Source: Thermoplasmata archaeon
GTDB lineage: Archaea > Thermoplasmatota > Thermoplasmata > UBA10834
Assembly: GCA_041559015.1 (NCBI GenBank)
Contig: JBFFED010000001.1
Coordinates: 2,361 to 66,360 of the forward strand
Length of the DNA: 64,000 nucleotides
Reading direction: 5' to 3'
The notes below the pieces were generated by a model. The model did not search any database. It worked only from the letters and a program-made list of their open reading frames with translations, and was not told the DNA's origin. A program made the translations under genes and the position numbers. Of this stretch, positions 1 to 64,000 are shown one piece after another. Numbering within the stretch: the first letter of the stretch is position 1; every line of letters starts with the position of its first letter.

Positions 1-1
1 G

Positions 2-1198
2 ATGACGGACCTGGACGGCATCATAGCATATGCCTTCAAGTTGTCCCCCGATGCTGCGATTGGAGCATACTCGGTAGAAGTGACGGTTTCGAAGGTCGGC
101 TCGTCGACTGTCGCCGCAACAGTCTTCTATGTCAACGCGTGGGGATCCCTCTCGACCAGGTTCGACAAGGACTACTACATATCCGGCGAAACGATGTTCA
201 TAACCTACGAGGCCTACTGGCAGGGCATGCAGGTGTACCTCGACTCGATGATGGTGACAGTGGAGACCGACTGGGGCCTCCTCTCGATAGGGAACACCAG
301 CACGATGGCCTTCACCGCGGAACTCCCGACCGACTATGTCGGTGATGTGTGGGTATACGCGACGGGATATTACGGGGACGTTGTCTTCAACGCGTTTGCC
401 ATGACCGAAGTCAAAGGCGTCGGCATAGTGGTACTCCCGAACAAGGAAACTTTCGAGCCGGGCGACACGCTGACCTTCACGTGGAACGTGATAGGGCCGG
501 TCTCGAACGGCACACTGAACTACATATTGTACAGCGACAGTGTGTATATAGAGAGCGCGTCCCCCGCGTTCGCCTTGACAGGAACTGTGACCTTCGATGT
601 GCCCCTGATAGACCCCGAGGACTACTACGGTGTATGGATATCGTTGCTTACGGACACTGGGTCCTACTCAGAGGACTCTGCGTCGGCTAACATAGCTGAC
701 GACGGTCAGCTGAGCATCTGGGTCGAGAAGTCGAAGTACGCGGACGGGTCCTTCAAGCCCGGCCAGACCGTGAAGATACAGTACGAGATCTTCAACTTCT
801 GGACGGCCCCGCTGCCCATGTACGTGCTGGTCGTGAGCTGCGACTATGACCCGACAGAGGTCAACATCTTCGTCACCGAGGCAAGCGGCGTCGTGGAGTA
901 CACGTTGCCGGCAGATCTGTCGACAGGCATGTTGGAGATCGATGTAGAGCTCTTGGATCCGACCGACATGAGCAACCTCTCGGACGACTCGACGACGGTC
1001 ATGGTCAACAACCGGCTGAGCGCCTGGGACACGAGCATCGGAGGCTTGGCCGCGAGCGACTTCCTGATAATGCTGCTGATCGTCGTGATGATCATCGTGT
1101 TGATCGTCATGCCCTTCATCAAGGGAAGGCAGCCGAAGACGGAAGCGCCGGTGGTCGAGGAGCCCTTGCCCCCGCCCGCGGAGCCGCCGAAGACCTAG
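2..1198 (+). CDS. Cell-surface (S-layer-like) protein, 5'-truncated at the window edge, with a C-terminal TM anchor and Pro-rich tail
   Basis: Long ORF running off the window start. Beta-rich Thr/Ser/Val/Tyr-rich repeat-like sequence. C-terminal hydrophobic stretch LIMLLIVVMIIVLIVMPFI followed by the charged tail KGRQPKTEAPVVEEPLPPPAEPPKT. Confidence 0.5.
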   Translation: MTDLDGIIAYAFKLSPDAAIGAYSVEVTVSKVGSSTVAATVFYVNAWGSLSTRFDKDYYISGETMFITYEAYWQGMQVYLDSMMVTVETDWGLLSIGNTSTMAFTAELPTDYVGDVWVYATGYYGDVVFNAFAMTEVKGVGIVVLPNKETFEPGDTLTFTWNVIGPVSNGTLNYILYSDSVYIESASPAFALTGTVTFDVPLIDPEDYYGVWISLLTDTGSYSEDSASANIADDGQLSIWVEKSKYADGSFKPGQTVKIQYEIFNFWTAPLPMYVLVVSCDYDPTEVNIFVTEASGVVEYTLPADLSTGMLEIDVELLDPTDMSNLSDDSTTVMVNNRLSAWDTSIGGLAASDFLIMLLIVVMIIVLIVMPFIKGRQPKTEAPVVEEPLPPPAEPPKT

Positions 1199-1307
1199 GC
1201 AGCCAAGGACCAGTAGGAGCGCGTCAAACCCCTTCCAGAGTTTCATTTTTCGTTTCCACTGACCAGCCCTGGAAAGACTTATACGCCCTGCGTCCAATCG
1301 GCTGGCG

Positions 1308-2609
1308 ATGCCCCGAGAGAAGGTCGCGGTTATCGGTCTAGGCTACGTGGGGATATCCCTGGCCGCGTTGCTCGCCAACAAGGGCTACGACGTGGTCGGG
1401 GTAGACATCTCACGGGACCGCGCGGAGACGGTCAACCGCGGTTCGCTCCCGCTCCAGGGCGACGAGCCCGGGCTCGAAGCCATGCTCGCGAGGGCGGTCA
1501 GGAAGGGCGATCTTGTCGCGGGGACCTCTTTCCATGCTCTCAGGGACCGGACGGTCATCTTCGTGTGCGTGGACACCCCGATCGACTCTGAGAGGCGCCC
1601 GGACCACTCGAGACTCGAGGCGGCTATCAAGAACGTCGCGAGGAACGTCAGGAAGGGCGCGCTCGTGGTCGTCGAGTCGACCATCGGCCCCGGGACCATG
1701 CTGGGGCTGGTGGCGAAGATCCTCGAACGGGAGAGCGGCCTGAAGGTCGGGAGGGACCTGAAGCTGGCCCACTGCCCCGAGAGAGTCATGCCTGGGAGGC
1801 TTCTGTACAACCTCACGCACTATGACCGGGTCATTGGCGGGCTCGACAAGGCGAGCCTGCGGAGGGCCTCGACGATATACTCGAATCTCACCAGGGGCAA
1901 GCTGCACCCCACGGACCTCACGACCGCGGAGGTCGTGAAGACGGCAGAGAACGCCTACAGGGATGTGCAGATCGCTTTCGCCAACGAGGTCGCGCTCATA
2001 TCCGAGAAGGTCGGTGTCGATGCGTTCGAGGTGCGTCGGCTCGTGAACACATGTCCCTTCAGGGACATGCACACGCCGGGCGCGGGCGTCGGAGGCCACT
2101 GTCTGCCGAAGGACCCGTGGCTGCTGGCGCACGGGGGCAGGGAGGCGGGCCCGAAGCTGATACCAGCGGCGAGGGCGATAAACGACTCGATGCCGTTCCA
2201 TGTGCTGGACCTCGCAGACTCCGCGCTGAAGGAGACGGGGCGGCGGCTGAAAGGATCCGTCGTCGCGGTGATGGGCGCGTCGTTCCTGCAGGACTCCGGC
2301 GACATGAGGAACTCACCGTCAGTACCGGTCGTAGCGTCACTCATGTCCGCAAGGGAACTGAGAGTCCACGACCCGTATGTGGAGGAGGTCGAGGGGCGGC
2401 CAGTTGAGATGGACATGAGGAAGGCCCTCGAGGGGGCCGATCTCGCGGTGTTCATGGTCGCGCACAAGGAGTATTCCCTGCTGACGCCGGCAGCCATCAA
2501 GAAGTTGATGCGCACGCCCGCGGTCGTCGACGGCAGGAACATCTTCTCGGCGGACAGGATGCGCAGGGCGGGGATCGTCTACAGGGGCGTGGGCAAGAGG
2601 CCTACCTGA
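1308..2609 (+). CDS. Nucleotide-sugar dehydrogenase (UDP-glucose/GDP-mannose dehydrogenase family; WbpA/WecC-like UDP-N-acetyl-hexosamine 6-dehydrogenase)
   Basis: N-terminal Rossmann motif VAVIGLGYVGISLA. Family-typical segments ...FVCVDTP..., GxGGHCLPKDP and a C-terminal UDP-binding domain. 433 aa fits the family. Confidence 0.85.
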   Translation: MPREKVAVIGLGYVGISLAALLANKGYDVVGVDISRDRAETVNRGSLPLQGDEPGLEAMLARAVRKGDLVAGTSFHALRDRTVIFVCVDTPIDSERRPDHSRLEAAIKNVARNVRKGALVVVESTIGPGTMLGLVAKILERESGLKVGRDLKLAHCPERVMPGRLLYNLTHYDRVIGGLDKASLRRASTIYSNLTRGKLHPTDLTTAEVVKTAENAYRDVQIAFANEVALISEKVGVDAFEVRRLVNTCPFRDMHTPGAGVGGHCLPKDPWLLAHGGREAGPKLIPAARAINDSMPFHVLDLADSALKETGRRLKGSVVAVMGASFLQDSGDMRNSPSVPVVASLMSARELRVHDPYVEEVEGRPVEMDMRKALEGADLAVFMVAHKEYSLLTPAAIKKLMRTPAVVDGRNIFSADRMRRAGIVYRGVGKRPT

Positions 2610-3495
2610 CAAGCTCCGAGAGGCCCTCTTCGAGTGACACCTTTGCCCTGAACCCGAGTGTCTCCTCCGACTTCCTCACGTCGCACAGACTGTCCTTGAT
2701 GTCCCCCACCCTTGGGGACGAGAAGAGTGGCTCCAGCTTCCTCCCAGATACCTGGATGGCCATCCTGGCCAGGTCGAGTATGCTCGTCGAGACGCCGCTG
2801 CCGCAGTTCAGGACCTGCCCTCCCAACCCGTCTTTGTCCAACACGAGCAAGATCATCTCCGCGACATCGCGCGCGTGTATGAAGTCCCTGGTCTGCCGGC
2901 CATCGCCCTCGATGATTGGCGGCAGGCCTGACCTGAGCCGGGACGCGAACTTCGTCATGACACCAGAATAGGGGCTCTGAGGGTCCGCCCTGATGGAGTA
3001 GAAGTTGAACGGCCTGACGGAGACGACCTCCATGTGGCTCATGTCCGCGTACGCGAGCACGTACTTCTCCCCCGCGAGCTTGCTGACACCGTAGTTGCTC
3101 ATCGGGTGTGTCGGGTGCTCCTCGTCTATCGGCACGTACTCCGGCCTGCCGAATACTGCCGCGCTGCTGACATAGACGAACTTGCCCACGCCGGCCTTGG
3201 CGCTCTCGTGGAGCACGTTGACCGTTCCGAGGACGTTGACGCTCGCGTCCGTGAGCGGGTCCTGGACGGACATGTCGACGCTCACCTGGGCCGCGCAGTG
3301 CACAACCGCGTCGACCCGCGCAAGCACACTCCTGACGTCCGCAGGTCTCTGGATATCGCCAAGAACCGAGGAGGGCTTGAGGACTGCGTATGGCTGGGCC
3401 CTGATGTCTAACCCCACCACCTCGTGCCTCCTCATGAGCAACTCGCAGAGGTACGACCCGAGCTGACCCGAGCTGCCCGTAACCAGAACCCTCAT
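2602..3495 (-). CDS. NAD-dependent epimerase/dehydratase (SDR extended family, UDP-sugar 4-epimerase-like)
   Basis: MRVLVTGSSGQLGSYL glycine-rich NAD motif and YxxxK-containing SDR core. 297 aa. Convergent 8-nt overlap with the dehydrogenase. Confidence 0.8.
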   Translation of the reverse strand: MRVLVTGSSGQLGSYLCELLMRRHEVVGLDIRAQPYAVLKPSSVLGDIQRPADVRSVLARVDAVVHCAAQVSVDMSVQDPLTDASVNVLGTVNVLHESAKAGVGKFVYVSSAAVFGRPEYVPIDEEHPTHPMSNYGVSKLAGEKYVLAYADMSHMEVVSVRPFNFYSIRADPQSPYSGVMTKFASRLRSGLPPIIEGDGRQTRDFIHARDVAEMILLVLDKDGLGGQVLNCGSGVSTSILDLARMAIQVSGRKLEPLFSSPRVGDIKDSLCDVRKSEETLGFRAKVSLEEGLSELVR

Positions 3496-3500
3496 CGGAC

Positions 3501-4478
3501 CTACTCCACCTGCATCTTCTTGCCGCTCTTCATCGATTCCAGGGCGGCCTCCGCGATCCTGAGCGTCCTCATGGCGCTCTCGCCTGTCACCAGGGGAGCC
3601 TTCCCATCCTTGATCGCCGCGATGAAGTCGTCCAGCTCGCGCTTGAGCGGCTCCTCCTTCTTCAGGGCGGTTCTGTGGACGTCAAACTCAAGGGGGACGT
3701 TGAACAGGTTGCTGCTGTCCAGCTGCCTGAAGGACGAAGCGCATACCAGGGCCGCCTGATCCATGTAGTCGACCTCGACGAAGTTCTGGCTGCATGTCAG
3801 CGCGAGCTTCCTGACCTTCATTGGCGTAAGCCAGTTCACCTCCACGTAGCCGGTGGCGCCGCCCTCGAAATCTATGAGCATGTTCGCGTGGTCCTCGTAC
3901 TTGATGCCTTTGCCCTGGCCGCCCAGGGTGTAGACTGACTTGGCCTTCGCGCCTATGATGTACTGAATGACGTCGATGTCGTGCACCCCGAGGTCCATGA
4001 TGACCCCAACGTCCCGGACCCTTGATGGCAGGGAGGAGACACGCCTTGTGCCAGCAGTTATCAGCTCGCCCCACTGGCCGCTCTGGAGGCCCTGTTTGGC
4101 GAAGGAAACCACTGGGTTGAACCTCTCGGTGAACCCACCGGCGAGGACGACATTGGCCTTGCGGGCCGACTCGACCAGCCCCTGGAGGACTCTCGAACTG
4201 CCCGTCATCGGCTTCTCGAGCAGCACGTGCTTGCCCGCCCTGATTGCCTCCGATGCGATCTTCTCATGGGTGGAGGTCGGCGTGACCACCACGACGGCCT
4301 CGACATCGCTCTTGAGCATGTCCTGGTAGCTGAGGTACCACTTGACACCATGCTTCTCGCCGACCGCCTGTGCGACCTCGGGCACGATGTCCACCACCCC
4401 CGCGAGCATGTCTCTCTCGGAGAGTATCCTCGCATGGTTCTGGCCCATGAGCCCGACGCCTATGACACCCACGCGCAT
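3501..4478 (-). CDS. Gfo/Idh/MocA-family NAD(P)-dependent oxidoreductase (WbpB-like sugar 3-dehydrogenase candidate)
   Basis: The track ORF runs to 4697 with a TTG start. The Rossmann motif MRVGVIGVGLMGQNHARIL begins at an internal ATG around 4478. The EKP motif (LLEKPMT) is present. The upstream 70 codons are low-complexity and overlap a convincing small ORF on the other strand. Confidence 0.8.
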   Translation of the reverse strand: MRVGVIGVGLMGQNHARILSERDMLAGVVDIVPEVAQAVGEKHGVKWYLSYQDMLKSDVEAVVVVTPTSTHEKIASEAIRAGKHVLLEKPMTGSSRVLQGLVESARKANVVLAGGFTERFNPVVSFAKQGLQSGQWGELITAGTRRVSSLPSRVRDVGVIMDLGVHDIDVIQYIIGAKAKSVYTLGGQGKGIKYEDHANMLIDFEGGATGYVEVNWLTPMKVRKLALTCSQNFVEVDYMDQAALVCASSFRQLDSSNLFNVPLEFDVHRTALKKEEPLKRELDDFIAAIKDGKAPLVTGESAMRTLRIAEAALESMKSGKKMQVE

Positions 4479-4587
4479 GCGCTCGCAATGAGAGTATCCC
4501 GTAATAAGCGTTCCTTCAGCTTGCGTGAAAGGCTTAATACCGCCCCCGGACATGCCTTGTCTGGTGGACTGATTGAAGAGGAATCTG

Positions 4588-4752
4588 ATGGACATTCTAG
4601 CATGCCCTGTCTGCAAGAGCCACCCGCTCGAGCTGACGGTCAAGAAAGAGGATGAGAAGGAGATCCTCGAGGGGACGCTCAGGTGCGCCAAGTGCAATGT
4701 CGATTACCCGATAGAGGACGGCATACCCAATATGCTCCCTCCGGAGAAGTAG
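4588..4752 (+). CDS. Trm112-like small zinc-ribbon protein (methyltransferase activator family, 54 aa)
   Basis: Not in the ORF track (below its length cutoff). Translation by hand gives MDILACPVCKSHPLELTVKKEDEKEILEGTLRCAKCNVDYPIEDGIPNMLPPEK. The CPxC...CxxC pattern and the YPIxDGIPxML ending are the Trm112/DUF343 signature. Confidence 0.5.
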   Translation: MDILACPVCKSHPLELTVKKEDEKEILEGTLRCAKCNVDYPIEDGIPNMLPPEK

Positions 4753-4915
4753 CTTTCCAGGGTTCTCTCGCACGGCCTGGCAGCCCACAGCGCACATATA
4801 TACCCCGAACGAAGCACACAATAGTACGTTGCCAGGCACCGTGTGCAACACATTGATATCCAACTTGCCCCGTTCCGAATCCGCCGGCCATCAGACCGGC
4901 AACATGGTGAGCCAG

Positions 4916-6484
4916 ATGAAGGTGCTCGTCGCAGACGAGATATCGAAGACAGGCGTGGAGATGCTCAAGGCGCAGGGCTACTCCGTCGATGTGCGGACAG
5001 GTCAGAAGGAGGACGACCTGGTCAAGATCATTGGAGGCTACGACGTCCTCCTCGTCAGGAGCGCGACCAAGGCCACCAGGAAGGTCATCGAGGCCGGTAG
5101 ACTGAAGGTCATCGGGCGAGCCGGCATAGGCGTGGACAACATCGACGTCGAAGCCGCGACCGAGCGCGGCGTCCTGGTCATGAACGCGCCCTCGGGGAAC
5201 GTCATATCCACGGCCGAGCTCACCATAGGACTCATGTTCTCGTTGGCGCGGAAGATACCCCAGGCGGACGCATCCACTAAGAAGGGCGAGTGGAAGCGCA
5301 AGGAGATGAAGGGCGCGCAGATCCAAGGGAAGACCCTGGGTATCGTTGGCCTGGGAAGGGTGGGTGCGGAGGTGGCAAGGAGAGCGGCCGCACTGGGCAT
5401 GACCGTGGTCGCTTACGACCCACTCGTGTCCCCCGAGGTGGGCACGAGGCTCCATGTCAGGCTCCTGCCGCTCGACAGGCTTCTGGTCGACGCCGACATC
5501 GTGACCGTCCACACGCCCCTCACGCCGCAGACAAAGGACCTCATAGGCAAGGCCGAGTTCGCCAAGATGAAGAAGAATGCCCTCTTAATCAACTGCGCCA
5601 GGGGAGGCGTCGTGAACGAGGAGGACCTCCACGAGGCTCTGGCCGAGAAAAGGATCGCAGGTGCGGCCCTCGATGTGTTCATGAACGAGCCACCTTCGGG
5701 CTCGAAGTTGCTCACGCTCCAGAACGTCATCCTGACGCCGCACCTGGGCGCTACCACGATGGAGGCGCAGGAGGAGGTAGGGTCAGAGATAGCGGAGCAG
5801 GTCATAGCGTACCTCGAGGAGAACGTCATACGGAACGCCGTCAACCTCCCAGCGAAGTTGGATCCCGAGATTGTCCCGTACATGCCGCTGGCGGAGAAGC
5901 TGGGGACGATGGCCTGCCAGCTCGGGATGTGCAGCGCGTCAAGGATGGAAGTCTCCTGCAGAGGGGAGCTGGCGCAGAAGGACACGCGCATAATCGTGGC
6001 GTGTGCGGTCACTGGCCTCCTGAAGCCCTTGGCCGAGGAGTTCAACGTCAACTACATCAACGCCGTTGCCATCGCCAAGTCGAGGGGCATCGAGGTCGTC
6101 TCGTCGACCACCGAGGAGTCGGGCAGGTACAAGAACCTGATAAGCGTGGAGCTGCGGGCGAACGGGTCAACGGTCTCGGTCGTCGGATCGCTCATGCCGG
6201 ACAAGGTGGCGAAGATAGTCGAGATAGACGGCAACTCAGTGGACTTCGAGCCTGAAGGAAACTTCCTTCTGATAGGCCACTCGGACATGCCAGGCATGAT
6301 CGGCAAGGTGGGGACGGTCCTCGGGGACAACGACATCAACATAGCTGGCATGGAGGTCGCGAGAAAGGCCTCCAGAGGTCCGGCGATGATGATCCTGACC
6401 CTGGATGATGAGCTCCCCGGCTCAGTCCTGGCGAAGGTCCGGGAGATACCGAACCTGAAGTCCGCGACATCGATCAGGCTCTGA
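4916..6484 (+). CDS. serA: D-3-phosphoglycerate dehydrogenase (2-hydroxyacid dehydrogenase with C-terminal ASB/ACT regulatory domain)
   Basis: MKVLVADEIS... N-terminus. GxGxxG nucleotide motif GIVGLGRVGAEVA. Catalytic-region motifs (…NCARGGVVNE…). Length of about 520 aa with a C-terminal ACT-like tail. Start placed at an internal ATG (the track ORF starts at 4829). Confidence 0.9.
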   Translation: MKVLVADEISKTGVEMLKAQGYSVDVRTGQKEDDLVKIIGGYDVLLVRSATKATRKVIEAGRLKVIGRAGIGVDNIDVEAATERGVLVMNAPSGNVISTAELTIGLMFSLARKIPQADASTKKGEWKRKEMKGAQIQGKTLGIVGLGRVGAEVARRAAALGMTVVAYDPLVSPEVGTRLHVRLLPLDRLLVDADIVTVHTPLTPQTKDLIGKAEFAKMKKNALLINCARGGVVNEEDLHEALAEKRIAGAALDVFMNEPPSGSKLLTLQNVILTPHLGATTMEAQEEVGSEIAEQVIAYLEENVIRNAVNLPAKLDPEIVPYMPLAEKLGTMACQLGMCSASRMEVSCRGELAQKDTRIIVACAVTGLLKPLAEEFNVNYINAVAIAKSRGIEVVSSTTEESGRYKNLISVELRANGSTVSVVGSLMPDKVAKIVEIDGNSVDFEPEGNFLLIGHSDMPGMIGKVGTVLGDNDINIAGMEVARKASRGPAMMILTLDDELPGSVLAKVREIPNLKSATSIRL

Positions 6485-6595
6485 GCGCGCCTGCGTCATG
6501 TTTATTCTTGCGCAGACGATACACGGGGCGGAGTTGGACGCATTCCGAGCATCCGGATAGAGATTCGGGACGCCACCGAGGACGACCTCCCGTCC

Positions 6596-7081
6596 GTGGT
6601 CAAGCTATGGGAGATGCTGGCGAAGCACCACGAGGGCGTCTCAGAGCACTTCCGGCTGGCCTGGGACAGCAAGAGGAACTGGGCCAAGTACCTCGACCAG
6701 AAGTTCTCTGAGGTCAGTACCAAGCTGATCGTGGCCGAGGAGGACGGGGAGATAGTGGGGTTCATGCTCTGCTTGTTGTCCCCCAACGCCCCGATATTCA
6801 AGGAGAGGAAGATAGGCGTCATATCGGATGTGTTCGTGCTCGAGGAGCGACGCAGGAAGGGTGTCACCCGCAAGATGCTGGACGTGGGCATCAGGTGGTT
6901 CAGGAAGAATAAGGTGAGGTTCGTGCAGCTTGGCGTGGCGCATCACAACATGGATGCGAGGGCGGCCTGGAGGAACCTCGGATTCGAGCCGTACATGATC
7001 CATAAGCGGCTCGACCTGGACAGGGATGACAGGCGTGAGAAGGTCAAGAGAATAGTGACCAGGAAGAAGGTCCGCGGATGA
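6596..7081 (+). CDS. GNAT-family N-acetyltransferase (start probably upstream, non-canonical)
   Basis: GNAT motifs (…GFMLCLLS…, RRRKGVTRKML, acetyl-CoA pocket). In-frame upstream sequence encodes IPSIRIEIRDATEDDLPS, the expected GNAT beta1/alpha1, with no ATG/GTG/TTG before the GTG at 6596. An ATT at about 6542 is preceded by a GGAG-like SD. Confidence 0.7.
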   Translation: MVKLWEMLAKHHEGVSEHFRLAWDSKRNWAKYLDQKFSEVSTKLIVAEEDGEIVGFMLCLLSPNAPIFKERKIGVISDVFVLEERRRKGVTRKMLDVGIRWFRKNKVRFVQLGVAHHNMDARAAWRNLGFEPYMIHKRLDLDRDDRREKVKRIVTRKKVRG

Positions 7082-7099
7082 CGCCTGACGGTACTTGGC

Positions 7100-8251
7100 T
7101 CAGGCCAGGACCCTCTTGATCCGTTCCATGCCTTCCTGGATGTTCTTCTTGTCGGTCGCATACGATATGCGTATGTGCTGCTCGCCCGCCTTGCCGAACG
7201 CCGCGCCACCCGTGACCGCGACCTCGGCCTTGTCCATGAGGTGCAGCGCGAACTTCTCAGAGCCCATCTCGGCTTCGTACCTCGGGAAGACATAGAAGGC
7301 GCCCTTGGGCCTGTCGCAGTGAAGGCTCGGGATGTCCTTCATCAGATCCATGATCAGGTCCCTGCGCTCCTGGAACTCCCTGACCATCTCCTTGACCGGC
7401 TCCTTGGGCCCTGTCATCGCCGCAAGCCCCCCGTACTGGGCGAAAGAGGTGGCGTGGGTGATCGAGTGCTGCTGCACCTTGTTGATGCCCGCGAATATCG
7501 GTTTCGGGGCGAGCAACCATCCGAGCCTCCAGCCGGTCATCGCGTAGGTCTTGCTGAAACCGCTTATGGTGATGGTACGCTCCATCATGCCGGGCTCGGC
7601 CGCCATTGAATGGTGCTTCAGGCCGTCGAATATGATCTTCTCGTACACCTCGTCCGCGAGCACCACGAGGTCGTGGTCCTTCGCGAGGTCAGCGATGCCC
7701 TTGATGTCGTCGTGCGTCTCGACAGCGCCGCACGGGTTCGAAGGGGAGTTGTAGAGTATCATCTTGGTCTTCGGGGTGATGAGCTCGGCCACAGCATCCG
7801 GGGTCATCCTCCACTCGGACTCCTCGGTGGTCGTGCAGGGAACCGCCCTGCCGCCAGCCAGGACCACGCACGGCTCGTATGTCACCCATGACGGGTCGGG
7901 CATGATGACCTCCTCGCCCTCGTTGACCGTGGCCATGACCGACTCGAATATGGCGTGCTTGGTCGGGGCCACCAGGACGTTGGACGGTTCGCAGGGGATT
8001 CCGTTGGCCTCCTTGGCCTCCTTGGCTATGGCCTCCCTCAGCGCAGGCAACCCGGGCGCGTTCAGGTATCTCGTCTTGCCCTCGTCGAGAGCCTTCTTTG
8101 CGGCCTCGACTATGTGCCTAGGAGTGTCGAAGTCGGGCTCCCCGACCGTGAACGAGATGATCTTCTTTCCCTCGGCCTTCTTCTGCCCGGCCAGTTCCTT
8201 CATCCTCATCGTACCAGATTCTTGGACTTTCTTGACTCGTTCAGCGATCAT
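7100..8251 (-). CDS. Class I/II pyridoxal-phosphate aminotransferase (aspartate/aromatic aminotransferase family)
   Basis: N-terminus MIAERVKKVQESG. Motifs FTVGEPDFDTP, …NSPSNPCG…, …SGFSKTYAMTGWRLG… (PLP-lysine region). Internal ATG chosen (the track ORF starts at 8314). Confidence 0.85.
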   Translation of the reverse strand: MIAERVKKVQESGTMRMKELAGQKKAEGKKIISFTVGEPDFDTPRHIVEAAKKALDEGKTRYLNAPGLPALREAIAKEAKEANGIPCEPSNVLVAPTKHAIFESVMATVNEGEEVIMPDPSWVTYEPCVVLAGGRAVPCTTTEESEWRMTPDAVAELITPKTKMILYNSPSNPCGAVETHDDIKGIADLAKDHDLVVLADEVYEKIIFDGLKHHSMAAEPGMMERTITISGFSKTYAMTGWRLGWLLAPKPIFAGINKVQQHSITHATSFAQYGGLAAMTGPKEPVKEMVREFQERRDLIMDLMKDIPSLHCDRPKGAFYVFPRYEAEMGSEKFALHLMDKAEVAVTGGAAFGKAGEQHIRISYATDKKNIQEGMERIKRVLA

Positions 8252-8377
8252 CGTGTTCACCCCACCCGTGAAGTGCGCGAGCAATATAAAGCATTGGTGT
8301 CCAACTATTGGCATGGCGCTGGGAGGCCACCACTCGCATCAAAACGATATTATGCGGAGATTGCTTTCGATTGCCCA

Positions 8378-9385
8378 ATGGCCCTCAGGACAGGCAAGCT
8401 ACCACAGGAGATTCTCAGAAGGCTGCTCAGACACAGGGGCGCGGAGGACAACTCGGTCGTCCTCGGGCCGGCTGTCGGCGAGGACGCGGCGGTCGTGAGA
8501 CTGGGCAAGGAACTCCTCGTCTTGAAGACCGACCCAGTGACCTATGCGACCGACATGATCGGGTGGTACGCGGTGCACGTCAACGCCAACGATGTAGCGA
8601 CCAGAGGGGCGAGGCCCGCCTGGTTCCAGGCGGTGATATTGCTCCCCCCGGGCTCCGAGGAGGCGCTTGCGGAGAGCATATTCAAGCAGATATCCCAGGC
8701 GGCCAGAACCCTGGGGATCGCAGTTACCGGCGGACACACCGAGGTCACCCCGGGGATCGACCGGCCCATCGTCGTCGGCGATATGCACGGCCTGCTGGGC
8801 AGGCGCAAGCCCGTGACCACCTCTGGGGCAAGGGCCGGTGACTCTCTCGTGATGACCAAGAGCGCCGGCATAGAAGGCACGGCTGCAATCGCGCGTGAGA
8901 GAAGGGAGGAGCTGCTGAGAGCCTTCGACCCCAAGATGGTCGAGAAGGCGTCGAAGTACCTGTTCAAGCCCGGCCTGTCCGTGGTCCGGGAGGCGCACGC
9001 CGCGCTCGAATTCGGTGTGAGCGCGATGCACGACCCGACCGAGGGCGGAGTGGCCATGGGGGTGTTCGAGATGGCAGCTGCGTCGAGGAAATCCTTCAAG
9101 CTCTATCCGGAGAAGGTCGTCGTTGGCAGGGAGACCTCGATGATATGCGAGAAGTACGGGCTCGATCCGCTCGGCCTGTTGGGTTCGGGAGCGCTCCTTG
9201 CGACTTTCAGCCCGAAGGACGCTGAGGCCTACTTGAGGAAGGTCCGGGGCATGGGGATCAGCGCCGCGGTCGTTGGGAAGGTCATACCGGGCAAGGGCAG
9301 GTCAATGGCGGTCGCGGGCGACGGGACGGTCACTCCGCTTTCTTCTTCGGAGCGCGACGAGATCTTGAAGGTTTTAGGGCCTTGA
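8378..9385 (+). CDS. AIR-synthase-related protein (PurM superfamily, HypE-like, COG0309)
   Basis: Begins MALRTGKLPQEILRRLL. Segment ...VHVNANDVATRGARP...IAVTGGHTEV... resembles the HypE/PurM N- and C-domain cores. The ATG at 8378 is internal to the longer track ORF, whose 5' end overlaps the divergent aminotransferase. Confidence 0.75.
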   Translation: MALRTGKLPQEILRRLLRHRGAEDNSVVLGPAVGEDAAVVRLGKELLVLKTDPVTYATDMIGWYAVHVNANDVATRGARPAWFQAVILLPPGSEEALAESIFKQISQAARTLGIAVTGGHTEVTPGIDRPIVVGDMHGLLGRRKPVTTSGARAGDSLVMTKSAGIEGTAAIARERREELLRAFDPKMVEKASKYLFKPGLSVVREAHAALEFGVSAMHDPTEGGVAMGVFEMAAASRKSFKLYPEKVVVGRETSMICEKYGLDPLGLLGSGALLATFSPKDAEAYLRKVRGMGISAAVVGKVIPGKGRSMAVAGDGTVTPLSSSERDEILKVLGP

Positions 9386-10103
9386 CCTCCGGGGTCTTCT
9401 CCGGCGCCTTCTGAGCCACTCTGGCCACCTCGGGCGAGGTGGTTATCGCGCAGAGCGCCTTCGCGGTGACAGTCCAGGCCTTCATCATCCTGGGGCCGAG
9501 GGATATCTTGGAGTGTGGGAACTTGCTCAGGTCCGACCTGAACCCGCCCTTCGAGAAGCCGCCTATGATCACAACGACGCGCTCCCACTCCTCGGACGAG
9601 AACTTCTCCTGCAGGGGTGTCAATTCACCCTCCTGCGCCAGTACTATGACCTCGTCCGGCTTCAGGGCTTTCACGAGGGCGTCGAGCGGGACATCGTTCC
9701 TCAGTTCTAGAAGGGCGTTCTCCCTCGACGGCACGACCCTCTGGTCGTAGAGCTGCTCGATCAGGCCCACGAACCTCGGGTAGTTGGGTGGGAGCCGCGT
9801 CTCGGGCTTGACTGCGATGACGTCGTTGTTCCTTGTGTGCACGAACACCCTCAGCTTGCCGTCGGCGGACAGGTCGGAGTCCATCGACAGCATGAGGTAG
9901 AAGTGGACGATGTCCGGCCTGCCGCGCCTCTCCGACTCCGGGAGCTTCGAGAACGCGGGGTGGTGGTGGGACGCATCGAGCAGTATCTTCTCAGGGGCCT
10001 TGCCCCTCGCGCGCGCGTTGTTGAGTATGCATCTCTCCCTGAGCAGCTCGGGGGGCACGAGCTCGAGCTCCGAATCCGCGAGTATGAAGAAGTACTGCGT
10101 CAT
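9330..10103 (-). CDS. nep1: Ribosomal RNA small-subunit methyltransferase Nep1 (Emg1-family SPOUT pseudouridine-N1 methyltransferase)
   Basis: ILADSELELVP…RGRPDIVHFYL…GKLRVFVHT…RLPPNYPRFVGLIEQL… matches Nep1 family motifs. Lys-rich C-terminal tail. ATG at 10103 overlaps the purP stop (ATGA). Confidence 0.8.
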   Translation of the reverse strand: MTQYFFILADSELELVPPELLRERCILNNARARGKAPEKILLDASHHHPAFSKLPESERRGRPDIVHFYLMLSMDSDLSADGKLRVFVHTRNNDVIAVKPETRLPPNYPRFVGLIEQLYDQRVVPSRENALLELRNDVPLDALVKALKPDEVIVLAQEGELTPLQEKFSSEEWERVVVIIGGFSKGGFRSDLSKFPHSKISLGPRMMKAWTVTAKALCAITTSPEVARVAQKAPEKTPEVKALKPSRSRRAPKKKAE

Positions 10104-11170
10104 GAGAGTATCTCCCCCAGCCTTCCGCTCTCCTTGGCGAACTTGACCTCTTGGGCTATCCTCCTGCCGGTAGACACACCGGGCTCGAGCAGGTCGGAGT
10201 ACGGGGAGCCGGACACGAACGGGTTGGTGCCCGCCACTATCCTGGACGATATCTCGAACACCTTCACCTGTAGATTGTCGGTCACGATGCACTCGAGGCA
10301 GAACGGGCCAATCATGCCTCCGAACAGCTCCAGGGACTTCTCGACGGCCCTCTCGCCCATGTCCAGCAGCTTCGGGAGCAGGGACTCGCGGACCACGACG
10401 GGCACGTTGCCCGTGACGACGAATGTCGGGAAGAAGCCGAGCTTCTTCAGCTCCTCCTGTGCCCCGAGCTTGTACATCTCGTCTATGTTGGACTCATCGC
10501 GCCTGTCAATGCTAAGGAGCTCGAGCACGCCCTTGCTGAGCTTGTAGCCCTGGGTCCTGATGGGCGAGTAGAAGTAGTGTATGTAGTACCTCGTGCCGAG
10601 GATGTACTCCTGGATTGAGAACTTCTGGCTGTGGTCTATCCCGAGCTTGAAGTCCGGATAGTCCTTCGCTATGAAGAACCCGCGTCCGCCCTTGGCGCCG
10701 TCGTACTTCACGAGCACCGGCCTGTCGATGAGCTTGGGGTCGTCTATCTTCCTGGGCATCTCGAGACCTGCCCCGGTGATCCACAGCCGCTCCTTCTCCC
10801 GGTCGCTCTCCCAGTCGAGGACCGTCCTGTTCCCGAAGGTCGGCACCTCGAGCTCCTCGAAGTTCCTCGTGTTCATGTACTCGATGAAGGAGCCGTGGGG
10901 GACGAGGATCACGTTCCTCTCTGTCAGCTCTGAGGCCCTGTCCAGGAGCTGCGTGTATGAGTCCACGAAGAAGAACTCGTCGGGCTTGCCCCTCGGGAAG
11001 GCATCATAGAACTTGGTTTTCTGTCCGACCGCTATACCAAGGGTCTTGAAGCCCTCCTTCCGGGCGCCGTCGAATATCTGGAGCGACGTGTGAGAACAAG
11101 CGGTGGCGATGACCAGGTTGTCCTTGTCATAGCCATCTATTATGCGGTTGATCCTCTCCCGGGAAACCAT
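10100..11170 (-). CDS. purP: 5-formaminoimidazole-4-carboxamide ribonucleotide (FAICAR) synthetase PurP (archaeal ATP-grasp)
   Basis: Residue-level similarity to archaeal PurP across the full length (…NLVIATACSHTSLQIFDGARKEGF…, …GNVPVVVRESLLP…, …GPFCLE…EISSRI…GTN…GSPYS…). Confidence 0.9.
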   Translation of the reverse strand: MVSRERINRIIDGYDKDNLVIATACSHTSLQIFDGARKEGFKTLGIAVGQKTKFYDAFPRGKPDEFFFVDSYTQLLDRASELTERNVILVPHGSFIEYMNTRNFEELEVPTFGNRTVLDWESDREKERLWITGAGLEMPRKIDDPKLIDRPVLVKYDGAKGGRGFFIAKDYPDFKLGIDHSQKFSIQEYILGTRYYIHYFYSPIRTQGYKLSKGVLELLSIDRRDESNIDEMYKLGAQEELKKLGFFPTFVVTGNVPVVVRESLLPKLLDMGERAVEKSLELFGGMIGPFCLECIVTDNLQVKVFEISSRIVAGTNPFVSGSPYSDLLEPGVSTGRRIAQEVKFAKESGRLGEILS

Positions 11171-11257
11171 TATCGCACATATTCTGTTTTCTGATTTAAA
11201 ACTTGCCTCACCGTTATGGGGCGAGCGTCCAAAGTATAAGACGCAGCCTGGCCGACA

Positions 11258-12022
11258 TCAGACCCTCGCGTGCCGCCTCAGAACCTCGCTCCCCAGGAGG
11301 AGTATCTCAAATCCATTCAGCTCGCCCAGCAAGACGCCGTCGTCGTCGACCACGGGAAGGTCCTCCATGCTGTTGTCTATCATCTTCCTGAGCGCGGTGA
11401 TCAACTTGTCGTCCTGGTAGACCGTGACTGGCTTGACCATGTACTCTTCCACTGAGAACGGCAACACCCCCCTCTTGCTCCTGACCACGGGCCGGTCCTT
11501 GTCGAAGAGCGACAGGGAGCTCTCGATGGCTTTCAGCATCTGATTGAGCCCGATCATCCCCAGTAGACGCCTCCCGTCATCCACCACGTACGCGCTCCTC
11601 GTCCGAGGGTCCGCGAGGACCCTGTCCACGACCTCGTTGAGTATCATCCTCTGCGTGACGATTATCGGGTCGGTCACCACGAGCCTGAAGGCGTCCCGAA
11701 CATACCGGAATGAGAGTTCGTCAGCCATCCTCTCGAACATCCCTGCGCTCAGCTCCCGCTCGACTATCTCGAGCGCGGACCTGCCTGTCTGGGTCAGGGT
11801 GTGCTTCTTCCAGGTCCTCCTGCCAGGCTCCAATTGCTCGAGCACGCCCCTCGACTCCAGCTCCTTGAGGCCGGTGCTCACGTTCTGAATGGAGCGGCCA
11901 GAGTCCTGAGCAATCTCTGAAGCGCCTGCGAACTTGTGGTGCTTGAAGTACCTGATGGTCACGAGCCGTCTGTCGGATCTTATAATCCACTTCGCGATAT
12001 CCCTGGTGTCATTCTCCGCCAT
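11258..12022 (-). CDS. Transcriptional regulator with N-terminal winged-helix DNA-binding domain and a CBS domain pair
   Basis: wHTH region (…ASEIAQDSGRSIQNVSTGLKELESRGVLEQ…) followed by two CBS-like units (…DPIIVTQRMILNEVVDRVL…, …KPVTVYQDDKLITALRKMIDNSMEDLPVVDDDGVLLG…). Divergent from the opine-dehydrogenase operon. Confidence 0.7.
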   Translation of the reverse strand: MAENDTRDIAKWIIRSDRRLVTIRYFKHHKFAGASEIAQDSGRSIQNVSTGLKELESRGVLEQLEPGRRTWKKHTLTQTGRSALEIVERELSAGMFERMADELSFRYVRDAFRLVVTDPIIVTQRMILNEVVDRVLADPRTRSAYVVDDGRRLLGMIGLNQMLKAIESSLSLFDKDRPVVRSKRGVLPFSVEEYMVKPVTVYQDDKLITALRKMIDNSMEDLPVVDDDGVLLGELNGFEILLLGSEVLRRHARV

Positions 12023-12248
12023 GCTATCACTGAGCGAGCCGCAGGACTGGACTCTCTACCGCGCATGCCCTTCGATGATAATCGCTGGCAACCGTTTAAT
12101 AGTTATTCATCATTTATCATAATTAGTCATAGGGATGGCCCCTACTGATCCTCGCCATCTGTGAAACAGACCAGCTGGGGGCATCCCGCAAAGTTATCAC
12201 GAGGGTGTAAGTCTGCGTACCTCCAAATCGAGAGGTGAATCGAGGCCG

Positions 12249-13328
12249 ATTTTCGCGGTCCTTGGGGCCGGGCATGGCGGCCTGGCGATGGCCGGGCACC
12301 TGGCGATCATGGGCTTCCCCACGCGACTCTGGAACAGGTCGCGTGAGAGGATAGACAACGTCAACGACAGGGGCGGCGTCGAGGTCGAGGGGGTCATCGA
12401 GGGCTACGGCAATGTGGAGCTTGCCTCGGACGACATCGAGGAGGTGCTCGACGGCGCGGACGTCGTGATGGTAGTCGTGCCCGCACCTGGGCACAGAGAC
12501 GTCGCCGAGCTGTGCGCGCCCTATCTCACCAATAGGCACTCCGTGATACTCAATCCCGGCAGGACCTTCGGGGCGATAGAGTTCATGAACGTGCTCAGGC
12601 AGAAGAAGGTCAAGGCAAGGCCAATCGTCGCCGAGACGCAGACTTTCATCTATGTGTCAAGGCACGCGGAGCCGGCCAGGGCTAGGATAATCCAGATGAA
12701 GAACTCGGTGCCCTTGGCGGCCATCCCCGCGCACAAGACGCCCCAGGTCCTCGAAGTCGTGAGACGCGCCTTCCCGCAGTTCGTGGCAGCGAGCAACGTG
12801 CTCGAGACGAGCCTCGACAACATAGGTGCGATATTCCACCCGTCGCTCACAATCCTGAATGCCGCAAGGATAGAGTCCACGCACGGGGATTTCGAGTACT
12901 ACCTCGAGGGCATCTCGCCCTCTGCCGCAAGGGTCCTGGAATCGGCGGACGCGGAGCGGGTGGGCGTCGGTGCCGCACTCGGGATACATCTACACACAGC
13001 AAGGGAATGGCTCTATCTAGCCTACGACTCCCCTGGGAGAAGTCTCTACGAGGCGGTCCAGGCGACCCCCGGATACAAAGGCGTCCGCGCCCCCGCCACC
13101 TTGACCCACAGATACATCCTGGAGGACGTCCCCATGAGCCTCGTGCCCATCACATCAGTTGCAGGGCTCGCCGGGGTGAAGACCCCGACCCTCCAGACGC
13201 TCATACATCTTGCATCGACCATGCACGGCCGAGACTTCTGGGCCGAGGGAAGGACCGTCGAGAAGCTCGGGCTGGCAGGCATGTCAGTCAAGGACATCAG
13301 GATGCTGGCCGTCAGGGGTGTGCGCTGA
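12249..13328 (+). CDS. Opine (octopine/nopaline) dehydrogenase-family NAD(P)H oxidoreductase; start likely ATT upstream of the first ATG
   Basis: The track ORF begins at ATG 12288 (MAGHLAIMGF…). The in-frame upstream codons encode IFAVLGAGHGGLA, the GxGxxG Rossmann strand, with no canonical start. GAGGTGA SD-like sequence lies about 9 nt before the ATT at about 12249. C-terminal region matches the Octopine_DH-type domain. Confidence 0.75.
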   Translation: MFAVLGAGHGGLAMAGHLAIMGFPTRLWNRSRERIDNVNDRGGVEVEGVIEGYGNVELASDDIEEVLDGADVVMVVVPAPGHRDVAELCAPYLTNRHSVILNPGRTFGAIEFMNVLRQKKVKARPIVAETQTFIYVSRHAEPARARIIQMKNSVPLAAIPAHKTPQVLEVVRRAFPQFVAASNVLETSLDNIGAIFHPSLTILNAARIESTHGDFEYYLEGISPSAARVLESADAERVGVGAALGIHLHTAREWLYLAYDSPGRSLYEAVQATPGYKGVRAPATLTHRYILEDVPMSLVPITSVAGLAGVKTPTLQTLIHLASTMHGRDFWAEGRTVEKLGLAGMSVKDIRMLAVRGVR

Positions 13329-14986
13329 TTAGGATCCTTGGAGCGGCCATAGGCAACTGTGTCCACGTCGGCGGCATAAATGCGTTCCTGGGGCTGGCGA
13401 AGGGCATGGGATACGAGGTAGAGTTCATGGGCCCTGCGGTCCCGGTCAGGCAGCTGGTGCCCGCGATCAAGCTCAAGAACCCGGACATAGTCGCGCTGAG
13501 CTACAGGTTGACCGCAGAGTCTGCGGCACCCATCTTCGAGGAGCTGAAGGCGGAGATCGAGAAGGACCCTGCCCTTCAGGGCAGGCGATACCTCTTCGGG
13601 GGCACCGCCCCCGTTGCGATGGTCGCCCGCGACAGCGGCATCTTCGAGGCGGCGTTCGACGGCAGCGAGCCTGTGGAGGCCATCAAGGCGGCCCTTCAGA
13701 GAGTACCCGTACCCAAGGAGGAGAGGGTCTGGAGCCCGAGCCTCATAGGTCGGATAGAGAGCTCGTACCCCGTCCCGCTCCTTAGACACCATTTCGGGCT
13801 GCCGAGGATGAAGGACACCCTCGAGGGCGCGAGGAGAATCGCGGAGGCGGGTGTTCTGGACATACTCTCCCTGGCACCCGACCAGAACGCCCAGGAATCC
13901 TTCTTCCGGCCGATGGAGATGGACCCGAACCTGGACGGCGCCGGGGGCGCGCCCTTCAGGAGGCCTGAAGACCTGAAGGCGGTCTGGGACGCCACCAGAA
14001 GGGGCAGCCACCCGCTCCTGAGATGCTACAGCGGCACTCGCGACCTCATAAAGTGGGCGGAGATGCTCAAGTCAACGATCGACATTGCCTGGGGGGCAGT
14101 GCCGATCTCCTGGTACAGTGAGCTGGACGGCCGGTCGAAGCGCCCGCTCAGGGACGCGATCGCGGAGAACCAGGAGGCCATCAGGTGGTACGCCCGGAGC
14201 GGAATCCCGGTCGAGATAAACGAGTCGCATCAGTGGGCCCTGAGGGGCTGCGGCGACACTATAGAGCTTGCGATGGCGTACGTTGCCGCCTGCAACGCGC
14301 GCGCGCTCGGCGTTAGGGACTACGTTTGCCAGCTCATGTTCGACACGCCGAAGGGCATCTCGCCTTCCATGGACCTGGCGAAGATGCTCGCCAAGCTGGA
14401 ACTCGTCGAATCGCTCGCGAACGGCACGTTCAAAGTCATCAGGATGGTGAGGTCCGGGCTGGCATCCCTGTCACCTTCCCAGAATGAGGCGAAGGGCCAG
14501 CTCGCCGCGTCGATATACTCCGCCATGTCCCTTCAGCCGCACATAGTCCATGTCGTTGGTTTCAGCGAGGCCGACCACGTCGCCACGCCCCAGGAGATAA
14601 TCGAGAGCTGTCAGATAGCGAAGGGGGCCGTGGCCAAGGCCCTGCTTGGCATGCCGAGCCCCGAGGCCGATCCAAAGATCGCGGCCAGGAAGGCGCAGCT
14701 GCTTGAGGAGGTGAAGTTCCTCCTGGACGCGGTCAAGAGGACTGGCAGCAAGGAGGTCAAGGAGCCGCTCACATCGCCCGAGGTACTGTCAATGGCGGTG
14801 AAGCGCGGGCTCCTGGACGCCCCCGACCTCAAGGGGAACCCTGCAGCGCTCGGCTCGATCACGACCACGATCGTCAACGGCGCGTGCGTGGCAGTCGACA
14901 GGGCCTCGAACCTTCCGATTCTGGAGAGGGACCGGGTGGCGAAGCTCGCAACAACCGAGGAGGACCTCGACCTCGTGGAGATATAG
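13328..14986 (+). CDS. Fusion of MutS-like B12-binding-type domain and GlmE-like domain (methylaspartate/glutamate-mutase-like)
   Basis: N-terminal about 130 aa resemble the glutamate-mutase S subunit fold (RILGAAIGNCVHVGG…GYEVEFMGPAV…DIVALSYRLT…) but lack the Asp of DxHxxG. The remainder aligns in pattern to GlmE/MamB (…GAVPISWYSELDGRS…IRWYARSGIPVEINESHQWAL…). The only in-frame ATG/GTG/TTG is far upstream inside the opine dehydrogenase gene, so start is placed at the ATT overlapping the opine dehydrogenase stop. Confidence 0.6.
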   Translation: MRILGAAIGNCVHVGGINAFLGLAKGMGYEVEFMGPAVPVRQLVPAIKLKNPDIVALSYRLTAESAAPIFEELKAEIEKDPALQGRRYLFGGTAPVAMVARDSGIFEAAFDGSEPVEAIKAALQRVPVPKEERVWSPSLIGRIESSYPVPLLRHHFGLPRMKDTLEGARRIAEAGVLDILSLAPDQNAQESFFRPMEMDPNLDGAGGAPFRRPEDLKAVWDATRRGSHPLLRCYSGTRDLIKWAEMLKSTIDIAWGAVPISWYSELDGRSKRPLRDAIAENQEAIRWYARSGIPVEINESHQWALRGCGDTIELAMAYVAACNARALGVRDYVCQLMFDTPKGISPSMDLAKMLAKLELVESLANGTFKVIRMVRSGLASLSPSQNEAKGQLAASIYSAMSLQPHIVHVVGFSEADHVATPQEIIESCQIAKGAVAKALLGMPSPEADPKIAARKAQLLEEVKFLLDAVKRTGSKEVKEPLTSPEVLSMAVKRGLLDAPDLKGNPAALGSITTTIVNGACVAVDRASNLPILERDRVAKLATTEEDLDLVEI

Positions 14987-14999
14987 GAGTTCGGATACG

Positions 15000-16475
15000 A
15001 TGCAAGGGATAGCAGGCACATATGGTTCGCCTGACCGGATACTGGCAAGACGGATGGTCGAGAGGATCTCGCACAGGGGTCCAGACAGGAAGGACATGAT
15101 CGAAGATGACGGACTGGCAATCGCGGCTCGTAAGCCCAGGCCGTCCCCGAAAGGCACCGCCAGGGCAATCGTGGAAGGAGATGGTATCGCAGTAGCGTCG
15201 GACAGCTACCTGTTCAACTCGGAGCTCCTCAAGGAGCTCTTCCTGGAGGACTCGGATGAGGACGCCGGAGACGCCGACCTCCTCATAGACATGTACACGG
15301 CCATAGGGACGAAGATGTTCGGGTACCTCGATGGGGCTTTCGCAATCGCGATATCCGACAACGGCCGGCTGGTGCTCGCGAGGGACAGGTACGGACTGAA
15401 ACCCATGTACATCTCCGGGGGCGTCCGCGAGGGCACCTTCTCCTCTGAGATCAAGTCCCAGCTCGTCGCGGGGGACGAGTTCGTGCCCTTCCCTCCAGGG
15501 AAGGTCCTCGTGGCCGGCAAGGGCTTCTCGCCGATGTGGCCTCGTAAGCCCCCGGTGAGCAGGAGCCGCCCGTCAGGAGACAAGCCGAAGAAACTCCGAC
15601 AGCTGGTGATCGACGGGGTGAGGAGCTGCTGCCGGGAAGGGCAGGGTCTGAACGTCCTGCTCAGCGGAGGGATAGACAGCAGCGTGGTTGCCGCAGCGGC
15701 GTCCGAGGTGACGGACGGGCTGTCAACTGTCTGCGTGGGGACCGAGCGGAGCTCGGACCTCAGGATGGCGAGGAAGGTCGCGGAGAGGATAGGCTCCGAC
15801 CACAGGGAGAAGGTATACAGCACCGAGGAGATGCTCGACGTCCTAGAAGAAGTGGTCTGCGCGGCCGAGAGCTTCGATTTCCCGCTCATCAGGAGCTGCA
15901 TACCAAACTACATGGCCACGCACCTGTTTGACGACAGGCACCTGGTCACCTTGTGTGGTGAGGGGGGCGACGAGATCTTCGCGGGGTACGATTACATGCG
16001 CGCCATCAGCGGTGACGAGGCTCTGAGGAGGGAGCGCAGGAAACTGCTCAGGACAGGTTGGATGACGGGGTTCCAGAGGGTTGACAGGATGACCGCGAGC
16101 GCGTCCCTAGACGGGCGCATTCCCCTGATGGGCAGGGACATGGTCGATTTCGGGATGTCGCTCGACAGGAGGGACCTGATAGGCCCCGGCATCGAGCACA
16201 GCAAACTGATCCTGAGGAAGGCGTTCCAGAAGTCCCTGCCGAAGGAAGTCGCGTGGAGGAGGAAGCAGAGGTTCAGCGACGGCGCTGGTTCCATCCAAGC
16301 CCTGGTGTCGATAGCCGAGGATATGATATCCGATGCCGAATTCGAGAAGGAGCGGAGGGTGCTCCCCAGGGGAAGGATAAGGACGAAGGAAGAGCTCCTG
16401 TACTACCGTTACTTCACCGAGGAGTTCCCGTCCAAGAGCGCGGCGGCGGCGGTCGGCTTCACTCCTAGGCCTTAG
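15000..16475 (+). CDS. Asparagine-synthetase-family (AsnB-like) ATP-dependent amide synthetase lacking the N-terminal Cys nucleophile
   Basis: MQGIAGTYG… has Gln where class-II amidotransferases have Cys2. Intact PP-loop SGGIDSS and C-terminal synthetase domain. 491 aa. Confidence 0.85.
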   Translation: MQGIAGTYGSPDRILARRMVERISHRGPDRKDMIEDDGLAIAARKPRPSPKGTARAIVEGDGIAVASDSYLFNSELLKELFLEDSDEDAGDADLLIDMYTAIGTKMFGYLDGAFAIAISDNGRLVLARDRYGLKPMYISGGVREGTFSSEIKSQLVAGDEFVPFPPGKVLVAGKGFSPMWPRKPPVSRSRPSGDKPKKLRQLVIDGVRSCCREGQGLNVLLSGGIDSSVVAAAASEVTDGLSTVCVGTERSSDLRMARKVAERIGSDHREKVYSTEEMLDVLEEVVCAAESFDFPLIRSCIPNYMATHLFDDRHLVTLCGEGGDEIFAGYDYMRAISGDEALRRERRKLLRTGWMTGFQRVDRMTASASLDGRIPLMGRDMVDFGMSLDRRDLIGPGIEHSKLILRKAFQKSLPKEVAWRRKQRFSDGAGSIQALVSIAEDMISDAEFEKERRVLPRGRIRTKEELLYYRYFTEEFPSKSAAAAVGFTPRP

Positions 16476-17268
16476 ATCGAGCCTTCTTCGCTCTGGTCTT
16501 GCGTGCAGCCGGAGTGCGGGCGGGCGGTATCACGTTCCTGCGGCGCTCAGCGGTGGTGTACCTGCAGGCCAACTGACACGCCGTGCACATGACAGTGCTC
16601 TGGGGCGTAAGGGCGGCACAGTGCTTCGACAGCAACTGCTTCAGCTCTGGCTTCGCGCCGGGAGTGGTCGTCACGCCCACGAGGCACCTGCCAGGGTCGA
16701 CCGTGTACGGCTCGAGGGCGTCCGCGGGACAGGCGGTTAGGCATCTCTCGCACTTCCCGCACAGGTCGCCCTCGAAAGGCCTGTCGGGGGCGAGGGGTGC
16801 GTTGGTCAGCACGGCTCCGAACCGGAGCCACGGGCCGTACTTGGGGTGTATGATGAGGGCGTTCTTGCCGTAGCTGCCTACCCCCGCGAGCTGGGCGATG
16901 CGCTTGTAAGAGGCGTACACGGACGGAGCGCACGCCTCGAAGCCGTAGTTCCTGATCACTCTCATCAGCTCGCGCATGATTATGCTGATGGGCATGTATC
17001 CGGGATAGTCCTGACGGCCATCTGACCGCCTGATCTCTATCTCGTCCGCATCGTCGGTCGACAATATGCCGAACAGGACGACCGATCTAGCGTCCGGCAT
17101 AGTGTCGCGTAGCTTCTTGGTCCACCTGTTTATGGTCCACTCGATCTTCACGGGGGGGAGTGCGTCAGCGTCGTCCACTGAGACGATTCCGAACACGACC
17201 GCGCCCTTCTTCCTGGCCCTGTCCCTGAGCACGTCCTTCAGGTCTGCATCTCTCTTGACCGGCACCAT
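16465..17268 (-). CDS. QueG-like Fe-S oxidoreductase (DUF1730 plus two 4Fe-4S ferredoxin motifs)
   Basis: …IIHPKYGPWLRFGAVLTNAPL…CGKCERCLTACP… and a second Cys cluster (…CTACQLAC…) match the epoxyqueuosine-reductase architecture. Basic C-terminal tail. Confidence 0.65.
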   Translation of the reverse strand: MVPVKRDADLKDVLRDRARKKGAVVFGIVSVDDADALPPVKIEWTINRWTKKLRDTMPDARSVVLFGILSTDDADEIEIRRSDGRQDYPGYMPISIIMRELMRVIRNYGFEACAPSVYASYKRIAQLAGVGSYGKNALIIHPKYGPWLRFGAVLTNAPLAPDRPFEGDLCGKCERCLTACPADALEPYTVDPGRCLVGVTTTPGAKPELKQLLSKHCAALTPQSTVMCTACQLACRYTTAERRRNVIPPARTPAARKTRAKKARSKA

Positions 17269-17484
17269 TGTCCCGACCCTGGAATGCGCTCCCGCCTATT
17301 GAATGGTGTCCTCTGGCCAAGGCGCGCCTGTCGAACGGGCCCATGGACGCGATGTCTCCGTCCATAAGTATTCCGGCGAGAGTGGCGAGCGACCAGTCGC
17401 CGCGTGCGTCACACCACCAGGAGCGTCAAGCATTATAAGGCGAGAGCAGATGCGAAGAGGGACATCCACGGGGTGCAGAGGCGC

Positions 17485-18735
17485 ATGACACGGGGGTCCG
17501 ATGACTGCTCCAGACCGTCCAGGAAGAGGCGCATACTGGCCGGCATCAGCACGAACGTCCTCGTGCTTGGGATAGTCAGCCTGCTCACGGACATGAGCAG
17601 TGAGATGATCTATCCGATCATGCCCCTGTTCCTGACGGCGATAGGGGCCAGCGGGCTCGTCATCGGCCTGATAGAGGGCGCCTCCGAGACGACCGCGTCA
17701 CTGATCAAGGTGTTCTCCGGGTGGTACTCTGACAGGTACAGGAGGAGGAAGCCGTTCATCCTCGCAGGGTACGGCTCGAGCTCTGCGGTGAAACCCGTCC
17801 TCTACTTGGCGACCGCTCCGTGGCACGTACTCGGTCTCAAGATAATGGAGCGCGTGGGCAAGGGCGTGAGAAGCGCTCCGAGGGACGCCCTCATCGCCGA
17901 CTCCACGGACAGCGCGTACCGCGGGAGGGCTTTCGGGTTCCACAAGGCCATGGACTCGACCGGCGCGGTCATAGGCCCGCTGCTCGTCCTCCCCGTGCTC
18001 GTGGCCGCAGCGGCGGTCACCACCGACACCTACAGGCTCATCTTCCTCATCTCAGCGATCCCCGCATTTGTTGCGGTCGCGATAATAGTCCTGTTCTTGC
18101 GGGACAAGAAGACCGACCATGCCGACAAGATCGACAAGATGTTCAAGGAGATGAGGCACCTCGGAGACAGGTTCTACCTGCTCCTCATGGTCATCGTGGT
18201 GTTCTACATCGGCGAGATAAGCTACGCGTTCTTCATCCTGAGGGCGATGGACGAGGGCTTCACGGTGTTTGGGCTCGGCGTAGACGCCTCGATTATTCTG
18301 CTGTACGTCACCCTGAACCTATTCTTCGTACTCTTCGCGCTACTGACTGGCGGGATATCGGACAGGATCGGGAGGAAACCCGTCATAGCGGCATCATTTG
18401 TCATCTTCGCATTGACATGCGTGGTCATGACGATGACGGGGTCCTACATGCTGCTGGTGCTCGGGTTCGCGATGTTCGGGGTCTACAAGGGCTCGTCCGA
18501 AGGGGTGCTCAAGGCGTATGTCATCGATGTCGTTCCGAAGGGGCTGAGGGGGACCGCAATGGGAGCGTTCCATACGGCCGTAGGGCTGGTCATGCTGCCG
18601 GGGGGCATAATGGCAGGGTTCCTGTGGGACAGCTACGGACATTGGGCGACCTTCGCCTATGGCGCGTCCGCCGCGTTGTTGGCCCTGGTGCTCCTAATCG
18701 TGATAGCTCCCGATGTGGACAAGAAGGCCGGCTAA
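17485..18735 (+). CDS. MFS transporter
   Basis: 12 predicted TM segments. MFS signature-like loop (…GWYSDRYRRRKPF…). ATG at about 17485 is internal to the track ORF. Confidence 0.8.
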   Translation: MTRGSDDCSRPSRKRRILAGISTNVLVLGIVSLLTDMSSEMIYPIMPLFLTAIGASGLVIGLIEGASETTASLIKVFSGWYSDRYRRRKPFILAGYGSSSAVKPVLYLATAPWHVLGLKIMERVGKGVRSAPRDALIADSTDSAYRGRAFGFHKAMDSTGAVIGPLLVLPVLVAAAAVTTDTYRLIFLISAIPAFVAVAIIVLFLRDKKTDHADKIDKMFKEMRHLGDRFYLLLMVIVVFYIGEISYAFFILRAMDEGFTVFGLGVDASIILLYVTLNLFFVLFALLTGGISDRIGRKPVIAASFVIFALTCVVMTMTGSYMLLVLGFAMFGVYKGSSEGVLKAYVIDVVPKGLRGTAMGAFHTAVGLVMLPGGIMAGFLWDSYGHWATFAYGASAALLALVLLIVIAPDVDKKAG

Positions 18736-18801
18736 CCATCCTCGGGGGACATGGGGCCAGACATGGCCGTGAACGGCCCCCATCACCTCTGAGATAGATT
18801 C

Positions 18802-19812
18802 TTGAGAGGCCCGCGGATATCCCCCCTGAGCCCGAAGGGGGGCACCGATCTGAAGATCAGCAAGAACCTCGCGTACGGCCTCATAGCCCTCGCCGCCGTC
18901 ATGTGGGCCAGCTCAGGCACTTTCACCGAGCTCGCCCTAGACGCGGGGGCGCGGGTGATGCAAGTCACTGTCTTCGCCTCCGTGTTCACAACGCTGATAC
19001 TGCTCCCCGCCATCGGCGTCTTCGACCCGAGATCCCTCTGGATAAGGAGGAAGGATTTCCTGCCGATGCTCGTCTTCAGCCTCATAACCGGCACATTCTT
19101 CTCCATCGCATGGTACATGTGCATCGACCTCACGGGCGTCGCCACCGCGGTCGTGCTCCTGTACGCCTACCCGAGCATCGTCACCGTCGCGTCCATCTTC
19201 CTGCTCGGCGAGAAGCTCACCCTCGGCAAGGCCCTGGCCCTGCCCCTCACATTCATCGGCTGCGTCCTGGTCGCTGGCGCGAGCGACCTCGAGACGGGCT
19301 TCTCCTTCAACCTGGCAGGGATAGCGCTCGGGATATACACCGCGCTCGCGGCGACCGTCTACTACATCTGGGGGAAGAAGTTCCTGGACAAGTACTCGGC
19401 CAACACGGTGATACTCTACATGACCGCGCTCTCGATACCGGGCATCATACTGATAGCCAACCCCATGACCATCCTGGAGAACCACATATCCGGCGAGGCG
19501 TGGGCGTACATATTCGCCATCGGGCTCTTCCCCGGCACGATAGGGTTCGTCGTGTCCATGGTAGCGCTCAGATACATCGAGGCGAGCAAGGCGAGCATAG
19601 TCGCGAGCATAGAGCCTGTGGCCGCAGTTGTCATCGCGGTCCTGGTGATCGCGGATGTGATCACCCTCCTGCAGGGGGTGGGGGTTGGGCTCGTATTCGT
19701 GGGTGTGCTCCTCCTAAGGCTGACGAGGAAGGACAAGGACGAAGGACCCAGGGTACCGTTGGGCCCTGACAATCCGGACGATGAAAAACAGGATATATCC
19801 ACCAGGGTATGA
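18802..19812 (+). CDS. DMT-superfamily (EamA-like) transporter
   Basis: Two EamA-like 5-TM repeats. Hydrophobic throughout. TTG start per the ORF track; start is uncertain. Confidence 0.75.
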   Translation: MRGPRISPLSPKGGTDLKISKNLAYGLIALAAVMWASSGTFTELALDAGARVMQVTVFASVFTTLILLPAIGVFDPRSLWIRRKDFLPMLVFSLITGTFFSIAWYMCIDLTGVATAVVLLYAYPSIVTVASIFLLGEKLTLGKALALPLTFIGCVLVAGASDLETGFSFNLAGIALGIYTALAATVYYIWGKKFLDKYSANTVILYMTALSIPGIILIANPMTILENHISGEAWAYIFAIGLFPGTIGFVVSMVALRYIEASKASIVASIEPVAAVVIAVLVIADVITLLQGVGVGLVFVGVLLLRLTRKDKDEGPRVPLGPDNPDDEKQDISTRV

Positions 19813-19822
19813 CAGGGACGAG

Positions 19823-20575
19823 ATGATCGTCTCCCGCGCGCCCAGCGGACTCCCCGGCCTCGACGCGCTCATCCACGGAGGGATACCTGTCAACTCGACG
19901 GTCGCCCTCAGGGCCGAGCCGTCGAACCCGACCGAGTACTTCCAGCAGCAGTTCCTCGTCGAGGGGCTCAAGAGAGGCGCCCCGGCCATATACTGTTGCA
20001 CCAACAGGCCCGTGGGCAATGTTATCAGGAGCCTCTGGCACCAGGGGTTCGACGTCCTGGAACAGGTCGCGAACGACCAGCTGGTGTTCCTCGACTGCTA
20101 CTCGATGACCAAGGAGACTGTCGCCATCGGGGTCGACCAGTGGGTGCACAAGAAGATACTTCACGTGTCTCAGACAGATGACGAGAAGCAGCTCCAGGAG
20201 GTACTCGCCGAGGCGGTCGACAGGCTCCACACCCTGAGGGGGTTGCGGACGGTCTGCGAGAGCGTCCCCGCGACACTCAGGGGCTCGAGCGCGGTCGAGA
20301 TCATGAGGTGGGGCAGGAAGGCCTTCGGGGAGCTCAGGGCGTTCGATACCGTGACGCTGCACACATTCCCTATTGGCGTCCGGGATGAGCTCTTCACCCT
20401 GATGGCCCAGGACTTCGACGCGGTCATCGACATCACGCCCGACAGGAGCACTGACAGGGTCAGGTACTACCTCGGCATCCAGAAGATGCGCATGACCGAC
20501 CTCCCGGTCAAGCTCTTCGAGCTGGAGACCGAGGGCAGCCTCCTCACACTGAAGACAATCCAGAAGATCACTTGA
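19823..20575 (+). CDS. KaiC-like RecA-superfamily protein with degenerate Walker A (probable pseudo-ATPase)
   Basis: GLPGLDALIHGGIP… opening and overall KaiC-like-domain pattern. At the position of GxxGxGKT the sequence is RAEPSNPTEY. C-terminal …RYYLGIQKMRMTD… resembles archaeal KaiC-like proteins. Confidence 0.65.
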   Translation: MIVSRAPSGLPGLDALIHGGIPVNSTVALRAEPSNPTEYFQQQFLVEGLKRGAPAIYCCTNRPVGNVIRSLWHQGFDVLEQVANDQLVFLDCYSMTKETVAIGVDQWVHKKILHVSQTDDEKQLQEVLAEAVDRLHTLRGLRTVCESVPATLRGSSAVEIMRWGRKAFGELRAFDTVTLHTFPIGVRDELFTLMAQDFDAVIDITPDRSTDRVRYYLGIQKMRMTDLPVKLFELETEGSLLTLKTIQKIT

Positions 20576-20581
20576 GCACGC

Positions 20582-21292
20582 CTAGGAGAGCGTGAACAGC
20601 CTGATGCCGAGGAGCTCGAGCACTGCGAATATGATGAACGCCCTGTTCACTCCCGCAAGGAAGTTCGCGAGTGCGAAGTCGCGCAGGCGCATGAGCGTCC
20701 CCTCCTCGTTGAGTATCGAGAACAGGTAGAGCGGGACCGTGTCTATCATGCCTGGGATGGACATGATGACGTACATCGCGACGATGCCGTACCTGCGAAC
20801 GAATCTCTCGCTCTTTGCGGAGAGCCAACCGGGAGCCCGCCCCTCCGGTGGCCTGCCGAAAGCCCTCTCGAGAGAGCGCCTGACCGGGACATGGGCCGAG
20901 GCCGTCCTTCCCAGGGCTGCAGATCCCCCCGAACGATGGACAGCGGACTCTATCCTGTCCATGACCGCGTCCGCCTTCCGCAGGATCCAGCCGAAGAAAC
21001 TCCTCCCCGAGAGCCTGCGCAACGCGCTGTCTATCTTGGCGCCTATGTAGAAGACGACGATAGCGCCGACACCCTTGCCCAGGCCGAGGACTAACGCCTT
21101 GACCGGGAAGAACATGCCCGGGTTCCAGATGAGGGCGAACTCGATTGGTATCGGCAGGATGATCGCCGCGGCGACCGAGAGCAGGAAGAATATGAGCAGA
21201 TAGGTGCCCGGATCCGCCTGGTTGTTCATCAGGAAATCCATCAACTGGTCCAGGTACTCTCCGACCGATGCCATGGGCGCACAGGCAATCAT
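20582..21292 (-). CDS. DedA/TVP38-family membrane protein
   Basis: Multi-TM protein. Pattern …LPIPIEFALIW… and family-like G-rich loops. Alternative-frame ORF 20568..21326 rejected. Confidence 0.65.
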   Translation of the reverse strand: MIACAPMASVGEYLDQLMDFLMNNQADPGTYLLIFFLLSVAAAIILPIPIEFALIWNPGMFFPVKALVLGLGKGVGAIVVFYIGAKIDSALRRLSGRSFFGWILRKADAVMDRIESAVHRSGGSAALGRTASAHVPVRRSLERAFGRPPEGRAPGWLSAKSERFVRRYGIVAMYVIMSIPGMIDTVPLYLFSILNEEGTLMRLRDFALANFLAGVNRAFIIFAVLELLGIRLFTLS

Positions 21293-21441
21293 CTGCGCTT
21301 ACTTCTAGGTATCTGCGGAGTGCCACCCGCGCGCGTGCACATGAGGACGAAAACAGGCCGAGCCAGAAAATTAAAGTGCGTTACGAATAAATACCAAAGG
21401 CTTATATTCCCGCAATAGCATCACCTCAACCGGGATGTACG

Positions 21442-22047
21442 ATGGCTAAGCCCGAAGGGAAGGAAGAGGACTGGTTCTCCCAGCTGGATGAGGAACTCGA
21501 GAAGAAGACCGTCCAGATCACCGACAACTTCGTAGAGCAGAACTCCAAGAAGGGAGATATCAACAAGATGCTCCTTGAGGACTTTTTCAGGATATGGAGC
21601 AGGTTCAACAAGATCAACGTGCACTTCACGATGGCCCCTGAGGCCTCCACATTCGCCACCTTCGCGGTGTATCCCGAGCAGTGGCAGTTCAAGGCCAACT
21701 TCGACTTCGCGGGCGTCGACAACGCGTCCCTGACGGACAGGACCCAGAACAGGGTCGGGGACTCCGTCAAGATCTGGTACTACAACGTCGACAGCCAAAC
21801 GCACTTCCGGATGATCTTCGAGTTCTGCGAGGGCGAGCACTACTATAAGTACGCCGGCTGGAAGAGGATCTTCTCACAGTACGTCCTCCTGGACGTGCCA
21901 GTGATGAAGTTCGACGAGAAGAAGTTTCACGAAGCGCTTGCCGACGTCGTCAAGACCTGGTACGAGAGCCACCTGAGGCGCGACAGGGACATCATCCTGA
22001 AGCACATCAGGGAGAAGTACGAGAAGGCCGAGACATTCACCCAATGA
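21442..22047 (+). CDS. Hypothetical protein (aromatic-rich, no recognised domain)
   Basis: Clean ORF with ATG start. AT-rich TATA-like box (cttatatt) about 35 nt upstream. Coding-like composition. Confidence 0.55.
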   Translation: MAKPEGKEEDWFSQLDEELEKKTVQITDNFVEQNSKKGDINKMLLEDFFRIWSRFNKINVHFTMAPEASTFATFAVYPEQWQFKANFDFAGVDNASLTDRTQNRVGDSVKIWYYNVDSQTHFRMIFEFCEGEHYYKYAGWKRIFSQYVLLDVPVMKFDEKKFHEALADVVKTWYESHLRRDRDIILKHIREKYEKAETFTQ

Positions 22048-23326
22048 CGTGTTTCGGACACTTCTGCGTCCCGGGTGCCGAGAAGTAGTATTCCATCAGG
22101 CACTCCACCCATCTTGACCCGTCCACCAGGTCGAGTCCGATATCGTGGTAGACGAACTGCATCGCCCATTTCCACGATTCTCCGTTGTACGAGGCTAGGC
22201 TGGGCGGGAAGTTGATGTTGAGCCCGCTCGGCACGCCCATGAACCTGTAGCTGCTCCCGTTGTTGAGCAACGCGGCCTCGAAGGCCGCCTGGAACTCCGC
22301 GATGGCGATGTCCAGCGTCGGGTCTATCCCGATCAGGCCCTCGAAGAGCGAGTACGCGTCAGGGAGGTATTCCCAGCCGCCTATGTTCGCCCACATGCCA
22401 TTGAGCGCCAGGTCCCGGACTGCCATTATCGTATCCGCGTTGTCGGCCACCAACGGTTCGAGCGCCTCGGTCATACGTATGAACGCCGCCCCGAACTCGT
22501 CCATTAGCGACATGTCGAATGCGGAGAACGCCACGAAGTCCTTGTCGTACGGGTTGATGTGCTCGTAGAGGGTCTTCGAGCTGTAGTACTCCATGTACAT
22601 GTCGACCATGTCGTGCGCGAGTTCTTCCGGAGACATCTCGGGCTCCGCCACGAGCGCCTCGACAATCATCTGGTATGGCAGGCCGTCATAGGGCACCACC
22701 AGTTGCGAGGCCGCGAACCAGCCAACGGTATCCCGGAGCTCGTACGCGATCTCCACCGCAGCAACACTGCACGCGTCGAGGGCGAGCAGATCCACGCCGA
22801 CGCCGTCGTTCGCGTCCCTGGCATCCCTGATTGCCTGGGCCATGTCGTCTATGAGCATGATCCCTCCGCCGTCCGTGTCGTCCAGGCACACGCCGCGCCA
22901 CGAGTATCCGTGGTCCTGTATGACCAGCAGAGTCTTCTCCGCAGGGTAGTTCTTGAGGCCGTAGTCAATGAACCTCTTGAGCGTCGCCGGGTCGGATGAG
23001 TTCAGCTCCTCCCAGGTCTGCACCGTGAAACACTCGCCGTCGTGTATGTCGTAGACCCATGTGCCGTCCTCCGAAAGGATGTCCACATAGGCGACCAGGT
23101 TCACATCGTCGTCGGATGTGAGCGCTGCCTTCCAGGTCTTGATCGCGAACTCTGTGCAGAACTCGAGGTTATTGTCCGCGTCCCAGTACATGAGCAATGT
23201 CCATTCCTTGACCGGTTCCTCTGTGACCGGTTTGTCCTCGGCGAGCGCAACGGCCGCGCTCGGCAAGGAGAACAACAAGACCACGGTCGCGCATAGCAGA
23301 AGCTCGCCAAATCCAAGACCCTTCAT
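22037..23326 (-). CDS. Secreted clostripain-like cysteine peptidase (MEROPS C11 family)
   Basis: Signal peptide (MKGLGFGELLLCATVVLLFSLPSAAVALA). …MYWDADNNLE…LLVIQDHGYSW…DLLALDACSVAA… gives the His/Cys dyad context of C11 peptidases. Confidence 0.8.
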   Translation of the reverse strand: MKGLGFGELLLCATVVLLFSLPSAAVALAEDKPVTEEPVKEWTLLMYWDADNNLEFCTEFAIKTWKAALTSDDDVNLVAYVDILSEDGTWVYDIHDGECFTVQTWEELNSSDPATLKRFIDYGLKNYPAEKTLLVIQDHGYSWRGVCLDDTDGGGIMLIDDMAQAIRDARDANDGVGVDLLALDACSVAAVEIAYELRDTVGWFAASQLVVPYDGLPYQMIVEALVAEPEMSPEELAHDMVDMYMEYYSSKTLYEHINPYDKDFVAFSAFDMSLMDEFGAAFIRMTEALEPLVADNADTIMAVRDLALNGMWANIGGWEYLPDAYSLFEGLIGIDPTLDIAIAEFQAAFEAALLNNGSSYRFMGVPSGLNINFPPSLASYNGESWKWAMQFVYHDIGLDLVDGSRWVECLMEYYFSAPGTQKCPKHVIG

Positions 23327-23490
23327 ACTGATCCCCCAAGGCTGATACTGAGGCACCATGACGGCTCCGCGCTATATTAAGTCCGTGATTTCGATGGGGT
23401 AGTCAGTACGCAGAAACGTACGTCGGAGGCATGCTGCGGACCGGGCCTTCCGGAGGACGGCGAAGCAGGGGAGAAGAGACGACGCGAGAC

Positions 23491-24114
23491 TCAGGCCCTC
23501 GCCAGCTTGACCAGCCGACGAGTGAGCGCCCCGCCCATGACCGATATGTCCTCCGTCGGGAGCACCTTGCCCGTGTTCGCGTCGAAGAGGATGTTGGCCG
23601 CCGCAGGGACCTCCTCGTCCCCAAGCCAGAGCACGACGACCACGGGCGTCCTCGGGAAGAAGTCCACCTTGAATCCGACAGACCCCACATCTACAGGCTC
23701 GCCCCTCATGGCCTCCCCGATCCCCTTCAATAGGGCCGGCTTTTCACCGAACTCCTTGACGATGACATCCATCGTGCGGGCCTTGAACGCGGGGTAGTAG
23801 ATCGCCCCGCCCTCGAAATCGCGGAAGGTCACCAGCCTGTTGGCCAGCTGGGCCCTGTCTGCGCCTTCGAGATAGTGAAGCACGAGTATCTGCAGGTGCG
23901 GCGGGACCTCCTGACCGCCGGGGCCGAGGTATGCCATGGTCTTGGCCCCGAGGTCGATAGCGCAGTCCTTGTCCATGATCCTCAACACAAGGTTCTTCGT
24001 GCCGGGGACCACGGACAGGTCGAGTGTCTCAGACAGGTGCTTGGAGCTCAGGTATGATGCCTTCTCCCATGCGCCCCTGAGGGGCTCGAGGTTGGCCGGC
24101 TTCTTCAGGTCCAA
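23491..24114 (-). CDS. DUF3786-like protein, co-transcribed downstream of acsE
   Basis: About 207 aa. Sits 16 nt after the acsE stop. Size and cluster context match DUF3786 proteins seen in CODH/ACS and corrinoid gene clusters. TTG start per the track. Confidence 0.5.
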   Translation of the reverse strand: MDLKKPANLEPLRGAWEKASYLSSKHLSETLDLSVVPGTKNLVLRIMDKDCAIDLGAKTMAYLGPGGQEVPPHLQILVLHYLEGADRAQLANRLVTFRDFEGGAIYYPAFKARTMDVIVKEFGEKPALLKGIGEAMRGEPVDVGSVGFKVDFFPRTPVVVVLWLGDEEVPAAANILFDANTGKVLPTEDISVMGGALTRRLVKLARA

Positions 24115-24130
24115 TCGGCTCTCCTCCTGG

Positions 24131-24901
24131 TCACGCCCTGAGGAACGAGTGGGCGTAGAGCTTCTGGTTCAGGAGCACCTCGGATGCCTTGACGACCTTC
24201 ATCAGCTCGACATCGTTCGGGTCGACTATCGCCGCGTCGAGGCCGCGCCCCAGCAGCATGGCGAGGTAGGTCCTGTTCAGCAGGCTGCGCTCCTCGGCCC
24301 CGCTCGAAACGTTGCTCAGGCCGACTATCGTCTTCGGGGGAGGCGTGTTGAGAGTTCTGAACGCTGTCAGGGCCTCGCCCAGGACCGGGCACTGCGCCTG
24401 CGCGGCCGATATCGGCAGGACCACCGGGTCGAGGTACACCTTCTCCGGGGAGACGCCCTTGTCCATGGCGGTCGCGAGGAGCGTCATGGCTATCTCCGTC
24501 CTCCCCTCGACCGAGTTCGGGATGCCCTTCTCGTCGATCGTGAGGCAGACGATATCTGCGTTGTGCTCCGCGGCCAGCGGGAAGAACTTCTCCATGCGCT
24601 TCTGCTCAGCGGTCGTGGAGTTTATCATCGGGTCCTTCTTGCAGAGCGCGAGTCCGGCCTGTTGGACCTTCAGCCCTGGCGAGTCGATGCACAGGCGCAC
24701 ATCGGCAATGTCCTGGACCGTCTTAACCAGCCAGGCCATGGCATCCGGCCCGTCGTCCCTGCCTGGACCGGTGTTGATGTCCAGCACTCCCGCGCCGCCC
24801 TTGATCTGCTCCAAGGCCAGGTCCTGGACGAACTTGGCGTCCCTGGCATCGATGGCCTTCGAAACCTGTGGAAACTGACCGTTTATCCTCTCCCCCACCA
24901 C
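24131..24901 (-). CDS. acsE: Methyltetrahydrofolate:corrinoid/iron-sulfur protein methyltransferase (AcsE; pterin-binding DHPS-like barrel)
   Basis: MVGERINGQF…GAGVLDINTG…DAMAWLVKTVQ…DVRLCIDSP… parallels Moorella AcsE (LIGEKING…YLDVNAG…MEWLVRVVQ…DVPLCIDSP). 256 aa. Confidence 0.85.
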   Translation of the reverse strand: MVGERINGQFPQVSKAIDARDAKFVQDLALEQIKGGAGVLDINTGPGRDDGPDAMAWLVKTVQDIADVRLCIDSPGLKVQQAGLALCKKDPMINSTTAEQKRMEKFFPLAAEHNADIVCLTIDEKGIPNSVEGRTEIAMTLLATAMDKGVSPEKVYLDPVVLPISAAQAQCPVLGEALTAFRTLNTPPPKTIVGLSNVSSGAEERSLLNRTYLAMLLGRGLDAAIVDPNDVELMKVVKASEVLLNQKLYAHSFLRA

Positions 24902-25046
24902 TATCGTGTACTTACCCCCCTGGGTGAGAGAGGAGTACGACCTTCATCGCATATCAATTGCTCGCCCGTGCCTACCCTTGGCAGGGGCCGCCCGTCTGCG
25001 CAACAGTTATTAGCCACGCATCCCGTTCACACGGAATTGGTTCTCG

Positions 25047-26948
25047 ATGAGAGGGGGATCTGCTAGGAGGAGCCACAAAATAGTATTCGTGGAGGACCGC
25101 AAGGAGGTCGTGCTCGAGGAGGGCAGGACCGTCCTCGAGGCCTGTCAGGCTGCGGGCATACCCATAGACTCCGTGTGCGGCGGCCGAGGTAAGTGCGGCA
25201 GGTGCAAGGTCAGGGTAACCGGGCACTTCTCCGCGGACCCGAGCCCACTGCTCTCGGAGGCAGAACGGCGCGAGGGGATTGTCCTCGCGTGCCTCGCGAG
25301 GGGTCAGGGGCACCTCAAGGTGCATGTGCTCCCCCGCTCCCGGCTGACGAAACATCAGATACTCACGACCTCGGCCGAGGAGCTGCCAGACCCCATCGCG
25401 CCATGGTGCTGGAAGGAGTTCATCGAGCTCCCCCCGGCGACGCTCTCGGACAACATCGCGGACCTGGAGAGGTTGGCAAGGGCGATGGGCGGAAGGCAGC
25501 TGTCTGTCCCCCTGGAGACCCTCAGGGAGCTCCCGGGGGCGCTCAGGGAGGGCGGATGGAAGGTCACCGTCACGATGTCCGACCTCGGGCGCGGCCCGGA
25601 GGTGGTCAGGGTGGAGCCAGGGGACACTCGCGCTAGGCTTCTCGGGATTGCGGTGGACGTCGGCACGACCACCATAGTCGTCGACCTCGTCGACCTCCTC
25701 ACCGGGAAAGTGCTGGGGACCGCATCAGACTATAACAGGCAGGTCTCCAGAGGGGAGGACGTCATCGCTCGCATGATGCACAGCGAGGAAACGGGCGTGG
25801 AAGATCTCACCGCGCTGGCGAGGGAAACCGTCAACTCGTGCATCGAGTCCCTCCTAGCCGACGAGTCCAGGAGGGCCGGCAAGGCAGTCTCCGCCCAGGA
25901 CATCGTCTCGGCCTCGGTCGCGGGCAACACCGTGATGACACACTTCTTCGCTTGCCTGTCGACCGGGCACGTGCGGCTGGAACCCTACGTTCCAGTGGTG
26001 CACAGGATGCCGGAGTTGAGCGGCGCGGACCTCGGGATGCTCATGAACCACTCGGGGAAGGTCCTGCTGTTCCCTTCCCGAGCCGGGTACGTCGGCGGCG
26101 ATGTCGTGGCGGACGTGCTCGCGAGCGGCATGCACAGGTCGGGCAGGCTCTCGCTCCTGATCGATGTAGGCACGAACGGAGAGGTGGTGCTCGGCACGAA
26201 GGACTGGATCATCACGTGCTCGTGCTCTGCCGGCCCTGCGTTCGAGGGGGCCGAGGTGTCCTGCGGCATGAGGGCCATGGAGGGCGCGATCGACCGCATA
26301 AGGATAAACGATGACCTGTCGACGACATACCACGTGATAGGAGGAGGGCCTCCCCTGGGAATCTGCGGCTCCGGCCTGATAGACCTCCTCTCCGAGATGT
26401 ACACGCACGGGGTCATCGACCGCAAGGCCAGGATACAGGAGCTCGGAGGTGGCAGGACGGTGCCCTCGGAGTCAGGCCTCGCATTCGTCGTCGAGAGGAA
26501 GGAGGAGCTGGGGAACGGAGCGCCGTCGGACATGACGATAACCGATGCCGACCTCCAGAACCTGCTAAGGACGAAGGCGGCGATATACGGTGCTTGCGCG
26601 GTCCTGCTGCGTAAGACCGGGGAGTCGCTCGATGGCATCCACAGGGTGTTCATAGCTGGCGGGTTCGGATACCACCTGGACATCGAGCGCGCGATATCCA
26701 TCGGGATGTTCCCCGACCTGCCCCGGAGGAAGTACACGTTCATAGGCAACGGCGCCCTGGGCGGCGCGAGGCTCGGGCTGTTGTCCAGGAAACGCAGGAA
26801 GGAGGCCGTGGACATCTTCGAGAAGATGACCTACCTGGAGCTGAGCGTCGACAACGAATTCTACAACGAGTTCTCCTCCTCGCTCTTCATACCGCACACA
26901 GACCTGAGCCAGTTCCCCAGCGTGGGCAAGTCGGGGGAGGATGCGTGA
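25047..26948 (+). CDS. Reductive activator of corrinoid Fe-S protein (RACo-like: N-terminal 2Fe-2S ferredoxin plus ASKHA ATPase domain)
   Basis: Plant-type ferredoxin Cys pattern (CGGRGKCGRCKV…LAC). About 500-aa ASKHA/DUF4445-like region with nucleotide-binding Gly loops (…IDVGTNGEVV…, …GICGSG…). Stop overlaps the cooC GTG start. Confidence 0.85.
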   Translation: MRGGSARRSHKIVFVEDRKEVVLEEGRTVLEACQAAGIPIDSVCGGRGKCGRCKVRVTGHFSADPSPLLSEAERREGIVLACLARGQGHLKVHVLPRSRLTKHQILTTSAEELPDPIAPWCWKEFIELPPATLSDNIADLERLARAMGGRQLSVPLETLRELPGALREGGWKVTVTMSDLGRGPEVVRVEPGDTRARLLGIAVDVGTTTIVVDLVDLLTGKVLGTASDYNRQVSRGEDVIARMMHSEETGVEDLTALARETVNSCIESLLADESRRAGKAVSAQDIVSASVAGNTVMTHFFACLSTGHVRLEPYVPVVHRMPELSGADLGMLMNHSGKVLLFPSRAGYVGGDVVADVLASGMHRSGRLSLLIDVGTNGEVVLGTKDWIITCSCSAGPAFEGAEVSCGMRAMEGAIDRIRINDDLSTTYHVIGGGPPLGICGSGLIDLLSEMYTHGVIDRKARIQELGGGRTVPSESGLAFVVERKEELGNGAPSDMTITDADLQNLLRTKAAIYGACAVLLRKTGESLDGIHRVFIAGGFGYHLDIERAISIGMFPDLPRRKYTFIGNGALGGARLGLLSRKRRKEAVDIFEKMTYLELSVDNEFYNEFSSSLFIPHTDLSQFPSVGKSGEDA

Positions 26949-27703
26949 CATTCACTTTCGCTGTGACCGGCAAGGGAGGGGTGGGCAAGACCACCTTCGC
27001 AGCGCTTGCGATCAGGCACATACACGAGGCGACGAAGGAGGTCGTGCTGGCGGTCGACGCCGACCCCAACGCGAACCTCGGGGCGAAGCTGGGGACCGAG
27101 CCCGCGAAAACCTTGGGCGGCATCCGGGAGGACATGCTCGCCAGGGGTGAGGACGAGCCTCCGGCGGGGGTCTCGAAGCAGGAGCATCTGGACTACCAGA
27201 TACGCCTGGCCGTCAAGGAGGGGACAGGCTTCGACCTCCTGACCATGGGGAGGCAGGAGGGGCCGGGGTGCTACTGCTATGTCAACAACATGCTCCGGAA
27301 CATCGTCGACTCCCTCTCGGACAGGTACAAGTACGTGGTCATAGACAACGAAGCGGGCATGGAGCACCTCAGCAGGAGGACCACGAAGGCCTCGGACGCG
27401 ATGTTCGTCCTGTGTGACAGGAGCAGGGGCTCCTTGGCCGCCGCGCAGAGGATATCCCAGCTGGCGGACGAGATGAAGATCCAGATATCGAGGAAAGCGC
27501 TGGTCTTCAACGGGCTCGACCCCGGCGCGGAAGGGCCGCCGTCACAGGCGGTTGAGAGATTCCATGCGGTCTATGGGGTGCGCAGATCGGGGAGGATACT
27601 CTCGAGCGCGGAGGAGACGGAGTCCCTCATGGGGATACCCAGGACCGACCCCGCCTTCACTGACATCGCTAGGGCCGTGGACGCCGAGAGGCTCCGGCGG
27701 TGA
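26945..27703 (+). CDS. cooC: CODH nickel-insertion accessory ATPase CooC (MinD/ParA-type)
   Basis: Deviant Walker A VTGKGGVGKTT. CooC-specific CxC metal motif GPGCYCYVNN. About 250 aa. Confidence 0.85.
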   Translation: MTFTFAVTGKGGVGKTTFAALAIRHIHEATKEVVLAVDADPNANLGAKLGTEPAKTLGGIREDMLARGEDEPPAGVSKQEHLDYQIRLAVKEGTGFDLLTMGRQEGPGCYCYVNNMLRNIVDSLSDRYKYVVIDNEAGMEHLSRRTTKASDAMFVLCDRSRGSLAAAQRISQLADEMKIQISRKALVFNGLDPGAEGPPSQAVERFHAVYGVRRSGRILSSAEETESLMGIPRTDPAFTDIARAVDAERLRR

Positions 27704-27706
27704 AAC

Positions 27707-29041
27707 TCACCCGGAGAGCGTCTTAAGCATCTTCGGCAGGCCCGAGGACTCCCTCGGGCCCACGACCACCTTCATGTCTGTCAGCTCGTTCAGCTTCCCG
27801 CTCATCCTGGTGACCATGCCCGGGATGACTATCTCGTTCCTGGTGCACTTCTCCTTGACCTTCTCCGCCTCTATGAGCGTCGCGACCGACTCCGGCGTCA
27901 GCTTGCCCGCGGCGAACGCGGTCATGACCGACTGGCCGTCGGTGTCGACCACCAGGAGCCAGACGGGGAGCTTGCTCTTCTCTATGTCCGCGCGCACAGT
28001 GAAGTACGTCAGCGAGAAGTTGGTGGTGAACAGCAGGGGCGAGCTGCCTGTGGGCTCGCCCACCGTGTACAGGCCCGCCTTGACCTGTATCGGCACCTGC
28101 GGGTCCGTGAATATGTTCTGCCTCAGCGCCATGAGCGGGTAGACGAACTCCGGGGGCATCTCGTCCATGAGCACCACGGATGAGTACTTCATGACCCCGA
28201 GGACAGCCTTCATCCTGTCCCCTTCGGAAGTGCCGAGAACCGATATGGTCGGATACCCGAGGGGCCTGAACTTCTTCTTCACCGCCGCACGCCTGATGAT
28301 AGTCATGTTCTCCAGCATCTGCCCCGCGGACGACCCCTTGGGCTCCAGCACCAGGTCCGAAACGCCAGCCTTCTTCGCCTTGTCCGCGAGTTCGGCGAGC
28401 TTGCCCAGGTCATCGGCCCCTCCGACCACGAGCGGGAACCCGCACGCCTTCGCCGCCTGGACCATCGCATCGAAGTTGTCCGGGGTCGCCCTGTAGAGCA
28501 GCGGCCTCGCCTCGGCGCACGCAGAAGCGGCCTCTGACATCAGCTTCGGGTCCTCCGTCATGAGCACTACCGGGACGGTCATGGTCGAGGCGTACTTCGC
28601 GGCCTCGAGGAAGTCATCCGGGGTGCCGCTCGAGTGCCTGACGGCCACGGAGTCTATCCTAATCATCTGCCCGACGCGCTCGTAGTAGGTGGCCTTCGCG
28701 TCCTGCATCTTCGCCTTCATCTTCTCGAGGCCCTCGGAGTCGTCGGCTATCACGCCGAGCACAGTCGGGTGGTAGAACGTCTTGTCGTGCCTGAACAGCT
28801 GCGTCTCGTCCCCGATCTTGGCGGGCGAGCCGCTCCAGCCGAATGAGACGAGCCTCACCGGAGGCGCCCCGCTCTCCTCCAGGACGGTCTTGGCCTCGGG
28901 GCTGACGTACGGGCACGCCTCCAGGGCCACCTTCTGGTTTGCCAGCTGCATGGCGAACGCCAGGCAGGTGGGGAACTTGCACTCCCCGCAGTTCTTCTTT
29001 GGGAGGAGCTTGTAAATCTCCATCGCGGTCGGCACGCTCAT
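27707..29041 (-). CDS. acsC: Corrinoid iron-sulfur protein large subunit (AcsC/CdhE, acetyl-CoA decarbonylase/synthase gamma)
   Basis: N-terminal 4Fe-4S motif …KKNCGECKFPTCLAFAMQLA… followed by TIM-barrel and corrinoid-binding regions. Internal ATG (MSVPTAMEIYKLLP) forms an ATGA overlap with the acsD stop. Confidence 0.9.
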   Translation of the reverse strand: MSVPTAMEIYKLLPKKNCGECKFPTCLAFAMQLANQKVALEACPYVSPEAKTVLEESGAPPVRLVSFGWSGSPAKIGDETQLFRHDKTFYHPTVLGVIADDSEGLEKMKAKMQDAKATYYERVGQMIRIDSVAVRHSSGTPDDFLEAAKYASTMTVPVVLMTEDPKLMSEAASACAEARPLLYRATPDNFDAMVQAAKACGFPLVVGGADDLGKLAELADKAKKAGVSDLVLEPKGSSAGQMLENMTIIRRAAVKKKFRPLGYPTISVLGTSEGDRMKAVLGVMKYSSVVLMDEMPPEFVYPLMALRQNIFTDPQVPIQVKAGLYTVGEPTGSSPLLFTTNFSLTYFTVRADIEKSKLPVWLLVVDTDGQSVMTAFAAGKLTPESVATLIEAEKVKEKCTRNEIVIPGMVTRMSGKLNELTDMKVVVGPRESSGLPKMLKTLSG

Positions 29042-29991
29042 CCACCTCCCGCGAGGTCCTTGGCGGCCTGCCGGAAGAGCGTGACCGATTCGGGATGTCT
29101 CATGATGACGATATCCGCCCCCGCGACGACAGCGGAGTAGGCCGTGATGGCCTCCCAGTAGACGCCCCTCTCGTGGCGCGGGCCCTTCTTCGGGTCCTCC
29201 TCCATCACGTCCGGGACACCCCAGGCGCACGACGCGTCACATATGATCGGCATCTGCAGGACAGGGTCCCCTGAGAGGGCGCCCTGCCTGAGCCGCTCGA
29301 TGACTGAGTAGGAGTACTCGAGCCCCATGCCCAGCGCGGCCATCAGCGGGTCGATGATGATATTCTCAGGCTTCACGCCGAAATCGAGCAGCAGGATGTT
29401 CATCTGCTTCGCCAGGTTGATGTCCAGGTTGGAGAACGCGACCATCCCGTGCCCGTTGGCCATCGACGCGGCCGCGAGGGACTTGAAAGCCTTCTCCTCC
29501 GCGAGCCCGATGAAGAGCCGCTCGCCCTTGCCGGCGTTCGATACCGCCTCCATCAGCTTCGCGTCCTTCTCCTCGGAACCACACCCGTAGACGAGCATGG
29601 GCAGCGACACCGACTTCAGGACCTCCTTGAAGAGCGACTCGCACTCCTCGACCGGCCTGTTCTCTTCCTCGGGGTTGGCGGATGCGAGCCTCAGTAGGAG
29701 GGCGTCCGCGCCCCACTCCTTCTCGCACTTCCTGGCCCACTCCACTGGTTCCTTCGCGATCGAGCCCATGGACCCGAGCAGCGCCTCCGGGACGAGCCTG
29801 GGCGTATCCACGACGTCCATGACCACCGCGGGCGGGCGCGAGACATGGCTCTCGAACCTGTTGAACGGCAGCCCGTCCGAGCCCCCTATCACGATGCTCG
29901 AGCTCCTCGTCCCGCCCTGCTCCTTGGTCGCGCCTATGACGACCTCCCGTATCTTGCCCGCAAATCGTTCCTTCGGCACATCGAAATCCAT
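29038..29991 (-). CDS. acsD: Corrinoid iron-sulfur protein small subunit (AcsD/CdhD, delta subunit)
   Basis: 317 aa TIM-barrel protein matching CdhD/AcsD patterns. Sits directly between acsAB and acsC. Confidence 0.85.
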   Translation of the reverse strand: MDFDVPKERFAGKIREVVIGATKEQGGTRSSSIVIGGSDGLPFNRFESHVSRPPAVVMDVVDTPRLVPEALLGSMGSIAKEPVEWARKCEKEWGADALLLRLASANPEEENRPVEECESLFKEVLKSVSLPMLVYGCGSEEKDAKLMEAVSNAGKGERLFIGLAEEKAFKSLAAASMANGHGMVAFSNLDINLAKQMNILLLDFGVKPENIIIDPLMAALGMGLEYSYSVIERLRQGALSGDPVLQMPIICDASCAWGVPDVMEEDPKKGPRHERGVYWEAITAYSAVVAGADIVIMRHPESVTLFRQAAKDLAGGG

Positions 29992-30009
29992 AGCTGTTCC
30001 CCCAGTACC

Positions 30010-33000
30010 TCACTTGATCATAGGTTCCATCGACAAGGCCGGGTGCTGCACCTTCGTCATCCACTCTATGAGCTCCTCCGGCGTCTTGGCGACCGTCTCG
30101 TCCGCGATCTTGTCCACGAAATCGGGCACGCCTACCTCCTCCGAGCGCCTCTTGAGCTCCTCCTTCATGGCCTCCTTGAGGTCCTTCGGCATCCAGACGA
30201 TCCTGAGGAAGCCCCCGTCCGCGCTGATGAACTTCTTGCTGGTGAGGTACTTCCTGCCGATCCCGATGAACCCGGGGGTCTGTATGCCTCCCCCGACCGA
30301 GCCGGCGAGGGTGGAGAAGGTCATACCCATGGGCGTCATGCCAGGGAACTCCCGGTTCACCACCACGACGCCCTGAAGGTCGGGCGACATCCCCACGATG
30401 CACTCGAAGCAGCCACAGGACGTCATCGGGTCCTCGACCATCGTGTAAGCGCTGAACTTCTGTAGCTTGCCGTGGGTCTTCTCAGCGACCGCTTCGTTGA
30501 CGCCCGTCCACTGGCCCTTGACCTCGTCTACTGTCTGCTTCTTGGGCACGGGGCTATTGGGCCCAGTCGGCGCTATCTGGAACGAGGCCTTCGCGTCGAG
30601 CCAGTTGATGGCGCCGCACAGCCCGAGCCTCTCGGGCGTGACTATGCACACGTGCCCCGGGGCGAAGCTCTGGCACAGGGTGCATGTGTAGAATATGTCC
30701 ACGTTCTCGTCCGTCAGGGTCGCGATCCTCGCGTCCCTCTCCTCGTACGCGGCCTTCGCCTCGTCTACATGCTTCCTCAGCTCGGCCTCGTCCGTGATTA
30801 TGGTGACCTCGACCTTGGAGACTATGGCCCCGAATTCCTGCTTGAGCTTGGTCGCGAGAATCTCCCCGAAGTGCTTCAGCCTCAGACCGCTCTTGAACGC
30901 GGACTTGCTTAGCCTGACCCAGAGCAGGTTCCTCTGGCCGGTGTGCCACCCGCCCTCGGCGAAGTTGATGAATTGGTGGAACCTGCGTTCCAGCACCGGC
31001 TCGAAGTCCGGCTGCATGTTCTTGCCGTAGACATGGACTATGATGCCCAGGTGGGTCGAGCCGCCCTCGGGCATCTCGTCGACGTCCTTGCCTATGAGAG
31101 TAACCTTGCCGTCCGAGACCTCCTCCGGGCCGCGCATCCTCAGTAGCTCGAACGCGAGCGTCTTGGACGGGCCGCCGGCCTCGATGTGCATGTCCGGCCT
31201 CCTGATGGTCTCGCCCTCAAACGCAGGGCCGTAAGGAACCGGGAGGTCCATCGCCCCTAGCTTTATCCTGCAGCCCCTGACCTCGATTGCGGTCGCAATC
31301 ATCTCGTCCAAGTTCTTCTGGACGACGTACTTGTCGGGGATGGGCTCGACGTCCTGGTCGGTGATTGTCGGCGAGCCGTTGAACATGACCGCGAACTCCG
31401 CGGCGACCTTGATGTGGTCGAGCGGTCCCAGCTGGAGCACGAACACCTTGGGCCTCTTGGAGAGGTAGTTGTACAGTCCTTCCCGGTCACCCTTCTGTAT
31501 GCCCCCGAACGAGAGCGCTGCCCTGATGGCGAAGTTCAGGCCGTGGATGGCCTGTGTGAACTCCCCCACTGGATAGAGCATCCTGTCAAGGCCCATCGAG
31601 ATACTCTCGTCCTTGAGCTGCTTGATGATGTCGTAGGTCGCGATTATGAGCATGCCCTTGTTCTGGCAGTCCCTGATCATGGCCGCCAGCTTCTTTGGGT
31701 CGCTTGCGCGCCCGACGAACACGGCCGCCCCAGGTATCGTGTCGTCGACGAAGGCGATCCCCAGCTGCCTCAGTATCCTGTCCGGGACGAACCCGCAGTA
31801 CATCGTCCCCTCGTAGGGTGTCTGTGTCTCGATGTACTTGAGCGCCTCGACTATCTCTGCGGCAATCATGGTCGCCTCGCCAGAGGCGACCGCCGCCTCG
31901 AATGTCGGCTCCTCCCTTATCTTGCCCCTCGCCTCGCCCAGGAGCATCGGCAGGTCCCCCAGTCGGGTGCAGTCCCTTCCCAGCCAGGCGAACAGGCTTG
32001 GGAGCTGGTAGCCGGTCTCCGGGAACTCGATCTTCTGGTCGGGGCCGTACTTCCTCAGCGCCCTGCTCAGGAGCACATCAGCGTAACCCGTCGCGATTAT
32101 CGAGCCCTCGATGGCCATCTTGAAGAGCTTTGCGTTCGTGACCTTCTCCCCGGTCGGGACATAATGCGATGCGCGCTCCACCTCGGGGTCCGTGAGGTCC
32201 AGCCGCCAGCGCCTGTACTCGATTGCGGAGTAGAGCCTCTTGGCGGCCTCGTGCCCGTCCTCCTCGAATATGAAGTACCCGCCGTAGACGTCCCTTGCGG
32301 TGTTCTCGAGCACCTCGGTGACGAGCGTGCTCCCGTAAAGGTAGTTCATCGTGCCGACATGGACCGGGAAGCCCATCGTAACCGCCCATGTGCCGATGGA
32401 GACTGCCTTCTCGTGCATCGCCTCCGGGGCGATGGCCACGAAGGGTATCTGGTGGATGTCGACACCCATCCGGTTCGCCACCTCGGTCGCGAGGTTAGAA
32501 TAACGGGGGTTGTCCACGCACGAGCCTATGTGCCACACGCACGGGAGGCCCTCCAGCCCCGAGGCATCCGCGAGCTCCGCAAGGAAGGACTGGAGTCCTT
32601 CGCCCGCGAACTCCTTCGCCTTCGCGGGGTCCATGAACCCGCCTTTCGCGAGCTCGATCGCGTTGCACCCGGTGGTGAGGAGGAGCACATCCCTCTTCGC
32701 CAGCTCTCGCGCTATGGTGAGTACGTCGGAGTCCTCCTTCGCGCGGGTGTTCTTGCACCCGGCGAAGAGCGCTAGCCCGCGGATCCTGCCCTTGACTATG
32801 CAGTCTACCAGGAACTGGAACGGGTCCTCACGATTCTTCTTTGAGAACAGCTCCTTGATCTGCTCGACGCTGAACCCGGCCATCACCGCCGCCGGCTTCA
32901 CGTCCGGTAGGCGCCTGATCTTCCCACGGTGCCTGTATGCCTCCGCTGCGAGTATGAGCACGTCGCGCGCTGAGGCCTTGGCCCGCTCTGGCGTGAACTC

Positions 33001-34209
33001 GATATGCGTGTCCCCGGGGAGCCGGGCGATCTCCTCCGTGCTGATGATCCTGGTGTGGGTGCACCTCGCGAGCTGTGAGAGCGACGGCATGAAGCACTGG
33101 TAATCGAGCACCATCGCGTCCAGCAGGCCGCTCAGGAGGACCAGCTCCTGGGAGGTCACGTTCGCGGCCAACGGGACGCCCTTCCTCATGAGGGTCTCGT
33201 TCCCCGTGCAGCACACACCGACTATGTTGAAGCCCTGCGCGCCGGCCTTGGTCGCGATCTCCTTCATCTCCCTCGCCGCGTCGACCATGATGTCGCTCAA
33301 GAGCGGGTTGTGTCCGTGGACCGCTATGTTGATTGACTTCTCGTCGAGCACGCCCAGATTCGCGCGGCTGAGGATCATCTTCGGCGTGCCGAACAGGACG
33401 TCGCTGAGGTCTGAGGATATCTGGGCGCCAGTGTAATCCGCCAAGGAGCACTTGATGCCCCCGAACAGGAGGGGGATCGGGTCGGCGTCGACACCCATGG
33501 CAGTCCGATGAATCACATCTGATATCGCCGTCTCGATGTTGGTCGGCAGGACAGCATGGGTATCCCACAGATGCATCCTTCCGCGCGTCACTCTGCTCTT
33601 GAGGAAGGAGAGCGGCTCGTGCGTGAACCTCGAGTAATCGTCGAGCGCTGCGAGGGATACCGCTTCCGCGAGGGCCATGCCATCCTTATCAGTTTCCTGG
33701 ATGCCCAGCTTCTTCGCCAACGCCTCCAGCCTGACCTCGTCCGTCACTTTGTAGTCCTTGACCTCACCCTTGGACACTGCGTGCAGCACATGGGCTATCT
33801 CCTTGCCGTGGCCGGAGTGCGAGGCAGTGCCCCCGGCGATCATGCGCACCAGATGCCGGGCGACTATCGTGTAGTCCCGCGCGCCGCATATGCCGCTGGT
33901 CGGCTCCTTGCCCATCGGGTTGATTCTGCACGGCCCCTGGAGACATATCTTACAGCACAGCCCGAGGGACCCGAACCTGCACTGAGCGCCCTGGTTGGCC
34001 GCTCTGTCCGGGAGCGTCTCGATTCCAGCTGCGTGCAGGTCGGTGAACATGGTCGTGCACGAATCGTCCCAGAAGTCGCACGACCACTTCGATTTCTTGT
34101 CAGTCCGCTCCTTCTCGCCCGGTGGTCTCTCGTTCTCGCCAGTGGTCACCCAGACAGCACTCCTAGTTCGCAATGGCGCATGTGGCAACCACTGATAGGC
34201 CCGAGCCAT
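30010..34209 (-). CDS. acsAB: Single-polypeptide fusion of Ni-CODH catalytic subunit (CooS/AcsA-type) and full-length bacterial-type acetyl-CoA synthase (AcsB)
   Basis: Continuous 1399-aa ORF. N-terminal half has CooS signatures (QCRFGSLGLCCKICLQGPCRINP, …SHSGHGKE…, …VHGHNP…, …GVCCTGNE…, …VWHIGSCVDN…). From about residue 685 it parallels Moorella AcsB residue-for-residue (…AIRTYGPD…, …GPAFEGE(S/T)IR…, …TCTLCQSFAPGHVCIVTPER…, A-cluster …TSCGCFEC…, …HPALSMEPM). Confidence 0.85.
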   Translation of the reverse strand: MARAYQWLPHAPLRTRSAVWVTTGENERPPGEKERTDKKSKWSCDFWDDSCTTMFTDLHAAGIETLPDRAANQGAQCRFGSLGLCCKICLQGPCRINPMGKEPTSGICGARDYTIVARHLVRMIAGGTASHSGHGKEIAHVLHAVSKGEVKDYKVTDEVRLEALAKKLGIQETDKDGMALAEAVSLAALDDYSRFTHEPLSFLKSRVTRGRMHLWDTHAVLPTNIETAISDVIHRTAMGVDADPIPLLFGGIKCSLADYTGAQISSDLSDVLFGTPKMILSRANLGVLDEKSINIAVHGHNPLLSDIMVDAAREMKEIATKAGAQGFNIVGVCCTGNETLMRKGVPLAANVTSQELVLLSGLLDAMVLDYQCFMPSLSQLARCTHTRIISTEEIARLPGDTHIEFTPERAKASARDVLILAAEAYRHRGKIRRLPDVKPAAVMAGFSVEQIKELFSKKNREDPFQFLVDCIVKGRIRGLALFAGCKNTRAKEDSDVLTIARELAKRDVLLLTTGCNAIELAKGGFMDPAKAKEFAGEGLQSFLAELADASGLEGLPCVWHIGSCVDNPRYSNLATEVANRMGVDIHQIPFVAIAPEAMHEKAVSIGTWAVTMGFPVHVGTMNYLYGSTLVTEVLENTARDVYGGYFIFEEDGHEAAKRLYSAIEYRRWRLDLTDPEVERASHYVPTGEKVTNAKLFKMAIEGSIIATGYADVLLSRALRKYGPDQKIEFPETGYQLPSLFAWLGRDCTRLGDLPMLLGEARGKIREEPTFEAAVASGEATMIAAEIVEALKYIETQTPYEGTMYCGFVPDRILRQLGIAFVDDTIPGAAVFVGRASDPKKLAAMIRDCQNKGMLIIATYDIIKQLKDESISMGLDRMLYPVGEFTQAIHGLNFAIRAALSFGGIQKGDREGLYNYLSKRPKVFVLQLGPLDHIKVAAEFAVMFNGSPTITDQDVEPIPDKYVVQKNLDEMIATAIEVRGCRIKLGAMDLPVPYGPAFEGETIRRPDMHIEAGGPSKTLAFELLRMRGPEEVSDGKVTLIGKDVDEMPEGGSTHLGIIVHVYGKNMQPDFEPVLERRFHQFINFAEGGWHTGQRNLLWVRLSKSAFKSGLRLKHFGEILATKLKQEFGAIVSKVEVTIITDEAELRKHVDEAKAAYEERDARIATLTDENVDIFYTCTLCQSFAPGHVCIVTPERLGLCGAINWLDAKASFQIAPTGPNSPVPKKQTVDEVKGQWTGVNEAVAEKTHGKLQKFSAYTMVEDPMTSCGCFECIVGMSPDLQGVVVVNREFPGMTPMGMTFSTLAGSVGGGIQTPGFIGIGRKYLTSKKFISADGGFLRIVWMPKDLKEAMKEELKRRSEEVGVPDFVDKIADETVAKTPEELIEWMTKVQHPALSMEPMIK

Positions 34210-34537
34210 GAGTATGGGGGTTCCGCGGGTCGTCTAGCAAGCTGTTCGAAAAGCCGTCCACCGGAAACGCACCCCGTCGGAGGGCGGAGGCGCCGGCGGA
34301 GAAGACCGAGTCTCCACAACGCCCCCAAACGCGGTAGCCAAGACAAATGTCCGGATATTCCGTTGGCTCCAGCCCCCCATTCTCAAAGTATCTGGCCAAG
34401 TGTTGGATGTTGCCTCAGCGCTCGGCATTCGACGAATGCATATGATGCTACTAAAACATTGTTGTTTGACGATGTTCGGCCCTTGCCGATTGCAGGGTTG
34501 GCTGGAGCCGAGCCGGACGGGCGGGTTCTGGATGGGG

Positions 34538-35335
34538 CTAGGGCTGCATGTTCCTTGAAATGGCGTTCGAAAGCTGTCGGACGGACTCAATCCACTCATC
34601 GGCCCCTGGCCCAGCGAATGGTGACCCCCCAGCCAGGTCAGCGGAGGCGACGGTCTCCGAGCGCGGGAGCGCGAAGATGAGCTCCAGCCCACGTCCGGCC
34701 AAGCCACGTTTGACCGAGGCCTTCTCGCCTTCGTTCGCAACCCGGTTCGCGACGACCGCGACCTTGCGTACGCCCATCTCCCCCGCCAGCTCGGCTATCC
34801 TGGCGGCGGTCTCACTCGACCGTGAGCCAGGTTCCACTACAACCAGTAGAAGGTCGACGCCCCGGCAGGTCGCCCGGCCGAACTGCTCAAGCCCGGCCTC
34901 CATGTCCACGACCACGTACTCGTCCCGCTCCAGCACCACGTGCTCGAGCAGGCCCCTCAGGAGGGCGTTCTCGGGGCAGAAACAGCCGCTCCCGGCGGCT
35001 TTGATCGTCCCGAGGACGAGGAGCCGCACGCCGTCCGCCCCGACCCTCGAGTATCTCTCTGGGATGTCGTCCACTCTCGGGTTGAGCTTGAAGAACGGGC
35101 CGGTGCTCGTCCCCGGCCTTGCGCCTGTGCGCTCCTCTATAAGGTCCAACTCGGAGGATATCGGCTGGGGTACGTCCCCCGCATGTATCTCGAGCACCGT
35201 CCTCAGGTGGGCGGCGGGGTCGGCGTCCACCGCCAGCACCCTGTTGCCCTGTCTCGCCCACACTCTGGCCAGCGAGCCGGCGACGGTCGTCTTACCCACG
35301 CCGCCCTTGCCCGAGACGGCTACCTTGAGACCCAA
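34538..35335 (-). CDS. acsF: Second CooC-family nickel-insertion ATPase (AcsF-like, ACS maturation)
   Basis: VSGKGGVGKTT deviant Walker A. CxC motif GSGCFCPEN. 265 aa. Paralog of the cooC at 26945. Confidence 0.85.
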   Translation of the reverse strand: MGLKVAVSGKGGVGKTTVAGSLARVWARQGNRVLAVDADPAAHLRTVLEIHAGDVPQPISSELDLIEERTGARPGTSTGPFFKLNPRVDDIPERYSRVGADGVRLLVLGTIKAAGSGCFCPENALLRGLLEHVVLERDEYVVVDMEAGLEQFGRATCRGVDLLLVVVEPGSRSSETAARIAELAGEMGVRKVAVVANRVANEGEKASVKRGLAGRGLELIFALPRSETVASADLAGGSPFAGPGADEWIESVRQLSNAISRNMQP

Positions 35336-35339
35336 ACTA

Positions 35340-35537
35340 TCAGGCCTTCCTGGGCCTGAGGAGTATCTCGTGCCTCACAAGGTTCGCCTCGGCGAGCTCG
35401 ACGTCCTTGACCGTCCGGATATCGCCCAGGGTGTCCACGCAGTTGATGTCGTTCCCTACAACAAGCACCCTCGCTGCCTCTTGCATGATGAGGTGTTTCT
35501 CAGAACCCTTGACTAGGTAGACCGCAGACTCACACAT
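35340..35537 (-). CDS. cooT: CooT-like small nickel-binding CODH accessory protein (about 65 aa)
   Basis: Internal ATG gives MCESAVYLVKGSEKHLIMQEAARVLVVGNDINCVDTLGDIRTV…. Met-Cys start, size and beta-rich pattern match R. rubrum CooT (MCMAKVVLTK…). Sits between the ACT gene and acsF. Confidence 0.5.
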   Translation of the reverse strand: MCESAVYLVKGSEKHLIMQEAARVLVVGNDINCVDTLGDIRTVKDVELAEANLVRHEILLRPRKA

Positions 35538-35579
35538 TGCATATACCCCACGGAGTCCGGTGCTCACGAGCACATGCGG

Positions 35580-35984
35580 TTAGTCGACTGAGCACTCGGC
35601 TATCTGTCCCGCGACCTTCTTGGCCTTCTCGTAATCGTCCACGACGAACACGAACCTCAGCCTGTCGCCCTTCTGCCCAAGAAGGTAGCTCGTCCTCAAC
35701 TGCACCCCGTTGTCGACGAGGTACCTGGCCGCGCGCACCCACTGCCCCGGCCTGTTGAACATGTCTATGACGAGGACCTTCCTCTCGCTGAAGGGCAGGT
35801 CGGCCTTCATGAAGGCCCTCCGGCACTCCTCGTCGCAGCCGGTGAGGAACCTGATGAAATACTTGTCCTCGATCTTCGCGGTGGCAATCGTGTCCAGGTT
35901 TATGTGCTGCTCCGCGAGCAGCGCGACCGTGTCGAGAAGGTCCTTGCTGTCCCCAGATAGCGTCAGTTCGAATTCGGTTGTCAT
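35580..35984 (-). CDS. ACT-domain-containing protein (first gene of the acs operon)
   Basis: Two ACT-like beta-alpha-beta-beta-alpha-beta units (…ELTLSGDSKDLLDTVALLAEQHINLDTIA…, …RLRFVFVVDDYEKAKKVAG…). Confidence 0.55.
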   Translation of the reverse strand: MTTEFELTLSGDSKDLLDTVALLAEQHINLDTIATAKIEDKYFIRFLTGCDEECRRAFMKADLPFSERKVLVIDMFNRPGQWVRAARYLVDNGVQLRTSYLLGQKGDRLRFVFVVDDYEKAKKVAGQIAECSVD

Positions 35985-36023
35985 CGAATCTCCCCCGTAG
36001 TGCCGCTGGACTGGTATTGTGCT

Positions 36024-36040
36024 GTTATCTATTTATTCTG
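36024..36040 (-). promoter_or_regulatory. Putative archaeal TATA box/BRE for the acs operon
   Basis: On the minus strand, ggtacagAATAAATAGataac lies about 45 nt upstream of the ACT-gene ATG, in an otherwise GC-rich genome. Confidence 0.3.
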
Positions 36041-36313
36041 TACCCCCAAGATTCCGAGCGCCGAGAAAAGACCCGTCTGAAACTTCTGGAGTTCGTCGAC
36101 GCTCCTGTGACATATCATGGCATGCCACATTAGAGCTATCGAAACAGTTTCAACTCGGCGGACAGATGGTCGAAAACAGTGTTCGTGGTCGGGCGCTCCG
36201 CGCTCTCAGCGCATGCCGCATCGGAGAGGGCCTGCGTAAAGGCACAAGTCAATTAACCCGATGCACGGATGCGGAGCACAGCTGGGACTTCGGGGAGGAG
36301 CGCAGGTTTGAGA

Positions 36314-37066
36314 GTGTCCTTCGACAGGATAGCCGACAAATACGACGAGACGAGGTCGCTCCCGAAGGACACCATGGACCAGGTCGTCGACGCCCTTGAG
36401 ATGGTCGTCGACAGCAGAAAAACCATCCTGGACGTCGGGGTGGGCACAGGGAGGTTCGGCCACCCTCTCCAGGTCCGAGGGCAGGATATCGTGGGGATCG
36501 ACATCTCCGGGCCCATGCTGGATAAGGCCAGGGCCAAGGGGATCGAGGATCTCGTGAGGGCCGATGTGTGTCAGATGCCGTTCATGGACAAGGCATTCGG
36601 GGTCTCGATGAGCGTGCATCTGCTGCACCTTGTGTCCGAATGGAGGTGCGCTCTGGCAGAGGTAGCGCGGGTGACCTCCGAGAGATTCGTCACCGTGGCG
36701 TCGTTCCGAGAGGACTCGCCCGCGGAGCTGATGAGGCTCTACTACGAGGAGAGGTGCAAGGAGCTTGGGCACGAGGTCCGCCACCCTGGCCTCAGGGAGA
36801 GGGAGCTCAAGGACCTCCTGAAGCCGGACCTCGTCTCCCTCGTCGCAGTGCATGAGGAGCTCATAAGCCCCAAAGAGCGCCTCGACGGGTTCGCCAGGAA
36901 GACCTACTCCAGCCAATGGCCCGTGCCCGAGGACATACACGCCAAGGCGATTGAGGCTGTGAGGATGGAGTTCGCAGATGTCGAGTCGCTCCTTGAGCGG
37001 GAGGGCATATTCCTCATAGCCTGGAAGATCGGCACGCTGGAGAGGTTCCTCGCCGAGAGCGTCTGA
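36314..37066 (+). CDS. Class I SAM-dependent methyltransferase
   Basis: Motif I LDVGVGTGRFG and …DISGPML… (Methyltransf_11/25-like). In-frame GTG at about 36314; the track ORF starts at 36269. Confidence 0.7.
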   Translation: MSFDRIADKYDETRSLPKDTMDQVVDALEMVVDSRKTILDVGVGTGRFGHPLQVRGQDIVGIDISGPMLDKARAKGIEDLVRADVCQMPFMDKAFGVSMSVHLLHLVSEWRCALAEVARVTSERFVTVASFREDSPAELMRLYYEERCKELGHEVRHPGLRERELKDLLKPDLVSLVAVHEELISPKERLDGFARKTYSSQWPVPEDIHAKAIEAVRMEFADVESLLEREGIFLIAWKIGTLERFLAESV

Positions 37067-37151
37067 CCGAGTTCTCGGCGCAATCGCGCCGGACCCTCGA
37101 TGAAGCACTTTCGCCTGCCCGTAATGCATCGCTTTATATCGTCCGCGCCCG

Positions 37152-38525
37152 TTGTCAAAACAGCAGCACAGAAGAGAAACGGCTGCTCATAAAGGGGGCT
37201 TTGTTGTGGATACAGAGAATCTAGCGCCCCACGTGGAAGAGATCTCACGGGCGCTCGGGGACAAGTTGTCAGAGGAGAAGATAGCAGAGGAGCTGAAGAA
37301 GTACATCGATGTGTACAGGCTCAGCATACCGATGGCGAAGAGGACCATAGTCAAGAAGTACGGCGGGGACGCGAGCGGCTTCGATACCGGCTTCCAGAGG
37401 AAGCTCGCGGATCTGCGGCCGAACGAGCCCGTGGTGGACTTCGTCGCCAAGGTGCTGTCCGCGAACAGGAAGGAGGTCACGGCCAAGGGGGAGAAGAAGG
37501 AGATCATGTTCGGCTTCCTCGGGGATGAGACGGCCACCGTGCCATACACGGCATGGGACCTCGAGGGCCTGGATCTCGGCAAGGGAGAGGTAATCTCCGT
37601 CAAGGGCGCATACACGCGGGAGTACCAGGGCAGGATACAGGTCAACTTCGGGAACAGGGTCTCGATCAAGAAGGAGGACCCGGCCACGATAGGTGACATA
37701 CAGGTCGCCCAGGGGCCCCCGAGGGTGGTCGAGGTCGGAGGCCTCAGGGAGGCCATGGGCTATGTCGAGGTGAAGGGGAGGATTCTCTCCGTCGAGCCCA
37801 AGGAGGTCTCTGTCCAGGGCGAGGCGAAGAAGATCTTCGCGGGCGTCCTCGCGGACACCTCCGGCAAGGTGCAGTTCACCGCCTGGAACGACTTCGGCCT
37901 CAAGGAGGGCGAGGTCGTCAGGATATCCAAGGGCACGGTGAAGGCCTGGAGGGGCATCCCGCAGCTCAGCTTCGACGACCGCGCGGAGGTCACCAAGGTC
38001 AAGGAGAAGTTCCCGAGCGCCGAGGAGCTCCAGAAGACCGGAGTGAGGATGATCGCGGAGATAGCTGCCAGGGGAGGTGCCGCGGACACCTCTGTCAGGG
38101 GCGTGGTGGTCGAGGTGAGGGACGGCTCTGGGCTCATCATGCGCTGCCCAGAGTGCAGGCGCGCCCTCCAGAAGGGCATGTGCAAGCTCCACGGGAGGGT
38201 CGAGGGCTTCCCTGACCTCAGGGTCAAGGCGATACTCGACGATGGGAGCGGCGCGGTCAGCGTGGTCATCGGGCGCGAGCTCACGGAGAAGCTCGCGGAG
38301 ATCACCCTCGACGAGGCGATGCAGCGCGCGAGGGAGAAGATGGACCACGGGGTGGTCTCGGACATGCTCGAGGAGAAGCTCGCACTCAAGAAGCTGACGG
38401 TCGCCGGGTCGATCACAGCGGACCAGTACGGGCTCTCGATGATAGTCAAGGACGCGTCCTTCGCCACTGTCGACGTGAAGCAGGAAGCGGAGAAGCTGCT
38501 CGTCGAGCTGGAGGCCTCGGAATGA
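37152..38525 (+). CDS. Replication protein A large subunit (archaeal RPA1-like ssDNA-binding protein with multiple OB folds and a C4 zinc ribbon)
   Basis: Repeated OB-fold segments. Zinc ribbon CPECRRALQKGMCKLHG. The start could be the TTG at 37152 or the GTG at about 37206. Confidence 0.85.
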   Translation: MSKQQHRRETAAHKGGFVVDTENLAPHVEEISRALGDKLSEEKIAEELKKYIDVYRLSIPMAKRTIVKKYGGDASGFDTGFQRKLADLRPNEPVVDFVAKVLSANRKEVTAKGEKKEIMFGFLGDETATVPYTAWDLEGLDLGKGEVISVKGAYTREYQGRIQVNFGNRVSIKKEDPATIGDIQVAQGPPRVVEVGGLREAMGYVEVKGRILSVEPKEVSVQGEAKKIFAGVLADTSGKVQFTAWNDFGLKEGEVVRISKGTVKAWRGIPQLSFDDRAEVTKVKEKFPSAEELQKTGVRMIAEIAARGGAADTSVRGVVVEVRDGSGLIMRCPECRRALQKGMCKLHGRVEGFPDLRVKAILDDGSGAVSVVIGRELTEKLAEITLDEAMQRAREKMDHGVVSDMLEEKLALKKLTVAGSITADQYGLSMIVKDASFATVDVKQEAEKLLVELEASE

Positions 38526-39448
38526 ACCAGAGGGAGGTCGCGTGGCGCGTGTTCGCCGAGGAGTTCAACTCATCTGTGCTGGAGCACTCGGGAGAGGGCG
38601 AGAAGCCGGTGTCCTATGTGATCACCCCTCTCGGTGCCAGGATCAACAGGATGCTCGTGGTCGGAGTGGCGACGGACATCGAGGAGGTAGGTGAGGAGGG
38701 GAAGCCGAGGTACAGGGCGAGGATAACGGATCCCACGGGGACCTTCTACGTCTCCGCGGGGGAGTACCAGCCCGAGGCGGCCATGGCCCTCTCCAAGATG
38801 GCCCCGCCTGCGTTCGCGGCCGTCGTCGGCAAGAGCAGGGCTTACGAGCCCGAGCCGGGCGTGAAGTATCTCAGCATCAGGCCCGAGAAGATACTCGAGG
38901 TCGACGCTGAAGCCAGGGACTATTGGGTGCTCGAGACCGCAAGGAGCACGCTCGCCCGGATAGACGCGGTCGGGGATGGCCTGAAGATGGCCCAGCCGAC
39001 CGTGGGCGAGCTGACTAGGCTCGGCCATCCGGAGAACCTCGCGGACGGGGTCGTGAGGGCGATCGAATTCTACAAGGACATCGACCTGGACAGGTTCAGG
39101 AACACCGTCATCGACGCGCTCAGATCCGTCCTGCCGGAGAGCGGGGACCGGGCGCGGCCCGAGCCGAGGCCTGCCCCCGCGAGGAAGCCCGCGCAAGAGC
39201 CGGAGGGACGGGCCGAGACCAAGGAGGAGGAGATGCACGAGGTTGAGGTCGACTCGGACGAGGGCGAGACCGTGCTGAAGATCATCGAGTCCCTCGACTC
39301 AGGCTCCAGGGGCGCCAAGTGGGACTCCATAATCGAGGCGGCCGCCAAGAAGAAGATAGACAAGGTCAGACTCGAGGAAATCGTGGCCGACCTTCTGGAC
39401 AAGGGCGAGATCTACGAGCCCGAGCTCGGCATGATGAAGAGGATATAG
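38522..39448 (+). CDS. RPA2/RPA32-like subunit (OB fold plus C-terminal winged helix)
   Basis: ATGA overlap with the RPA1 gene. OB-like N-terminal region. Acidic linker. C-terminal wH (…KVRLEEIVADLLDKGEIYEPELG…). Confidence 0.7.
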   Translation: MNQREVAWRVFAEEFNSSVLEHSGEGEKPVSYVITPLGARINRMLVVGVATDIEEVGEEGKPRYRARITDPTGTFYVSAGEYQPEAAMALSKMAPPAFAAVVGKSRAYEPEPGVKYLSIRPEKILEVDAEARDYWVLETARSTLARIDAVGDGLKMAQPTVGELTRLGHPENLADGVVRAIEFYKDIDLDRFRNTVIDALRSVLPESGDRARPEPRPAPARKPAQEPEGRAETKEEEMHEVEVDSDEGETVLKIIESLDSGSRGAKWDSIIEAAAKKKIDKVRLEEIVADLLDKGEIYEPELGMMKRI

Positions 39449-39483
39449 CGGCGCCTCGCGCAGCTGACGACGGGATCTTTCAC

Positions 39484-39849
39484 CTAACTAGTGAACTCAT
39501 CCTTGGACACGACCACGAGTATCAGGCCGATGAGACCGATTATGCTAGGGACAGACAGTATGCCCCCTACTAAGGCAATCGCGAAGTGAGTCCTCTGGAT
39601 TGCGAAGATGCCTCCGAGAATGGCGAGCGCGCCCAAGGCGATGGTCACGATACACCAGAATGTCGCAATCAGCAAGATCACGCCGCCAATGAGGATCAGC
39701 ACTCCACCGGCCACCGGCATGGAGGATGGTTGCTTCTTGGCCAGCGGTCCTGCCATCGTCACACGGTAGTCGTGGCCACAATACGGACAAACGTTGGCGT
39801 CAAAGGCTATCGGTCTACCGCACGAAACGCAGCTCCTGTTCCCTGACAT
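39484..39849 (-). CDS. Zinc-ribbon membrane protein (paralog 1 of 3)
   Basis: N-terminal zinc ribbon CVSCGRPIAFDANVCPYCGHDYR followed by three TM helices. Confidence 0.6.
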   Translation of the reverse strand: MSGNRSCVSCGRPIAFDANVCPYCGHDYRVTMAGPLAKKQPSSMPVAGGVLILIGGVILLIATFWCIVTIALGALAILGGIFAIQRTHFAIALVGGILSVPSIIGLIGLILVVVSKDEFTS

Positions 39850-40023
39850 GTCTTGAGACTGCACTAGCATCACCTTCGTCCACTGATGGGCCTGCAAGGG
39901 TGTTCTGGCCCGTCGGAAGGTGTATACCCCTAACGTCTAGAAATGCTTGGCGCTGAAAACGACGAGAACTCTAAAAGGGGAAGTAAGTGGTTTGAGCTCG
40001 ATCGTCTGAGAGCACCTGCGCGC

Positions 40024-40554
40024 TCAGTCGAAGTCCTTCTTCGAGACGGCGACCAGTATGAGGCCGACCAACGCGAGCAGGCTTCCGATCATCCACGGGC
40101 CTATCACGAACAGCCCCAGGACGCCGCCGAGTATGGCTATGCCCCAGTGCTTGCGCATGACACCAAAGAGCCCGCCCAACACCGCGATCAGGCCAAGCAC
40201 GATGAATATGACGCCGCAAACGTCCATTATGTCGTTGATCATGTCGCCCACGCCTGCGACATCGACTCCCCACTGATCCAGGTCATCGACATCAATGGCG
40301 ATCAAGATGCCCCCCATGGCCAGGCCCATGAGCCCGGCAACGAGTATCAATATCCCTCCGACGATGGACAGCATGCCCTTTTCCTTGGGTGCAGGAGGTC
40401 CTGCCTGAACCCTGTAGTCATGCCCGCAATACTGGCACACATTCGCGTCCATCGGTATCTCGCGACCGCATGAGACGCACTTTCTAGATCCACCTTCTGA
40501 TCCCATCCCTGAACCTCCTTCTATACCAGCAGTACCTGTACTGCCTCCGACCAT
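40024..40554 (-). CDS. Zinc-ribbon membrane protein (paralog 2 of 3)
   Basis: Gly/Ser-rich N-terminus, then zinc ribbon CVSCGREIPMDANVCQYCGHDYR, then TM helices. Start placed at the internal ATG MVGGSTG, downstream of an AT-rich TATA-like box; the track ORF extends to 40698. Confidence 0.55.
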   Translation of the reverse strand: MVGGSTGTAGIEGGSGMGSEGGSRKCVSCGREIPMDANVCQYCGHDYRVQAGPPAPKEKGMLSIVGGILILVAGLMGLAMGGILIAIDVDDLDQWGVDVAGVGDMINDIMDVCGVIFIVLGLIAVLGGLFGVMRKHWGIAILGGVLGLFVIGPWMIGSLLALVGLILVAVSKKDFD

Positions 40555-40564
40555 GAATGTGCCA

Positions 40565-40595
40565 GGATAATAAATGAATCTTTCTATTAATTTCG
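40565..40595 (-). promoter_or_regulatory. Putative TATA-box region for zinc-ribbon paralog 2
   Basis: On the minus strand, aaATTAATAGaaagattcaTTTATTATcc forms a locally AT-rich island about 15-40 nt upstream of the chosen ATG. Confidence 0.3.
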
Positions 40596-40669
40596 ACATA
40601 TCCATGCTGGCGGTGCGAATCAAGGCGATAGCGATGCCTTGGGACGGAGCGCTTGCCAGGCGAGCGGAG

Positions 40670-41272
40670 CTATCCGAACTCCTTTCTCGACACTGCAAGC
40701 AAGATCAGTCCGGCCAGCGCGAGAACTGACCCCACCAAGAAGCCTATCCCAAGCAGGCCGAAAATGCCGCCAGCGATTGCGAGCCCGAAGTGCTTTCGTC
40801 GAATGCCGAAAATGCCCCCAATGATGGCGACTATCGCGAATACGAGCAGAACCACCCCACACATTGTGAGCATCCCCGCAAGGTCCTCGGCCGTGTACTC
40901 TGCGGGTAGGGCCACGCCTAGATCCTCAATATCGGAGGCGTCGAAAGTCATGTACATCGCCCCCATCACGATGGCCAGCACGCCCGCGATTATCACCAGG
41001 GCGCCACCCACTGCTGGCTTCCAGGTCTTCTGGGTCTGGGCGGACATCCCGAGCGGGATCCTGTAGTCATGCCCGCAATACGGGCATACACTCGCGTCGA
41101 ACTGGATCGGCCTCCCACAGGCGACGCAGTTCCTCGAGCCATACCCTGGATAGGTCGATGACGTCGGTTCGGTCCCTGGGCTGCTGACACCGAATTCCTT
41201 GCCACAGAAGGAGCACGATGTGGATCCGTCCTTGACCAGGCTCTCACAGTACGGGCATTTCCTCAATCTCAT
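40670..41272 (-). CDS. Zinc-ribbon membrane protein (paralog 3 of 3, with two N-terminal zinc ribbons)
   Basis: MRLRKCPYCESLVKDGSTSCSFCGKEF… then CVACGRPIQFDASVCPYCGHDYR, then TM helices. Confidence 0.6.
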   Translation of the reverse strand: MRLRKCPYCESLVKDGSTSCSFCGKEFGVSSPGTEPTSSTYPGYGSRNCVACGRPIQFDASVCPYCGHDYRIPLGMSAQTQKTWKPAVGGALVIIAGVLAIVMGAMYMTFDASDIEDLGVALPAEYTAEDLAGMLTMCGVVLLVFAIVAIIGGIFGIRRKHFGLAIAGGIFGLLGIGFLVGSVLALAGLILLAVSRKEFG

Positions 41273-41299
41273 CCCCGTCCTTTGAACGTGCCCAAGACA

Positions 41300-41857
41300 T
41301 TAAATCGTTTCGTCGGGAGGCGTTGGCGCGGCCTTCCTTCGATCTTCTTGGACTGCGAATGCGAACTGCGCAATCAGTATCGAGAAGGTTATGCCTGCGA
41401 TTATGCCTGTGGCCAGCCTCAACGGGTTGTTCGACTCGTACGAGGTTACCAGTTGCAGCCCCCCGTCGATGCCTATCGGCACCAAACCGACCAGGACCAG
41501 GATAGGATTCACAACCAGGCGCCTGAAAGACAGCACGGCTAACCCTATCGGGAAGCCTGCGAACAGTCCCACGTCCCTTGCGCAGAACGGCATCTGGTTG
41601 CCGTTCAGGAAGAAGCTTCTGTTGGCGATTTGATGGCACTGCGCATCGCCCAGCCAGTAAACCGCATGAGGGACCAGGGACAGGCCCGAGAACTCGTCCT
41701 CGTTCTCGTGCCCTCCCACGACACCCGACAGGTCCTGCAATGTGTCCGCGGAGACCATCAGCGGTGCTGTGAGGACCAACAGGAACCACACGAGGGACGC
41801 GGAGAAGAGAGTGAACAGGACCTTCGACGTTATGCGAGGCAGTCTCATCGAGACCAT
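41300..41857 (-). CDS. DUF2085-like integral membrane protein
   Basis: Multi-TM protein with conserved CHQ…RSF…C.RD.G.FAG motif pattern. Confidence 0.5.
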   Translation of the reverse strand: MVSMRLPRITSKVLFTLFSASLVWFLLVLTAPLMVSADTLQDLSGVVGGHENEDEFSGLSLVPHAVYWLGDAQCHQIANRSFFLNGNQMPFCARDVGLFAGFPIGLAVLSFRRLVVNPILVLVGLVPIGIDGGLQLVTSYESNNPLRLATGIIAGITFSILIAQFAFAVQEDRRKAAPTPPDETI

Positions 41858-41872
41858 GAAGGGAATGCCACC

Positions 41873-42694
41873 TTAATCTCGCTTCTCTATCGCAACCGAC
41901 GCGTACCCGACCACTTCCCGCATCGGCTGGACGTCGCCAGATGAGGCGTACTTCAGTACGCTCGGCCTTCCGCCTGAGCAGGCTACCAGAGTGGCCATCA
42001 CGGGGCCGTAGCCGCACATCGATATGCCCTCGTCCTGGACCACCTCGAAGAGCTTCTTTGGGTCCATAGACTTGATCGCCTCCAGGGCCATGCCGTCCTT
42101 GGTCTTCGCAAGGTCCTTTGGTACATAGTGAGAGAAGTCCGTGGAGGCTATCACGATTGCGTCCCTCCCGCTGATGGCCTCCTTGATGATCTTGCCGACG
42201 GAAGTCGCAGCCTCGTAATCCTGGAAGCCCATGCATATTGGGACGAACGTGAAGTCCGTCGACAGATACTGCAAGAACGGAAGCTGCACCTCGATTGAGT
42301 GTTCCGCCCTGTGCGCCTCGGAGTCCTCGTCCACGAGGTCCTTCCTCAGGGCCTTCGCGAGCGCGCGGTCCACCTTCGCCACCCCCATCGGGGTCTTGAA
42401 ATCCTCTGTCGTGACCGCGAGGCCCGATCCCCTGCCGGTGTGGTTCGGGCCGAGAATCACGAACGTCTTGGGCACGCCGTCCTCAGCTATCCTGGCATAG
42501 AGGTGCGCGGCGACCTGCCCAGAGTAAATGTACCCCGCATGCGGGGCTATGCCCCCCATGACCGCCCGTCTACCTCTTCCCATCTCAGGCAGCCTCCCTG
42601 GACCGAGCGGCCCGAGGAAACACTGCTCGATCTGCTTGCGCAACTGCCTCTCGTCGTCAGCATAGAACATACCCGCAACAGAAGGGGTCCTCAT
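41873..42694 (-). CDS. MEMO1-family protein (AmmeMemoRadiSam system protein B-like)
   Basis: …GMFYADD…, …MGGIAPHAGYIYSGQVAAH…, …ILGPNHTG…, …STDFSHY… match the MEMO1/DUF52 family. Internal ATG MRTPSVAG. Confidence 0.8.
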   Translation of the reverse strand: MRTPSVAGMFYADDERQLRKQIEQCFLGPLGPGRLPEMGRGRRAVMGGIAPHAGYIYSGQVAAHLYARIAEDGVPKTFVILGPNHTGRGSGLAVTTEDFKTPMGVAKVDRALAKALRKDLVDEDSEAHRAEHSIEVQLPFLQYLSTDFTFVPICMGFQDYEAATSVGKIIKEAISGRDAIVIASTDFSHYVPKDLAKTKDGMALEAIKSMDPKKLFEVVQDEGISMCGYGPVMATLVACSGGRPSVLKYASSGDVQPMREVVGYASVAIEKRD

Positions 42695-42783
42695 TTCCTG
42701 CCTCCGCACCCGTGCTAGTATCATGGCATCATCAGGCCAAAGCACTTTCGCAGGAAGAGGTTAGGGCCGGACAAGTCTTTCAT

Positions 42784-43419
42784 CTAAAGGGATGCCTCGA
42801 ACTCCTCGACGGTCATCTTGAAGGCCTCGTCGCTCGCGATTCCCCCGCGGGACTTCACGACCTCTCTCGTGAGGAGCCAGTAAATGGTCGCCAGGGCGCG
42901 CCTGCCCTTGTTGTTGGACGGTATGACCAGGTCGACGTACTTCGTCTCGTTGTTCGCGTCGCATATGCCTACGATCGGAATGCCCACGTTGAGCGCCTCC
43001 CTAAGGGCCTGCTCATCGGCCGCAGGATCGGTCACGAAGAGCACCTCTGGCTCGGCGAAATTAGGCAGTATCGGGTTGGTCAGGGACCCAGGAACGAACC
43101 GACCCGCGATCACGCTCCCACCAATGGTCTTCGCGAAGACCTTGGCTGGCTTCTGACCGTACTGCCTCGCGGATACTATGAGCACCCGGGACGGCTCGAA
43201 CATGGACAGGAACTTCGCGGCTATCCTGATCCTCTCATCGGTCTTCTTGACATCGAGGACATAGAGGCCATCCGTCCTGACCTTGAATATGAACTCCTTC
43301 ATGTCGGCGCTCTTCTGCTGAGTGCCGATGTGCACCCCGGACGTGAGGTACACGTCCTCGGGTATCAGCAGCGGGGTGCCGGTCTGTATCTGCGGCTGTG
43401 TCTCCGTTACCTCATCCAT
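42784..43419 (-). CDS. rps2: 30S ribosomal protein uS2
   Basis: Archaeal S2 pattern (…[19 protein letters not shown]…, …[26 protein letters not shown]…). Confidence 0.9.
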
Positions 43420-43428
43420 CTGTATTCC

Positions 43429-43599
43429 TCAGTCCCTCTTGACCGTCATCGGTATGACGCTCTTCTCGTACTCCATGATGGAGATCTCTATCGGGTCTAT
43501 GGTATCCCCGGGGAGATCGAGCAGCACGGGCGCTCCGAGGCTTATCTGTAGAGCCCTCGCACCTATGATTCTGGCCCGCTCGAACCTAGTATATCTCAA
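43429..43599 (-). CDS. rpoK: DNA-directed RNA polymerase subunit K (Rpo6/omega)
   Basis: …[27 protein letters not shown]… is the RpoK signature. A TTG in frame gives the typical 56-aa product; the track ORF is over-extended to 43728. Confidence 0.75.
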
Positions 43600-43964
43600 G
43601 CTCTTAACCTCGCAGTGGAGGTATCCCCTAAAATGTGGCCCCTTTATATACGTTTGGGGTATGCCGATTTCCGAGCCATACGGATTCTGCGTGTGCTCAG
43701 TGCTTTGAGGCATCAACTTGTGGGTCACTAGTCCCCCGAGCGAGAAGAACCGAGATGGCGGGCTCGATGTCTCGTTTCCACGTCACGCTCCTGGCGCCCA
43801 GTGATATCTGCACGATGCCCGCCGTTTGCTGTCTAATGGCCGAATCTCATCCGTTAATCGTATCCACATGTTCGGAATCGGCGGCGAAACGCCCGGGATT
43901 CGACGGTATTTCCACAATCGATTTATCAAGCATGTGCTTACCGAGATACATAGAGGGAGTCATT

Positions 43965-45308
43965 ATGGCGAATGTCCCGAACATCAAGGTGGAGCCTCCA
44001 GGCCCGGAGGCACAGAAGGTCGTCTCCAAGGACGCAGAGTACATCGTGAAGGCGACGAAGAGCGCCCCGCTCGTGTTCAAGAAGGCCGAGGGAGCGGTCA
44101 TCGAGGACGTCGATGGCAACACGTACATCGACTTCTACGCAGGCGTGGGAGTGCTGAACGTCGGCGCGAGGCACCCGAAGGTAGTGAAGGCGATCCACGA
44201 CCAGGTGGAGAAGTACACCCATGTCGCAGGTACGGACTTCTACTGTGGGCTGCAGTCGAAGCTGGCGGAGAGGCTGGCGAAGAGCGCCCCCGGCAGTAAC
44301 AAGAAAATGGTCTTCTTCTCGAACACGGGCGCGGAATCGGTCGAGAGCGCGATCAAAATCGCGAAGCGCGGCACGGGCAAGTCGATACTGATGGACTTCC
44401 TCGGCGCGTTCCACGGGAGGACGACAGGAGCGATGTCCCTCACCGCGTCCAAGTGGGTGCAGAGGGAAGGATACACGGCGACGCTGATGCCAGGAGTATA
44501 TCACGTCCCGTACGCGTACTGCTACAGGTGCATCTACAACCTGAAGTACCCCGAGTGCGACATGTACTGCGCACGCGTCATAGAGGATGTGTACTTCGAG
44601 AACCAGATACCTCCGAACGACCTCGCCGCAATAAGCATGGAGGTCATCCAGGGCGAGGGGGGCTACGTCGTTCCCCCGAAGGAGTTCGTGAAGATGGTCT
44701 TCGACCTCACGAGAAAGCACAAGTGCCTGTTCATAGACGACGAGGTCCAGTCCGGTATGGGCAGGACCGGTAAGATGTGGGCGTGCGAGCACTTCGACAT
44801 TGTGCCTGACATAATATGCAGCGCCAAGTCGCTCGGCGGCGGGTTGCCGATCGCCGCCACGATCGTCGACGCGAAGCTTGACTTCGACAGGTATGGAAGG
44901 CACTCGAACACCTTCGGAGGCGCGTCGCTGTCACATGCGTCCGCGCTTGCCACACTCGACGTGATCGAGGAGGAGAAGCTCCTGGACCGCGCGGCCAAGG
45001 TCGGCAAGGAGACCAAGAAGCGCCTCGAGGAGATGCAACAGAAGTACGAAATCATCGGGGACACGCGCGGCGTGGGAATGATGCTCGCGCACGAGTTCGT
45101 CCAGGACAGGAAGAGCAAGAAGCACGCGTCCAAGAGCAGGGACATGATAACCGACATGGCCTTCAAGAAGGGCTTGATGCTCCTTCCATGCGGAAGGTCG
45201 GTCATCAGATACATCCCGCCCCTGAACATACCGCAGGAGCAGCTGGACACTGGCCTCGAAGTGCTCGAGGACTGCATAAAGCACGTCGACAAGAACCGAG
45301 CGGACTAA
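43965..45308 (+). CDS. Class III pyridoxal-phosphate aminotransferase (4-aminobutyrate/acetylornithine aminotransferase family)
   Basis: N-terminus MANVPNIKVEPPGPEA…. Motifs …SNTGAESVESAIKIAK…, …FIDDEVQSGMGRTGKMWA…, …SAKSLGGGLPIAA…. GAGGGA RBS-like sequence 6 nt upstream. Confidence 0.85.
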   Translation: MANVPNIKVEPPGPEAQKVVSKDAEYIVKATKSAPLVFKKAEGAVIEDVDGNTYIDFYAGVGVLNVGARHPKVVKAIHDQVEKYTHVAGTDFYCGLQSKLAERLAKSAPGSNKKMVFFSNTGAESVESAIKIAKRGTGKSILMDFLGAFHGRTTGAMSLTASKWVQREGYTATLMPGVYHVPYAYCYRCIYNLKYPECDMYCARVIEDVYFENQIPPNDLAAISMEVIQGEGGYVVPPKEFVKMVFDLTRKHKCLFIDDEVQSGMGRTGKMWACEHFDIVPDIICSAKSLGGGLPIAATIVDAKLDFDRYGRHSNTFGGASLSHASALATLDVIEEEKLLDRAAKVGKETKKRLEEMQQKYEIIGDTRGVGMMLAHEFVQDRKSKKHASKSRDMITDMAFKKGLMLLPCGRSVIRYIPPLNIPQEQLDTGLEVLEDCIKHVDKNRAD

Positions 45309-45334
45309 GCGACTGGTTCAGTGCAAACCCCAAA

Positions 45335-45375
45335 GGACCCCGCACAATCTGCGGGGTCCTGAGCGACATTTTCTT
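45335..45375 (+). terminator. Hairpin plus T-tract terminator-like element after the aminotransferase
   Basis: Perfect 10-bp inverted repeat GGACCCCGCA-caatc-TGCGGGGTCC followed by …cattttcttgg. Confidence 0.4.
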
Positions 45376-45517
45376 GGTTCATAGCCACGAGCTGTGGGGC
45401 CTGCCAGGTGATTACGAAGGGCGGATAGCACGGAATCCGGCCAGTGGCCCGACCGGCCCACCACCGCTCCCTTTTTCTTGTCCGCACACGCTACGGTCCT
45501 GCACAGGGTGATCAAAT

Positions 45518-45769
45518 ATGCCGGACCAGCACAACCCGGCCTACCACGACCTGGCAATAGCGACCATGTACAGGCTGGATCCCGAGAAGCTGGCCGCTAT
45601 CAGACGCGCTATCTCTGGGTTGACGAGATGCCCTCGGTGTGACGCGGTCAACAGAGCCGACCAGCCAAGATGCGACAGGTGCGGAGCCAAGCTCTACCCT
45701 GAGGTCCCAGACACTGACGAGGAGAAGGCCCTCAGAAATGGCCAGGGAAAGCGAAGAGACGATAAATGA
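45518..45769 (+). CDS. Small zinc-ribbon protein (hypothetical)
   Basis: CPRCD…(13)…CDRCG pattern. 83 aa. Confidence 0.45.
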   Translation: MPDQHNPAYHDLAIATMYRLDPEKLAAIRRAISGLTRCPRCDAVNRADQPRCDRCGAKLYPEVPDTDEEKALRNGQGKRRDDK

Positions 45770-45844
45770 ACTGAAACAGGCACGATAGCTGCCGGACCGG
45801 AAAGAAGAAGGGATAAGGGGTGCGGGGTTGGAACCCCGTCGCGC

Positions 45845-46051
45845 TCACATTCCAGTCCTGTTCTGTTGTGAAAGACCTGGGAACAAATCGTCATCGAACG
45901 GATTGTTGTTGTTCTCGTCGTAGTATCCTGGATCTTCGCCGTGCGTGTGCTGAACCTGGTCACCACTCGCGGAGACACCTTCCCCCAACGCGACCACCGC
46001 GGTCACTGCCAGCAGACACCCTAGGAACAGGGCCAAGATTTTCGTCTTCAT
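45845..46051 (-). CDS. Small secreted Asp/Asn-rich protein (hypothetical)
   Basis: Internal ATG gives MKTKILALFLGCLLAVTAVVALG signal peptide. C-terminal …YYDENNNNPFDDDLFPG…. Confidence 0.4.
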   Translation of the reverse strand: MKTKILALFLGCLLAVTAVVALGEGVSASGDQVQHTHGEDPGYYDENNNNPFDDDLFPGLSQQNRTGM

Positions 46052-46208
46052 GCTCCCACAGATTTCCAGAACGTTATAAGGCGGTTCTCGAGCAGTTATC
46101 ACCAGGCGTACGAACCCACTCTCAAATATTGCCTGGGTACACCTGAGCCCTCCTCAGGAGGTTATAAACCGGTCTATAAGGCGGGCTGCGGCGCACCGGG
46201 CGAAGCGC

Positions 46209-46709
46209 CTACTCTAGGATCGGGAAGCGCTTGACCAGCCATGTCCTGGACCACCATTCCCCGAGGCCGAGCCACCTTCCAGGTCGGACGAATATCATTC
46301 CGACAAAGAGAATGGCGTACACTATGTGGTCGTCAGTGACGGGATTGTTCTGGGGCGGGATGTGCGTCGACCAGAGCAGGAGCATCAGCATCGCACCAGC
46401 GATGCCGGATATCCTCGTGCCGACACCGAGAATCATGGCAACTCCGATTGACAACAGCGCCAGCATGAACAGAGAATCCACGACTCCGTTGCCAGCCAGA
46501 TCCTGATATATCTCGCTGAGCGGCCCACTCACCGCGAACTGCAGATATCCGGATGTCGGGGAGCCTCCGTTTATCCATGCTCTATCCGAGGATGTTGCGT
46601 ATCCCAAACCGAGCAGCTTGTCCAGGAAGGCCCACAACAAGGTCCAACCTAATACAATCCTCAGTCCGACCCACGCGTACTGCTCCTTGGTCAACTTGAG
46701 CGACTTCAT
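46209..46709 (-). CDS. DoxX-family membrane protein
   Basis: Four TM helices. DoxX-like …LRIVLGWTLLWAFLDKL… N-terminus. Confidence 0.75.
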   Translation of the reverse strand: MKSLKLTKEQYAWVGLRIVLGWTLLWAFLDKLLGLGYATSSDRAWINGGSPTSGYLQFAVSGPLSEIYQDLAGNGVVDSLFMLALLSIGVAMILGVGTRISGIAGAMLMLLLWSTHIPPQNNPVTDDHIVYAILFVGMIFVRPGRWLGLGEWWSRTWLVKRFPILE

Positions 46710-47012
46710 GTCTGGCCACCGCCTTCATAACGGCGTTAACTACCAGGGCGGGGGGCCATATCAAGTTATCGACGTCCTCAGAGTCATGTTCTTCGGGGTG
46801 CTGCTCTGAGAAGAGTGGCACTCCGGGAATGGCCCATCCCCAGACTCTCCGACAGGATCCGTGCAAGGCAATCGTTCGTCGCCTGAGCGACTGATTGTCA
46901 CTCGGCACTTCCGCACTTGTCTGGAACGGAGCGACGATGAACCCGCAGGCCGAGAACCCATGATTGGAAAGGGACTTCTACTATCGAGACCATCAGGTTC
47001 TCGGAGGATAAG

Positions 47013-48152
47013 GTGGACAGGAAGTCTGGCGCATGCAGAGGCGGCTGCAGAGGCGACATCCCCAGAAACGGCCTGAGCGCCCACTGTAGGCCGGAAATCG
47101 ACAGGCACGAAGCGGACAGGAGAGGCATACGCAATAATCGGAAGAGGAAGACGGCTTTCGCATTCTTGTCGGTCCTGATAATTGCGACCTCTGGGATAGC
47201 TTTCGCGGCATCATACGGCAGCCTGGAGAAGAACGCGTCGCGCATCTCAGCGATCACGGTCATCCCTGGATTCCCTCTTGCGCATCAGCACTCGGATAAC
47301 ACCATCGGCCTGCCCTGCAACATGTGCAACATGTGGATGCCCTGGCATTTCGCTGTCCCAGTCCTATGGGATGACGTGAAGTATGGTGGCGCCCCACCAG
47401 GTACTCCGCCTGGCGATAACCTGTATGGAGCGGTGGGGTCGTTTGACGACTGCCCTCACTGTAGCGTGTACAGCGGCCCCGCTAGCGTACAGATGTTCAT
47501 CATGTATCGGGGAGGGATAGCCCCACCCCAAGACATGATCTATGATATCTGCGAACTCGATCTCTTGGCCGGAGAGACACCCGGCAATGCCATGATCGAG
47601 AGGCACGGTGTCGGCGTGACCGACGGGACCGGAGGGACTCAACTGGAGATCCAATTCGCCTTCCAAATGCTCGTTTCGCCATACTACCAGCACAACCAGT
47701 GGGATGCGAGCGCTCTGACTGCTTCGCAGTTACTCAGCTACATGGCTGGCCTCTACCCAGTACTCTGGGACGACCACGGTGGTTGGCCCGCGAACATGGA
47801 CCCGACTTTCCCGACGGCTGATCCTAAGAACCAGGGACACTACAAGGTCATAGCTGGATATGACGACGCCAACACTGCGGGAGTATTCTCAGATGACTGG
47901 GCGCTGATATACGATCCGTGGCCAGAATACACGGACCACTCTGTGTTGCCTGCGGGCGCAGTACCTGGGCCCAGCGGGAGCTTCGACCCGTACTGGATTC
48001 CGGTCCCCATGGTCCTAGGCGATCCCAACGATCTGTTCCTGGTAGAGCTCGCCGCGATACCTGAGTTCTCCTGCCTGCTCATACCTGTGGCGGGATTGTC
48101 CCTGGTGGCTGTGGTGGCGGTCAGGACCCGGACTCGCAGGAACGGCACCTAA
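47013..48152 (+). CDS. Secreted/surface protein with C-terminal PEF-CTERM archaeosortase sorting signal
   Basis: N-terminal basic-region-then-hydrophobic signal (…RNNRKRKTAFAFLSVLIIATSGIAFAAS…). C-terminus …AAIPEFSCLLIPVAGLSLVAVVAVRTRTRRNGT has the PEF motif, a TM helix and an Arg-rich tail. Start is uncertain (GTG at 47013 per the track). Confidence 0.6.
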   Translation: MDRKSGACRGGCRGDIPRNGLSAHCRPEIDRHEADRRGIRNNRKRKTAFAFLSVLIIATSGIAFAASYGSLEKNASRISAITVIPGFPLAHQHSDNTIGLPCNMCNMWMPWHFAVPVLWDDVKYGGAPPGTPPGDNLYGAVGSFDDCPHCSVYSGPASVQMFIMYRGGIAPPQDMIYDICELDLLAGETPGNAMIERHGVGVTDGTGGTQLEIQFAFQMLVSPYYQHNQWDASALTASQLLSYMAGLYPVLWDDHGGWPANMDPTFPTADPKNQGHYKVIAGYDDANTAGVFSDDWALIYDPWPEYTDHSVLPAGAVPGPSGSFDPYWIPVPMVLGDPNDLFLVELAAIPEFSCLLIPVAGLSLVAVVAVRTRTRRNGT

Positions 48153-48423
48153 TACCCATTTTGACGAATGTTCGGAGAAGGGCTGATATACTGATTCGGC
48201 CAACCTCCTAATGGGGGACATGCTCAGCTCACACGGGACATGGCAGGAGTCCGTGCTCTAGGAATGGACATCGCAGAATGGGCTGTTCACCCTTAAGTGC
48301 GGAGATATGCTGAAATACAGTCGTCGGCAATATGGAAGATAGCTGGGCAGACCTAAGGAGACCGGGACCATAGGATACTTCCCTAAGCAGAGAGGAATCG
48401 CAACAATTCTCATAACGACGTCA

Positions 48424-49992
48424 GTGTTAACTCTGGTCTTCCTTGGTTTGGCTCCGTTCGCAACGGACGCTCCGGTCTTTGATGAACATGAACTGAGCAC
48501 GACCATCCGTTTCATTGCGCAGTCGCTTCTGATGTTCGTCTCCTTCGGGGTCTTCTTCATAATCTGGCTGCCGCCGGGCAGACCTCGAGACTATCAGTCC
48601 GCATTCATTGCGGTTACTTTCCTTGCCACAGGCGCACTGACCTTCGCGCACATCCTGACATGTAGGGAGCTGCTGAGCGCCCTTGGGAGCACAGAGGACG
48701 CTCTGGGATCCTACTTCCACATGATGAGCTCAGTGGTGATGGCGATAGGGCTGGCAACGGCTGCGTTCATCCCGAGCAAGCGCAAGGTGTCAGAAAGGGA
48801 GATGCGGCTGCTGATACTGGCCTTCGTCGCAATCACGGCTGCTCTGATGGCAACCCCGCTCATACTGGGGCATTCCCTACCGTCACTCTGCCCGCATGAT
48901 ACCCCTGACTGCCCAATCAGGATATCCATGGAGATTGCTGCAATCTTTGCGCTTGTCTTGGGGTCCATCAAGTACTTCATGCTGACCCTGAGGTCCAACG
49001 ATATGCTGTATGCCTGTCTTGGATCGGCGACGGTCGCCGGGTTCTATACCCACATGGTCTTCTCAATGCACAACAACCCGTATGACATGTGCAGCCTGCT
49101 CTCGCTAGTCTTCGCCATGATCTGCTACAGTTACGTGTTCGTGGCCCTGTTCAGGGGAGAAATCATACAGCCCTACCGAAAGCTGAGTGCTTCGCAGATA
49201 CAGGCGGAGAGGCGGCGGAAGGAGGCGGAGGCTGCGACAGTGAAGGCGCAGACATATCTGGACTTCCTGAGTCACGACGTCGCGAACATGATATCCCCGA
49301 TCATGAACCGGGCCGAGATGATACTGCGGTCCCCGAACGTCACTGAGAAGGAGAGGGAAGAGGCGCACAAGATAGTTGAGCAGACGCAGAAGGTGTCATC
49401 GCTCATAGTGAACCTGAGGAGGCTCTCGAGCGCAGAGAAGATTGATGCGAGGATGCTGGGACCAGTGGATCTTCGCGTCCTACTGACTGACCTTGAGAAG
49501 ACGAGGAGAGAGAGTCACCGCAACTTGGATCTGAGCTTTGATTTCAGCTTCCCCGAGGATCCCGAGATCAAGGTCAGGGGCGGGAGTGTCACAGAGGATA
49601 TTATCGCCGAGATAATCGATAACGCCATCAAGCACACAAAGAAGGACTTTGTGGAGGTCGAGGTGGAGGTGTACGCCAGCAAGGGCGATTCTCAGGAGGA
49701 TAACTGGACCATAGAGGTCCGGGACCACGGGCCGGGAATACCTGACCAGACGAAGAAGGCCCTAGATGTCGCATCTCCTGACCCGAAGCGGAGATTCACG
49801 AGGGGGATCGCCTCGAGCCTGTCGGTCATACCACTGATTGCGGAGCAACTCGGAGGCAGGATAAGGATAGAGGACAGGGTTCCCGGTGATTACACGCAGG
49901 GGACGAAGGTGATAATCACGCTTCCCCGGGCACCCCGTGAGCGACCGAATACTTCTGGAACGATTGCACGGAGTGGAGAGTCGGGGCAATAG
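48424..49992 (+). CDS. Sensor histidine kinase (multi-TM N-terminal sensor, HisKA and HATPase_c)
   Basis: About 7 N-terminal TM helices. H-box …LDFLSHDVANMISPI…. N/G-box region …IIDNAIKHT…VRDHGPGIP…. No adjacent response regulator. Confidence 0.8.
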   Translation: MLTLVFLGLAPFATDAPVFDEHELSTTIRFIAQSLLMFVSFGVFFIIWLPPGRPRDYQSAFIAVTFLATGALTFAHILTCRELLSALGSTEDALGSYFHMMSSVVMAIGLATAAFIPSKRKVSEREMRLLILAFVAITAALMATPLILGHSLPSLCPHDTPDCPIRISMEIAAIFALVLGSIKYFMLTLRSNDMLYACLGSATVAGFYTHMVFSMHNNPYDMCSLLSLVFAMICYSYVFVALFRGEIIQPYRKLSASQIQAERRRKEAEAATVKAQTYLDFLSHDVANMISPIMNRAEMILRSPNVTEKEREEAHKIVEQTQKVSSLIVNLRRLSSAEKIDARMLGPVDLRVLLTDLEKTRRESHRNLDLSFDFSFPEDPEIKVRGGSVTEDIIAEIIDNAIKHTKKDFVEVEVEVYASKGDSQEDNWTIEVRDHGPGIPDQTKKALDVASPDPKRRFTRGIASSLSVIPLIAEQLGGRIRIEDRVPGDYTQGTKVIITLPRAPRERPNTSGTIARSGESGQ

Positions 49993-50392
49993 ACCTTGGC
50001 ATACCGGACTTAGGACAAGGGGATGGCACCCGGCGAGTAAGATTGATATCACGCTCCGACATCACCATACCCTTCGCCGAGCTGCACAATGGTTCGAATG
50101 CAGGAAAACCGCTAGTTGAACTGCGATTGATTCTGCGAGCTATGCGTGAGCGAGCGCTCGGCGGGAACCGCACCATCGACGAGCCAGCAGGTTAGGACCG
50201 GAGTTCAATCAGACGGGGAATGCGCCCTCAAAAGAGCCTCTTCATGTTCTCTCACAACGCCCGGAGCACCTATGCCTGAGCCTAGCTCGAGTGCTCTTCC
50301 AACTATCGCAGTGATACCAGCAATGATTACAGTGGTTGGCGCGCGCCGCCCTGTCAGCAAGAATCATAAGGGATGAGGCTTGATTCACGACC

Positions 50393-51211
50393 GTGACAAG
50401 ACAGGTCGGACGCTTGCCGGAGGGTTTGGCGTTATCCGAAGCACCCAAGATAGCAGAGAAGCTCGGGTTAATCTCCGGGGGCAGAGTGCTGGATGTCGCA
50501 ACGGGTAAGGGAGGGTTCGTCGACACGCTGATGAACACCCTGAAGGATTACGAATCCTTCATCGGGATAGACAATTGCACCTACTACGACTCCGCAAAAG
50601 AGATGAGGGAGGGAAGAACTCATTTCGAAGGACGGCCCGTCGAATTCCTCGAGATGAACGGAGAGGACATGGGGTTCGGGGACTGTACCTTCGACACAGT
50701 CTGCATATCGTACGCCCTGCACCATCTCGACGACGTTGACGCGGTGCTGACTGAGATGAAGCGCGTGCTCAGGTCAGGCGGCCGTTTCATCATCCAAGAG
50801 CTCTACTGCGACGGCGACAGGACGGAGGCTCAGAGGGTGGACAATCTCGACCACGAGTGGTGCGCGAGAATCGACCGCCTGCTGGGAGTGACCCACAACA
50901 AGGCCTTCGCGAAACAGAGGTTAGTGGACTTCGCGGGCGGCCTGGGCCTGAAGGATCTTGAGGTATTTGACTCCGACCGCCCTGTGGATTGTCTTTTCTG
51001 CGAGAAGAACCAATTGTGTGAGGACCCCAGGAACCGGGCGAACTTCCACGATTTGACAAAGAGGGTCGACGAGACATATGACAGGATAAAGGACTATCCC
51101 GACCCAGAAGTAAGGAACCGGATCAAGGAGGAAGGCGAGATGATCAAGAAGGCGATAGCTAAATCTGGCTCCACACCAGCGCCATATCTCTTCATTATCG
51201 GCACAGGGTGA
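50393..51211 (+). CDS. Class I SAM-dependent methyltransferase
   Basis: Motif I VLDVATGKGGF. …VLRSGGRFII… post-II region. GTG start. Confidence 0.75.
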   Translation: MTRQVGRLPEGLALSEAPKIAEKLGLISGGRVLDVATGKGGFVDTLMNTLKDYESFIGIDNCTYYDSAKEMREGRTHFEGRPVEFLEMNGEDMGFGDCTFDTVCISYALHHLDDVDAVLTEMKRVLRSGGRFIIQELYCDGDRTEAQRVDNLDHEWCARIDRLLGVTHNKAFAKQRLVDFAGGLGLKDLEVFDSDRPVDCLFCEKNQLCEDPRNRANFHDLTKRVDETYDRIKDYPDPEVRNRIKEEGEMIKKAIAKSGSTPAPYLFIIGTG

Positions 51212-51497
51212 AGAAGCCCAAGGTTAGAGAAGAACTAGGAGCGGGCGCGGTGGGAACCGCACCCCGGCCGAGCCAGTATGTCAGAATTCGAGTTCAATCA
51301 GCGGAGCAATGCGCTCGGACTCAAACCCCTTTACTTCTCTTCCTCCCCTATGGCCTCTCCTCCGCACGACCACCTTGGCGCCTTTTGCGCCCTTGCCACA
51401 ATGACGTAGTAACCAAGAAATGTAGGTAGAGATTTCGAAAAAGGATTGAAAGAGGGAGATACTCAGCCTCCCTCGGAAAAGTCTTCTTAGTTCTGCC

Positions 51498-52655
51498 TCA
51501 TGCGTGGAGCGCTGTGAGGAAGTCTCCCCAGCCTGTGTCGGCTGCGAACTGTGTGCCCAGGTAGTCCGTCCCGTACCAATCCCAGTCGTTGCTGCCAGCC
51601 CAATAGAGGGTAATGCCTCCGCAATCACCCATCTTGGGACCTCCCCAGAAGTCAGCAACATATGCCTGGACGTCGGCCCTGACCTGGGTGGTGAGCGACC
51701 TCAGGGTGGTGTCGGTGATGCCGCTCTGGTCCAGCAGGTGGTATGCTAGGTCGTACATGTCGACGTAGTACGGAATCGCTGTCATCGCATGGCTATCACC
51801 GACAGCATCCTCGTAGTCATTCTGATACGATGGCAGCATGTCCAGCATCCTTGCCGACCAGTTCTCGAAGTTGCCAATGCGGGCTTCGAATTCAGCAATA
51901 TCAATCGATGCGAGAGTCATTCTCCCGCCGTTCGTGGGACCGTAGTGCGACCCCCATTCAGAGACCATAACCGCCCCCAATTCCTGCGGCGTCATGGCTG
52001 GATCGTTGACTAGCTCTGTGAGGATATCGTCGAGCGGGAGGCCGTCTCCTGGCCCGTACTCTTCAGACGCAACCATGTACTGAACCATGTCCGTCAGCGA
52101 CAGGGCATAAGCGACCTCCAACATTGCCATGTTGCAGGCATCGAATGCGAGCACATCGACTGTCTCACCGGCCTCTGTGAAGGCACTCTCCAGGTCTGTC
52201 ATGTTGATTGAACTGGCGGAGGTCTCGTCTGTGCAGATGTACTGCCATCCGAAGCCGTGATCCCACAGACTGAGTCCGAAGTACGTGGACGGCCAAAGCG
52301 TCGTCGCACGGTCGACCCACCAAGACAGTGTGGCTGGATCGCCAGTGTCCATCTCGTCATGCGTTTCGATGGTGGTGACTGTCTCCCCAGAAACCTCCAC
52401 GATCTCGATGCCCGATGTGGACTTCATGTCCAGCACAGCAACGAGGTTCACGTCGCTGCTCTCAGGAACCGCCTGCAAGAACGGAAGGGTGGTCTTCTCC
52501 CAATACGGTTCGAGGCTATTGTCCGCGGCTACATAGATGGCGAAGGTCCATGATGCCGTCTCAGCACGGGCTCCCGGTGTGATGAGCATCGCCCCAGGCA
52601 CAATCAGGGCGGCGGCCAACAACACACACGCCGTTCGATTTCTCCTTTCTCCCAT
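51498..52655 (-). CDS. Secreted clostripain-like cysteine peptidase (C11 family), second paralog
   Basis: Signal peptide MGERRNRTACVLLAAALIVPGAMLITPGARA. …IYVAADNSLE…LSLWDHGFGW…DVLAFDACNMA… parallels the paralog at 22037..23326. Confidence 0.8.
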   Translation of the reverse strand: MGERRNRTACVLLAAALIVPGAMLITPGARAETASWTFAIYVAADNSLEPYWEKTTLPFLQAVPESSDVNLVAVLDMKSTSGIEIVEVSGETVTTIETHDEMDTGDPATLSWWVDRATTLWPSTYFGLSLWDHGFGWQYICTDETSASSINMTDLESAFTEAGETVDVLAFDACNMAMLEVAYALSLTDMVQYMVASEEYGPGDGLPLDDILTELVNDPAMTPQELGAVMVSEWGSHYGPTNGGRMTLASIDIAEFEARIGNFENWSARMLDMLPSYQNDYEDAVGDSHAMTAIPYYVDMYDLAYHLLDQSGITDTTLRSLTTQVRADVQAYVADFWGGPKMGDCGGITLYWAGSNDWDWYGTDYLGTQFAADTGWGDFLTALHA

Positions 52656-52954
52656 ATCGCATCAATCCCAGGAGGCTCACACGCATTAGGAACCTCCTCG
52701 ACGAAACGAATGTAAATATCGCTACTTGAAGCTATTTCCACACGTAACGCCGCAATCTTCGTCCGCGCCGTTCGCGTCGCACCGTTCTTATTGCATAACT
52801 CGCCACGGCTCCTGAGTCCGGCCACACCTCCATTGCCTTCAGTCGCCAGTCTCCTTGGCCGAAAGAACCTATCATTGCCTCTATCCAAGTCTCCGTCAGC
52901 CCCTATGGCCTTTTCTCCACGCTGACGACAATCGGATTGGAGGATGCTGCAAAA

Positions 52955-53028
52955 TGGGCCCGGTGGGATTCGAACCCACGTCGTCGGCTCCGAAGGCCAA
53001 AAGGATATCCGGACTACCCCACGGGCCC
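52955..53028 (-). tRNA. tRNA-Arg (anticodon TCG), no encoded CCA
   Basis: Minus-strand sequence GGGCCCG-TG-GGGT-AGTCCGGAT-ATCC-TT-TTGGC-CTTCGGA-GCCGA-CGAC-GTGGG-TTCGAAT-CCCAC-CGGGCCC-A. 7-bp acceptor, U8, GG in the D-loop, U33, anticodon UCG. T-loop TTCGAAT. Followed by a T-tract. Confidence 0.75.
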
Positions 53029-53258
53029 GCGGTAGTGATTGGCTGAGCGTATAATATGCTTTCCAGAGCCAGCGACGGCCGCCGGTGCCTATGGGTCAGC
53101 AGCCGGAAGAGCACATAGACCGCAAGGAAGACAATGAGTGCCAGGGCGAAGTACCAGAGGCTGAACCCCACGATTGCGCTCGACAACATCCTGCAGAAGG
53201 ATGCTCCCTTGACGACAATATGACAGTGCCATTGTCGTACACACCAGGGTGACTACAA

Positions 53259-53753
53259 TCATCGGCCAATCATGGTCTTGATGTACGGTATGAGTCCTCC
53301 GGCCTGCAGGATGGCCGCTGCCCTCTCGGGGATCGCGTCCACCCGAGCGACCTTCGAGCCGTCCTTCGACCTCAAGACACCTGCCTCTGGATCGACGGTG
53401 ACCACCTCACCGTCGCAGAAGGTCTCATGGGCGGATTCAGACGAGACGACCAACAGTCCGAGGTTGATTGCGTTCCTGTAGAATATCCTGGAGAAGGACT
53501 TAGCGACAACAGCTGACACCCCTGACTCCTTCATGGCGATGACAGCCTGCTCCCTGCTGGAGCCACACCCGAAGTTCCCGCCTGCGATGACGACATCCCC
53601 GGGCTTGACACCAGGCGCAAACTCCTTGTTCGCGCCCTCCAGCGCATGGGAAGCCAGATGTCTTGGGTCGTACCTGTCCAAATATCTGCCCGGGATTATC
53701 ATGTCGGTGTTCACGTCGTCCCCGAACTTCCACACACGTCCCTCAGAGGTCAA
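53259..53753 (-). CDS. leuD: Aconitase-superfamily dehydratase small subunit (LeuD/HACN-family)
   Basis: …KFGDDVNTDMIIPGRYL…, …AGGNFGCGSSREQA… typical LeuD motifs. 164 aa. Confidence 0.85.
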   Translation of the reverse strand: MTSEGRVWKFGDDVNTDMIIPGRYLDRYDPRHLASHALEGANKEFAPGVKPGDVVIAGGNFGCGSSREQAVIAMKESGVSAVVAKSFSRIFYRNAINLGLLVVSSESAHETFCDGEVVTVDPEAGVLRSKDGSKVARVDAIPERAAAILQAGGLIPYIKTMIGR

Positions 53754-55014
53754 CCATGAGCCACCTCCTCGGATCCGCTATCTTCCCCTCGACGGCGCTC
53801 GCAGCGACTGTCGCGGGACTCCCAAGGTATATCTCAGCCTCGTCAGAGCCCATCCTTCCCCTGAAGTTCCTGTTGCCGGAGGATATGCAAACCTCTCCGG
53901 GTCCCAAGACCCCCTCGTGCGCGCCCAAACACGGGCCACACCCGGGTGGGAGAATGGTCCCTCCCGCCTTCACGATCGTCTGGATCACCCCCATGTCGAG
54001 GGCGTCGGCGAGGACAGCCCTCGAAGCGGGCACAACGACCAACCTAACGCCGGGAGCGACTCTGTTTCCCTTTAGGACCCACGAAGCGGCGATGAGGTCC
54101 TCCAGCCGGCCGTTCGTGCACGTCCCGATGAACGCCTGGTCTATCCTGACATCGCCGAACTCATCGATGCTCCTGACTGATTCGACCCTATGCGGTCCGG
54201 AGACAAGAGGAGGTATCTTCTCCATCTCCAGGTCCATGATCGATTCGAACGACGCGTCAGCATCAGACCTGCACGCATCGCCGAGAACCCCTTTACACTC
54301 AGGAGACCACGCCCCGAATGTTGAGTCCGCAGGGGCGATTGCTGTCTTCGCCCCCATCTCGACGGCCATGTTGCACAGGACCATCCTCCCAGAGATGGAG
54401 ATGTCGAATAGGAACATCCCACCGAACTCGATGCATCTGTAGTCCGCCCCCGAAGGTCCCAGCTTCGACGCGAGGTGCAATGCGATATCCTTCGGGAATA
54501 CAGCCTTGCTCAGGTGGCCCGACATGTTCACGCGGATCGTCTTCGGAACCTTCAGCCAGATGCGTCCAGTGGCCCACACACCGGCAATCTCGGTCGCTCC
54601 GAGCCCTGTCCCGAACGCGCCCACCGCTCCGGCGGTGCTGGTGTGGGAATCCGCTCCCACAACGAGCTGACCTGGCCTGACCATCTTATTCTCGACCAGG
54701 AGCTGGTGACATATACCCTCGCCGACGTCGAAGAACTTGCTGATGCCCATCCGCTTGACCGAATCGCGTATCTTCGCGTGGACCCCTGCGGTCTCTGCTG
54801 TGTTGGCGGGAGAGCGGTGGTCCAGGATGACGGCCACCTTGTCCGGATCCCATGGCTTGTCGAGCCCGAATTCGGAGAAGGCCTTGTCGACGAGGAACGT
54901 GTTCTCATGCGACATCACTAGGTCTGGTGAGGCCTCGACCACCTCGCCTGCCCTTATGCTATCCAAGCTCGACGCGCGCGCGAGTATCTTCTCGGCGACT
55001 GTCCTGCCAGACAC
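53743..55014 (-). CDS. leuC: Aconitase-superfamily dehydratase large subunit (LeuC/HACN-family)
   Basis: MSGRTVAEKIL… N-terminus. …VGADSHTSTAGA…, …GTCTNGR…, …PGCGPCLG… Fe-S ligand motifs. 11-nt overlap with leuD. Confidence 0.85.
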   Translation of the reverse strand: MSGRTVAEKILARASSLDSIRAGEVVEASPDLVMSHENTFLVDKAFSEFGLDKPWDPDKVAVILDHRSPANTAETAGVHAKIRDSVKRMGISKFFDVGEGICHQLLVENKMVRPGQLVVGADSHTSTAGAVGAFGTGLGATEIAGVWATGRIWLKVPKTIRVNMSGHLSKAVFPKDIALHLASKLGPSGADYRCIEFGGMFLFDISISGRMVLCNMAVEMGAKTAIAPADSTFGAWSPECKGVLGDACRSDADASFESIMDLEMEKIPPLVSGPHRVESVRSIDEFGDVRIDQAFIGTCTNGRLEDLIAASWVLKGNRVAPGVRLVVVPASRAVLADALDMGVIQTIVKAGGTILPPGCGPCLGAHEGVLGPGEVCISSGNRNFRGRMGSDEAEIYLGSPATVAASAVEGKIADPRRWLMVDL

Positions 55015-55121
55015 GACAACGCTAACCTCGTACTTGTTATTTCAAGGTAGCGCGCTCGAGAGGACACTTTTGCGATAGCTCGAAAAGGTATTTCCACCTT
55101 GGGCCCAATCACTCGACCGCA

Positions 55122-56969
55122 ATGGACAGGATCCTAGATACACGAGCCGGCTCCAGGGTCCTCCTCCTTGGCAACGAGGCCATCGCAAGGGGGGCGCTGG
55201 AGGCGGGCATCGCAGTGGCGACCACATATCCGGGCACACCCGCGTCGGAGATAGGAGATGCGCTAGCGCGGGTGGCCAAGGACGCAGGCATATACTTCGA
55301 GTATTCGACCAACGAGATGGTCGCGGCGGAGATTGCCATGGGCGCGGCCGCCTCTGGTGTCAGGGCCATGGTGAGCATGAAGCATGTCGGGCTCAACGTC
55401 GCGGCCGACGCGCTGATGACCTTCGCTTACACAGGCACGAGAGGTGGTTTCGTGCTGGTCACCGCGGACGACCCTTCCTGCCACTCCAGCCAGAACGAGC
55501 AGGACAACAGATACTACGCTCTGCTCGGCGGCATTCCGCTGCTCGAACCCTCCAGCCCGCAGGAATGCTACGAGATGACGAAGGAGGCCTTCGAGATATC
55601 CGAGCGCCTGGAGCTGCCCGTAATCGTTCGCACTACCACGCGGATATCTCATGTGAGGGGACCGGTCACGGTCGGGAAGATAGCCCCGGGCGTGAAGAAG
55701 AAGGAGTTCGTGAAGGACCCCACGAGGTTCGTCACCGTGCCCGCAGTCGCCCGCATACGGCACAAGGTCCTGCTCGAGAGGCTCCGGGAAGCCGAGGCGC
55801 TCGCCGGCAAATCGCCCCTGAACAGGATCGAGAAGGTCAATGGAGGAGGAGACATCGGGATCATCACGTCATCGGCCGCCTTCAACTATGCAATGGACGC
55901 CGCAGCTGGAATGTCAATCTCAGCTGACGTGCTCAAACTAGGGTTCTCTCATCCTCTACCGGCTGACAAGGTGGCAGAGTTCGTCAGTGACCACGAAAGG
56001 ATCGTGGTCGTGGAGGAGCTCGAGCCCATCCTTGAGAACTCTGTGAGGGCGATAGCGCAACGCGCGTCTCTGAAAACTGTGATAGTTGGAAAGGCCGACG
56101 GTGCTTTCTCAAGGCTTCACGAATTCGACCAGGCGATAGTCGCCAGAGGGCTGCGCGCGGCTCTCTCCATGAGCCCGGAGACCGCCGAGGAGACGACCCC
56201 CCAGACCCAGGAGCTGCCCACGCGCCCGCCGGTCCTGTGTGCTGGCTGCCCTCACAGCGCCACTTACTTCGCGGTGAACAAGGCCACGAACAGGAAGGCG
56301 CTTTTCGCTTCCGACATCGGATGCTACACGCTCGGTCTGGCGCCCCCTTACAACGCCGCCGATTTCCTCGTCTGCATGGGCTCCAGCGTGGGATCCGCAG
56401 GAGGCCTAGCCAAGGTCAACGACCAGCCCGTGATCGCATTCATCGGAGATTCCACATTCTTCCACGCGGGGATACCGGGCCTTATTAATGCCGTGCACAA
56501 CGGCCACAGGTTCCTGCTGATGATACTCGACAACAGGACGACCGCCATGACGGGCCACCAGCCGCATCCAGGGAGCGAGAGGGGGCCGACCTGCTGCGAT
56601 ATCACGGCGGTCTCGATAGAGGAAGTGGTCAGGGGTTGCGGAGTCAAGTGGCTGAAGGTCGTAGACCCATACGAGCTCAAGACTACTGTTGACGCGGTCA
56701 AGGAGGCCTTGGGGCAAACGGGTGTCTCTGTCATCATCGCGAGGAGGGAGTGCGCTCTCATAGCGAAGCGGGACTCGAACGGCGCAATCATGAAGAAGCA
56801 CTTCATTGACCAGGAGGCGTGCAAGAAGTGCAGGACCTGTGTGGACAGGTTCCAGTGCCCAGCGATATCGAGCATAGACGAAGTACAGACGATAGATGAC
56901 GCACTCTGCGCAGGCTGCGGAGTGTGCGCTCAGGTCTGCCCGTACAAGGCTATCAAGGAGGTGAAGTGA
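55122..56969 (+). CDS. iorA: Indolepyruvate:ferredoxin oxidoreductase alpha subunit (TPP-dependent, two 4Fe-4S motifs)
   Basis: …LLGNEAIARGALEAGIAVATTYPGTPASEI… N-terminus. TPP motif …GDSTFFHAGIPGL…. C-terminal CKKCRTCV…CAGCGVCAQVCP ferredoxin domain. 615 aa. Confidence 0.9.
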   Translation: MDRILDTRAGSRVLLLGNEAIARGALEAGIAVATTYPGTPASEIGDALARVAKDAGIYFEYSTNEMVAAEIAMGAAASGVRAMVSMKHVGLNVAADALMTFAYTGTRGGFVLVTADDPSCHSSQNEQDNRYYALLGGIPLLEPSSPQECYEMTKEAFEISERLELPVIVRTTTRISHVRGPVTVGKIAPGVKKKEFVKDPTRFVTVPAVARIRHKVLLERLREAEALAGKSPLNRIEKVNGGGDIGIITSSAAFNYAMDAAAGMSISADVLKLGFSHPLPADKVAEFVSDHERIVVVEELEPILENSVRAIAQRASLKTVIVGKADGAFSRLHEFDQAIVARGLRAALSMSPETAEETTPQTQELPTRPPVLCAGCPHSATYFAVNKATNRKALFASDIGCYTLGLAPPYNAADFLVCMGSSVGSAGGLAKVNDQPVIAFIGDSTFFHAGIPGLINAVHNGHRFLLMILDNRTTAMTGHQPHPGSERGPTCCDITAVSIEEVVRGCGVKWLKVVDPYELKTTVDAVKEALGQTGVSVIIARRECALIAKRDSNGAIMKKHFIDQEACKKCRTCVDRFQCPAISSIDEVQTIDDALCAGCGVCAQVCPYKAIKEVK

Positions 56970-57556
56970 TGGCCGACATCTACCTCGTGGGCGTTGGGGG
57001 CCAGGGGATCATCACCGCCTCCAGGATAATCGGCGATGCCGCAATCCTCGCGGGCAAGAACGTCATCCTCAGTGAGACCCACGGCATGGCCCAGAGGGGC
57101 GGCTCGGTCGTGTGCACCGCGAGGATAGGTGACGTCCACAGCCCGCTCATACCGGACGGCGAGGCGGACATCATACTCTCGTTGGAGCTGCTGGAGACGC
57201 TCAGAGCGCTGCCGAAAGCCTCCAAGGACACCGTCGTCGTGAGTTCCGCAGAGAGGATGGTGCCGCTCAGCGTGTCGACCATGAAGCTCAAGTATCCTGA
57301 CCGGGAAGAGGTCTCGGAGCAGGTGAGGCGAGTCGCGAAGTCATTCGCGATAGTTGACGCGGCGGGCATTGCTGCGGGCTCGGGTGTGCCGATGTCCTCG
57401 AACATCGTCATGGTCGGCGCCTTGGCCGGGACGGGCATGACTGACCTCGCGAAGGACCACTTCGAGAAGGCGATCGAGATGAGCATCCCGAGGAAACTGC
57501 CCGAGAACAAGCATGCTTTTGGAGAGGGGTACGAAGCCGTGCGCCGAACGGTCTGA
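56969..57556 (+). CDS. iorB: Indolepyruvate:ferredoxin oxidoreductase beta subunit
   Basis: MADIYLVGVGGQGIITASRIIGDAA… (gamma-domain-like). TGATG overlap with the iorA stop. Confidence 0.85.
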   Translation: MADIYLVGVGGQGIITASRIIGDAAILAGKNVILSETHGMAQRGGSVVCTARIGDVHSPLIPDGEADIILSLELLETLRALPKASKDTVVVSSAERMVPLSVSTMKLKYPDREEVSEQVRRVAKSFAIVDAAGIAAGSGVPMSSNIVMVGALAGTGMTDLAKDHFEKAIEMSIPRKLPENKHAFGEGYEAVRRTV

Positions 57557-57598
57557 GCACCGACCAAGTCGTTTCGAGGGGACGGTCTGGACGGTTCG

Positions 57599-58066
57599 TC
57601 ACAACTTGCCGAAGAACCGCCTGACCCCGCTCGTGAAGAGGTAGACAAAGATAAGCATCGACAGCAGGAGGCCGAAGATGGTGCTGAACCAGGTCACCTG
57701 ATCGTCGAACCCGTAGGCGTAGGCGGAGAGCAGATTGCCGATGAACGAGAGGGCCGTAACGATTACCGCCAAGGTCCAAGCCCAACCACTCCCGCGCAGC
57801 AGACCGCGCGTGGCGATGAAGAACGCCACCGAGATGATGAGGATGAAGAGGGCCATCAGCAGGTACACCTCGTCCGTACCCTGGTCTGCCATGAGCGCAA
57901 GGCCGAAGAACCCCAAGGCGAGGGCGAGATAAAGCAGTCCACCGAAAAGTGTGAGGAAAGCGAGCAGGGTGACACCGAACGGTCTGCTCATGCCAGGCAT
58001 CGACCTGAATACGGCTCTCGGGAACATAAAGTCCCCCTTGCGGGAGGGGATGGCCTCGGAAACCAT
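57599..58066 (-). CDS. Hypothetical small integral membrane protein (4 TM)
   Basis: Hydrophobic ORF of about 150 aa. Coding-like composition. No recognised motif. Confidence 0.5.
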   Translation of the reverse strand: MVSEAIPSRKGDFMFPRAVFRSMPGMSRPFGVTLLAFLTLFGGLLYLALALGFFGLALMADQGTDEVYLLMALFILIISVAFFIATRGLLRGSGWAWTLAVIVTALSFIGNLLSAYAYGFDDQVTWFSTIFGLLLSMLIFVYLFTSGVRRFFGKL

Positions 58067-58084
58067 TTAATGGACCCGAGAGCA

Positions 58085-58157
58085 TAGGCCGGCTGGGCCC
58101 ATGGTCTAGCGGTTATGACAACGCCCTTACACGGCGTAGGTCACCGGTTCGAATCCG
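58085..58157 (+). tRNA. tRNA-Val (anticodon TAC), no encoded CCA
   Basis: GGGCCCA-TG-GTCT-AGCGGTTAT-GACA-A-ACGCC-CTTACAC-GGCGT-AGGTC-ACCGG-TTCGAAT-CCGGT-TGGGCCC-A. Clean cloverleaf with U33 and anticodon UAC. Confidence 0.8.
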
Positions 58158-58222
58158 GTTGGGCCCATTCAGACTCCAGAGATGACTGAGCCGCACGCTG
58201 AGACGATCAGGATTGTGAGAAC

Positions 58223-58786
58223 ATGCCTCGGAAGAAGACTGAGAAGACGGCATCAAAACTGCTGATTGGCGAGAGAGTCTACCTGAGACCTTTCGGAAGA
58301 GAGGACCTCACACATATCCGCAAGTGGTATGACGACCCGGAGATCAGGAGGATGACGGGCGAGGTAACCCCCATGAGCCGAGCCGAGGCGGAGAGGTTCC
58401 TCAAGAAGGTCAAGGTCGACAAGGACCGAATATGGTTCGCAGTAGTCCTGAAGAAAGGGGACCGCGTGATAGGGGAAGCGGGATTGTTGCGGATGTTCAA
58501 GCCCTGGAGATGCACGGACATGACCGTCATCATCGGAGAGAAGGATGTGTGGGGAAGGGGCTATGGTACTGAGGCGGGCCGCCTACTCCTCGATCACGCC
58601 TTCAAGCGTCTGCGCTTCCATAGGGTCTCGATAGGTGTAGTTGCCCTAAACGAGAGGGCGATGGCCTACTGGAAGGGGCTCGGTTTCAAGAAGGAAGGTA
58701 TCCAGAGGGATGGATACTTCTGCGACGGCACGTTCAGCGACTTCGTCATGATGAGCATTCTCGAGGATGAATACAGGAACAGATGA
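58223..58786 (+). CDS. GNAT-family N-acetyltransferase (RimL/RimJ-like)
   Basis: …VYLRPFGREDL…, …IGEAGL…, …WGRGYGTEAGRLLLDHAF…RVSIGVVALNERAMAYWKGLGF… GNAT motifs. Confidence 0.8.
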   Translation: MPRKKTEKTASKLLIGERVYLRPFGREDLTHIRKWYDDPEIRRMTGEVTPMSRAEAERFLKKVKVDKDRIWFAVVLKKGDRVIGEAGLLRMFKPWRCTDMTVIIGEKDVWGRGYGTEAGRLLLDHAFKRLRFHRVSIGVVALNERAMAYWKGLGFKKEGIQRDGYFCDGTFSDFVMMSILEDEYRNR

Positions 58787-59793
58787 ACACGGGAACACAA
58801 CAGGATTTTAATCGTTGTTACCCTTCACCCATACCGACCAGAAGCATGACCGCACAAAGCTCGAACACAGCAGCCGAGAGGATATCGGTCAAGGGAGTGA
58901 TCATTCTGTCGCGCCTGCCCTTCCTCTCGCCCGGCATGGCCGCCCTGATCACAGGGATAGGCATAGCCATGAGGATGAACGACGACTATGAACCTGGCCT
59001 CGTGGGAATCTCCCTCGTGGGCATGGCATTCATCATGCTTGCCACTTACTACTTCAACGAGTACTACGACTATGAGGGCGACCTTATCAACAGGAAGTTC
59101 ACCAAGTTCTCTGGCGGCAGCCGTGCCATACCAGACCTCAATGTGCCTCGCCCTTTGGCGAGAGTTGCCGGCTGGACATCAATCGCGGTCCTCGCCGCTG
59201 TCGCCATCGCCTACATGGCCTTCTACTTCGGAGACTACCCCCTCCTCCTGCCCCTTGCTCTGTTCGGTGCATTCTGCGGCATCTTCTACTCGAGCCCGCC
59301 TTTCCAATGGTCCTACCTCGGGATAGGAGAGGTGCTAATCGGCATCTGCTACGGAGTGCTGGCATTCGTGAGCGGGTTCTACCTCACATCCGGCGAGATG
59401 AATCCTGACATGGTCATAGTGGCAATCCCAGCCTCCCTGACTATCTTCGGAGTGATAGTCGTCAACGAGTTCCCAGACTATGAGGCAGACAAAGCCGTAG
59501 AGAAGAAGACCATCGTCGTGCGGTTCGGCCCCGAGAGAGCTGCCTACATATTCGCAGCCGCGATGCTCCTCGCTTATCCGAGCATGCTAGCGTCCGTCCT
59601 GATTGGCGTGAGCCTCTGGATTGCCGTCCTGGGACTGCCTGTCCTGCTACTCTCAGCATATGCCGCTGTTAGGACGCTCGGAGGAGGGCATTCGGACGAG
59701 AGGAGGCAAACCGGGATGGCGGCGGCCACCCTCCTTGCGAATCTCGCATCCTCCGTGGTCTTCATAGTTGCCTTCCCCCTCGGAGTTGCCTGA
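58783..59793 (+). CDS. UbiA-family aromatic/isoprenoid prenyltransferase (integral membrane)
   Basis: Nine TM helices. Asp-rich motif NEYYDYEGD and a second motif region (…NEFPDYEADK…). ATGA overlap with the preceding GNAT. Confidence 0.8.
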   Translation: MNTGTQQDFNRCYPSPIPTRSMTAQSSNTAAERISVKGVIILSRLPFLSPGMAALITGIGIAMRMNDDYEPGLVGISLVGMAFIMLATYYFNEYYDYEGDLINRKFTKFSGGSRAIPDLNVPRPLARVAGWTSIAVLAAVAIAYMAFYFGDYPLLLPLALFGAFCGIFYSSPPFQWSYLGIGEVLIGICYGVLAFVSGFYLTSGEMNPDMVIVAIPASLTIFGVIVVNEFPDYEADKAVEKKTIVVRFGPERAAYIFAAAMLLAYPSMLASVLIGVSLWIAVLGLPVLLLSAYAAVRTLGGGHSDERRQTGMAAATLLANLASSVVFIVAFPLGVA

Positions 59794-60999
59794 ATGAACG
59801 AGAGGACTGTCAGGCCGTTCTACCAACCGCCGTCGCTGCTCGCTAGGCAACTCAGGAGCGCCCTCCTGATCAGGCGACTGACCGGCTGGTCAAAGCTTCC
59901 ATGGTGGACAACTCAGGCAGGCAAGATATTTCAGATAGCCGCAGGATGCCAGGGCATAGGATGCTTCGGATATCCTGTCCACCCCGTCTGGGAGGTCACA
60001 GCGAAATGCAACCTCGAGTGCGAGCATTGCCATGCGCGCGCAGGGGACATAGATCGTGGTGATGAGCTCACCACGGACGAGGCGAAGACGAGGCTGATAG
60101 ATCCGCTGGCGGAGGTGGCTGACTTCAAGAGCCTCGTATTCTCAGGCGGGGAGCCGTTAGTCCGTGAGGACTTGTTGGAGCTCGTAGGGCACGCCAAGAA
60201 GCGGGGGTTCTACCCCATCATCGCAACCAACGCCACGCTCATAACTGCGGATGTTGCGAGGGCACTGAAGCGCGCCGGGACACTCGGCATCGCGGCGAGC
60301 ATCGACTCGATGAAGGACGATGTCCACGACGCTTTCAGGCGCAAGGCAGGGGCCCTCAGGCTCGCGAGGGAGGGCATCGCGAACGCGGCTGCAGAGGGCA
60401 TGTACATCCAATTTAACATCACTGCTTCGAAGATCAATCTGGACGAGCTCCCGGAGATAATCTCGTTCGCGGACGAACTCCGCGCACACGTCATCCTCCT
60501 CTATCAGTTCATCCCCTCAGGCAGGGGCGAGGAGAGTTCCCAGCTCGAGCTGACGAGGGAGGAGTTCAGGGAGGAGATCCTGAGAACGGGCGAGCTCCAG
60601 AAGGACCTGCACCCCGTGATAGCGCCCGTGGGCCTTCCCGAATACTGGGCCCTGCACAATGTGATGCAGAACGACGGCAGGCGGTCGGATGTGCTGAGGG
60701 GGTGCATATGCGGGAACGGTATGTTCTACATCAAACCCAACGGCGATGTCTGGCCGTGTGCGTTCGTCCCGATTAGCGGGGGCAACCTGAGGGAGAAGAC
60801 CCCGGCCGAGATATGGAATGGCTCCGAGCTCTTCAGGAATCTCAGGAACAGAGACAACCTCAAAGGCATCTGTCACGACTGCTCTCAGAGGGAGGTCTGT
60901 GGTGGGTGCAGGGCCAGGGCGTACGCTCACTCTGGAGACCTGTTCGGCGAGGACCCGAAGTGCGCCCTCACCGAGGGTGAGAGACGGGTAGGGTCCTGA
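59794..60999 (+). CDS. Radical SAM enzyme with C-terminal SPASM/twitch domain (NirJ/AhbC/AhbD-like subfamily)
   Basis: …VWEVTAKCNLECEHCHA… gives the CxxxCxxC core. C-terminal Cys cluster …CICGNG…C…CHDCSQREVCGGCRARA…. Starts immediately after the UbiA stop. Confidence 0.8.
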   Translation: MNERTVRPFYQPPSLLARQLRSALLIRRLTGWSKLPWWTTQAGKIFQIAAGCQGIGCFGYPVHPVWEVTAKCNLECEHCHARAGDIDRGDELTTDEAKTRLIDPLAEVADFKSLVFSGGEPLVREDLLELVGHAKKRGFYPIIATNATLITADVARALKRAGTLGIAASIDSMKDDVHDAFRRKAGALRLAREGIANAAAEGMYIQFNITASKINLDELPEIISFADELRAHVILLYQFIPSGRGEESSQLELTREEFREEILRTGELQKDLHPVIAPVGLPEYWALHNVMQNDGRRSDVLRGCICGNGMFYIKPNGDVWPCAFVPISGGNLREKTPAEIWNGSELFRNLRNRDNLKGICHDCSQREVCGGCRARAYAHSGDLFGEDPKCALTEGERRVGS

Positions 61000-61098
61000 C
61001 GCTCTTTTCGGAGCAGGTTTAAAGCCTCGGATGGTCGGTTAACCCGCGGTGGCAGCTTGAGATTCGACTTCGAGACATGGCTGAGACAGAATTACAGT

Positions 61099-61236
61099 AT
61101 GAAGGCCCAGGATCTGGATGAAAGGGAGTTGGAATTGGCAAGGAGGGAGTACGCCGAGGAGTATCCCAAGCCGGGCGAGGGCGAGATCAGGCTTAAGTCC
61201 TATCCGTTCAAGAAGTACCTCGACGCAAAGAGCTAG
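61099..61236 (+). CDS. Possible small protein (45 aa), hypothetical
   Basis: MKAQDLDERELELARREYAEEYPKPGEGEIRLKSYPFKKYLDAKS translated by hand. Coding-like but weakly supported. The overlapping track ORF 61118..61327 looks non-coding. Confidence 0.25.
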   Translation: MKAQDLDERELELARREYAEEYPKPGEGEIRLKSYPFKKYLDAKS

Positions 61237-61338
61237 ATTCGAGCTGGCGGACCATCCTGCGTGCGGCCAGTACGCCCGGAAACGGGCCCCGAGTCCGTGG
61301 AAACGTTTAAGATTTAGGTCAGCCTAACTCTTCTTCAG

Positions 61339-62007
61339 ATGGTTTCTGAGAACACCGAGCAGTACCTGAAGGTGATCCACAGGTTGACCGAGGACGGAGG
61401 CGTCGCGAAGACCTCGGAAATAGCCTCCGCGATGAATGTCACCCCTGCTAGCGTCACCGAGATGATGCACAAGCTCTCGGCTCAAGGGTACGTCACGCAC
61501 GAACCATACCGGGGAGTGACCCTCAGGCCCAGAGGCAGGAGGATAGCCTGCAGGATAGCGAGGAGACACCGACTGCTCGAGAGGTTCCTGGCCGATTATG
61601 TCGGCATAAAGGGCAGGCAGAGGCACGAACAGGCGTGCAAGATGGAGCACGTTCTGACCGACGAGGTGGAACAGAGCCTGTGCAGGATCATGAACCACCC
61701 GACCGAGTGCCCCCATGGCAGACGCATACCGAGGTGCGACAGGGGCATAAGCTGCGAGAAGTGCACCAGCAACGACCTCCCCCTCACCGACGTCAAGGAG
61801 GGGGAGAAGGTGATAGTCTCGCACCTCGTCTCGAGGAGCCACGATGAACTGTGTTCGATGCTGGCCATGGGGTTCGTGCCGGGGGCAGAGGTGAAGGTCG
61901 AGAAGAGGGTGCCTATGGGTGGCCCTATGATAGTCAGCCTGAAGGGCGTGAAGATAGCGATTGCCAGAGACAGGACCGATATCCTCCACGTCATGAGACC
62001 GACCTAG
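61339..62007 (+). CDS. DtxR/MntR-family metal-dependent transcriptional regulator with C-terminal FeoA (SH3-like) domain
   Basis: N-terminal wHTH (…QYLKVIHRLTEDGGVAKTSEIASAMNVTPASVTEMMHKL…). Metal-site His/Cys/Glu residues. C-terminal FeoA-like …LTDVKEGEKVIVSHL…. Confidence 0.85.
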   Translation: MVSENTEQYLKVIHRLTEDGGVAKTSEIASAMNVTPASVTEMMHKLSAQGYVTHEPYRGVTLRPRGRRIACRIARRHRLLERFLADYVGIKGRQRHEQACKMEHVLTDEVEQSLCRIMNHPTECPHGRRIPRCDRGISCEKCTSNDLPLTDVKEGEKVIVSHLVSRSHDELCSMLAMGFVPGAEVKVEKRVPMGGPMIVSLKGVKIAIARDRTDILHVMRPT

Positions 62008-62019
62008 GAGACGGACACC

Positions 62020-63924
62020 ATGCGGATCGCTCTCGCGGGCAACCCCAACGTTGGCAAGAGCATCATCTTCAGCCAGCTGACTGGGGTCGGTGTCATAAGC
62101 GCCAACTACCCTGGAACCACTATAGAGTTCGCCGAGGGTAAGGCCAAGTTCATGGGCACGACCGTCACGGTCGTAGACCTCCCGGGGACTTACTCCCTGG
62201 CCGGGAACACGGACGATGAGAGGGTCGCGACGAACATCCTTTTCGATAGGAAGCCTGAGACGGTCATCGCGGTTCTAGACGCCACGAGACTGGAAAGGAA
62301 CCTGGTGCTCCTGTTCGAGCTGATTGAATCCGGTTATAATGTCGTCGCAGCGCTCAACATGTACGACATCGTCAGGAAGAACAAGCTCAGGATTGACATA
62401 GAGCGGCTGGAACGCACACTCATGATGCCCGTGATCCCGACGGTGGCCACGAAGGGTGAGGGCATCGACTCACTCCTGTACACATCCCTTCAGCTCAGGC
62501 GCAGGAGCAAGTTCAGGGTCAGGTATGACTCCCACATAGAGGAGATGATAGCGCGGCTAGAGGGCATGCTCAGGGAGGAGGACTGGGAGTATCCGCTGAG
62601 GTCCGTGGCGGTGAGGCTGCTCACCGACGACCCGCGCGTGCAGGAGAAGGCGAAGCCTGAGGTGCGAGAACTCGTCGCGAAGCTCAGAGAAGAGTTCAAG
62701 GAGACGCATGGAGAGGACATAGTGGTCCACATCCAGCGAGACAGGTTCGGCGAGGCGGGGAGGATAGCCAGCGAGGTGCTCGCACCCTCGTCCTCCGCCA
62801 AAGCCCAGAAAGAACTGGCGACCGACATAACCCTCCGGCCGTCCACAGGGATACCCATCCTCCTCGGTGTCCTGGGACTGGTGTTCGTCATACTGGTGTT
62901 CGTCGGGGGGATGACAGAGGGAGTGCTGGTCGGGGCATATGCCGAGACGGGAAAACCCCTCTTCACGGACATGGCAGCGGATGCCGAAAGCGAGGTTACC
63001 TCCGGGATACTGCTCGGGATATCGCTCAGCATAGAGGCCATGCTGGCCCTCGTCATACCCTACATACTGGTCTTCTACATCATGCTGTCAGTGCTCGAGG
63101 ACACCGGATACCTGGTCAGGGTCGTCTCCCTCTTGGACGGCGTGATGCACGGGCTCGGCCTCCACGGAAGGGCCGTCATCCCCATGGTCGTCGGGTTCGG
63201 GTGCAATGTCCCGGCCATACTGGCAACTAGGGCGATGGGCTCCAAGAGGGAGCGGCTCATACTCGCAGTACTGATAACGATGGCCGTGCCATGCTCAGCG
63301 CAGACTGCGATAATCGTCGGCTCGGTCGGCAACTACGCGGGACCTCTGTGGGCCCTGCTGATATACGTGATACTCTTCGCGATGGTGGCCGTTCTCGGCC
63401 TCGTGATGCACAAGATGATCAAGTTCGAGCCCACGGGCATGTGCCTGGAGATACCTGACATGAGGTGGCCGAACGCAAAGCAGACAGCGATCAAAACCTA
63501 TGTCCGAATAAAGGAGTTCCTGACGATTGCCTTCCCACTGCTGCTCGCGGGGAGTGTCGTCCTTGAGACACTTCTGGCCTTGGAGCTCCTCCAGAAGCTC
63601 ATGGATCCCCTTGAGCCGCTGATGATGGCCGCCCTGGGACTCCCGGCTTTCACGGTAGTGGCCCTCGTTTTCGGCATACTCAGGAAGGAGATGGCGCTCC
63701 AGATGCTGATGATACTCGCTGGCGAGACGAACCTCGCCCTCTTCCTTACGAACGAACAGATGTTCGTGTTCGCCCTGATCATGGCAGTGTTCATGCCGTG
63801 CCTGGCTGCAGTCGCGGTGCTCCTGAAGGAGTTCGGTCTCAGGAATACAGTGCTCGTCACGGCATCGTCGATCGGGCTAGCATTGATCATGGGCGCAGTA
63901 GCGAACGCTCTGTTCCAGCTCTAG
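62020..63924 (+). CDS. feoB: Ferrous iron transporter FeoB (N-terminal G domain plus multi-TM permease)
   Basis: G1 GNPNVGKS, G2/G3 (…DLPGTYS…), then a 400-aa polytopic membrane domain with FeoB gate motifs. Confidence 0.9.
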   Translation: MRIALAGNPNVGKSIIFSQLTGVGVISANYPGTTIEFAEGKAKFMGTTVTVVDLPGTYSLAGNTDDERVATNILFDRKPETVIAVLDATRLERNLVLLFELIESGYNVVAALNMYDIVRKNKLRIDIERLERTLMMPVIPTVATKGEGIDSLLYTSLQLRRRSKFRVRYDSHIEEMIARLEGMLREEDWEYPLRSVAVRLLTDDPRVQEKAKPEVRELVAKLREEFKETHGEDIVVHIQRDRFGEAGRIASEVLAPSSSAKAQKELATDITLRPSTGIPILLGVLGLVFVILVFVGGMTEGVLVGAYAETGKPLFTDMAADAESEVTSGILLGISLSIEAMLALVIPYILVFYIMLSVLEDTGYLVRVVSLLDGVMHGLGLHGRAVIPMVVGFGCNVPAILATRAMGSKRERLILAVLITMAVPCSAQTAIIVGSVGNYAGPLWALLIYVILFAMVAVLGLVMHKMIKFEPTGMCLEIPDMRWPNAKQTAIKTYVRIKEFLTIAFPLLLAGSVVLETLLALELLQKLMDPLEPLMMAALGLPAFTVVALVFGILRKEMALQMLMILAGETNLALFLTNEQMFVFALIMAVFMPCLAAVAVLLKEFGLRNTVLVTASSIGLALIMGAVANALFQL

Positions 63925-64000
63925 CGATCGTTCATCTCACGAACATCGAGAGGTCTTCGTCACCGCGTATGCCGGGGGGCACGTTGACGCTGCCCCTGTA

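Follow-up and report, generated by a model that had tools for sequence, protein, structure and literature searches.

The third gene of a conserved operon in the window analysed here (the whole 64,000-nt stretch of DNA, from a Thermoplasmata archaeon) encodes an AsnB-like protein that is probably a glutamine-independent amide synthetase, with ammonia as its most likely nitrogen donor. The key residues of the glutaminase site have been lost from this protein and its Thermoplasmatota relatives, and those of the synthetase site are kept.

The gene and its glutaminase domain

The gene, its start and the altered glutaminase motif map as follows:

15000..16475, + strand: AsnB-like gene (491 aa), with a class II amidotransferase domain predicted to be glutaminase-dead (∼aa 1-170) and an intact AsnB-type synthetase domain (∼aa 213-491)
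14987..14990, + strand: GGAG, a Shine-Dalgarno-like (ribosome-binding-like) motif, 10 nt upstream of the ATG
15000..15005, + strand: Met1-Gln2, at the position of the AsnB Cys1 nucleophile
15201..15218, + strand: D68-S69-Y70-L-F-N73, in place of the AsnB oxyanion/glutamine motif N74-G75-E76-I-Y-N79 (from the family alignment)

The open reading frame begins ATG CAA GGG ATA (MQGIAGTYG), a Met-Gln start in which the first-pass annotation had noticed the lack of an N-terminal Cys nucleophile, and the same MQGIAGTYG start is found in four relatives of 80-97% identity from independent assemblies (P0001, P0002, P0004 and P0005). Since all three bases of CAA differ from TGC/TGT and the MQ start recurs in these assemblies, a base-call error at codon 2 is excluded. 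A mis-called start is also ruled out: in frame, 66 codons separate the ATG from the preceding TGA at 14799, and among them there is one CTG but not a single ATG, GTG, TTG or Cys codon, so that the Cys-first N-terminus from an upstream start raised by the first-pass annotation is absent. The stop codon of the upstream mutase gene occupies 14984-14986, leaving a 13-nt gap that is consistent with co-transcription of the two genes.

Loss of the nucleophile is accompanied by replacement of the residues around it. Among the ∼94 homologues that make up the Thermoplasmatota family, the Cys1 position is occupied by Glu (44 of 94), Gln (28), His (4) or Leu (2) and never by Cys, N74 is replaced by Asp in 94/94, G75 by Ser in 83/94 and E76 by Tyr in 78/94, and the AsnB glutamine ligand Arg49 is variable. 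D98 is the only one kept among R49, N74, G75, E76 and D98 (E. coli AsnB numbering). Because Cys1 is absent and both the oxyanion Asn74-Gly75 pair and Glu76 are replaced, the glutaminase should not be able to work, in agreement with the earlier claim that the protein cannot hydrolyse glutamine, and the loss is ancient and family-wide.

The fold of the domain has nevertheless been kept. Its Pfam GATase_7 match is weak (1.9e-12) but the AlphaFold2 (AF2) model of the protein (pLDDT 88.6, pTM 0.89) aligns to 1ct9 over both domains, the Ntn four-layer arrangement is retained, and the glutaminase domains of PurF and GlmS are matched as well. Mean pairwise identity within the family is 49.6% for the N-terminal domain versus 59.1% for the synthetase domain, with Asp68 invariant and S69 and Y70 present in most members; this near-equal conservation hints that the N-terminal domain may have a function beyond scaffolding.

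The synthetase domain and its relatives

Four motifs define the synthetase half:

15663..15683, + strand: PP-loop SGGIDSS, residues 222-228, the ATP pyrophosphatase motif
15954..15974, + strand: C319-G-E321-G-G-D324-E325, corresponding to AsnB S346/E348/D351/E352 (acidic cluster and catalytic Glu)
16065..16088, + strand: T-G357-F-Q-R360-V-D-R, in which AsnB D384 is replaced by Gly and R387 is kept
16263..16283, + strand: K422-Q-R-F-S-D-G, corresponding to AsnB K449

This half is matched by Pfam Asn_synthase (2.5e-51) and contains the expected adenylation and catalytic residues, so the first-pass description of an intact PP-loop and synthetase domain holds. The S346/E348/D351/E352-type acidic cluster binds the substrate alpha-amino group, its Glu being catalytic, and AsnB K449 is the essential lysine that touches the acyl-adenylate phosphate (PMC6748925). 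S234, D238, R324, E348, D351, E352, Y357, R387, K429 and K449 are kept in nearly all of the ∼94 homologues, down to 45% identity. Substitutions in the window protein include T321/T322 of AsnB to Pro/Leu and D384 to Gly, the latter residue being part of the substrate amino-group pocket in human ASNS (PMC6748925). These changes were considered as a sign of a non-aspartate substrate, a proposal weakened by the short-form Cys-type AsnBs, which pass the equivalog model and carry the same or similar residues (N384, and [P/A]-L at 321/322).

Similarity to AsnB runs from end to end. The NCBIfam AsnB equivalog model NF006949 gives 316.9 bits, below its cut-off of 499, with residues 3-485 of the protein aligned to positions 3-515 of 554. 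Searched against the PDB, the family profile matches AsnB (1ct9) at 3.3e-85, beta-LS (1jgt) at 1e-33 and CarA (1q15) at 2e-23, and the best Foldseek match of the AF2 model is again E. coli AsnB 1ct9 (TM 0.88, against 0.7-0.78 for beta-LS and CarA). Shared with AsnB (1ct9; human ASNS 6gq3) are the two-domain fold, the PP-loop and residues E348, D351, E352, Y357, R387, K429 and K449, whereas the window protein lacks Cys1, has D-S-Y for N74-G75-E76, does not conserve R49, has Gly for D384 (Asn in short AsnBs) and is without both the ∼45-aa C-terminal tail and a 14-residue insert after the PP-loop. Closest in character are the short-form bacterial AsnBs (∼490-505 aa, named by NF006949), which, like the window protein, bear the [P/A]321-L322 and I/L376 signature, and which take the third place of the operon in other lineages.

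The C1A and C1S mutants of E. coli AsnB keep ammonia-dependent synthesis while their glutaminase activity is abolished, and 1ct9 is the C1A form. By analogy, a dead glutaminase combined with an intact synthetase is the phenotype to be expected of the window protein, in which, unlike in these mutants, the loss is natural and ancient and the glutamine pocket has decayed further. Human ASNS has been assayed with NH4Cl (PMC6748925). NadE, a PP-loop amidating family, offers a further parallel, its lineages carrying out one reaction either with or without a functional glutaminase (PMC3376133); there, however, a separate nitrilase-type domain is lost or gained, whereas in the AsnB-like family an Ntn-type domain is kept but apparently inactivated.

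Other members of the asparagine synthetase (AS)-like group are more distant. Beta-LS (1jgt) and CarA (1q15) resemble the window protein in their AsnB fold, absence of a Cys nucleophile, vestigial N-terminal domain and adenylation of a carboxylate, but in the profile alignment to 1jgt the Glu of the family GEG motif (Glu348) stands opposite Tyr348 of the beta-LS GYG motif, and the gene context differs from that of beta-lactam pathways. The AS-like enzymes of natural-product pathways (lasso cyclases, the TsrC/ScdTA peptide amidases, the PesC nitrile synthetase and TsnB9) use an adenylating AS-like domain (PMC13060819). Their adenylating chemistry is the same, but the window protein scores far below these families; the lasso peptide cyclase model NF033535 gives 102.8 bits against a cut-off of 525, and no RiPP genes, precursor peptide or lasso protease were found near the operon in 87 loci.

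The operon and its Cys-type orthologues

Three neighbouring genes precede the AsnB-like gene:

11258..12022, − strand: CBS-domain/winged-helix regulator, a divergent, semi-conserved operon neighbour (Pfam; same layout in locus L007; cluster found in 22 loci)
12249..13328, + strand: opine-dehydrogenase-like gene (Pfam Octopine_DH 3e-47; PDB 1bg6, carboxyethyl-norvaline dehydrogenase, 1.1e-72)
13325..14986, + strand: fused B12-binding domain and glutamate-mutase-E-like TIM barrel, ∼553 aa (Pfam B12-binding, AF2, Foldseek)

The operon order is thus opine-dehydrogenase-like gene, fused B12 mutase and AsnB-like gene; the 5′ end of the first is uncertain, its Rossmann motif being encoded before the first canonical start codon (12288). 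In 80 mutase loci of metagenomic origin, the opine dehydrogenase is upstream in 70/70 and an AsnB-like gene downstream in 51/58, and the mutase is directly upstream in 6/6 main-family loci outside the window. Such tight linkage is unexplained by plain asparagine synthesis. The operon, with its B12 mutase and opine dehydrogenase, lies beyond the scope of the first-pass annotation, which had dealt with a single gene, as does the family-wide extent of the Cys loss.

The mutase shows Pfam B12-binding in 23/23 members and yields an AF2 model (pLDDT 88) whose best Foldseek match is glutamate mutase E (1cb7_B, E=4.6e-17, TMt 0.67); one homologue matches PF06368 at 2e-5. A GlmS/GlmE-like combination of a B12-binding Rossmann domain and a GlmE-like TIM barrel is suggested, and a C-terminal G-[VL]-LD-[VA]-P motif also occurs in E. 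coli O157 GlmE. Alignment of the barrel to the latter with hhalign was not significant apart from this short motif and gave no residue-level match to GlmE, its glutamate-binding arginine claw included, and phmmer and hmmsearch comparisons of the mutase with the PDB matched the B12 domain and nothing else, so that the link of the barrel to GlmE, drawn from structure comparison and a single weak Pfam match, is a weak one. The protein also departs from GlmS/GlmE in being fused with the S-like part first, in having no GlmL or methylaspartase nearby, and in its invariant C11-x-H13-x-x-G16 (CxHxxG) motif, where Cys replaces the Asp of the canonical DxHxxG His-on motif but His and Gly are unchanged.

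Orthologues in the same operon slot differ in the state of their glutaminase. The N-terminal residue of operon-linked AsnB-like proteins is Ala in 19, Gln in 13, Glu in 12, Cys in 10, Ser in nine and His in one. All nine unique Cys1 forms keep R49, N74, G75, E76, N79 and D98 and reach 517-655 bits with the AsnB equivalog model (cut-off 499), whereas every Cys-less form is without N74 or without the whole segment; one Cys1 trio is on a Thermoanaerobacter-labelled contig. In a neighbour-joining tree the Cys-less forms constitute a clade adjoining the operon-linked Cys forms. Taken by sequence, the forms appear to make up a series from an intact glutaminase through loss of Cys and decay of the pocket to deletion of the segment. 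Since the slot also holds short AsnBs with a complete glutaminase, the step is best read as amidation with ammonia nitrogen, in a lineage that would have lost the glutamine route.

Bacterial Cys-less relatives of 31-39% identity (among them Biomaibacter, Chloroflexota, Rubrobacter and Syntrophomonadaceae) have no mutase or dehydrogenase in their flanks and therefore say nothing about the operon. A search of genome contigs with the AsnB-like profile was swamped by generic AsnB-family genes and returned two true family members. No terminator-like sites were found around the operon, and a search for riboswitches and other RNA elements over 11000-17500 (Rfam, E-value mode) gave only a chance HIV_PBS match. 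Genes for a Na+/H+ exchanger, MscS, an MFS protein and a permease occur nearby, which is at most suggestive of an osmolyte role, these loci not being mutually independent.

The likely reaction and its significance

The first-pass annotation had offered free ammonia and beta-LS/CarA-like cyclisation as alternatives of equal standing; the former is favoured by the present analysis and the latter loses that standing. We infer that the protein uses free NH3. It is proposed that ATP bound by the C-terminal domain is used to adenylate a carboxylate, with release of PPi, and that ammonia then attacks the acyl-AMP, with Glu321 (AsnB Glu348) as the catalytic residue, to give a carboxamide and AMP. The N-terminal domain keeps the Ntn-amidotransferase fold but should be unable to hydrolyse glutamine, and has probably been retained to support the synthetase half structurally. 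The ancestor was probably a short-form glutamine-dependent AsnB in the slot of an opine dehydrogenase/B12 mutase/AsnB operon, its glutaminase having been lost in several lineages including the Thermoplasmatota clade, plausibly in an ammonium-rich anoxic habitat.

Attack on the adenylate by an organic amine (for instance an amino acid, or a secondary amine in an opine produced by the neighbouring dehydrogenase), giving an intermolecular amide in a pathway-specific ligase reaction, is unlikely. The strict linkage to the opine dehydrogenase and mutase would suit such an enzyme, as would an acceptor pocket enlarged or altered by D384→Gly and T321/T322→Pro/Leu and a conserved N-terminal domain that could bind a second substrate; however, orthologues in the same slot have a complete glutaminase delivering NH3, and the pocket changes are common to stand-alone short AsnBs that the NCBI model names asparagine synthase B.

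There is a still smaller chance that the enzyme is a cyclase, closing an N-substituted aspartate-like opine on itself through an intramolecular amide. Beta-LS and CarA, which perform this kind of cyclisation, also have no Cys nucleophile, and the beta-LS substrate is an opine-like N-carboxyethyl amino acid, which invites comparison with the co-transcribed opine dehydrogenase; against this, the family has Glu at the position of beta-LS Tyr348 and is far closer to AsnB by sequence and fold. A glutaminase would be pointless in a cyclase, and the orthologues with a complete canonical glutaminase in the same operon position thus disfavour beta-LS-type cyclisation.

Continued dependence on glutamine, with hydrolysis by a partner glutaminase or by some other nucleophile of the N-terminal domain, is very improbable. 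Purifying selection on this domain and the invariant basic K134 at the position of human ASNS Arg142 could be read in its favour, but 87 loci show no glutaminase gene within or beside the operon, Cys1 and N74 are replaced family-wide, E76 in most members, R49 is not conserved and the segment is deleted in related forms. Met-Glu and Met-Gln are not cleaved by methionine aminopeptidase, and because of this established specificity, no processing to a free nucleophile is expected. That one active site is dead might suggest a protein without catalytic activity, either a pseudoenzyme or a regulatory subunit serving the mutase and dehydrogenase, a reading scarcely credible when the residues for adenylation and catalysis in the synthetase site all persist in nearly all homologues.

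For an ammonia-using amide synthetase, the carboxylate may well be aspartate, at slightly below even odds in our estimation; somewhat less probably, it could resemble aspartate and come from the adjacent mutase or dehydrogenase, 3-methylaspartate and an N-carboxyalkyl derivative being examples. No account of the gene trio, of methylasparagine or of a Cys-less archaeal AsnB was found in the literature searched. It is tentatively suggested that the trio represents a three-enzyme pathway new to that literature, widespread among anaerobic archaea and bacteria, which would rearrange a glutamate-type skeleton (for example to 3-methylaspartate), N-carboxyalkylate it and amidate it to yield a new opine-type small molecule, for example a compatible solute or metallophore.

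Automatic annotation gives such proteins the name “asparagine synthase (glutamine-hydrolysing)”, with 7-cyano-7-deazaguanine synthase as the label of one close relative; judged by the residues lost, the glutamine-hydrolysing label appears to be wrong for the Thermoplasmatota clade. If the proposed scheme is correct, the AsnB-like protein would be the dedicated amidating enzyme of its pathway and not a housekeeping asparagine synthetase, and the repeated loss of the glutaminase would represent a natural switch of an amidotransferase from glutamine to ammonia. The series of forms in this operon could be used to study how amidotransferases become uncoupled from glutamine, and the operon itself, with its CxHxxG fused B12 enzyme and opine dehydrogenase, points to a new piece of nitrogen or amino-acid metabolism that sediment Thermoplasmatota would share with several bacterial phyla.

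Start and glutamine site of the AsnB-like protein

The AsnB-like gene is the last in a tightly spaced, co-oriented set of three:

about 12249-13328, + strand, opine dehydrogenase homologue, first gene (Pfam Octopine_DH)
13325-14986, + strand, mutase, second gene, with an N-terminal B12-binding domain (Pfam)
15000-16475, + strand, AsnB-like ORF of 491 aa, beginning ATG CAA GGG ATA (MQGIAGTYG)
residues 222-228 of the AsnB-like protein, PP-loop SGGIDSS

The upstream gene's stop is at 14984-14986, 13 nt before the ORF, whose start is preceded by GGAG. The Met-Gln start without a Cys nucleophile, reported in the first-pass annotation, is confirmed by the reading of the ORF and recurs in four independently assembled relatives of 80-97% identity (database proteins P0001, P0002, P0004, and P0005). 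A sequencing error at codon 2 is excluded by this agreement and by the distance of CAA from TGC or TGT, all three bases being different. An upstream in-frame start giving a Cys-first N-terminus was also looked for; in the 66 codons back to TGA 14799 there is neither a Cys codon nor an ATG, GTG, or TTG, which rules out exposure of a Cys by another start. In Pfam searches the protein matches Asn_synthase (2.5e-51) and, weakly, GATase_7.

Among about 5.8 billion proteins searched, about 100 clusters reached ≥45% identity, and those with a source name all derive from metagenome-assembled genomes of Thermoplasmatota or ‘Methanobacteriota’. Alignment of 94 full-length family members with E. coli AsnB, whose numbering is used here, gave the following states at the glutaminase positions:

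Cys1: Glu 44, Gln 28, His 4, Leu 2, never Cys (14 members lack the N-terminus owing to how they were called)
Arg49: variable
Asn74: Asp in 94/94
Gly75: Ser in 83/94
Glu76: Tyr in 78/94
Asp98: kept

These replacements, which indicate that glutaminase loss spans the whole family and involves more than Cys1 alone, bear out the earlier claim that the protein cannot hydrolyse glutamine. The synthetase side, described with its PP-loop as intact, is indeed so, S234, D238, R324, E348, D351, E352, Y357, R387, K429, and K449 being kept in nearly all 94 members. Human ASNS needs its counterparts of E348 and D351 for activity; the latter binds the substrate α-amino group in a computational model. Its counterpart of K449 touches the adenylate phosphate (PMC6748925). 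The N-domain is not in free decay: mean pairwise identity within the family is 49.6% for it vs 59.1% for the synthetase domain. In NCBI the 81% identical homologue P0005 carries the name ‘7-cyano-7-deazaguanine synthase’, and many JGI copies are entered as ‘asparagine synthase (glutamine-hydrolysing)’; for this clade either label misleads.

The three-gene operon

The trio is also found in two complete genomes (AsnB-like proteins 57% identical) and on contigs whose flanks otherwise differ (52% identity). Both true family members from the genome scan sit in it. Of the 72 AsnB-like clusters whose contigs measure at least 5 kb, at least 42 have a listed mutase match on the same contig. A metagenome scan with a mutase profile yielded 80 loci (50-77% identity), with the opine dehydrogenase directly upstream of the mutase in all 70 with enough room and an AsnB-like gene downstream in 51 of 58. 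At loci L012/L119, L120, L128, L129, L146, and L150 the opine dehydrogenase/mutase pair is not followed by an AsnB-like gene within 7-8 kb, and hence a two-gene core can exist without an adjacent amidating enzyme. Semi-conserved neighbours include a CBS/winged-helix regulator, a Na+/H+ exchanger, MFS and EamA transporters, MscS, and an amino-acid permease, which, many loci being closely related, give only a hint of an exported or osmotically relevant product.

The first gene product resembles N-(1-D-carboxyethyl)-L-norvaline dehydrogenase 1bg6 (1.1e-72). Its conserved N-terminus with the Rossmann motif FAVLGAGHGG is encoded 5′ of ATG 12288, the first canonical start (region 12165-12290), as also at locus L007, and no ATG, GTG, or TTG occurs between the preceding stop and this motif. 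The start is therefore likely to be non-canonical, either ATT 12249 (about 10 nt past GAGGTGA) or CTG 12207; loci L001, L002, and L014 have TTG, GTG, or ATG at this point.

Beyond its B12-binding domain the mutase matched no Pfam family, and one homologue matches Met_asp_mut_E at 2e-5. Its AlphaFold model (pLDDT 88) is closest in fold to glutamate mutase E subunit (GlmE) 1cb7_B (E 4.6e-17), followed by ornithine and lysine aminomutases and methylmalonyl-CoA mutase; sequence-profile comparison with GlmE gave no significant alignment from which its glutamate-binding residues could be traced in the mutase. The cobalamin motif (residues 9-16; window 13325-13700) is CxHxxG rather than the canonical DxHxxG in 23/23 aligned homologues, an unusual exchange of Asp for Cys in the His-Asp pair. 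The conserved N-terminus (consensus MKILGAAIGNCVH) begins at CTG 13325 or ATT 13328 (window 13310-13345), overlapping the opine dehydrogenase stop TGA 13326-13328 (CTGA). The only canonical in-frame start, ATG 13007, would add 106 residues and a 320-nt overlap with the upstream gene. The closest database relatives (P0121, P0125-P0127, P0130, and P0131) are called from an internal Met and thus lack the cobalamin motif.

Directly 3′ of the AsnB-like gene, and overlapping its stop by 11 nt, is a convergent gene for a 267-aa QueG/reductive-dehalogenase-like Fe-S protein (16465-17268, -), which is not at this position in L001, L002, or L007. Elsewhere in the window, a 1399-aa ORF (30010-34209, -) fuses a CO dehydrogenase (Prismane/CODH) domain to an acetyl-CoA synthase beta subunit (CdhC plus ACS C-terminal domain), with CdhD and the corrinoid-protein activase RACo nearby at 25047-29230; the source organism carries Wood-Ljungdahl machinery.

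Relationship to glutamine-dependent AsnBs

The AsnB-like protein scores 317 bits on the NCBIfam asparagine synthase B model, under the cut-off of 499 bits; the alignment is end to end, pairing residues 3-485 with model positions 3-515 of 554. Among solved structures E. coli AsnB is the closest relative (1.1e-46 searching with the sequence alone, 3.3e-85 with the family profile), followed in the profile search by human ASNS, beta-lactam synthetase (beta-LS; 1e-33), and carbapenam synthetase (CarA; 2e-23). An AlphaFold model (pLDDT 88.6, pTM 0.89) superposes in both domains on E. coli AsnB 1ct9 (TM 0.88); beta-LS gives 0.75-0.78 and CarA about 0.7. The family differs from E. coli and human AsnB in D384→Gly, T321/T322→Pro/Leu, and S346→Cys, and lacks one 14-residue insert and the C-terminal tail.

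Operon-linked AsnB-like genes at the metagenome loci have as second residue Ala (19), Gln (13), Glu (12), Cys (10), Ser (9), or His (1). The nine distinct Cys1 forms all keep R49, N74, G75, E76, N79, and D98, and no Cys-less form retains N74, which is either substituted or gone with the entire R49-E76 segment (in forms of about 445 aa). Cys1 and the glutamine-site residues are thus strictly correlated; synthetase residues are identical across the two sets of forms. On the AsnB equivalog model the Cys1 forms reach 517-655 bits. They are members of an extensive family of short bacterial AsnBs (about 490-505 aa), all with complete glutaminase sites and a common signature ([P/A]321-L322, I376, N384), some of which occur alone (Formimonas, a Chlorobi genome) and others within the trio (e.g., a Thermoanaerobacter-labelled contig). 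In a rough neighbour-joining tree without support values, the Cys-less forms make one clade beside the operon-linked Cys forms.

MAGIAG or MSGIAG is the N-terminus of the operon-linked proteins of about 445 aa (L123, L131, L139-L141, L145, L149, L156, L158, L162, L167, and L171), which have entirely lost the segment matching AsnB residues about 49-76; glutaminase decay is further advanced in them. Several of the loci, with MutS adjoining, look bacterial.

Nitrogen source and substrate

E. coli AsnB with Cys1 mutated works with free ammonia, and in NadE glutamine- and ammonia-dependent forms coexist. Since a canonical glutamine-dependent AsnB occupies the same operon slot in some lineages, the step is taken to be an amidation with ammonia nitrogen. 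In the window lineage the glutamine route is closed, and the enzyme would adenylate a carboxylate and then use free ammonia, the nitrogen source favoured by these comparisons. Of the two outcomes first proposed, free ammonia or an intramolecular amide, the latter is disfavoured: the family keeps Glu at 348 where beta-LS has Tyr, its overall likeness in sequence and fold points to AsnB, and glutaminase-competent orthologues would be useless to a cyclase. Supply by a separate glutaminase partner is unlikely: across 87 loci, conservation does not extend to a fourth gene.

Two kinds of carboxylate are candidates. Aspartate would fit a synthetase pocket that is essentially that of short AsnBs passing the NCBI equivalog model. 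Favouring a pathway-specific substrate (an N-carboxyalkyl derivative, or the 3-methylaspartate that a glutamate-mutase-like reaction would give) are the gene's very close association with those for the mutase and dehydrogenase and the additional replacement at residue 384.

Beta-LS, CarA, and lasso cyclases are known AsnB-fold enzymes without the Cys nucleophile. Unlike these, the window protein is an AsnB proper whose glutaminase is naturally dead but whose AsnB catalytic Glu is retained, and is thus a variation on a known kind of enzyme rather than a new kind. No description of an opine dehydrogenase/mutase/AsnB operon was found in the searchable literature, and this apparently undescribed trio is a more interesting lead than the glutaminase-dead AsnB.

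Follow-up and report, generated by a model that had tools for sequence, protein, structure and literature searches.

A ten-gene CODH/ACS cluster with a single-chain, AcsB-type enzyme in a Thermoplasmata archaeon

Gene content of the CODH/ACS cluster

The window analysed here, a 64,000-nucleotide stretch of a Thermoplasmata contig, carries a ten-gene CODH/ACS cluster at positions 23491-35984, with genes on both strands. Approximately 66 ORFs in the window were scanned with family models. All ten genes that the initial annotation had placed in this interval were recovered there or nearly so, each with a strong match to its own family. The features are as follows.

23491..24114, minus strand: DUF3786 protein, 207 aa (PF12654, E 2.3e-42); last gene of the acsE-DUF3786 pair
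24131..24901, minus strand: AcsE, methyl-tetrahydrofolate:corrinoid/Fe-S protein methyltransferase, 256 aa (NF005719, 281.6 bits, cut-off 259)
24902..25046, no strand: divergent intergenic region between acsE and the RACo gene, defined by gene orientation
25047..26948, plus strand: RACo/AcsV-type reductive activator of corrinoid protein, 633 aa (2Fe-2S domain and ASKHA ATPase)
26945..27703, plus strand: CooC-family Ni-insertion ATPase, 252 aa (P-loop GKGGVGKT, CXC motif GCYC); occupies the place of acsF, immediately after RACo
27707..29041, minus strand: AcsC, corrinoid iron-sulfur protein large subunit, 444 aa (NF003195, 516.6 bits, cut-off 306)
29038..29991, minus strand: AcsD, corrinoid iron-sulfur protein small subunit, 317 aa (NF003376, 347.8 bits, cut-off 280)
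30010..34149, minus strand: fused CODH-ACS, a single gene in one stop-free ORF; likely start GTG 34149, 1379 aa
30013..32133, minus strand: ACS module of the fused gene, AcsB type with domains A1-A3, residues 693-1399 (NF040764, 965 bits, cut-off 800)
32134..32172, minus strand: linker from the CODH C-terminus to the ACS N-terminus, residues ~680-692; short, with a variable consensus
32173..34068, minus strand: CODH module of the fused gene, CooS-type Ni,Fe-CODH, residues ~48-679 (TIGR01702, 651 bits, cut-off 478)
34150..34537, minus strand: leader upstream of acsAB, ~390 nt, with an AT-rich patch at ~34430-34470
34538..35335, minus strand: second CooC-family Ni-insertion ATPase, 265 aa (P-loop GKGGVGKT, motif GCFC); occupies the place of cooC, ahead of the CODH gene
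35340..35537, minus strand: CooT-type small Ni-binding protein, 65 aa (PF10133, 46.8 bits, cut-off 27)
35580..35984, minus strand: stand-alone tandem-ACT protein, 134 aa (ACT_8, 25.1 bits); first gene of the ACT-cooT-cooC set

AcsE also matched Pterin_bind (E 2e-20) and is 72-91% identical to its counterparts in related Thermoplasmata loci, and the placement of DUF3786 after acsE recurs in the bacterial operons L079 and L034. RACo matched all four of the Fer2, RACo_linker, Raco_middle and RACo_C_ter domains. Strict “exception” NCBIfam models trained on acetogens were not reached by AcsE (164 vs. 370), RACo (AcsV; 569 vs. 800) or AcsD (243 vs. 430 bits); broader family models were passed by AcsE and RACo. 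AcsC contains the FeS and CdhD domains. Its ORF is open to 29230, and the start was set at 29041 because of the family match and an ATGA start/stop overlap with acsD. AcsD is of the short form and of bacterial length. To judge from gene orientation only, the intergenic region between acsE and RACo presumably holds promoters.

Both ATPases combine a MinD/ParA-class P-loop with a CXC motif and are encoded beside CODH/ACS genes, as in the CooC/AcsF family. The product of 26945-27703 gave ParA/MinD-class matches, and that of 34538-35335 gave CbiA/ParA-class matches. In bacterial operon L079, which is ordered cooC-acsA-acsB-acsC-RACo-cooC-acsD-acsE-DUF3786 with a 27-nt gap between acsA and acsB, the former is best matched by the cooC copy after RACo and the latter by the one preceding acsA. 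By position against the bacterial operon, the cooC and acsF labels in the initial annotation were probably swapped, and gene position is likewise what suggests which ATPase would serve CODH and which ACS.

The CooT ORF reaches 35573, and PF10133 was aligned to ORF residues 13-72. Translation probably starts with the Met-Cys at 35537, where the match begins with MCESAVYLV; in CooT, the N-terminal Cys2 is the nickel ligand. Of the loci compared, 27 related archaeal ones contain a CooT gene and the bacterial ones lack it. The predicted structure of the tandem-ACT protein (pLDDT 89) resembled BT0572 (2F06) and aspartokinase regulatory subunits with a TM score of 0.80; the fold search returned generic tandem-ACT regulators, none of them tied to nickel, and the homologue search returned proteins of the same lineage (57-93% identity) and no distant relatives. 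The ACT-CooT-CooC set upstream of acsAB is lineage-specific.

The fused CODH-ACS gene

In its longest form, the fused ORF begins with ATG at 34209 and runs uninterrupted through 30010-34209 to encode 1399 aa. The GTG at 34149 was favoured as the acsAB start, in agreement with homologue P0001 in a start comparison. The ~390-nt leader gave no match in an Rfam scan, and an internal promoter may lie within it.

When compared with solved structures, the CODH module scored 622-627 bits against C. hydrogenoformans CODH and 600 bits against Moorella AcsA, and its predicted structure superimposed on CODH-II with a TM score of 0.95. Metal ligands were mapped by the literature numbering of CODH-II, giving C77, C85, C86, C89, C94, C108, H131, H298/300, C333/334, C372, C485, C515, C564 and K601. 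The D-, B- and C-cluster ligands, together with His131 and Lys601, were invariant across 40 homologues. The module fits the CooS type, which lacks the E/F-cluster insert: the cdhA model gave 59.9 bits against a cut-off of 781, and no Fer4 match was found in the CODH half. CdhB had no match among the ~66 ORFs scanned. The initial annotation had noted the absence of archaeal CdhA and CdhB features, and these searches bear it out. A C-x6-C motif near the N-terminus (KWSCDFWDDSC) was considered as an additional metal site and rejected; it is missing from homologue P0037.

The ACS module matched all three of PF18537, PF03598 and PF19436, and the N-terminal A1 domain is present. It aligned with C. 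hydrogenoformans ACS at 824 bits and 51% identity, whereas archaeal CdhC reached only 353 bits and covered only the C-terminal part. The A-cluster motifs were found as C-x2-C-x8-C-x9-C at residue 1176 and C-G-C at residue 1265, and the A-cluster ligands, too, do not vary across the 40 homologues. With no ferredoxin-like insert, no CdhB and an A1 domain, the system departs from the archaeal ACDS (CdhABCDE) on each count.

In alignments with PDB entries, the CODH part stops at residue 679 and the ACS part restarts at residues 686-693. A model of CODH plus A1 (pTM 0.88) showed the intervening linker as ordered (pLDDT 81-95). A single ORF of 1379-1399 aa differs in subunit organisation from the separate-subunit (alpha2-beta2) enzyme, while domain content is the same. 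Because CODH and ACS form one polypeptide with a short linker, the fused enzyme would be expected to be a homodimer of ~150-kDa chains and not an alpha2-beta2 tetramer.

Flanks, relatives and descent of the cluster

The cluster lies in archaeal surroundings: the window also encodes PurP (DUF1246/DUF1297), a protein with an RPA-like OB fold and one with an MCM-C wHTH, and gene order here follows that of Thermoplasmata MAGs. PurP and RPA had been listed as archaeal flanking genes in the initial annotation and were recovered; Nep1 and RpoK, listed with them, were not found among the scanned ORFs. A conserved 201-aa ORF at 21442-22047 had no Pfam match. The Rfam scan of the window detected two tRNAs only (52955 and 58094), and no methyl-branch genes were found within the window. 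GC3 is 0.862 in the cluster and 0.834-0.863 in adjacent housekeeping genes, and the RSCU correlation between the two sets is 0.98. Further along, at ~39.5 kb, GC3 falls from ~0.84 to 0.75. Chimerism was rejected as the source of this step, since gene order shared with relatives continues across it.

Full-length fused homologues (1358-1388 aa) form more than 118 protein clusters at 56-98% identity. Where names are given, they are Thermoplasmata, Thermoplasmatota or Methanomassiliicoccales, with the exception of two labelled Bathyarchaeia and Halobacteriota; these labels imply either that inheritance has not been purely vertical across archaea or that bins are mislabelled. Thermoplasmata MAGs provide the closest genomes, UBA10834 and RBG_19FT_COMBO_56_21 among them. 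In ~20 Thermoplasmata MAG loci, the cluster and both of its flanks are collinear with the window, and AcsAB is 79-93% identical. The RBG_13_57_23 locus (L023) encodes a protein 80% identical to the fused CODH-ACS described here.

In a neighbor-joining (NJ) tree, all fused homologues and two unfused Methanomassiliicoccales-related ones formed one clade with 100% bootstrap support. With AcsB attached to the CODH C-terminus in one ORF, the enzyme groups with the fused, single-chain proteins of Thermoplasmata. Nearest to this clade are unfused Methanomassiliicoccales AcsB proteins, followed by Carboxydothermus-type ACS; taxon labels recovered for the nearest tree representatives were Methanomassiliicoccaceae, Methanomethylophilaceae, Omnitrophota and Chloroflexota. 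CODH and ACS genes are truly split in loci L030 and L032, with clean stop/start junctions, and one nested lineage seems to have reverted from the fused to the split state.

Taken together, these data argue that this is very probably a vertically inherited carbonyl-branch (CODH/ACS) cluster of the Thermoplasmata order UBA10834 (Ca. Gimiplasmatales) or a close relative, encoding an AcsB-type, tetrahydrofolate-linked enzyme. The initial annotation had offered two options, an inter-domain acquisition or a lineage using the bacterial architecture, and had named congruent composition, together with placement in an archaeal clade, as evidence against the former. The fused CODH-AcsB falls inside such a clade, and GC3 and codon usage of the cluster are congruent with the flanks. 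The second option stands, and no inter-domain acquisition is visible at the locus.

The deep origin of the cluster is a separate matter, on which vertical inheritance within the order is compatible with an ancient transfer. A complete bacterial acs operon may have entered an ancestor of Methanomassiliicoccales, UBA10834 and related Thermoplasmata, followed by vertical descent, acsA-acsB fusion and occasional passage among archaea; we consider the case for and against this scenario to be evenly balanced. Bacterial operons share the gene content, with cooC placed after RACo and DUF3786 after acsE, and AcsE belongs to the tetrahydrofolate type. Identity of the ACS half is about as high to Carboxydothermus ACS (51%) as to unfused Methanomassiliicoccaceae AcsB (50%), and CdhC-like sequences, once added, join the tree far from the archaeal AcsB clade. 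However, NJ support at the base is just 46% for the archaeal clade with its Methanomassiliicoccales neighbours and 58% when Carboxydothermus/P0126 are added, midpoint rooting sets the archaeal group apart from all remaining sequences, and a root between bacterial and archaeal AcsB has been proposed as possible (PMC13370988). CdhC-like short sequences, when used to root the ACS tree, were not monophyletic.

Alternatively, the AcsB-type enzyme could be ancestral in Archaea, with the Thermoplasmata cluster a relic and not an import. This would agree with one of the two roots offered in PMC13370988, with the reported occurrence of AcsB in several archaeal phyla (PMC13370988) and with the NJ midpoint root, which splits the archaeal group from all other sequences, although an NJ tree rooted at its midpoint carries little weight. 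Ancestry in Archaea nevertheless seems unlikely given the patchy distribution in Thermoplasmatota, where the pathway is missing from SG8-5 (10.1101/2020.03.09.984617) and from Yaplasmales clades B and C (PMC9239135), and given a tetrahydrofolate dependence and operon layout that resemble those of bacteria. More speculative, and in our view distinctly improbable, is a scheme in which the single-chain CODH-ACS would be ancestral in a large archaeal AcsB-type clade sister to the bacterial enzymes and not descended from them, with three-domain AcsB equally old in both domains, fission occurring later in one Methanomassiliicoccales-related lineage, and ACT-CooT-CooC serving the fused enzyme as a dedicated sensing and nickel-loading module.

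That this archaeon recently gained a bacterial acs island by horizontal transfer, the main suggestion of the initial annotation, is very hard to sustain. The architecture is one usually termed bacterial, without CdhB or a CdhA-type insert, yet the closest bacterial identity is only 43-51%, and the edges of the cluster showed no integrase, repeat or tRNA-flanked boundary. Any acquisition was not recent, because GC3 and RSCU match those of adjacent housekeeping genes, the same neighbours surround the cluster in ~20 related genomes and the archaeal clade has 100% bootstrap support.

Least credible of all is an artefact, whether a chimeric or misbinned contig or a fusion created by frameshift or assembly error: the 39.5-kb GC3 step and the presence of some members of unfused length (702-737 aa) in 90%-identity clusters of fused proteins might hint at one, but synteny with many independent assemblies spans both cluster edges and the step, fused ORFs come from NCBI, JGI, ENA and Logan assemblies that include closed MAG chromosomes, and the split versions in L030 and L032 are cleanly delimited. 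The chimeric contig that the initial annotation had allowed for is excluded by synteny with Thermoplasmata MAG loci.

Function, significance and comparison with known systems

From family membership, we infer the following catalytic activity. The CooS-type module would reduce CO2 to CO at the Ni,Fe C-cluster, and CO would reach the Ni-Ni-[4Fe4S] A-cluster in the ACS module by way of the A1 domain. AcsE would transfer the methyl group of methyl-tetrahydrofolate to the cobalt of AcsCD, which would in turn deliver it to the A-cluster, where CoA would join to yield acetyl-CoA; flux in the reverse direction is also conceivable. RACo would return inactive Co(II) to the reduced state, and nickel would be loaded by both CooC-type ATPases and CooT.

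The occurrence of AcsB in Thermoplasmatota has already been published (PMC13370988), as has ACS/CODH in UBA10834 (10.1101/2020.03.09.984617), and the cluster is normal equipment of a known archaeal order. Methyl-branch genes of relatives are known from published MAG analyses, in which genus COMBO-56-21 of Ca. Gimiplasmatales has acsA-E plus Fhs, FolD and MTHFR (PMC11264602). A literature search for the CODH-ACS fusion returned a supplementary-table entry only, with no discussion found in the main texts consulted: in Suppl. Table 1 of Inoue et al. 2019, RBG_13_57_23 is listed as a clade-F Ni-CODH “fused with ACDS beta subunit” (PMC6344411). The linker, the ACT-CooT-CooC set and the nested split forms are not discussed in the literature found on Ca. 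Gimiplasmatales and Thermoplasmata CODH/ACS.

The locus adds one more well-assembled case of non-methanogenic Thermoplasmata relatives of Methanomassiliicoccales with an AcsB-type, tetrahydrofolate-linked Wood-Ljungdahl carbonyl branch. It does not demonstrate a new inter-domain transfer, nor does it settle the ACS root, for which both positions were still discussed in a 2026 preprint (PMC13370988). The practical value lies in a natural single-chain CODH-ACS that is widespread in environmental archaea. With its fixed stoichiometry, the fused enzyme could be convenient for CO channelling studies or engineering, and fused and split pairs inside one clade provide a natural experiment.

The methanogen CdhABCDE system shares the same overall chemistry, homologous corrinoid subunits and a homologous A2-A3 region (353 bits to 9c0s_E). 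It differs in several respects: the Thermoplasmata cluster has no CdhB, its CODH lacks the E/F-cluster ferredoxin insert, the A1 domain missing from CdhC is present, the long N-terminal region of CdhD is missing from AcsD, and methyl donation falls to a tetrahydrofolate-type enzyme.

With the bacterial acs operons of Moorella thermoacetica and Carboxydothermus hydrogenoformans, the cluster shares a CooS-type CODH, three-domain AcsB, AcsC, AcsD, AcsE, RACo, two CooC-type ATPases and DUF3786. All metal ligands are common, the ACS half shares 51% identity with C. hydrogenoformans ACS, and the pairings of RACo with cooC, of acsE with DUF3786 and of cooC with the downstream CODH gene are kept. In contrast, two subunits in bacteria correspond to one polypeptide here, one operon corresponds to three predicted transcription units on both strands, CooT and the tandem-ACT protein are additional, and the host is archaeal.

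The closest correspondence is with the CODH/ACS of Ca. Gimiplasmatales (UBA10834, COMBO-56-21), in which gene order and flanks are the same and AcsAB is 79-93% identical. The published acsA-E set and tetrahydrofolate methyl branch fit the locus with no substantive difference, and the window represents another member of this group.

Gene content of the acs cluster

Coding frames in the window (G+C ~60%) are clearly marked by a GC3 of 0.8-0.9, and all sizeable frames between 23491 and 35984 could be assigned using Pfam and NCBIfam.

Genes of the acs cluster (window coordinates, strand, Pfam/NCBIfam assignment)
23491-24114, minus: DUF3786 protein
24131-24901, minus: AcsE
25047-26948, plus: four-domain RACo/AcsV activator
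26945-27703, plus: CooC-type ATPase following RACo, with P-loop and Cys-x-Cys motif
27707-29041, minus: AcsC
29038-29991, minus: AcsD
30010-34209, minus: acsAB, one 1399-aa ORF; CooS-type CODH (TIGR01702, 651 bits), then full three-domain AcsB (NF040764, 965 bits)
34538-35335, minus: second CooC-type ATPase, upstream of acsAB, with P-loop and Cys-x-Cys motif
35340-35573, minus: CooT
35580-35984, minus: tandem-ACT protein

For AcsC, a start at 29041 is the best choice and creates an ATGA overlap with acsD. Translation of acsAB probably begins at position 34149 with a GTG, matching the start in a 98%-identical homologue, and that of CooT probably at a Met-Cys at 35537. No ferredoxin-type insert was found in the CODH half, which scored 60 bits against the archaeal cdhA model (cut-off 781), and the CdhB family had no matches among the ORFs scanned in the window with Pfam and NCBIfam. 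The initial annotation, which described an acs gene set lacking cdhB and CdhA ferredoxin features, was therefore correct on this point.

An unusually long non-coding gap (~390 nt, 34150-34537) separates cooC from acsAB and contains an AT-rich patch near 34430-34470. It had no Rfam family matches, and may be an internal promoter or leader.

A single-chain CODH-ACS

In alignments with solved structures, CODH stops at residue 679 and ACS starts at 686-693, so the two enzymes are joined by a short linker, the sequence of which is poorly conserved. An AlphaFold2 model of residues 21-1010 (CODH and the A1 domain) gave a pTM of 0.88 with linker pLDDT values of 81-95, and its CODH module superimposed on CODH-II with a TM of 0.95. 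The model would fit an A1 domain docked on CODH in a fixed fashion, as in two-subunit enzymes. An assembly artefact was rejected as the source of the fusion, as a protein search recovered full-length fused homologues (1358-1388 aa) in >118 clusters at 90% identity from NCBI, JGI, ENA and Logan assemblies, closed MAG chromosomes included.

Ligands were mapped with a constant offset of 38 to the literature residue numbering of Carboxydothermus hydrogenoformans CODH-II. The CODH half retains every Cys and His ligand of the D, B and C clusters together with the catalytic His and Lys, and the ACS half carries the A-cluster motifs C-x2-C-x8-C-x9-C and C-G-C; these positions are invariant across the aligned fused homologues (n=40). 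The ACS half scored 824 bits (51% identity) against C. hydrogenoformans ACS and 805 bits against Moorella ACS, whereas its match to archaeal CdhC (9c0s_E) reached 353 bits and was limited to the C-terminal domains. The CODH half scored 622-627 bits against C. hydrogenoformans CODH and 600 bits against Moorella AcsA. The cluster is real, complete and apparently functional.

Several AcsB variants were encountered among the homologues. An ACS ORF of just ~555-596 aa at L033 (CP070767, 10010-11677) begins within the A1 domain and is followed by acsD and acsC, with no adjacent CODH half; truncation or degradation may account for this form. Other AcsB lineages (P0130, P0133, P0136, P0131) include single-chain AcsB-AcsD proteins of ~1210-1225 aa and fusions of a pyridine-nucleotide-disulphide oxidoreductase domain to the AcsB N-terminus. 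An intein with a LAGLIDADG endonuclease lies near the A-cluster motif, in the ACS C-terminal region, of P0080 and P0096 (both of the fused family), P0123 and P0132 (intein-bearing proteins, ~1155-1896 aa).

Residence in the host genome

The nearest genomic loci are all from Thermoplasmata or Thermoplasmatota MAGs, with identities of 93% and 92% (L019, L021), 85% (L028), and 81-82% to UBA10834 and RBG_19FT_COMBO_56_21; UBA10834 is now the name of the order (Ca. Gimiplasmatales) and COMBO_56_21 that of one of its genera. Of the archaeal flanking genes initially annotated, PurP and an RPA-like OB-fold protein were found, and Nep1 and RpoK were not, among the ORFs scanned; the flanks further encode an MCM-C winged-helix protein, Memo and ribosomal protein S2.

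The inter-domain acquisition raised by the initial annotation was not borne out as a recent event. GC3 is 0.862 in the cluster, 0.834 in the left flank and 0.863 in the right, and RSCU values of cluster and flanks correlate at 0.98. When every window protein was compared with the fetched loci by tblastn, the same gene order was recovered in ~20 independent Thermoplasmata loci: upstream genes, DUF3786-acsE, RACo-cooC, acsC-acsD-acsAB and cooC-cooT-ACT, then methyltransferase, RPA-like, MCM-C, DUF2085, Memo, S2 and aminotransferase. This collinearity also rules out a chimeric contig. GC3 does drop at ~39.5 kb, from ~0.84-0.86 (1-39400) to ~0.75 (39500-64000; Mann-Whitney p = 4e-7), but the relatives' gene order continues across the step, which is thus a property of the genome and not a join.

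Neighbour-joining trees (200 bootstraps) were built from 710 columns of the ACS domain, using fused homologues, named bacterial sequences and sequences retrieved when 1.8 billion cluster representatives were searched exhaustively. One clade, recovered in 100% of replicates, took in all fused proteins and also the L030 and L032 sequences, which come from split genes. Its weakly supported neighbours were unfused AcsB of Methanomassiliicoccaceae (P0125) and Methanomethylophilaceae (P0139), followed outward by C. hydrogenoformans ACS and P0126. AcsB thus lies in an archaeal clade with congruent composition, the outcome that the initial annotation had given as a refutation, and this contradicts any recent acquisition. 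Composition, synteny and phylogeny agree that the cluster genes are resident.

L030 and L032 are Methanomassiliicoccales-related MAG loci whose ACS is 68% identical to that of the window. Their CODH and ACS genes (L030 9908-14076; L032 9914-14099) are separate: acsA (671-676 aa) either shares an ATGA with acsB (718-744 aa) or ends 5 nt before it. The L030/L032 ACS nests within the fused clade, and the fused proteins formed a group of their own in 0/200 replicates. A single fusion, later split in the L030/L032 lineage, would be the simplest reading; repeated fusions are a less simple alternative. The fused P0103 and P0109 (57-58% identical), labelled Bathyarchaeia and Halobacteriota, pair within the otherwise Thermoplasmata clade, reflecting either inter-archaeal transfer or mislabelled bins.

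Other genes of the window were noted in passing. A 201-aa ORF (21442-22047) with no Pfam match is 72-92% identical among related Thermoplasmata and a constant neighbour of the acs cluster. Two clostripain-family (C11) peptidase genes are present (22037-23359 and 51498-52655), a copy adjoining the cluster in several relatives. Three zinc-ribbon proteins lie in a row at 39484-41272, and a 659-aa protein whose sole recognised domain is B12-binding is encoded 8.5 kb upstream of the corrinoid-dependent cluster (13007-14986).

Comparison with bacterial operons and known lineages

The bacterial operon encoding P0126 (L079) has the order cooC-acsA-acsB-acsC-RACo-cooC-acsD-acsE-DUF3786, with 27 nt between acsA and acsB. 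The ATPase at 26945-27703 best matches its post-RACo copy and that at 34538-35335 the copy upstream of acsA. The post-RACo position is that of acsF in the Moorella operon, so the cooC and acsF labels first given to these genes, judged by position relative to L079, are probably reversed. ACT, CooT and CooC occur together in 27 related loci, a set absent from the bacterial loci compared. Homologues of the ACT protein were found in this lineage only; it is modelled as a stand-alone tandem-ACT protein (pLDDT 89; TM 0.80 to BT0572, 2F06), a fold for which a role as small-ligand sensor would be the generic expectation.

Every cluster protein except CooT and ACT has counterparts in such bacterial operons at 30-48% identity. 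Because the cluster thus resembles a bacterial acs operon in rearranged form, an old transfer into the ancestor of this Thermoplasmata group would be favored. AcsB has been reported in Bathyarchaeota, Methanomicrobia, Methanomassiliicoccales, Thermoplasmatota, Halobacteria and Heimdallarchaeia by a 2026 preprint that keeps two possible roots, one making archaeal AcsB ancestral and the other implying lateral transfer (PMC13370988). Our tree is unrooted, most of its representatives carry no taxon names, and the CdhC-like sequences analysed were not monophyletic, so both deep origins stay candidates.

ACS/CODH and Wood-Ljungdahl genes have been described in UBA10834 (10.1101/2020.03.09.984617), acsA-E with Fhs, FolD and MTHFR in genus COMBO-56-21, for which methylotrophic acetogenesis was proposed (PMC11264602), CooS with CdhDE/AcsBE in Yaplasmales clade A (PMC9239135), and ACS/CODH with a tetrahydrofolate pathway in one Methanomassiliicoccales MAG (PMC6147122). 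The trait is already documented, and the CODH-ACS fusion is listed by Inoue et al. 2019 (Supplementary Table 1), including that of RBG_13_57_23 (L023), which is 80% identical to the window protein. The initial annotation's alternative, a lineage using the bacterial architecture, fits: the cluster belongs to the usual gene complement of an archaeal order that is already known, and is itself on record.

Follow-up and report, generated by a model that had tools for sequence, protein, structure and literature searches.

CooS-AcsB fusion genes, probably encoding a single-chain CO dehydrogenase/acetyl-CoA synthase, form a lineage-specific family in Thermoplasmata-related archaea

[quoted passage not shown] In a 64,000-nt stretch of DNA from a Thermoplasmata archaeon (hereafter, the window), one open reading frame appears to encode both subunits in succession, which raises the question of whether the fusion is real and whether its product works as one bifunctional chain. 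The ORF, listed at 30010..34209 on the minus strand (1399 codons), is free of stops and frameshifts, which confirms what an earlier note, made from the sequence alone, had claimed; the junction between the two enzymes maps to nt 32128-32205, within that note's estimate of about nt 32100-32200. The product of 1399 amino acids given there needs correction: the ORF as listed reaches back to an ATG at 34209, while the true start is most likely the GTG at 34149, for a protein of 1379 amino acids. We prefer this GTG because a 98% identical protein (P0001) begins at it, because an AGGAG is present upstream, and because the two closest genomes (L024 and L027) offer no other start upstream of it, with a stop codon directly before the GTG in L027. 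The GC content at third codon positions (GC3 = 0.87) is in line with that of the other real genes of the window. The features of the locus are collected in Table 1.

Table 1. Features of the fusion gene and its neighbourhood (window coordinates).
Feature	Position (nt)	Strand	Remarks
cooS-acsB fusion gene	30010..34149	-	1379 codons + stop, 151.4 kDa; GTG start taken
CooS-type Ni-CODH module, residues 1-648	32206..34149	-	Pfam, NCBIfam, ligand conservation, structure-based alignment
Linker, residues 649-674, LDLTDPEVERASHYVPTGEKVTNAK	32128..32205	-	between invariant RRW and first AcsB helix
AcsB A1 domain, residues ~675-975	31225..32127	-	PF18537, alignment to ACS, AF2
AcsB A2 + A3 domains with A-cluster	30013..31224	-	Pfam, ligand conservation, alignment to ACS
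cooC-like Ni-insertion ATPase	34538..35335	-	upstream of fusion, same orientation
cooT Ni chaperone	35340..35573	-	Pfam domain
acsD, short (bacterial-length, 317 aa) delta subunit of corrinoid Fe-S protein	29038..29991	-	NF003376, 348 bits (cutoff 280)
acsC, gamma subunit of corrinoid Fe-S protein (FeS + CdhD domains)	27707..29035	-	NF003195, 516 bits (cutoff 306); start inferred from 442-aa homolog in L001
Second CooC/AcsF-like P-loop ATPase	26945..27703	+	domain match
RACo/AcsV-like reductive activator of corrinoid protein	25047..26948	+	domain match
acsE-like methyl-tetrahydrofolate:corrinoid/Fe-S protein methyltransferase	24131..24901	-	NF005719, 282 bits (cutoff 259)
DUF3786 protein	23491..24114	-	syntenic with cluster in close and distant homologs
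Conserved non-coding block in 388-nt cooC-to-fusion spacer	34418..34466	-	AT-rich TATA-like stretch + palindrome

Four Pfam domains succeed one another along the ORF (in the 1399-aa numbering: Prismane/CODH, 84-651; CODH_A_N, 714-793; CdhC, 989-1143; ACS_CODH_B_C, 1155-1398). The N-terminal half is a CooS-type CODH carrying its cluster motifs, as had been read from the sequence: ORF residues 48-671 match NCBIfam TIGR01702 (CooS) with 651 bits (cutoff 478). A CdhA-type identity was rejected (TIGR00314: only 59.9 bits, cutoff 781). No variation occurs among 116 homologs in the C-cluster ligands (H278/H280, C313/C314, C352, C465, C495 and C544) or in the catalytic K581, and at least 90% of these homologs keep the B/D-cluster cysteines (C57, C65, C66, C69, C74 and C88). 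This half aligns end to end with the CODH of Carboxydothermus hydrogenoformans (7zkk_A/7zkj_A; E=1e-187), and the module was also aligned to CODH-II/III; its dN/dS is 0.16.

The C-terminal half is a complete three-domain AcsB (PF18537, PF03598 and PF19436 all match) and scores 965 bits (cutoff 800) over ORF residues 700-1398 with NF040764, the AcsB-type alpha/beta family. Both the docking domain and the A-cluster motif CGCFEC attributed to it in the earlier note are present; in bacterial enzymes the former (A1), at the N-terminus, docks onto CODH and contains the tunnel for CO. C1156, C1159, C1168 and C1178 (the [4Fe-4S] and bridging cysteines; nt 30616-30684) are invariant in 116 sequences, as is the distal Ni site C1245-G1246-C1247 within SCGCFEC (nt 30400-30420); F1162 is invariant too. 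The alignment with C. hydrogenoformans ACS (7zkj_B, residues 19-728) runs end to end (E=1e-247), and the dN/dS of the ACS module is 0.10. For either half, the C. hydrogenoformans chains were the best solved relatives.

The full carbonyl-branch set adjoins the fusion: CooT, CooC, AcsD, AcsC, a second CooC-like ATPase, RACo and a methyl-tetrahydrofolate methyltransferase. This synteny is kept among homologs from 86% down to 56% identity. No CdhB-like gene was seen in the cluster around the fusion, and CdhA is likewise absent; judged by its genes (short AcsD, AcsC, the methyltransferase, no CdhA/CdhB), the module is wholly bacterial-type. The conserved block upstream of the fusion includes a perfect palindrome, GCATTCG-N-CGAATGC (34425-34439), and may hold the promoter and operator of the fusion gene. 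The host is an archaeon: the nearest genomes are Thermoplasmata MAGs, and the window encodes the archaeal marker PurP. A bacterial-architecture ACS in an archaeal genome, which the earlier note had singled out, is thus borne out as an observation but is already published: AcsB has been described in Thermoplasmatota and Methanomassiliicoccales (PMC13370988), and bacterial-architecture ACS in UBA10834 (bioRxiv 10.1101/2020.03.09.984617) and in Yaplasmales (PMC9239135).

A search for single-chain proteins in NCBI, JGI, ENA and Logan yielded about 118 protein clusters (at 90% identity) with the same four-domain architecture, 56-98% identical to the window protein; JGI names such clusters after both enzymes. 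At least 62 of the best 80 species-level genomes carry an uninterrupted ORF of at least 1300 amino acids. Several fusion-bearing genomes are closed chromosomes with the same operon; the chromosomes that carry the fusion include CP070748.1, CP070732.1, CP070629.1, CP070751.1, CP070739.1, OW818644.1 and OY970393.1. The hallmark of the family is one ORF of about 1360-1390 amino acids with the Prismane, CODH_A_N, CdhC and ACS_CODH_B_C domains and the junction RRW...LF[KQ]MAI; the window protein shares it, in the same junction register. An exhaustive search of 50%-identity representatives returned one full-length fused representative (P0121), the others being unfused AcsB or CooS, and since a single one remains at that level, the fusion is, on its sequences, a single lineage-specific family. 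It is found mainly in Thermoplasmata and Methanomassiliicoccales-related archaea, taxon labels being those of the MAG records, of which a few are discordant (Bathyarchaeia, Halobacteriota, Methanomicrobia and one "Acidiferrales bacterium").

Members of the family had been listed before, so that the earlier note, which knew of no described example, is right only in part. In Supplementary Table 1 of Inoue et al. 2019 (Front Microbiol; PMC6344411), OGS41472.1 and OGS44063.1, from Euryarchaeota archaeon RBG_16_62_10 and RBG_13_57_23, are annotated as "fused with ACDS beta subunit" and assigned to clade F; both are credited there with an N-terminal Cys motif and a D-cluster of type II. Our locus L040, 80% identical to the window protein, is that of RBG_13_57_23. 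These entries are of the same family and architecture; each is a single line of annotation for a sequence that is truncated or partial (1275 and 989 aa), with no analysis of distribution, linker, evolution or function. We found no biochemical or structural study of a CooS-AcsB fusion in the literature: such fusions are common, within one lineage, and not yet characterised.

The linker is the least conserved internal segment of the protein. Its length varies across the family between 20 and 31 residues (classes of 20, 26, 28, 29 and 31), with all indels in frame, and a dN/dS of 0.32 indicates purifying selection. It matches a natural CooS C-terminal tail followed by an AcsB N-terminus. A confident AF2 model of a truncated construct (CODH plus A1, residues 1-975, as a monomer; pTM 0.90) gives the linker a pLDDT of 84-96 and a short helix at 655-661; it is predicted to be ordered and packed rather than an exposed loop.

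Neighbour-joining trees on corrected p-distances were built separately for the CODH and ACS halves, and the window protein falls within the fused family in both. The archaeal sequences, fused and split together, form one clade (bootstrap 98 for CODH, 100 for ACS). Five loci, forming a nested clade (bootstrap 100), have cooS and acsB as separate genes; in four of them the junction is a 4-nt ATGA stop/start overlap with a Shine-Dalgarno sequence, GGAGGTGA, upstream. In the split loci, the tail of CooS is the homologue of the linker found in the fused sister group, with 14-17 amino acids inserted. In the CODH tree, the split clade groups with 29 fused sequences (bootstrap 99), this group being sister to 41 other fused ones, and two histories are equally parsimonious on it, a fusion with a later fission or two separate fusions; fission is favoured by the ACS tree, whose backbone support is only 42-55%. 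A sister lineage carries a decayed CODH domain: in P0124 a degenerate C-terminal remnant of CODH is fused to AcsB, and P0125 has no CODH.

The ATGA overlap means that a single-base error could make separate genes look fused, and the window ORF might then be an assembly or sequencing artefact in which a missed stop or a 1-nt indel merged cooS and acsB. This reading is effectively refuted by the recurrence of the same fusion at the same alignment position in the ~118 clusters and at least 62 genomes from many projects, closed chromosomes included; moreover, the linker-length variants stay in frame under purifying selection, and the window junction lacks the Shine-Dalgarno-stop-start insertion typical of the split loci. 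It is a different matter whether the intact ORF yields two polypeptides, by internal initiation near M678 or by proteolysis of the linker, and hence an ordinary alpha2beta2 enzyme. The variability of the linker, the Met directly after it (LFKMAI) and the start of AcsB at the homologous position in the split clade would fit, but no Shine-Dalgarno-like motif lies at a suitable distance before M678 in the window, the modelled linker is ordered and packed, and a frame kept over 56-98% divergence would be needless if only separate products mattered; we consider this unlikely.

Even less probable, and by a wide measure, is that one module is a catalytically dead relic and the protein has just one of the two activities, CODH or ACS. 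P0124 and P0125 demonstrate that a related lineage does decay in this manner; in the window protein and 115 homologs, however, the ligands of the C-, B-, D- and A-clusters are invariant or at least 90% conserved, both modules have low dN/dS values, and the Ni-insertion chaperones and the complete set for the corrinoid protein and its methyltransferase adjoin the gene. We give a probability of roughly 80% to the reading that the gene product is functional and combines CO dehydrogenase and acetyl-CoA synthase in one bifunctional chain, a member of one conserved family of mainly Thermoplasmata and Methanomassiliicoccales-related archaea.

Such an enzyme would dimerise through its CODH core, as suggested by the retained D-cluster cysteines, into a (CooS-AcsB)2 of ~303 kDa equivalent to the alpha2beta2 of Moorella and Carboxydothermus. 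The C-cluster would reduce CO2 to CO, which would pass through the internal tunnel of CODH and the A1 domain to the A-cluster; there the CO, CoA and a methyl group delivered by the AcsCD corrinoid protein would be joined. A tether of this kind would hold the two enzymes at a 1:1 ratio, make their assembly co-translational and keep A1 docked at all times, with A2 and A3 still able to open and close.

A single origin is the most likely history: in an archaeal lineage with a bacterial-type Wood-Ljungdahl module, a cooS-acsB pair whose genes overlapped and were translationally coupled became one gene. The fusion would later have been reversed in one subclade, and the CODH domain would have decayed or been lost in a Methanomassiliicoccaceae side lineage. 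A bolder proposal, which we regard as possible though doubtful, holds that all AcsB-type CODH/ACS of Thermoplasmatota-related archaea radiated from a single-chain ancestor, the ordered linker locking A1 onto CODH permanently; the re-split operon (by insertion of a 14-17-codon cassette with Shine-Dalgarno and overlapping stop/start) and the CODH-less ACS of host-associated Methanomassiliicoccaceae would then be derived. If so, the family would offer a naturally occurring minimal CODH/ACS that cannot dissociate, of use to structural studies and to the engineering of CO2 fixation in heterologous hosts.

In a natural single chain the catalytic partners are permanently tethered with no catalytic residue lost, and one gene with fixed 1:1 stoichiometry is simpler to express, to solve structurally and to build into synthetic routes of CO2 fixation. 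With fused, re-split and CODH-decayed forms among close relatives, the family is a natural experiment; a comparison of these forms could reveal whether the tether is of benefit to assembly, to the containment of CO or to stability where energy-limited sediment archaea express little of the enzyme.

Among known systems, the AcsA/AcsB enzymes of C. hydrogenoformans (7zkj/7zkk) and Moorella thermoacetica (1mjg/1oao) are closest: they share with the window the CooS-type CODH with C-, B- and D-clusters, the three-domain AcsB with its A1 docking and tunnel domain and an A-cluster of Cys4 plus Cys-Gly-Cys, and the accessory set AcsC, AcsD, AcsE, CooC and RACo. Their subunits are separate polypeptides, whereas the window encodes one chain, with a 26-aa linker predicted to be ordered, in an archaeal host; in the alignment with the C. 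hydrogenoformans enzyme, the linker takes the place of roughly the last 13 residues of CODH and the first 18 of ACS, which are free ends there. A search of solved structures returned separate chains only and no single-chain CODH-ACS, in agreement with the earlier note on characterised systems. The Methanosarcina ACDS (CdhABCDE) performs the same overall chemistry, and its A2/A3 A-cluster domains and C-cluster are homologous to those of the window protein, but it has a CdhA-type CODH (about 800 aa, with extra Fe-S domains) and the CdhB epsilon subunit, neither of which is seen in the cluster around the fusion, and archaeal CdhC has two domains, without the A1 (PF18537) of the window protein. 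Other fusions join other partners, or in another order: AcsB-AcsD (P0130, P0133), AcsD-CooS (P0192; a Desulfomonile tiedjei protein is so annotated by Inoue et al. 2019, PMC6344411), oxidoreductase-AcsB (P0131) and DUF166-CooS (P0146). None of these unites the catalytic pair through which the gas tunnel runs, and together they show that partners in CODH/ACS have become covalently fused repeatedly in the course of evolution. The CooS-AcsB fusion is a real and uncharacterised variant, though not a unique find, and it extends, without overturning, the understanding of CODH/ACS, because it is lineage-restricted, visible in databases and follows the familiar logic of fusion between interacting subunits.

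The CODH and ACS halves of the fusion gene lie on one reading frame of 1399 codons without interruption, with a third-position GC of 0.87, like that of the other credible genes in the window (GC 60–64%). The frame carries four Pfam domains, listed in the table with the coordinates of the other features. The CODH half scores 651 bits against the NCBIfam CooS model TIGR01702 (cutoff 478) and the ACS half 965 bits against the AcsB-type model NF040764 (cutoff 800); against the archaeal cdhA model, the fusion protein reaches 60 bits (cutoff 781). Amongst PDB chains, the ACS of Carboxydothermus hydrogenoformans (E ~1e-247) and that of Moorella thermoacetica (~1e-241) match the C-terminal half from end to end, and the C. 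hydrogenoformans CODHs (E ~1e-187) match the N-terminal half; the solved relatives of both halves are separate chains in every case.

Features of the fusion gene and its surroundings (window positions in nt; Pfam positions in the numbering of the 1399-codon ORF, other residue numbers in that of the 1379-aa protein)
Feature	Position	Profile or remark
Fusion ORF	30010..34209 (-)	ORF scan, 1399 codons
Fusion gene, most likely extent	30010..34149 (-)	1379 aa, 151.4 kDa
Prismane/CODH	ORF residues 84-651	Pfam
CODH_A_N	ORF residues 714-793	Pfam
CdhC	ORF residues 989-1143	Pfam
ACS_CODH_B_C	ORF residues 1155-1398	Pfam
N-terminal motif KWSCDFWDDSC	34030-34090 (-), residues 21-40	
ACT-domain protein, CooT, CooC	upstream of fusion gene	
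AcsD, short 317-aa delta form	directly after fusion gene	NF003376, 348 bits (cutoff 280)
AcsC	after AcsD	NF003195, 516 bits (cutoff 306)
Second CooC-like ATPase and RACo/AcsV	beyond AcsC	opposite direction
Methyl-H4F:corrinoid methyltransferase	beyond RACo/AcsV	NF005719, 282 bits (cutoff 259)
DUF3786 protein	listed after methyl-H4F methyltransferase	
cooC-to-fusion spacer	34150-34537	388 nt
Conserved non-coding block	34418-34466 (-)	
Palindrome GCATTCG-N-CGAATGC	34425-34439	perfect
Palindrome copy	40792-40806	one mismatch
PurP-type gene	10100-11170 (-)	DUF1246/DUF1297
Clostripain-family gene	22037-23359 (-)	Peptidase_C11
Clostripain-family gene	51498-52655 (-)	Peptidase_C11

These results agree with the earlier note, which from the sequence alone had placed CODH and AcsB on one ORF with a junction near nt 32100–32200, where we also find the linker. 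The 1399-aa product given there has to be shortened. Most homologues, including one 98% identical to the window protein, are 1379 aa long; they start at codon 21 of the ORF, a GTG with AGGAG upstream. In the two closest genomes (L024 and L027), the homologous GTG is the sole possible start: in L027, a stop codon directly precedes it, and in L024, the seven open codons before it include no start codon. The gene therefore most likely begins at this GTG, and on the homologue evidence we reject the ATG that would give 1399 aa.

We assessed ligand conservation in an alignment of the window protein with 115 full-length fused homologues. The C-cluster ligands (H278/H280, C313/C314, C352, C465, C495 and C544) and the catalytic K581 are invariant in all 116 sequences, as are the A-cluster residues C1156, C1159, C1168, C1178 and C1245-G1246-C1247, together with F1162; the B-/D-cluster cysteines (C57, C65, C66, C69, C74 and C88) are kept in at least 90%. 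The N-terminal motif is more variable: C24 and C31 are kept in only about half of the fused family, and close relatives have three cysteines (KWSCTCWDDSC), one of which the window protein has lost; the three-Cys form matches the “Cys3 motif at the N-terminus” recorded by Inoue 2019 (PMC6344411). Some fused homologues (L079:1917-7604; P0080 and P0096, 1894–1896 aa) carry a 538-aa LAGLIDADG intein exactly before the cysteine equivalent to C1159 of the A-cluster (YTCTL | Cys...Asn | CQSFAPGH); in P0132, an unfused AcsB, an intein sits at roughly this position.

The linker (residues 649–674) runs from an invariant RRW to the first AcsB helix and shows the lowest internal conservation of the alignment. 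Its length in the family is 20, 26, 28, 29 or 31 aa, with in-frame indels only, and its dN/dS amongst 25 close relatives is 0.32 (CODH module, 0.16; ACS module, 0.10); it thus appears to be relaxed, yet translated under constraint. Since it stands where C. hydrogenoformans CODH has its ~13 C-terminal residues and the ACS its ~18 N-terminal ones, the linker is made from the natural termini. An AlphaFold2 model of residues 1–975 (CODH, linker and A1), built from an 82-sequence alignment, has a mean pLDDT of 85.9 and a pTM of 0.90; because the linker blocks score 84–96, with a short helix at 655–661, the prediction is of a tether that is ordered and packs against the protein, not of a floppy loop.

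A word-indexed search that covered 5.8 billion protein clusters returned ~118 clusters (90% identity level) of 1300–1434 aa, each with the four Pfam domains and 56–98% identical to the query over 93–99% of its length. They derive from NCBI, JGI, ENA and Logan assemblies; no record identical to the window protein turned up in an exact-sequence look-up. When one genome from each GTDB species was scanned, an intact ORF of at least 1300 aa spanned the junction in at least 62 of the best 80 of 250 relatives. Carriers deposited as chromosomes include CP070748.1, CP070732.1, CP070629.1, CP070751.1, CP070739.1, OW818644.1 and OY970393.1, amongst others. Four loci with broken ORFs (L070, L053, L059 and L078; frameshifts, Ns, inteins or contig ends) were left out as evidence either way. 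As far as sequence records go, the CooS-AcsB fusion is real and conserved, not an assembly artefact.

The carriers are mostly labelled Thermoplasmata, Thermoplasmatota, Methanomassiliicoccales or, broadly, Euryarchaeota/Methanobacteriota, and the nearest (L024, 94%; L027, 92%) are Thermoplasmata or Thermoplasmatota MAGs. A handful of carriers bear labels at odds with this (Bathyarchaeia, Halobacteriota, Methanomicrobia and, once, an Acidiferrales bacterium); such cases could come from wrong binning or labelling, or from horizontal transfer of the fused gene to hosts outside Thermoplasmatota. Discordantly labelled MAGs (L046, L069, L059/L074 and L041) have fused genes near-identical to the copies in bog and fen “Euryarchaeota” MAGs. 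PurP is an archaeal purine-biosynthesis enzyme and marker, and the PurP-type gene in the window supports an archaeal host.

When residues 180–1379 were run exhaustively with HMMER against 1.84 billion representatives at 50% identity, P0121 (1375 aa) was the sole full-length fused one, accompanied by fragments; the remaining strong matches at that level were all unfused AcsB or unfused CooS. The fusion therefore constitutes one family of moderate diversity rather than an event that recurs widely. In five loci of a Thermoplasmata subclade (L075:3880-3925, L076, L077, L082 and L081), ~68% identical to the query, there are two genes, a CooS of 677–680 aa ending in TGA and an AcsB of 718 aa. In four of the five, the TGA overlaps the AcsB ATG, in another frame, as a 4-nt ATGA, with GGAGGTGA ~8 nt upstream, an arrangement that reads as textbook translational coupling; L081 has a short spacer between cooS and acsB and no ATGA overlap. 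Read-through of an in-frame TGA or TAG, considered since related archaea use Pyl and Sec, was rejected: the halves occupy different frames and overlap at ATGA, and the second gene has an SD of its own.

The CooS tail of the split clade (LGIxxDxExxYWTGET...) is homologous to the linker of the fused sister group (YWDGTT..ERPKLTQ) and has 14–17 extra residues that hold the SD and the stop/start, so that the split state looks like a secondary fission of a fused gene through a 14–17-codon insertion. In neighbour-joining trees made for each half separately (100 bootstraps), the archaeal fused and split sequences fall together in one clade versus the unfused representatives (bootstrap 98 for CODH, 100 for ACS). 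The split sequences come out as monophyletic (100) and join 29 fused ones (bootstrap 99 in the CODH tree, 49 in the ACS tree); the sister of this joint group consists of 41 other fused sequences, the window protein amongst them. A single fusion and a later single fission would account for this topology. Two independent fusions score as parsimoniously on the CODH tree and less parsimoniously on the ACS tree, where support is weak; we favour a single fusion because the junction register is shared.

The fused state may be older still than this 75-sequence clade, as hinted by P0124 (991 aa; L084:6001-8976), whose alignment starts at CODH residue 548 and runs unbroken across the linker to the AcsB C-terminus. 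It gives no Prismane match in Pfam, retaining a CODH C-terminal remnant without ligands, and is a fused chain with a decayed CODH domain. The nearest unfused AcsB outgroup is P0125 (NCBI MCL2606954.1, labelled Methanomassiliicoccaceae; L083:6001-8193), with no CooS neighbour at its locus. This P0124/P0125 sister lineage has kept AcsD, AcsC, a CooC-like ATPase and RACo.

The fusion gene of the window sits in a complete bacterial-type carbonyl-branch cluster (see table). The surrounding gene order is the same around a homologue at 86% identity; at 56% identity, the core order is kept, and MTHFR, Hdr/Mvh-like and formate-dehydrogenase genes adjoin. Rfam finds two tRNAs over the window and nothing else. 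In the spacer between cooC and the fusion gene, a block (AACAACAATGTTTTAGTAGCATCATATGCATTCGTCGAATGCCGAGCGC) with an AT-rich TATA-like stretch and a perfect palindrome is retained in relatives though the flanking spacer has diverged; a copy of the palindrome occurs elsewhere in the window (0.21 matches expected by chance). The block may be an archaeal promoter and operator, which would imply a 5′ leader of ~270 nt. One of the two clostripain-family genes adjoins the Wood–Ljungdahl cluster, and the related locus L001 also has a Peptidase_C11 gene near its cluster.

Judged from sequence, then, both catalytic modules of the protein are complete; the linker is translated, kept in frame and predicted to be ordered, and the accessory genes are all present nearby. 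By analogy with the Moorella and Carboxydothermus enzymes, the fusion protein would dimerise via its CODH core into a (CooS-AcsB)2 particle of ~303 kDa. Its C-cluster would reduce CO2, and the CO would diffuse along the CODH/A1 tunnel to the A-cluster, there to be joined with CoA and a methyl group from AcsCD, itself charged from methyl-H4F by AcsE. The covalent link would impose 1:1 stoichiometry, docking during translation and an A1-CODH interface that cannot dissociate. The A2 and A3 domains would stay mobile.

The earlier note knew of no described example, a view overtaken by the ~118 database clusters and by Supplementary Table 1 of Inoue 2019 (PMC6344411), which lists two fused relatives as CODH “fused with ACDS beta subunit”, one of them from Euryarchaeota archaeon RBG_13_57_23 (80% identical to the window protein). 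Homologues are often named for both enzymes at JGI and for one or the other at NCBI. AcsB-type ACS in Thermoplasmatota and Methanomassiliicoccales is already published (PMC13370988; bioRxiv 10.1101/2020.03.09.984617; PMC9239135); the MAG papers on UBA10834 (bioRxiv 10.1101/2020.03.09.984617) and Yaplasmales (PMC9239135) list the genes and leave the fusion unremarked, the Methanomassiliicoccales pangenome paper does not mention it, and a 2026 ACDS preprint (PMC13370988) discusses only archaeal AcsB and prismane-CdhC fusions. Our full-text search, which did not cover Adam et al. 2018 (PNAS), found no description besides the supplementary table of Inoue 2019; nor did it find the fused enzyme discussed in the main text of a paper, or its structure or biochemistry reported. 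The enzyme is thus already catalogued, with no characterisation found in the literature searched, and, being neither unique nor entirely undescribed, the fusion is more ordinary than the earlier note held.

Other fusions within CODH/ACS systems join AcsB to AcsD (P0130 and P0133; 1209 and 1225 aa), AcsD to CooS (P0192, 1122 aa), a pyridine-nucleotide-disulphide oxidoreductase to AcsB (P0131, 1024 aa) and DUF166 to CooS (P0146, 878 aa), so that fusion of partners is a recurring theme. As a naturally tethered CODH/ACS whose split and decayed relatives are informative, the fused enzyme merits specialist attention. The single-chain CODH/ACS is an architectural variant of a well-known enzyme, mainly within one archaeal lineage. 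It does not belong with the archaeal ACDS; it groups by sequence with the bacterial AcsA/AcsB CODH/ACS and would work alike, and only its lack of two separate subunits sets it apart.
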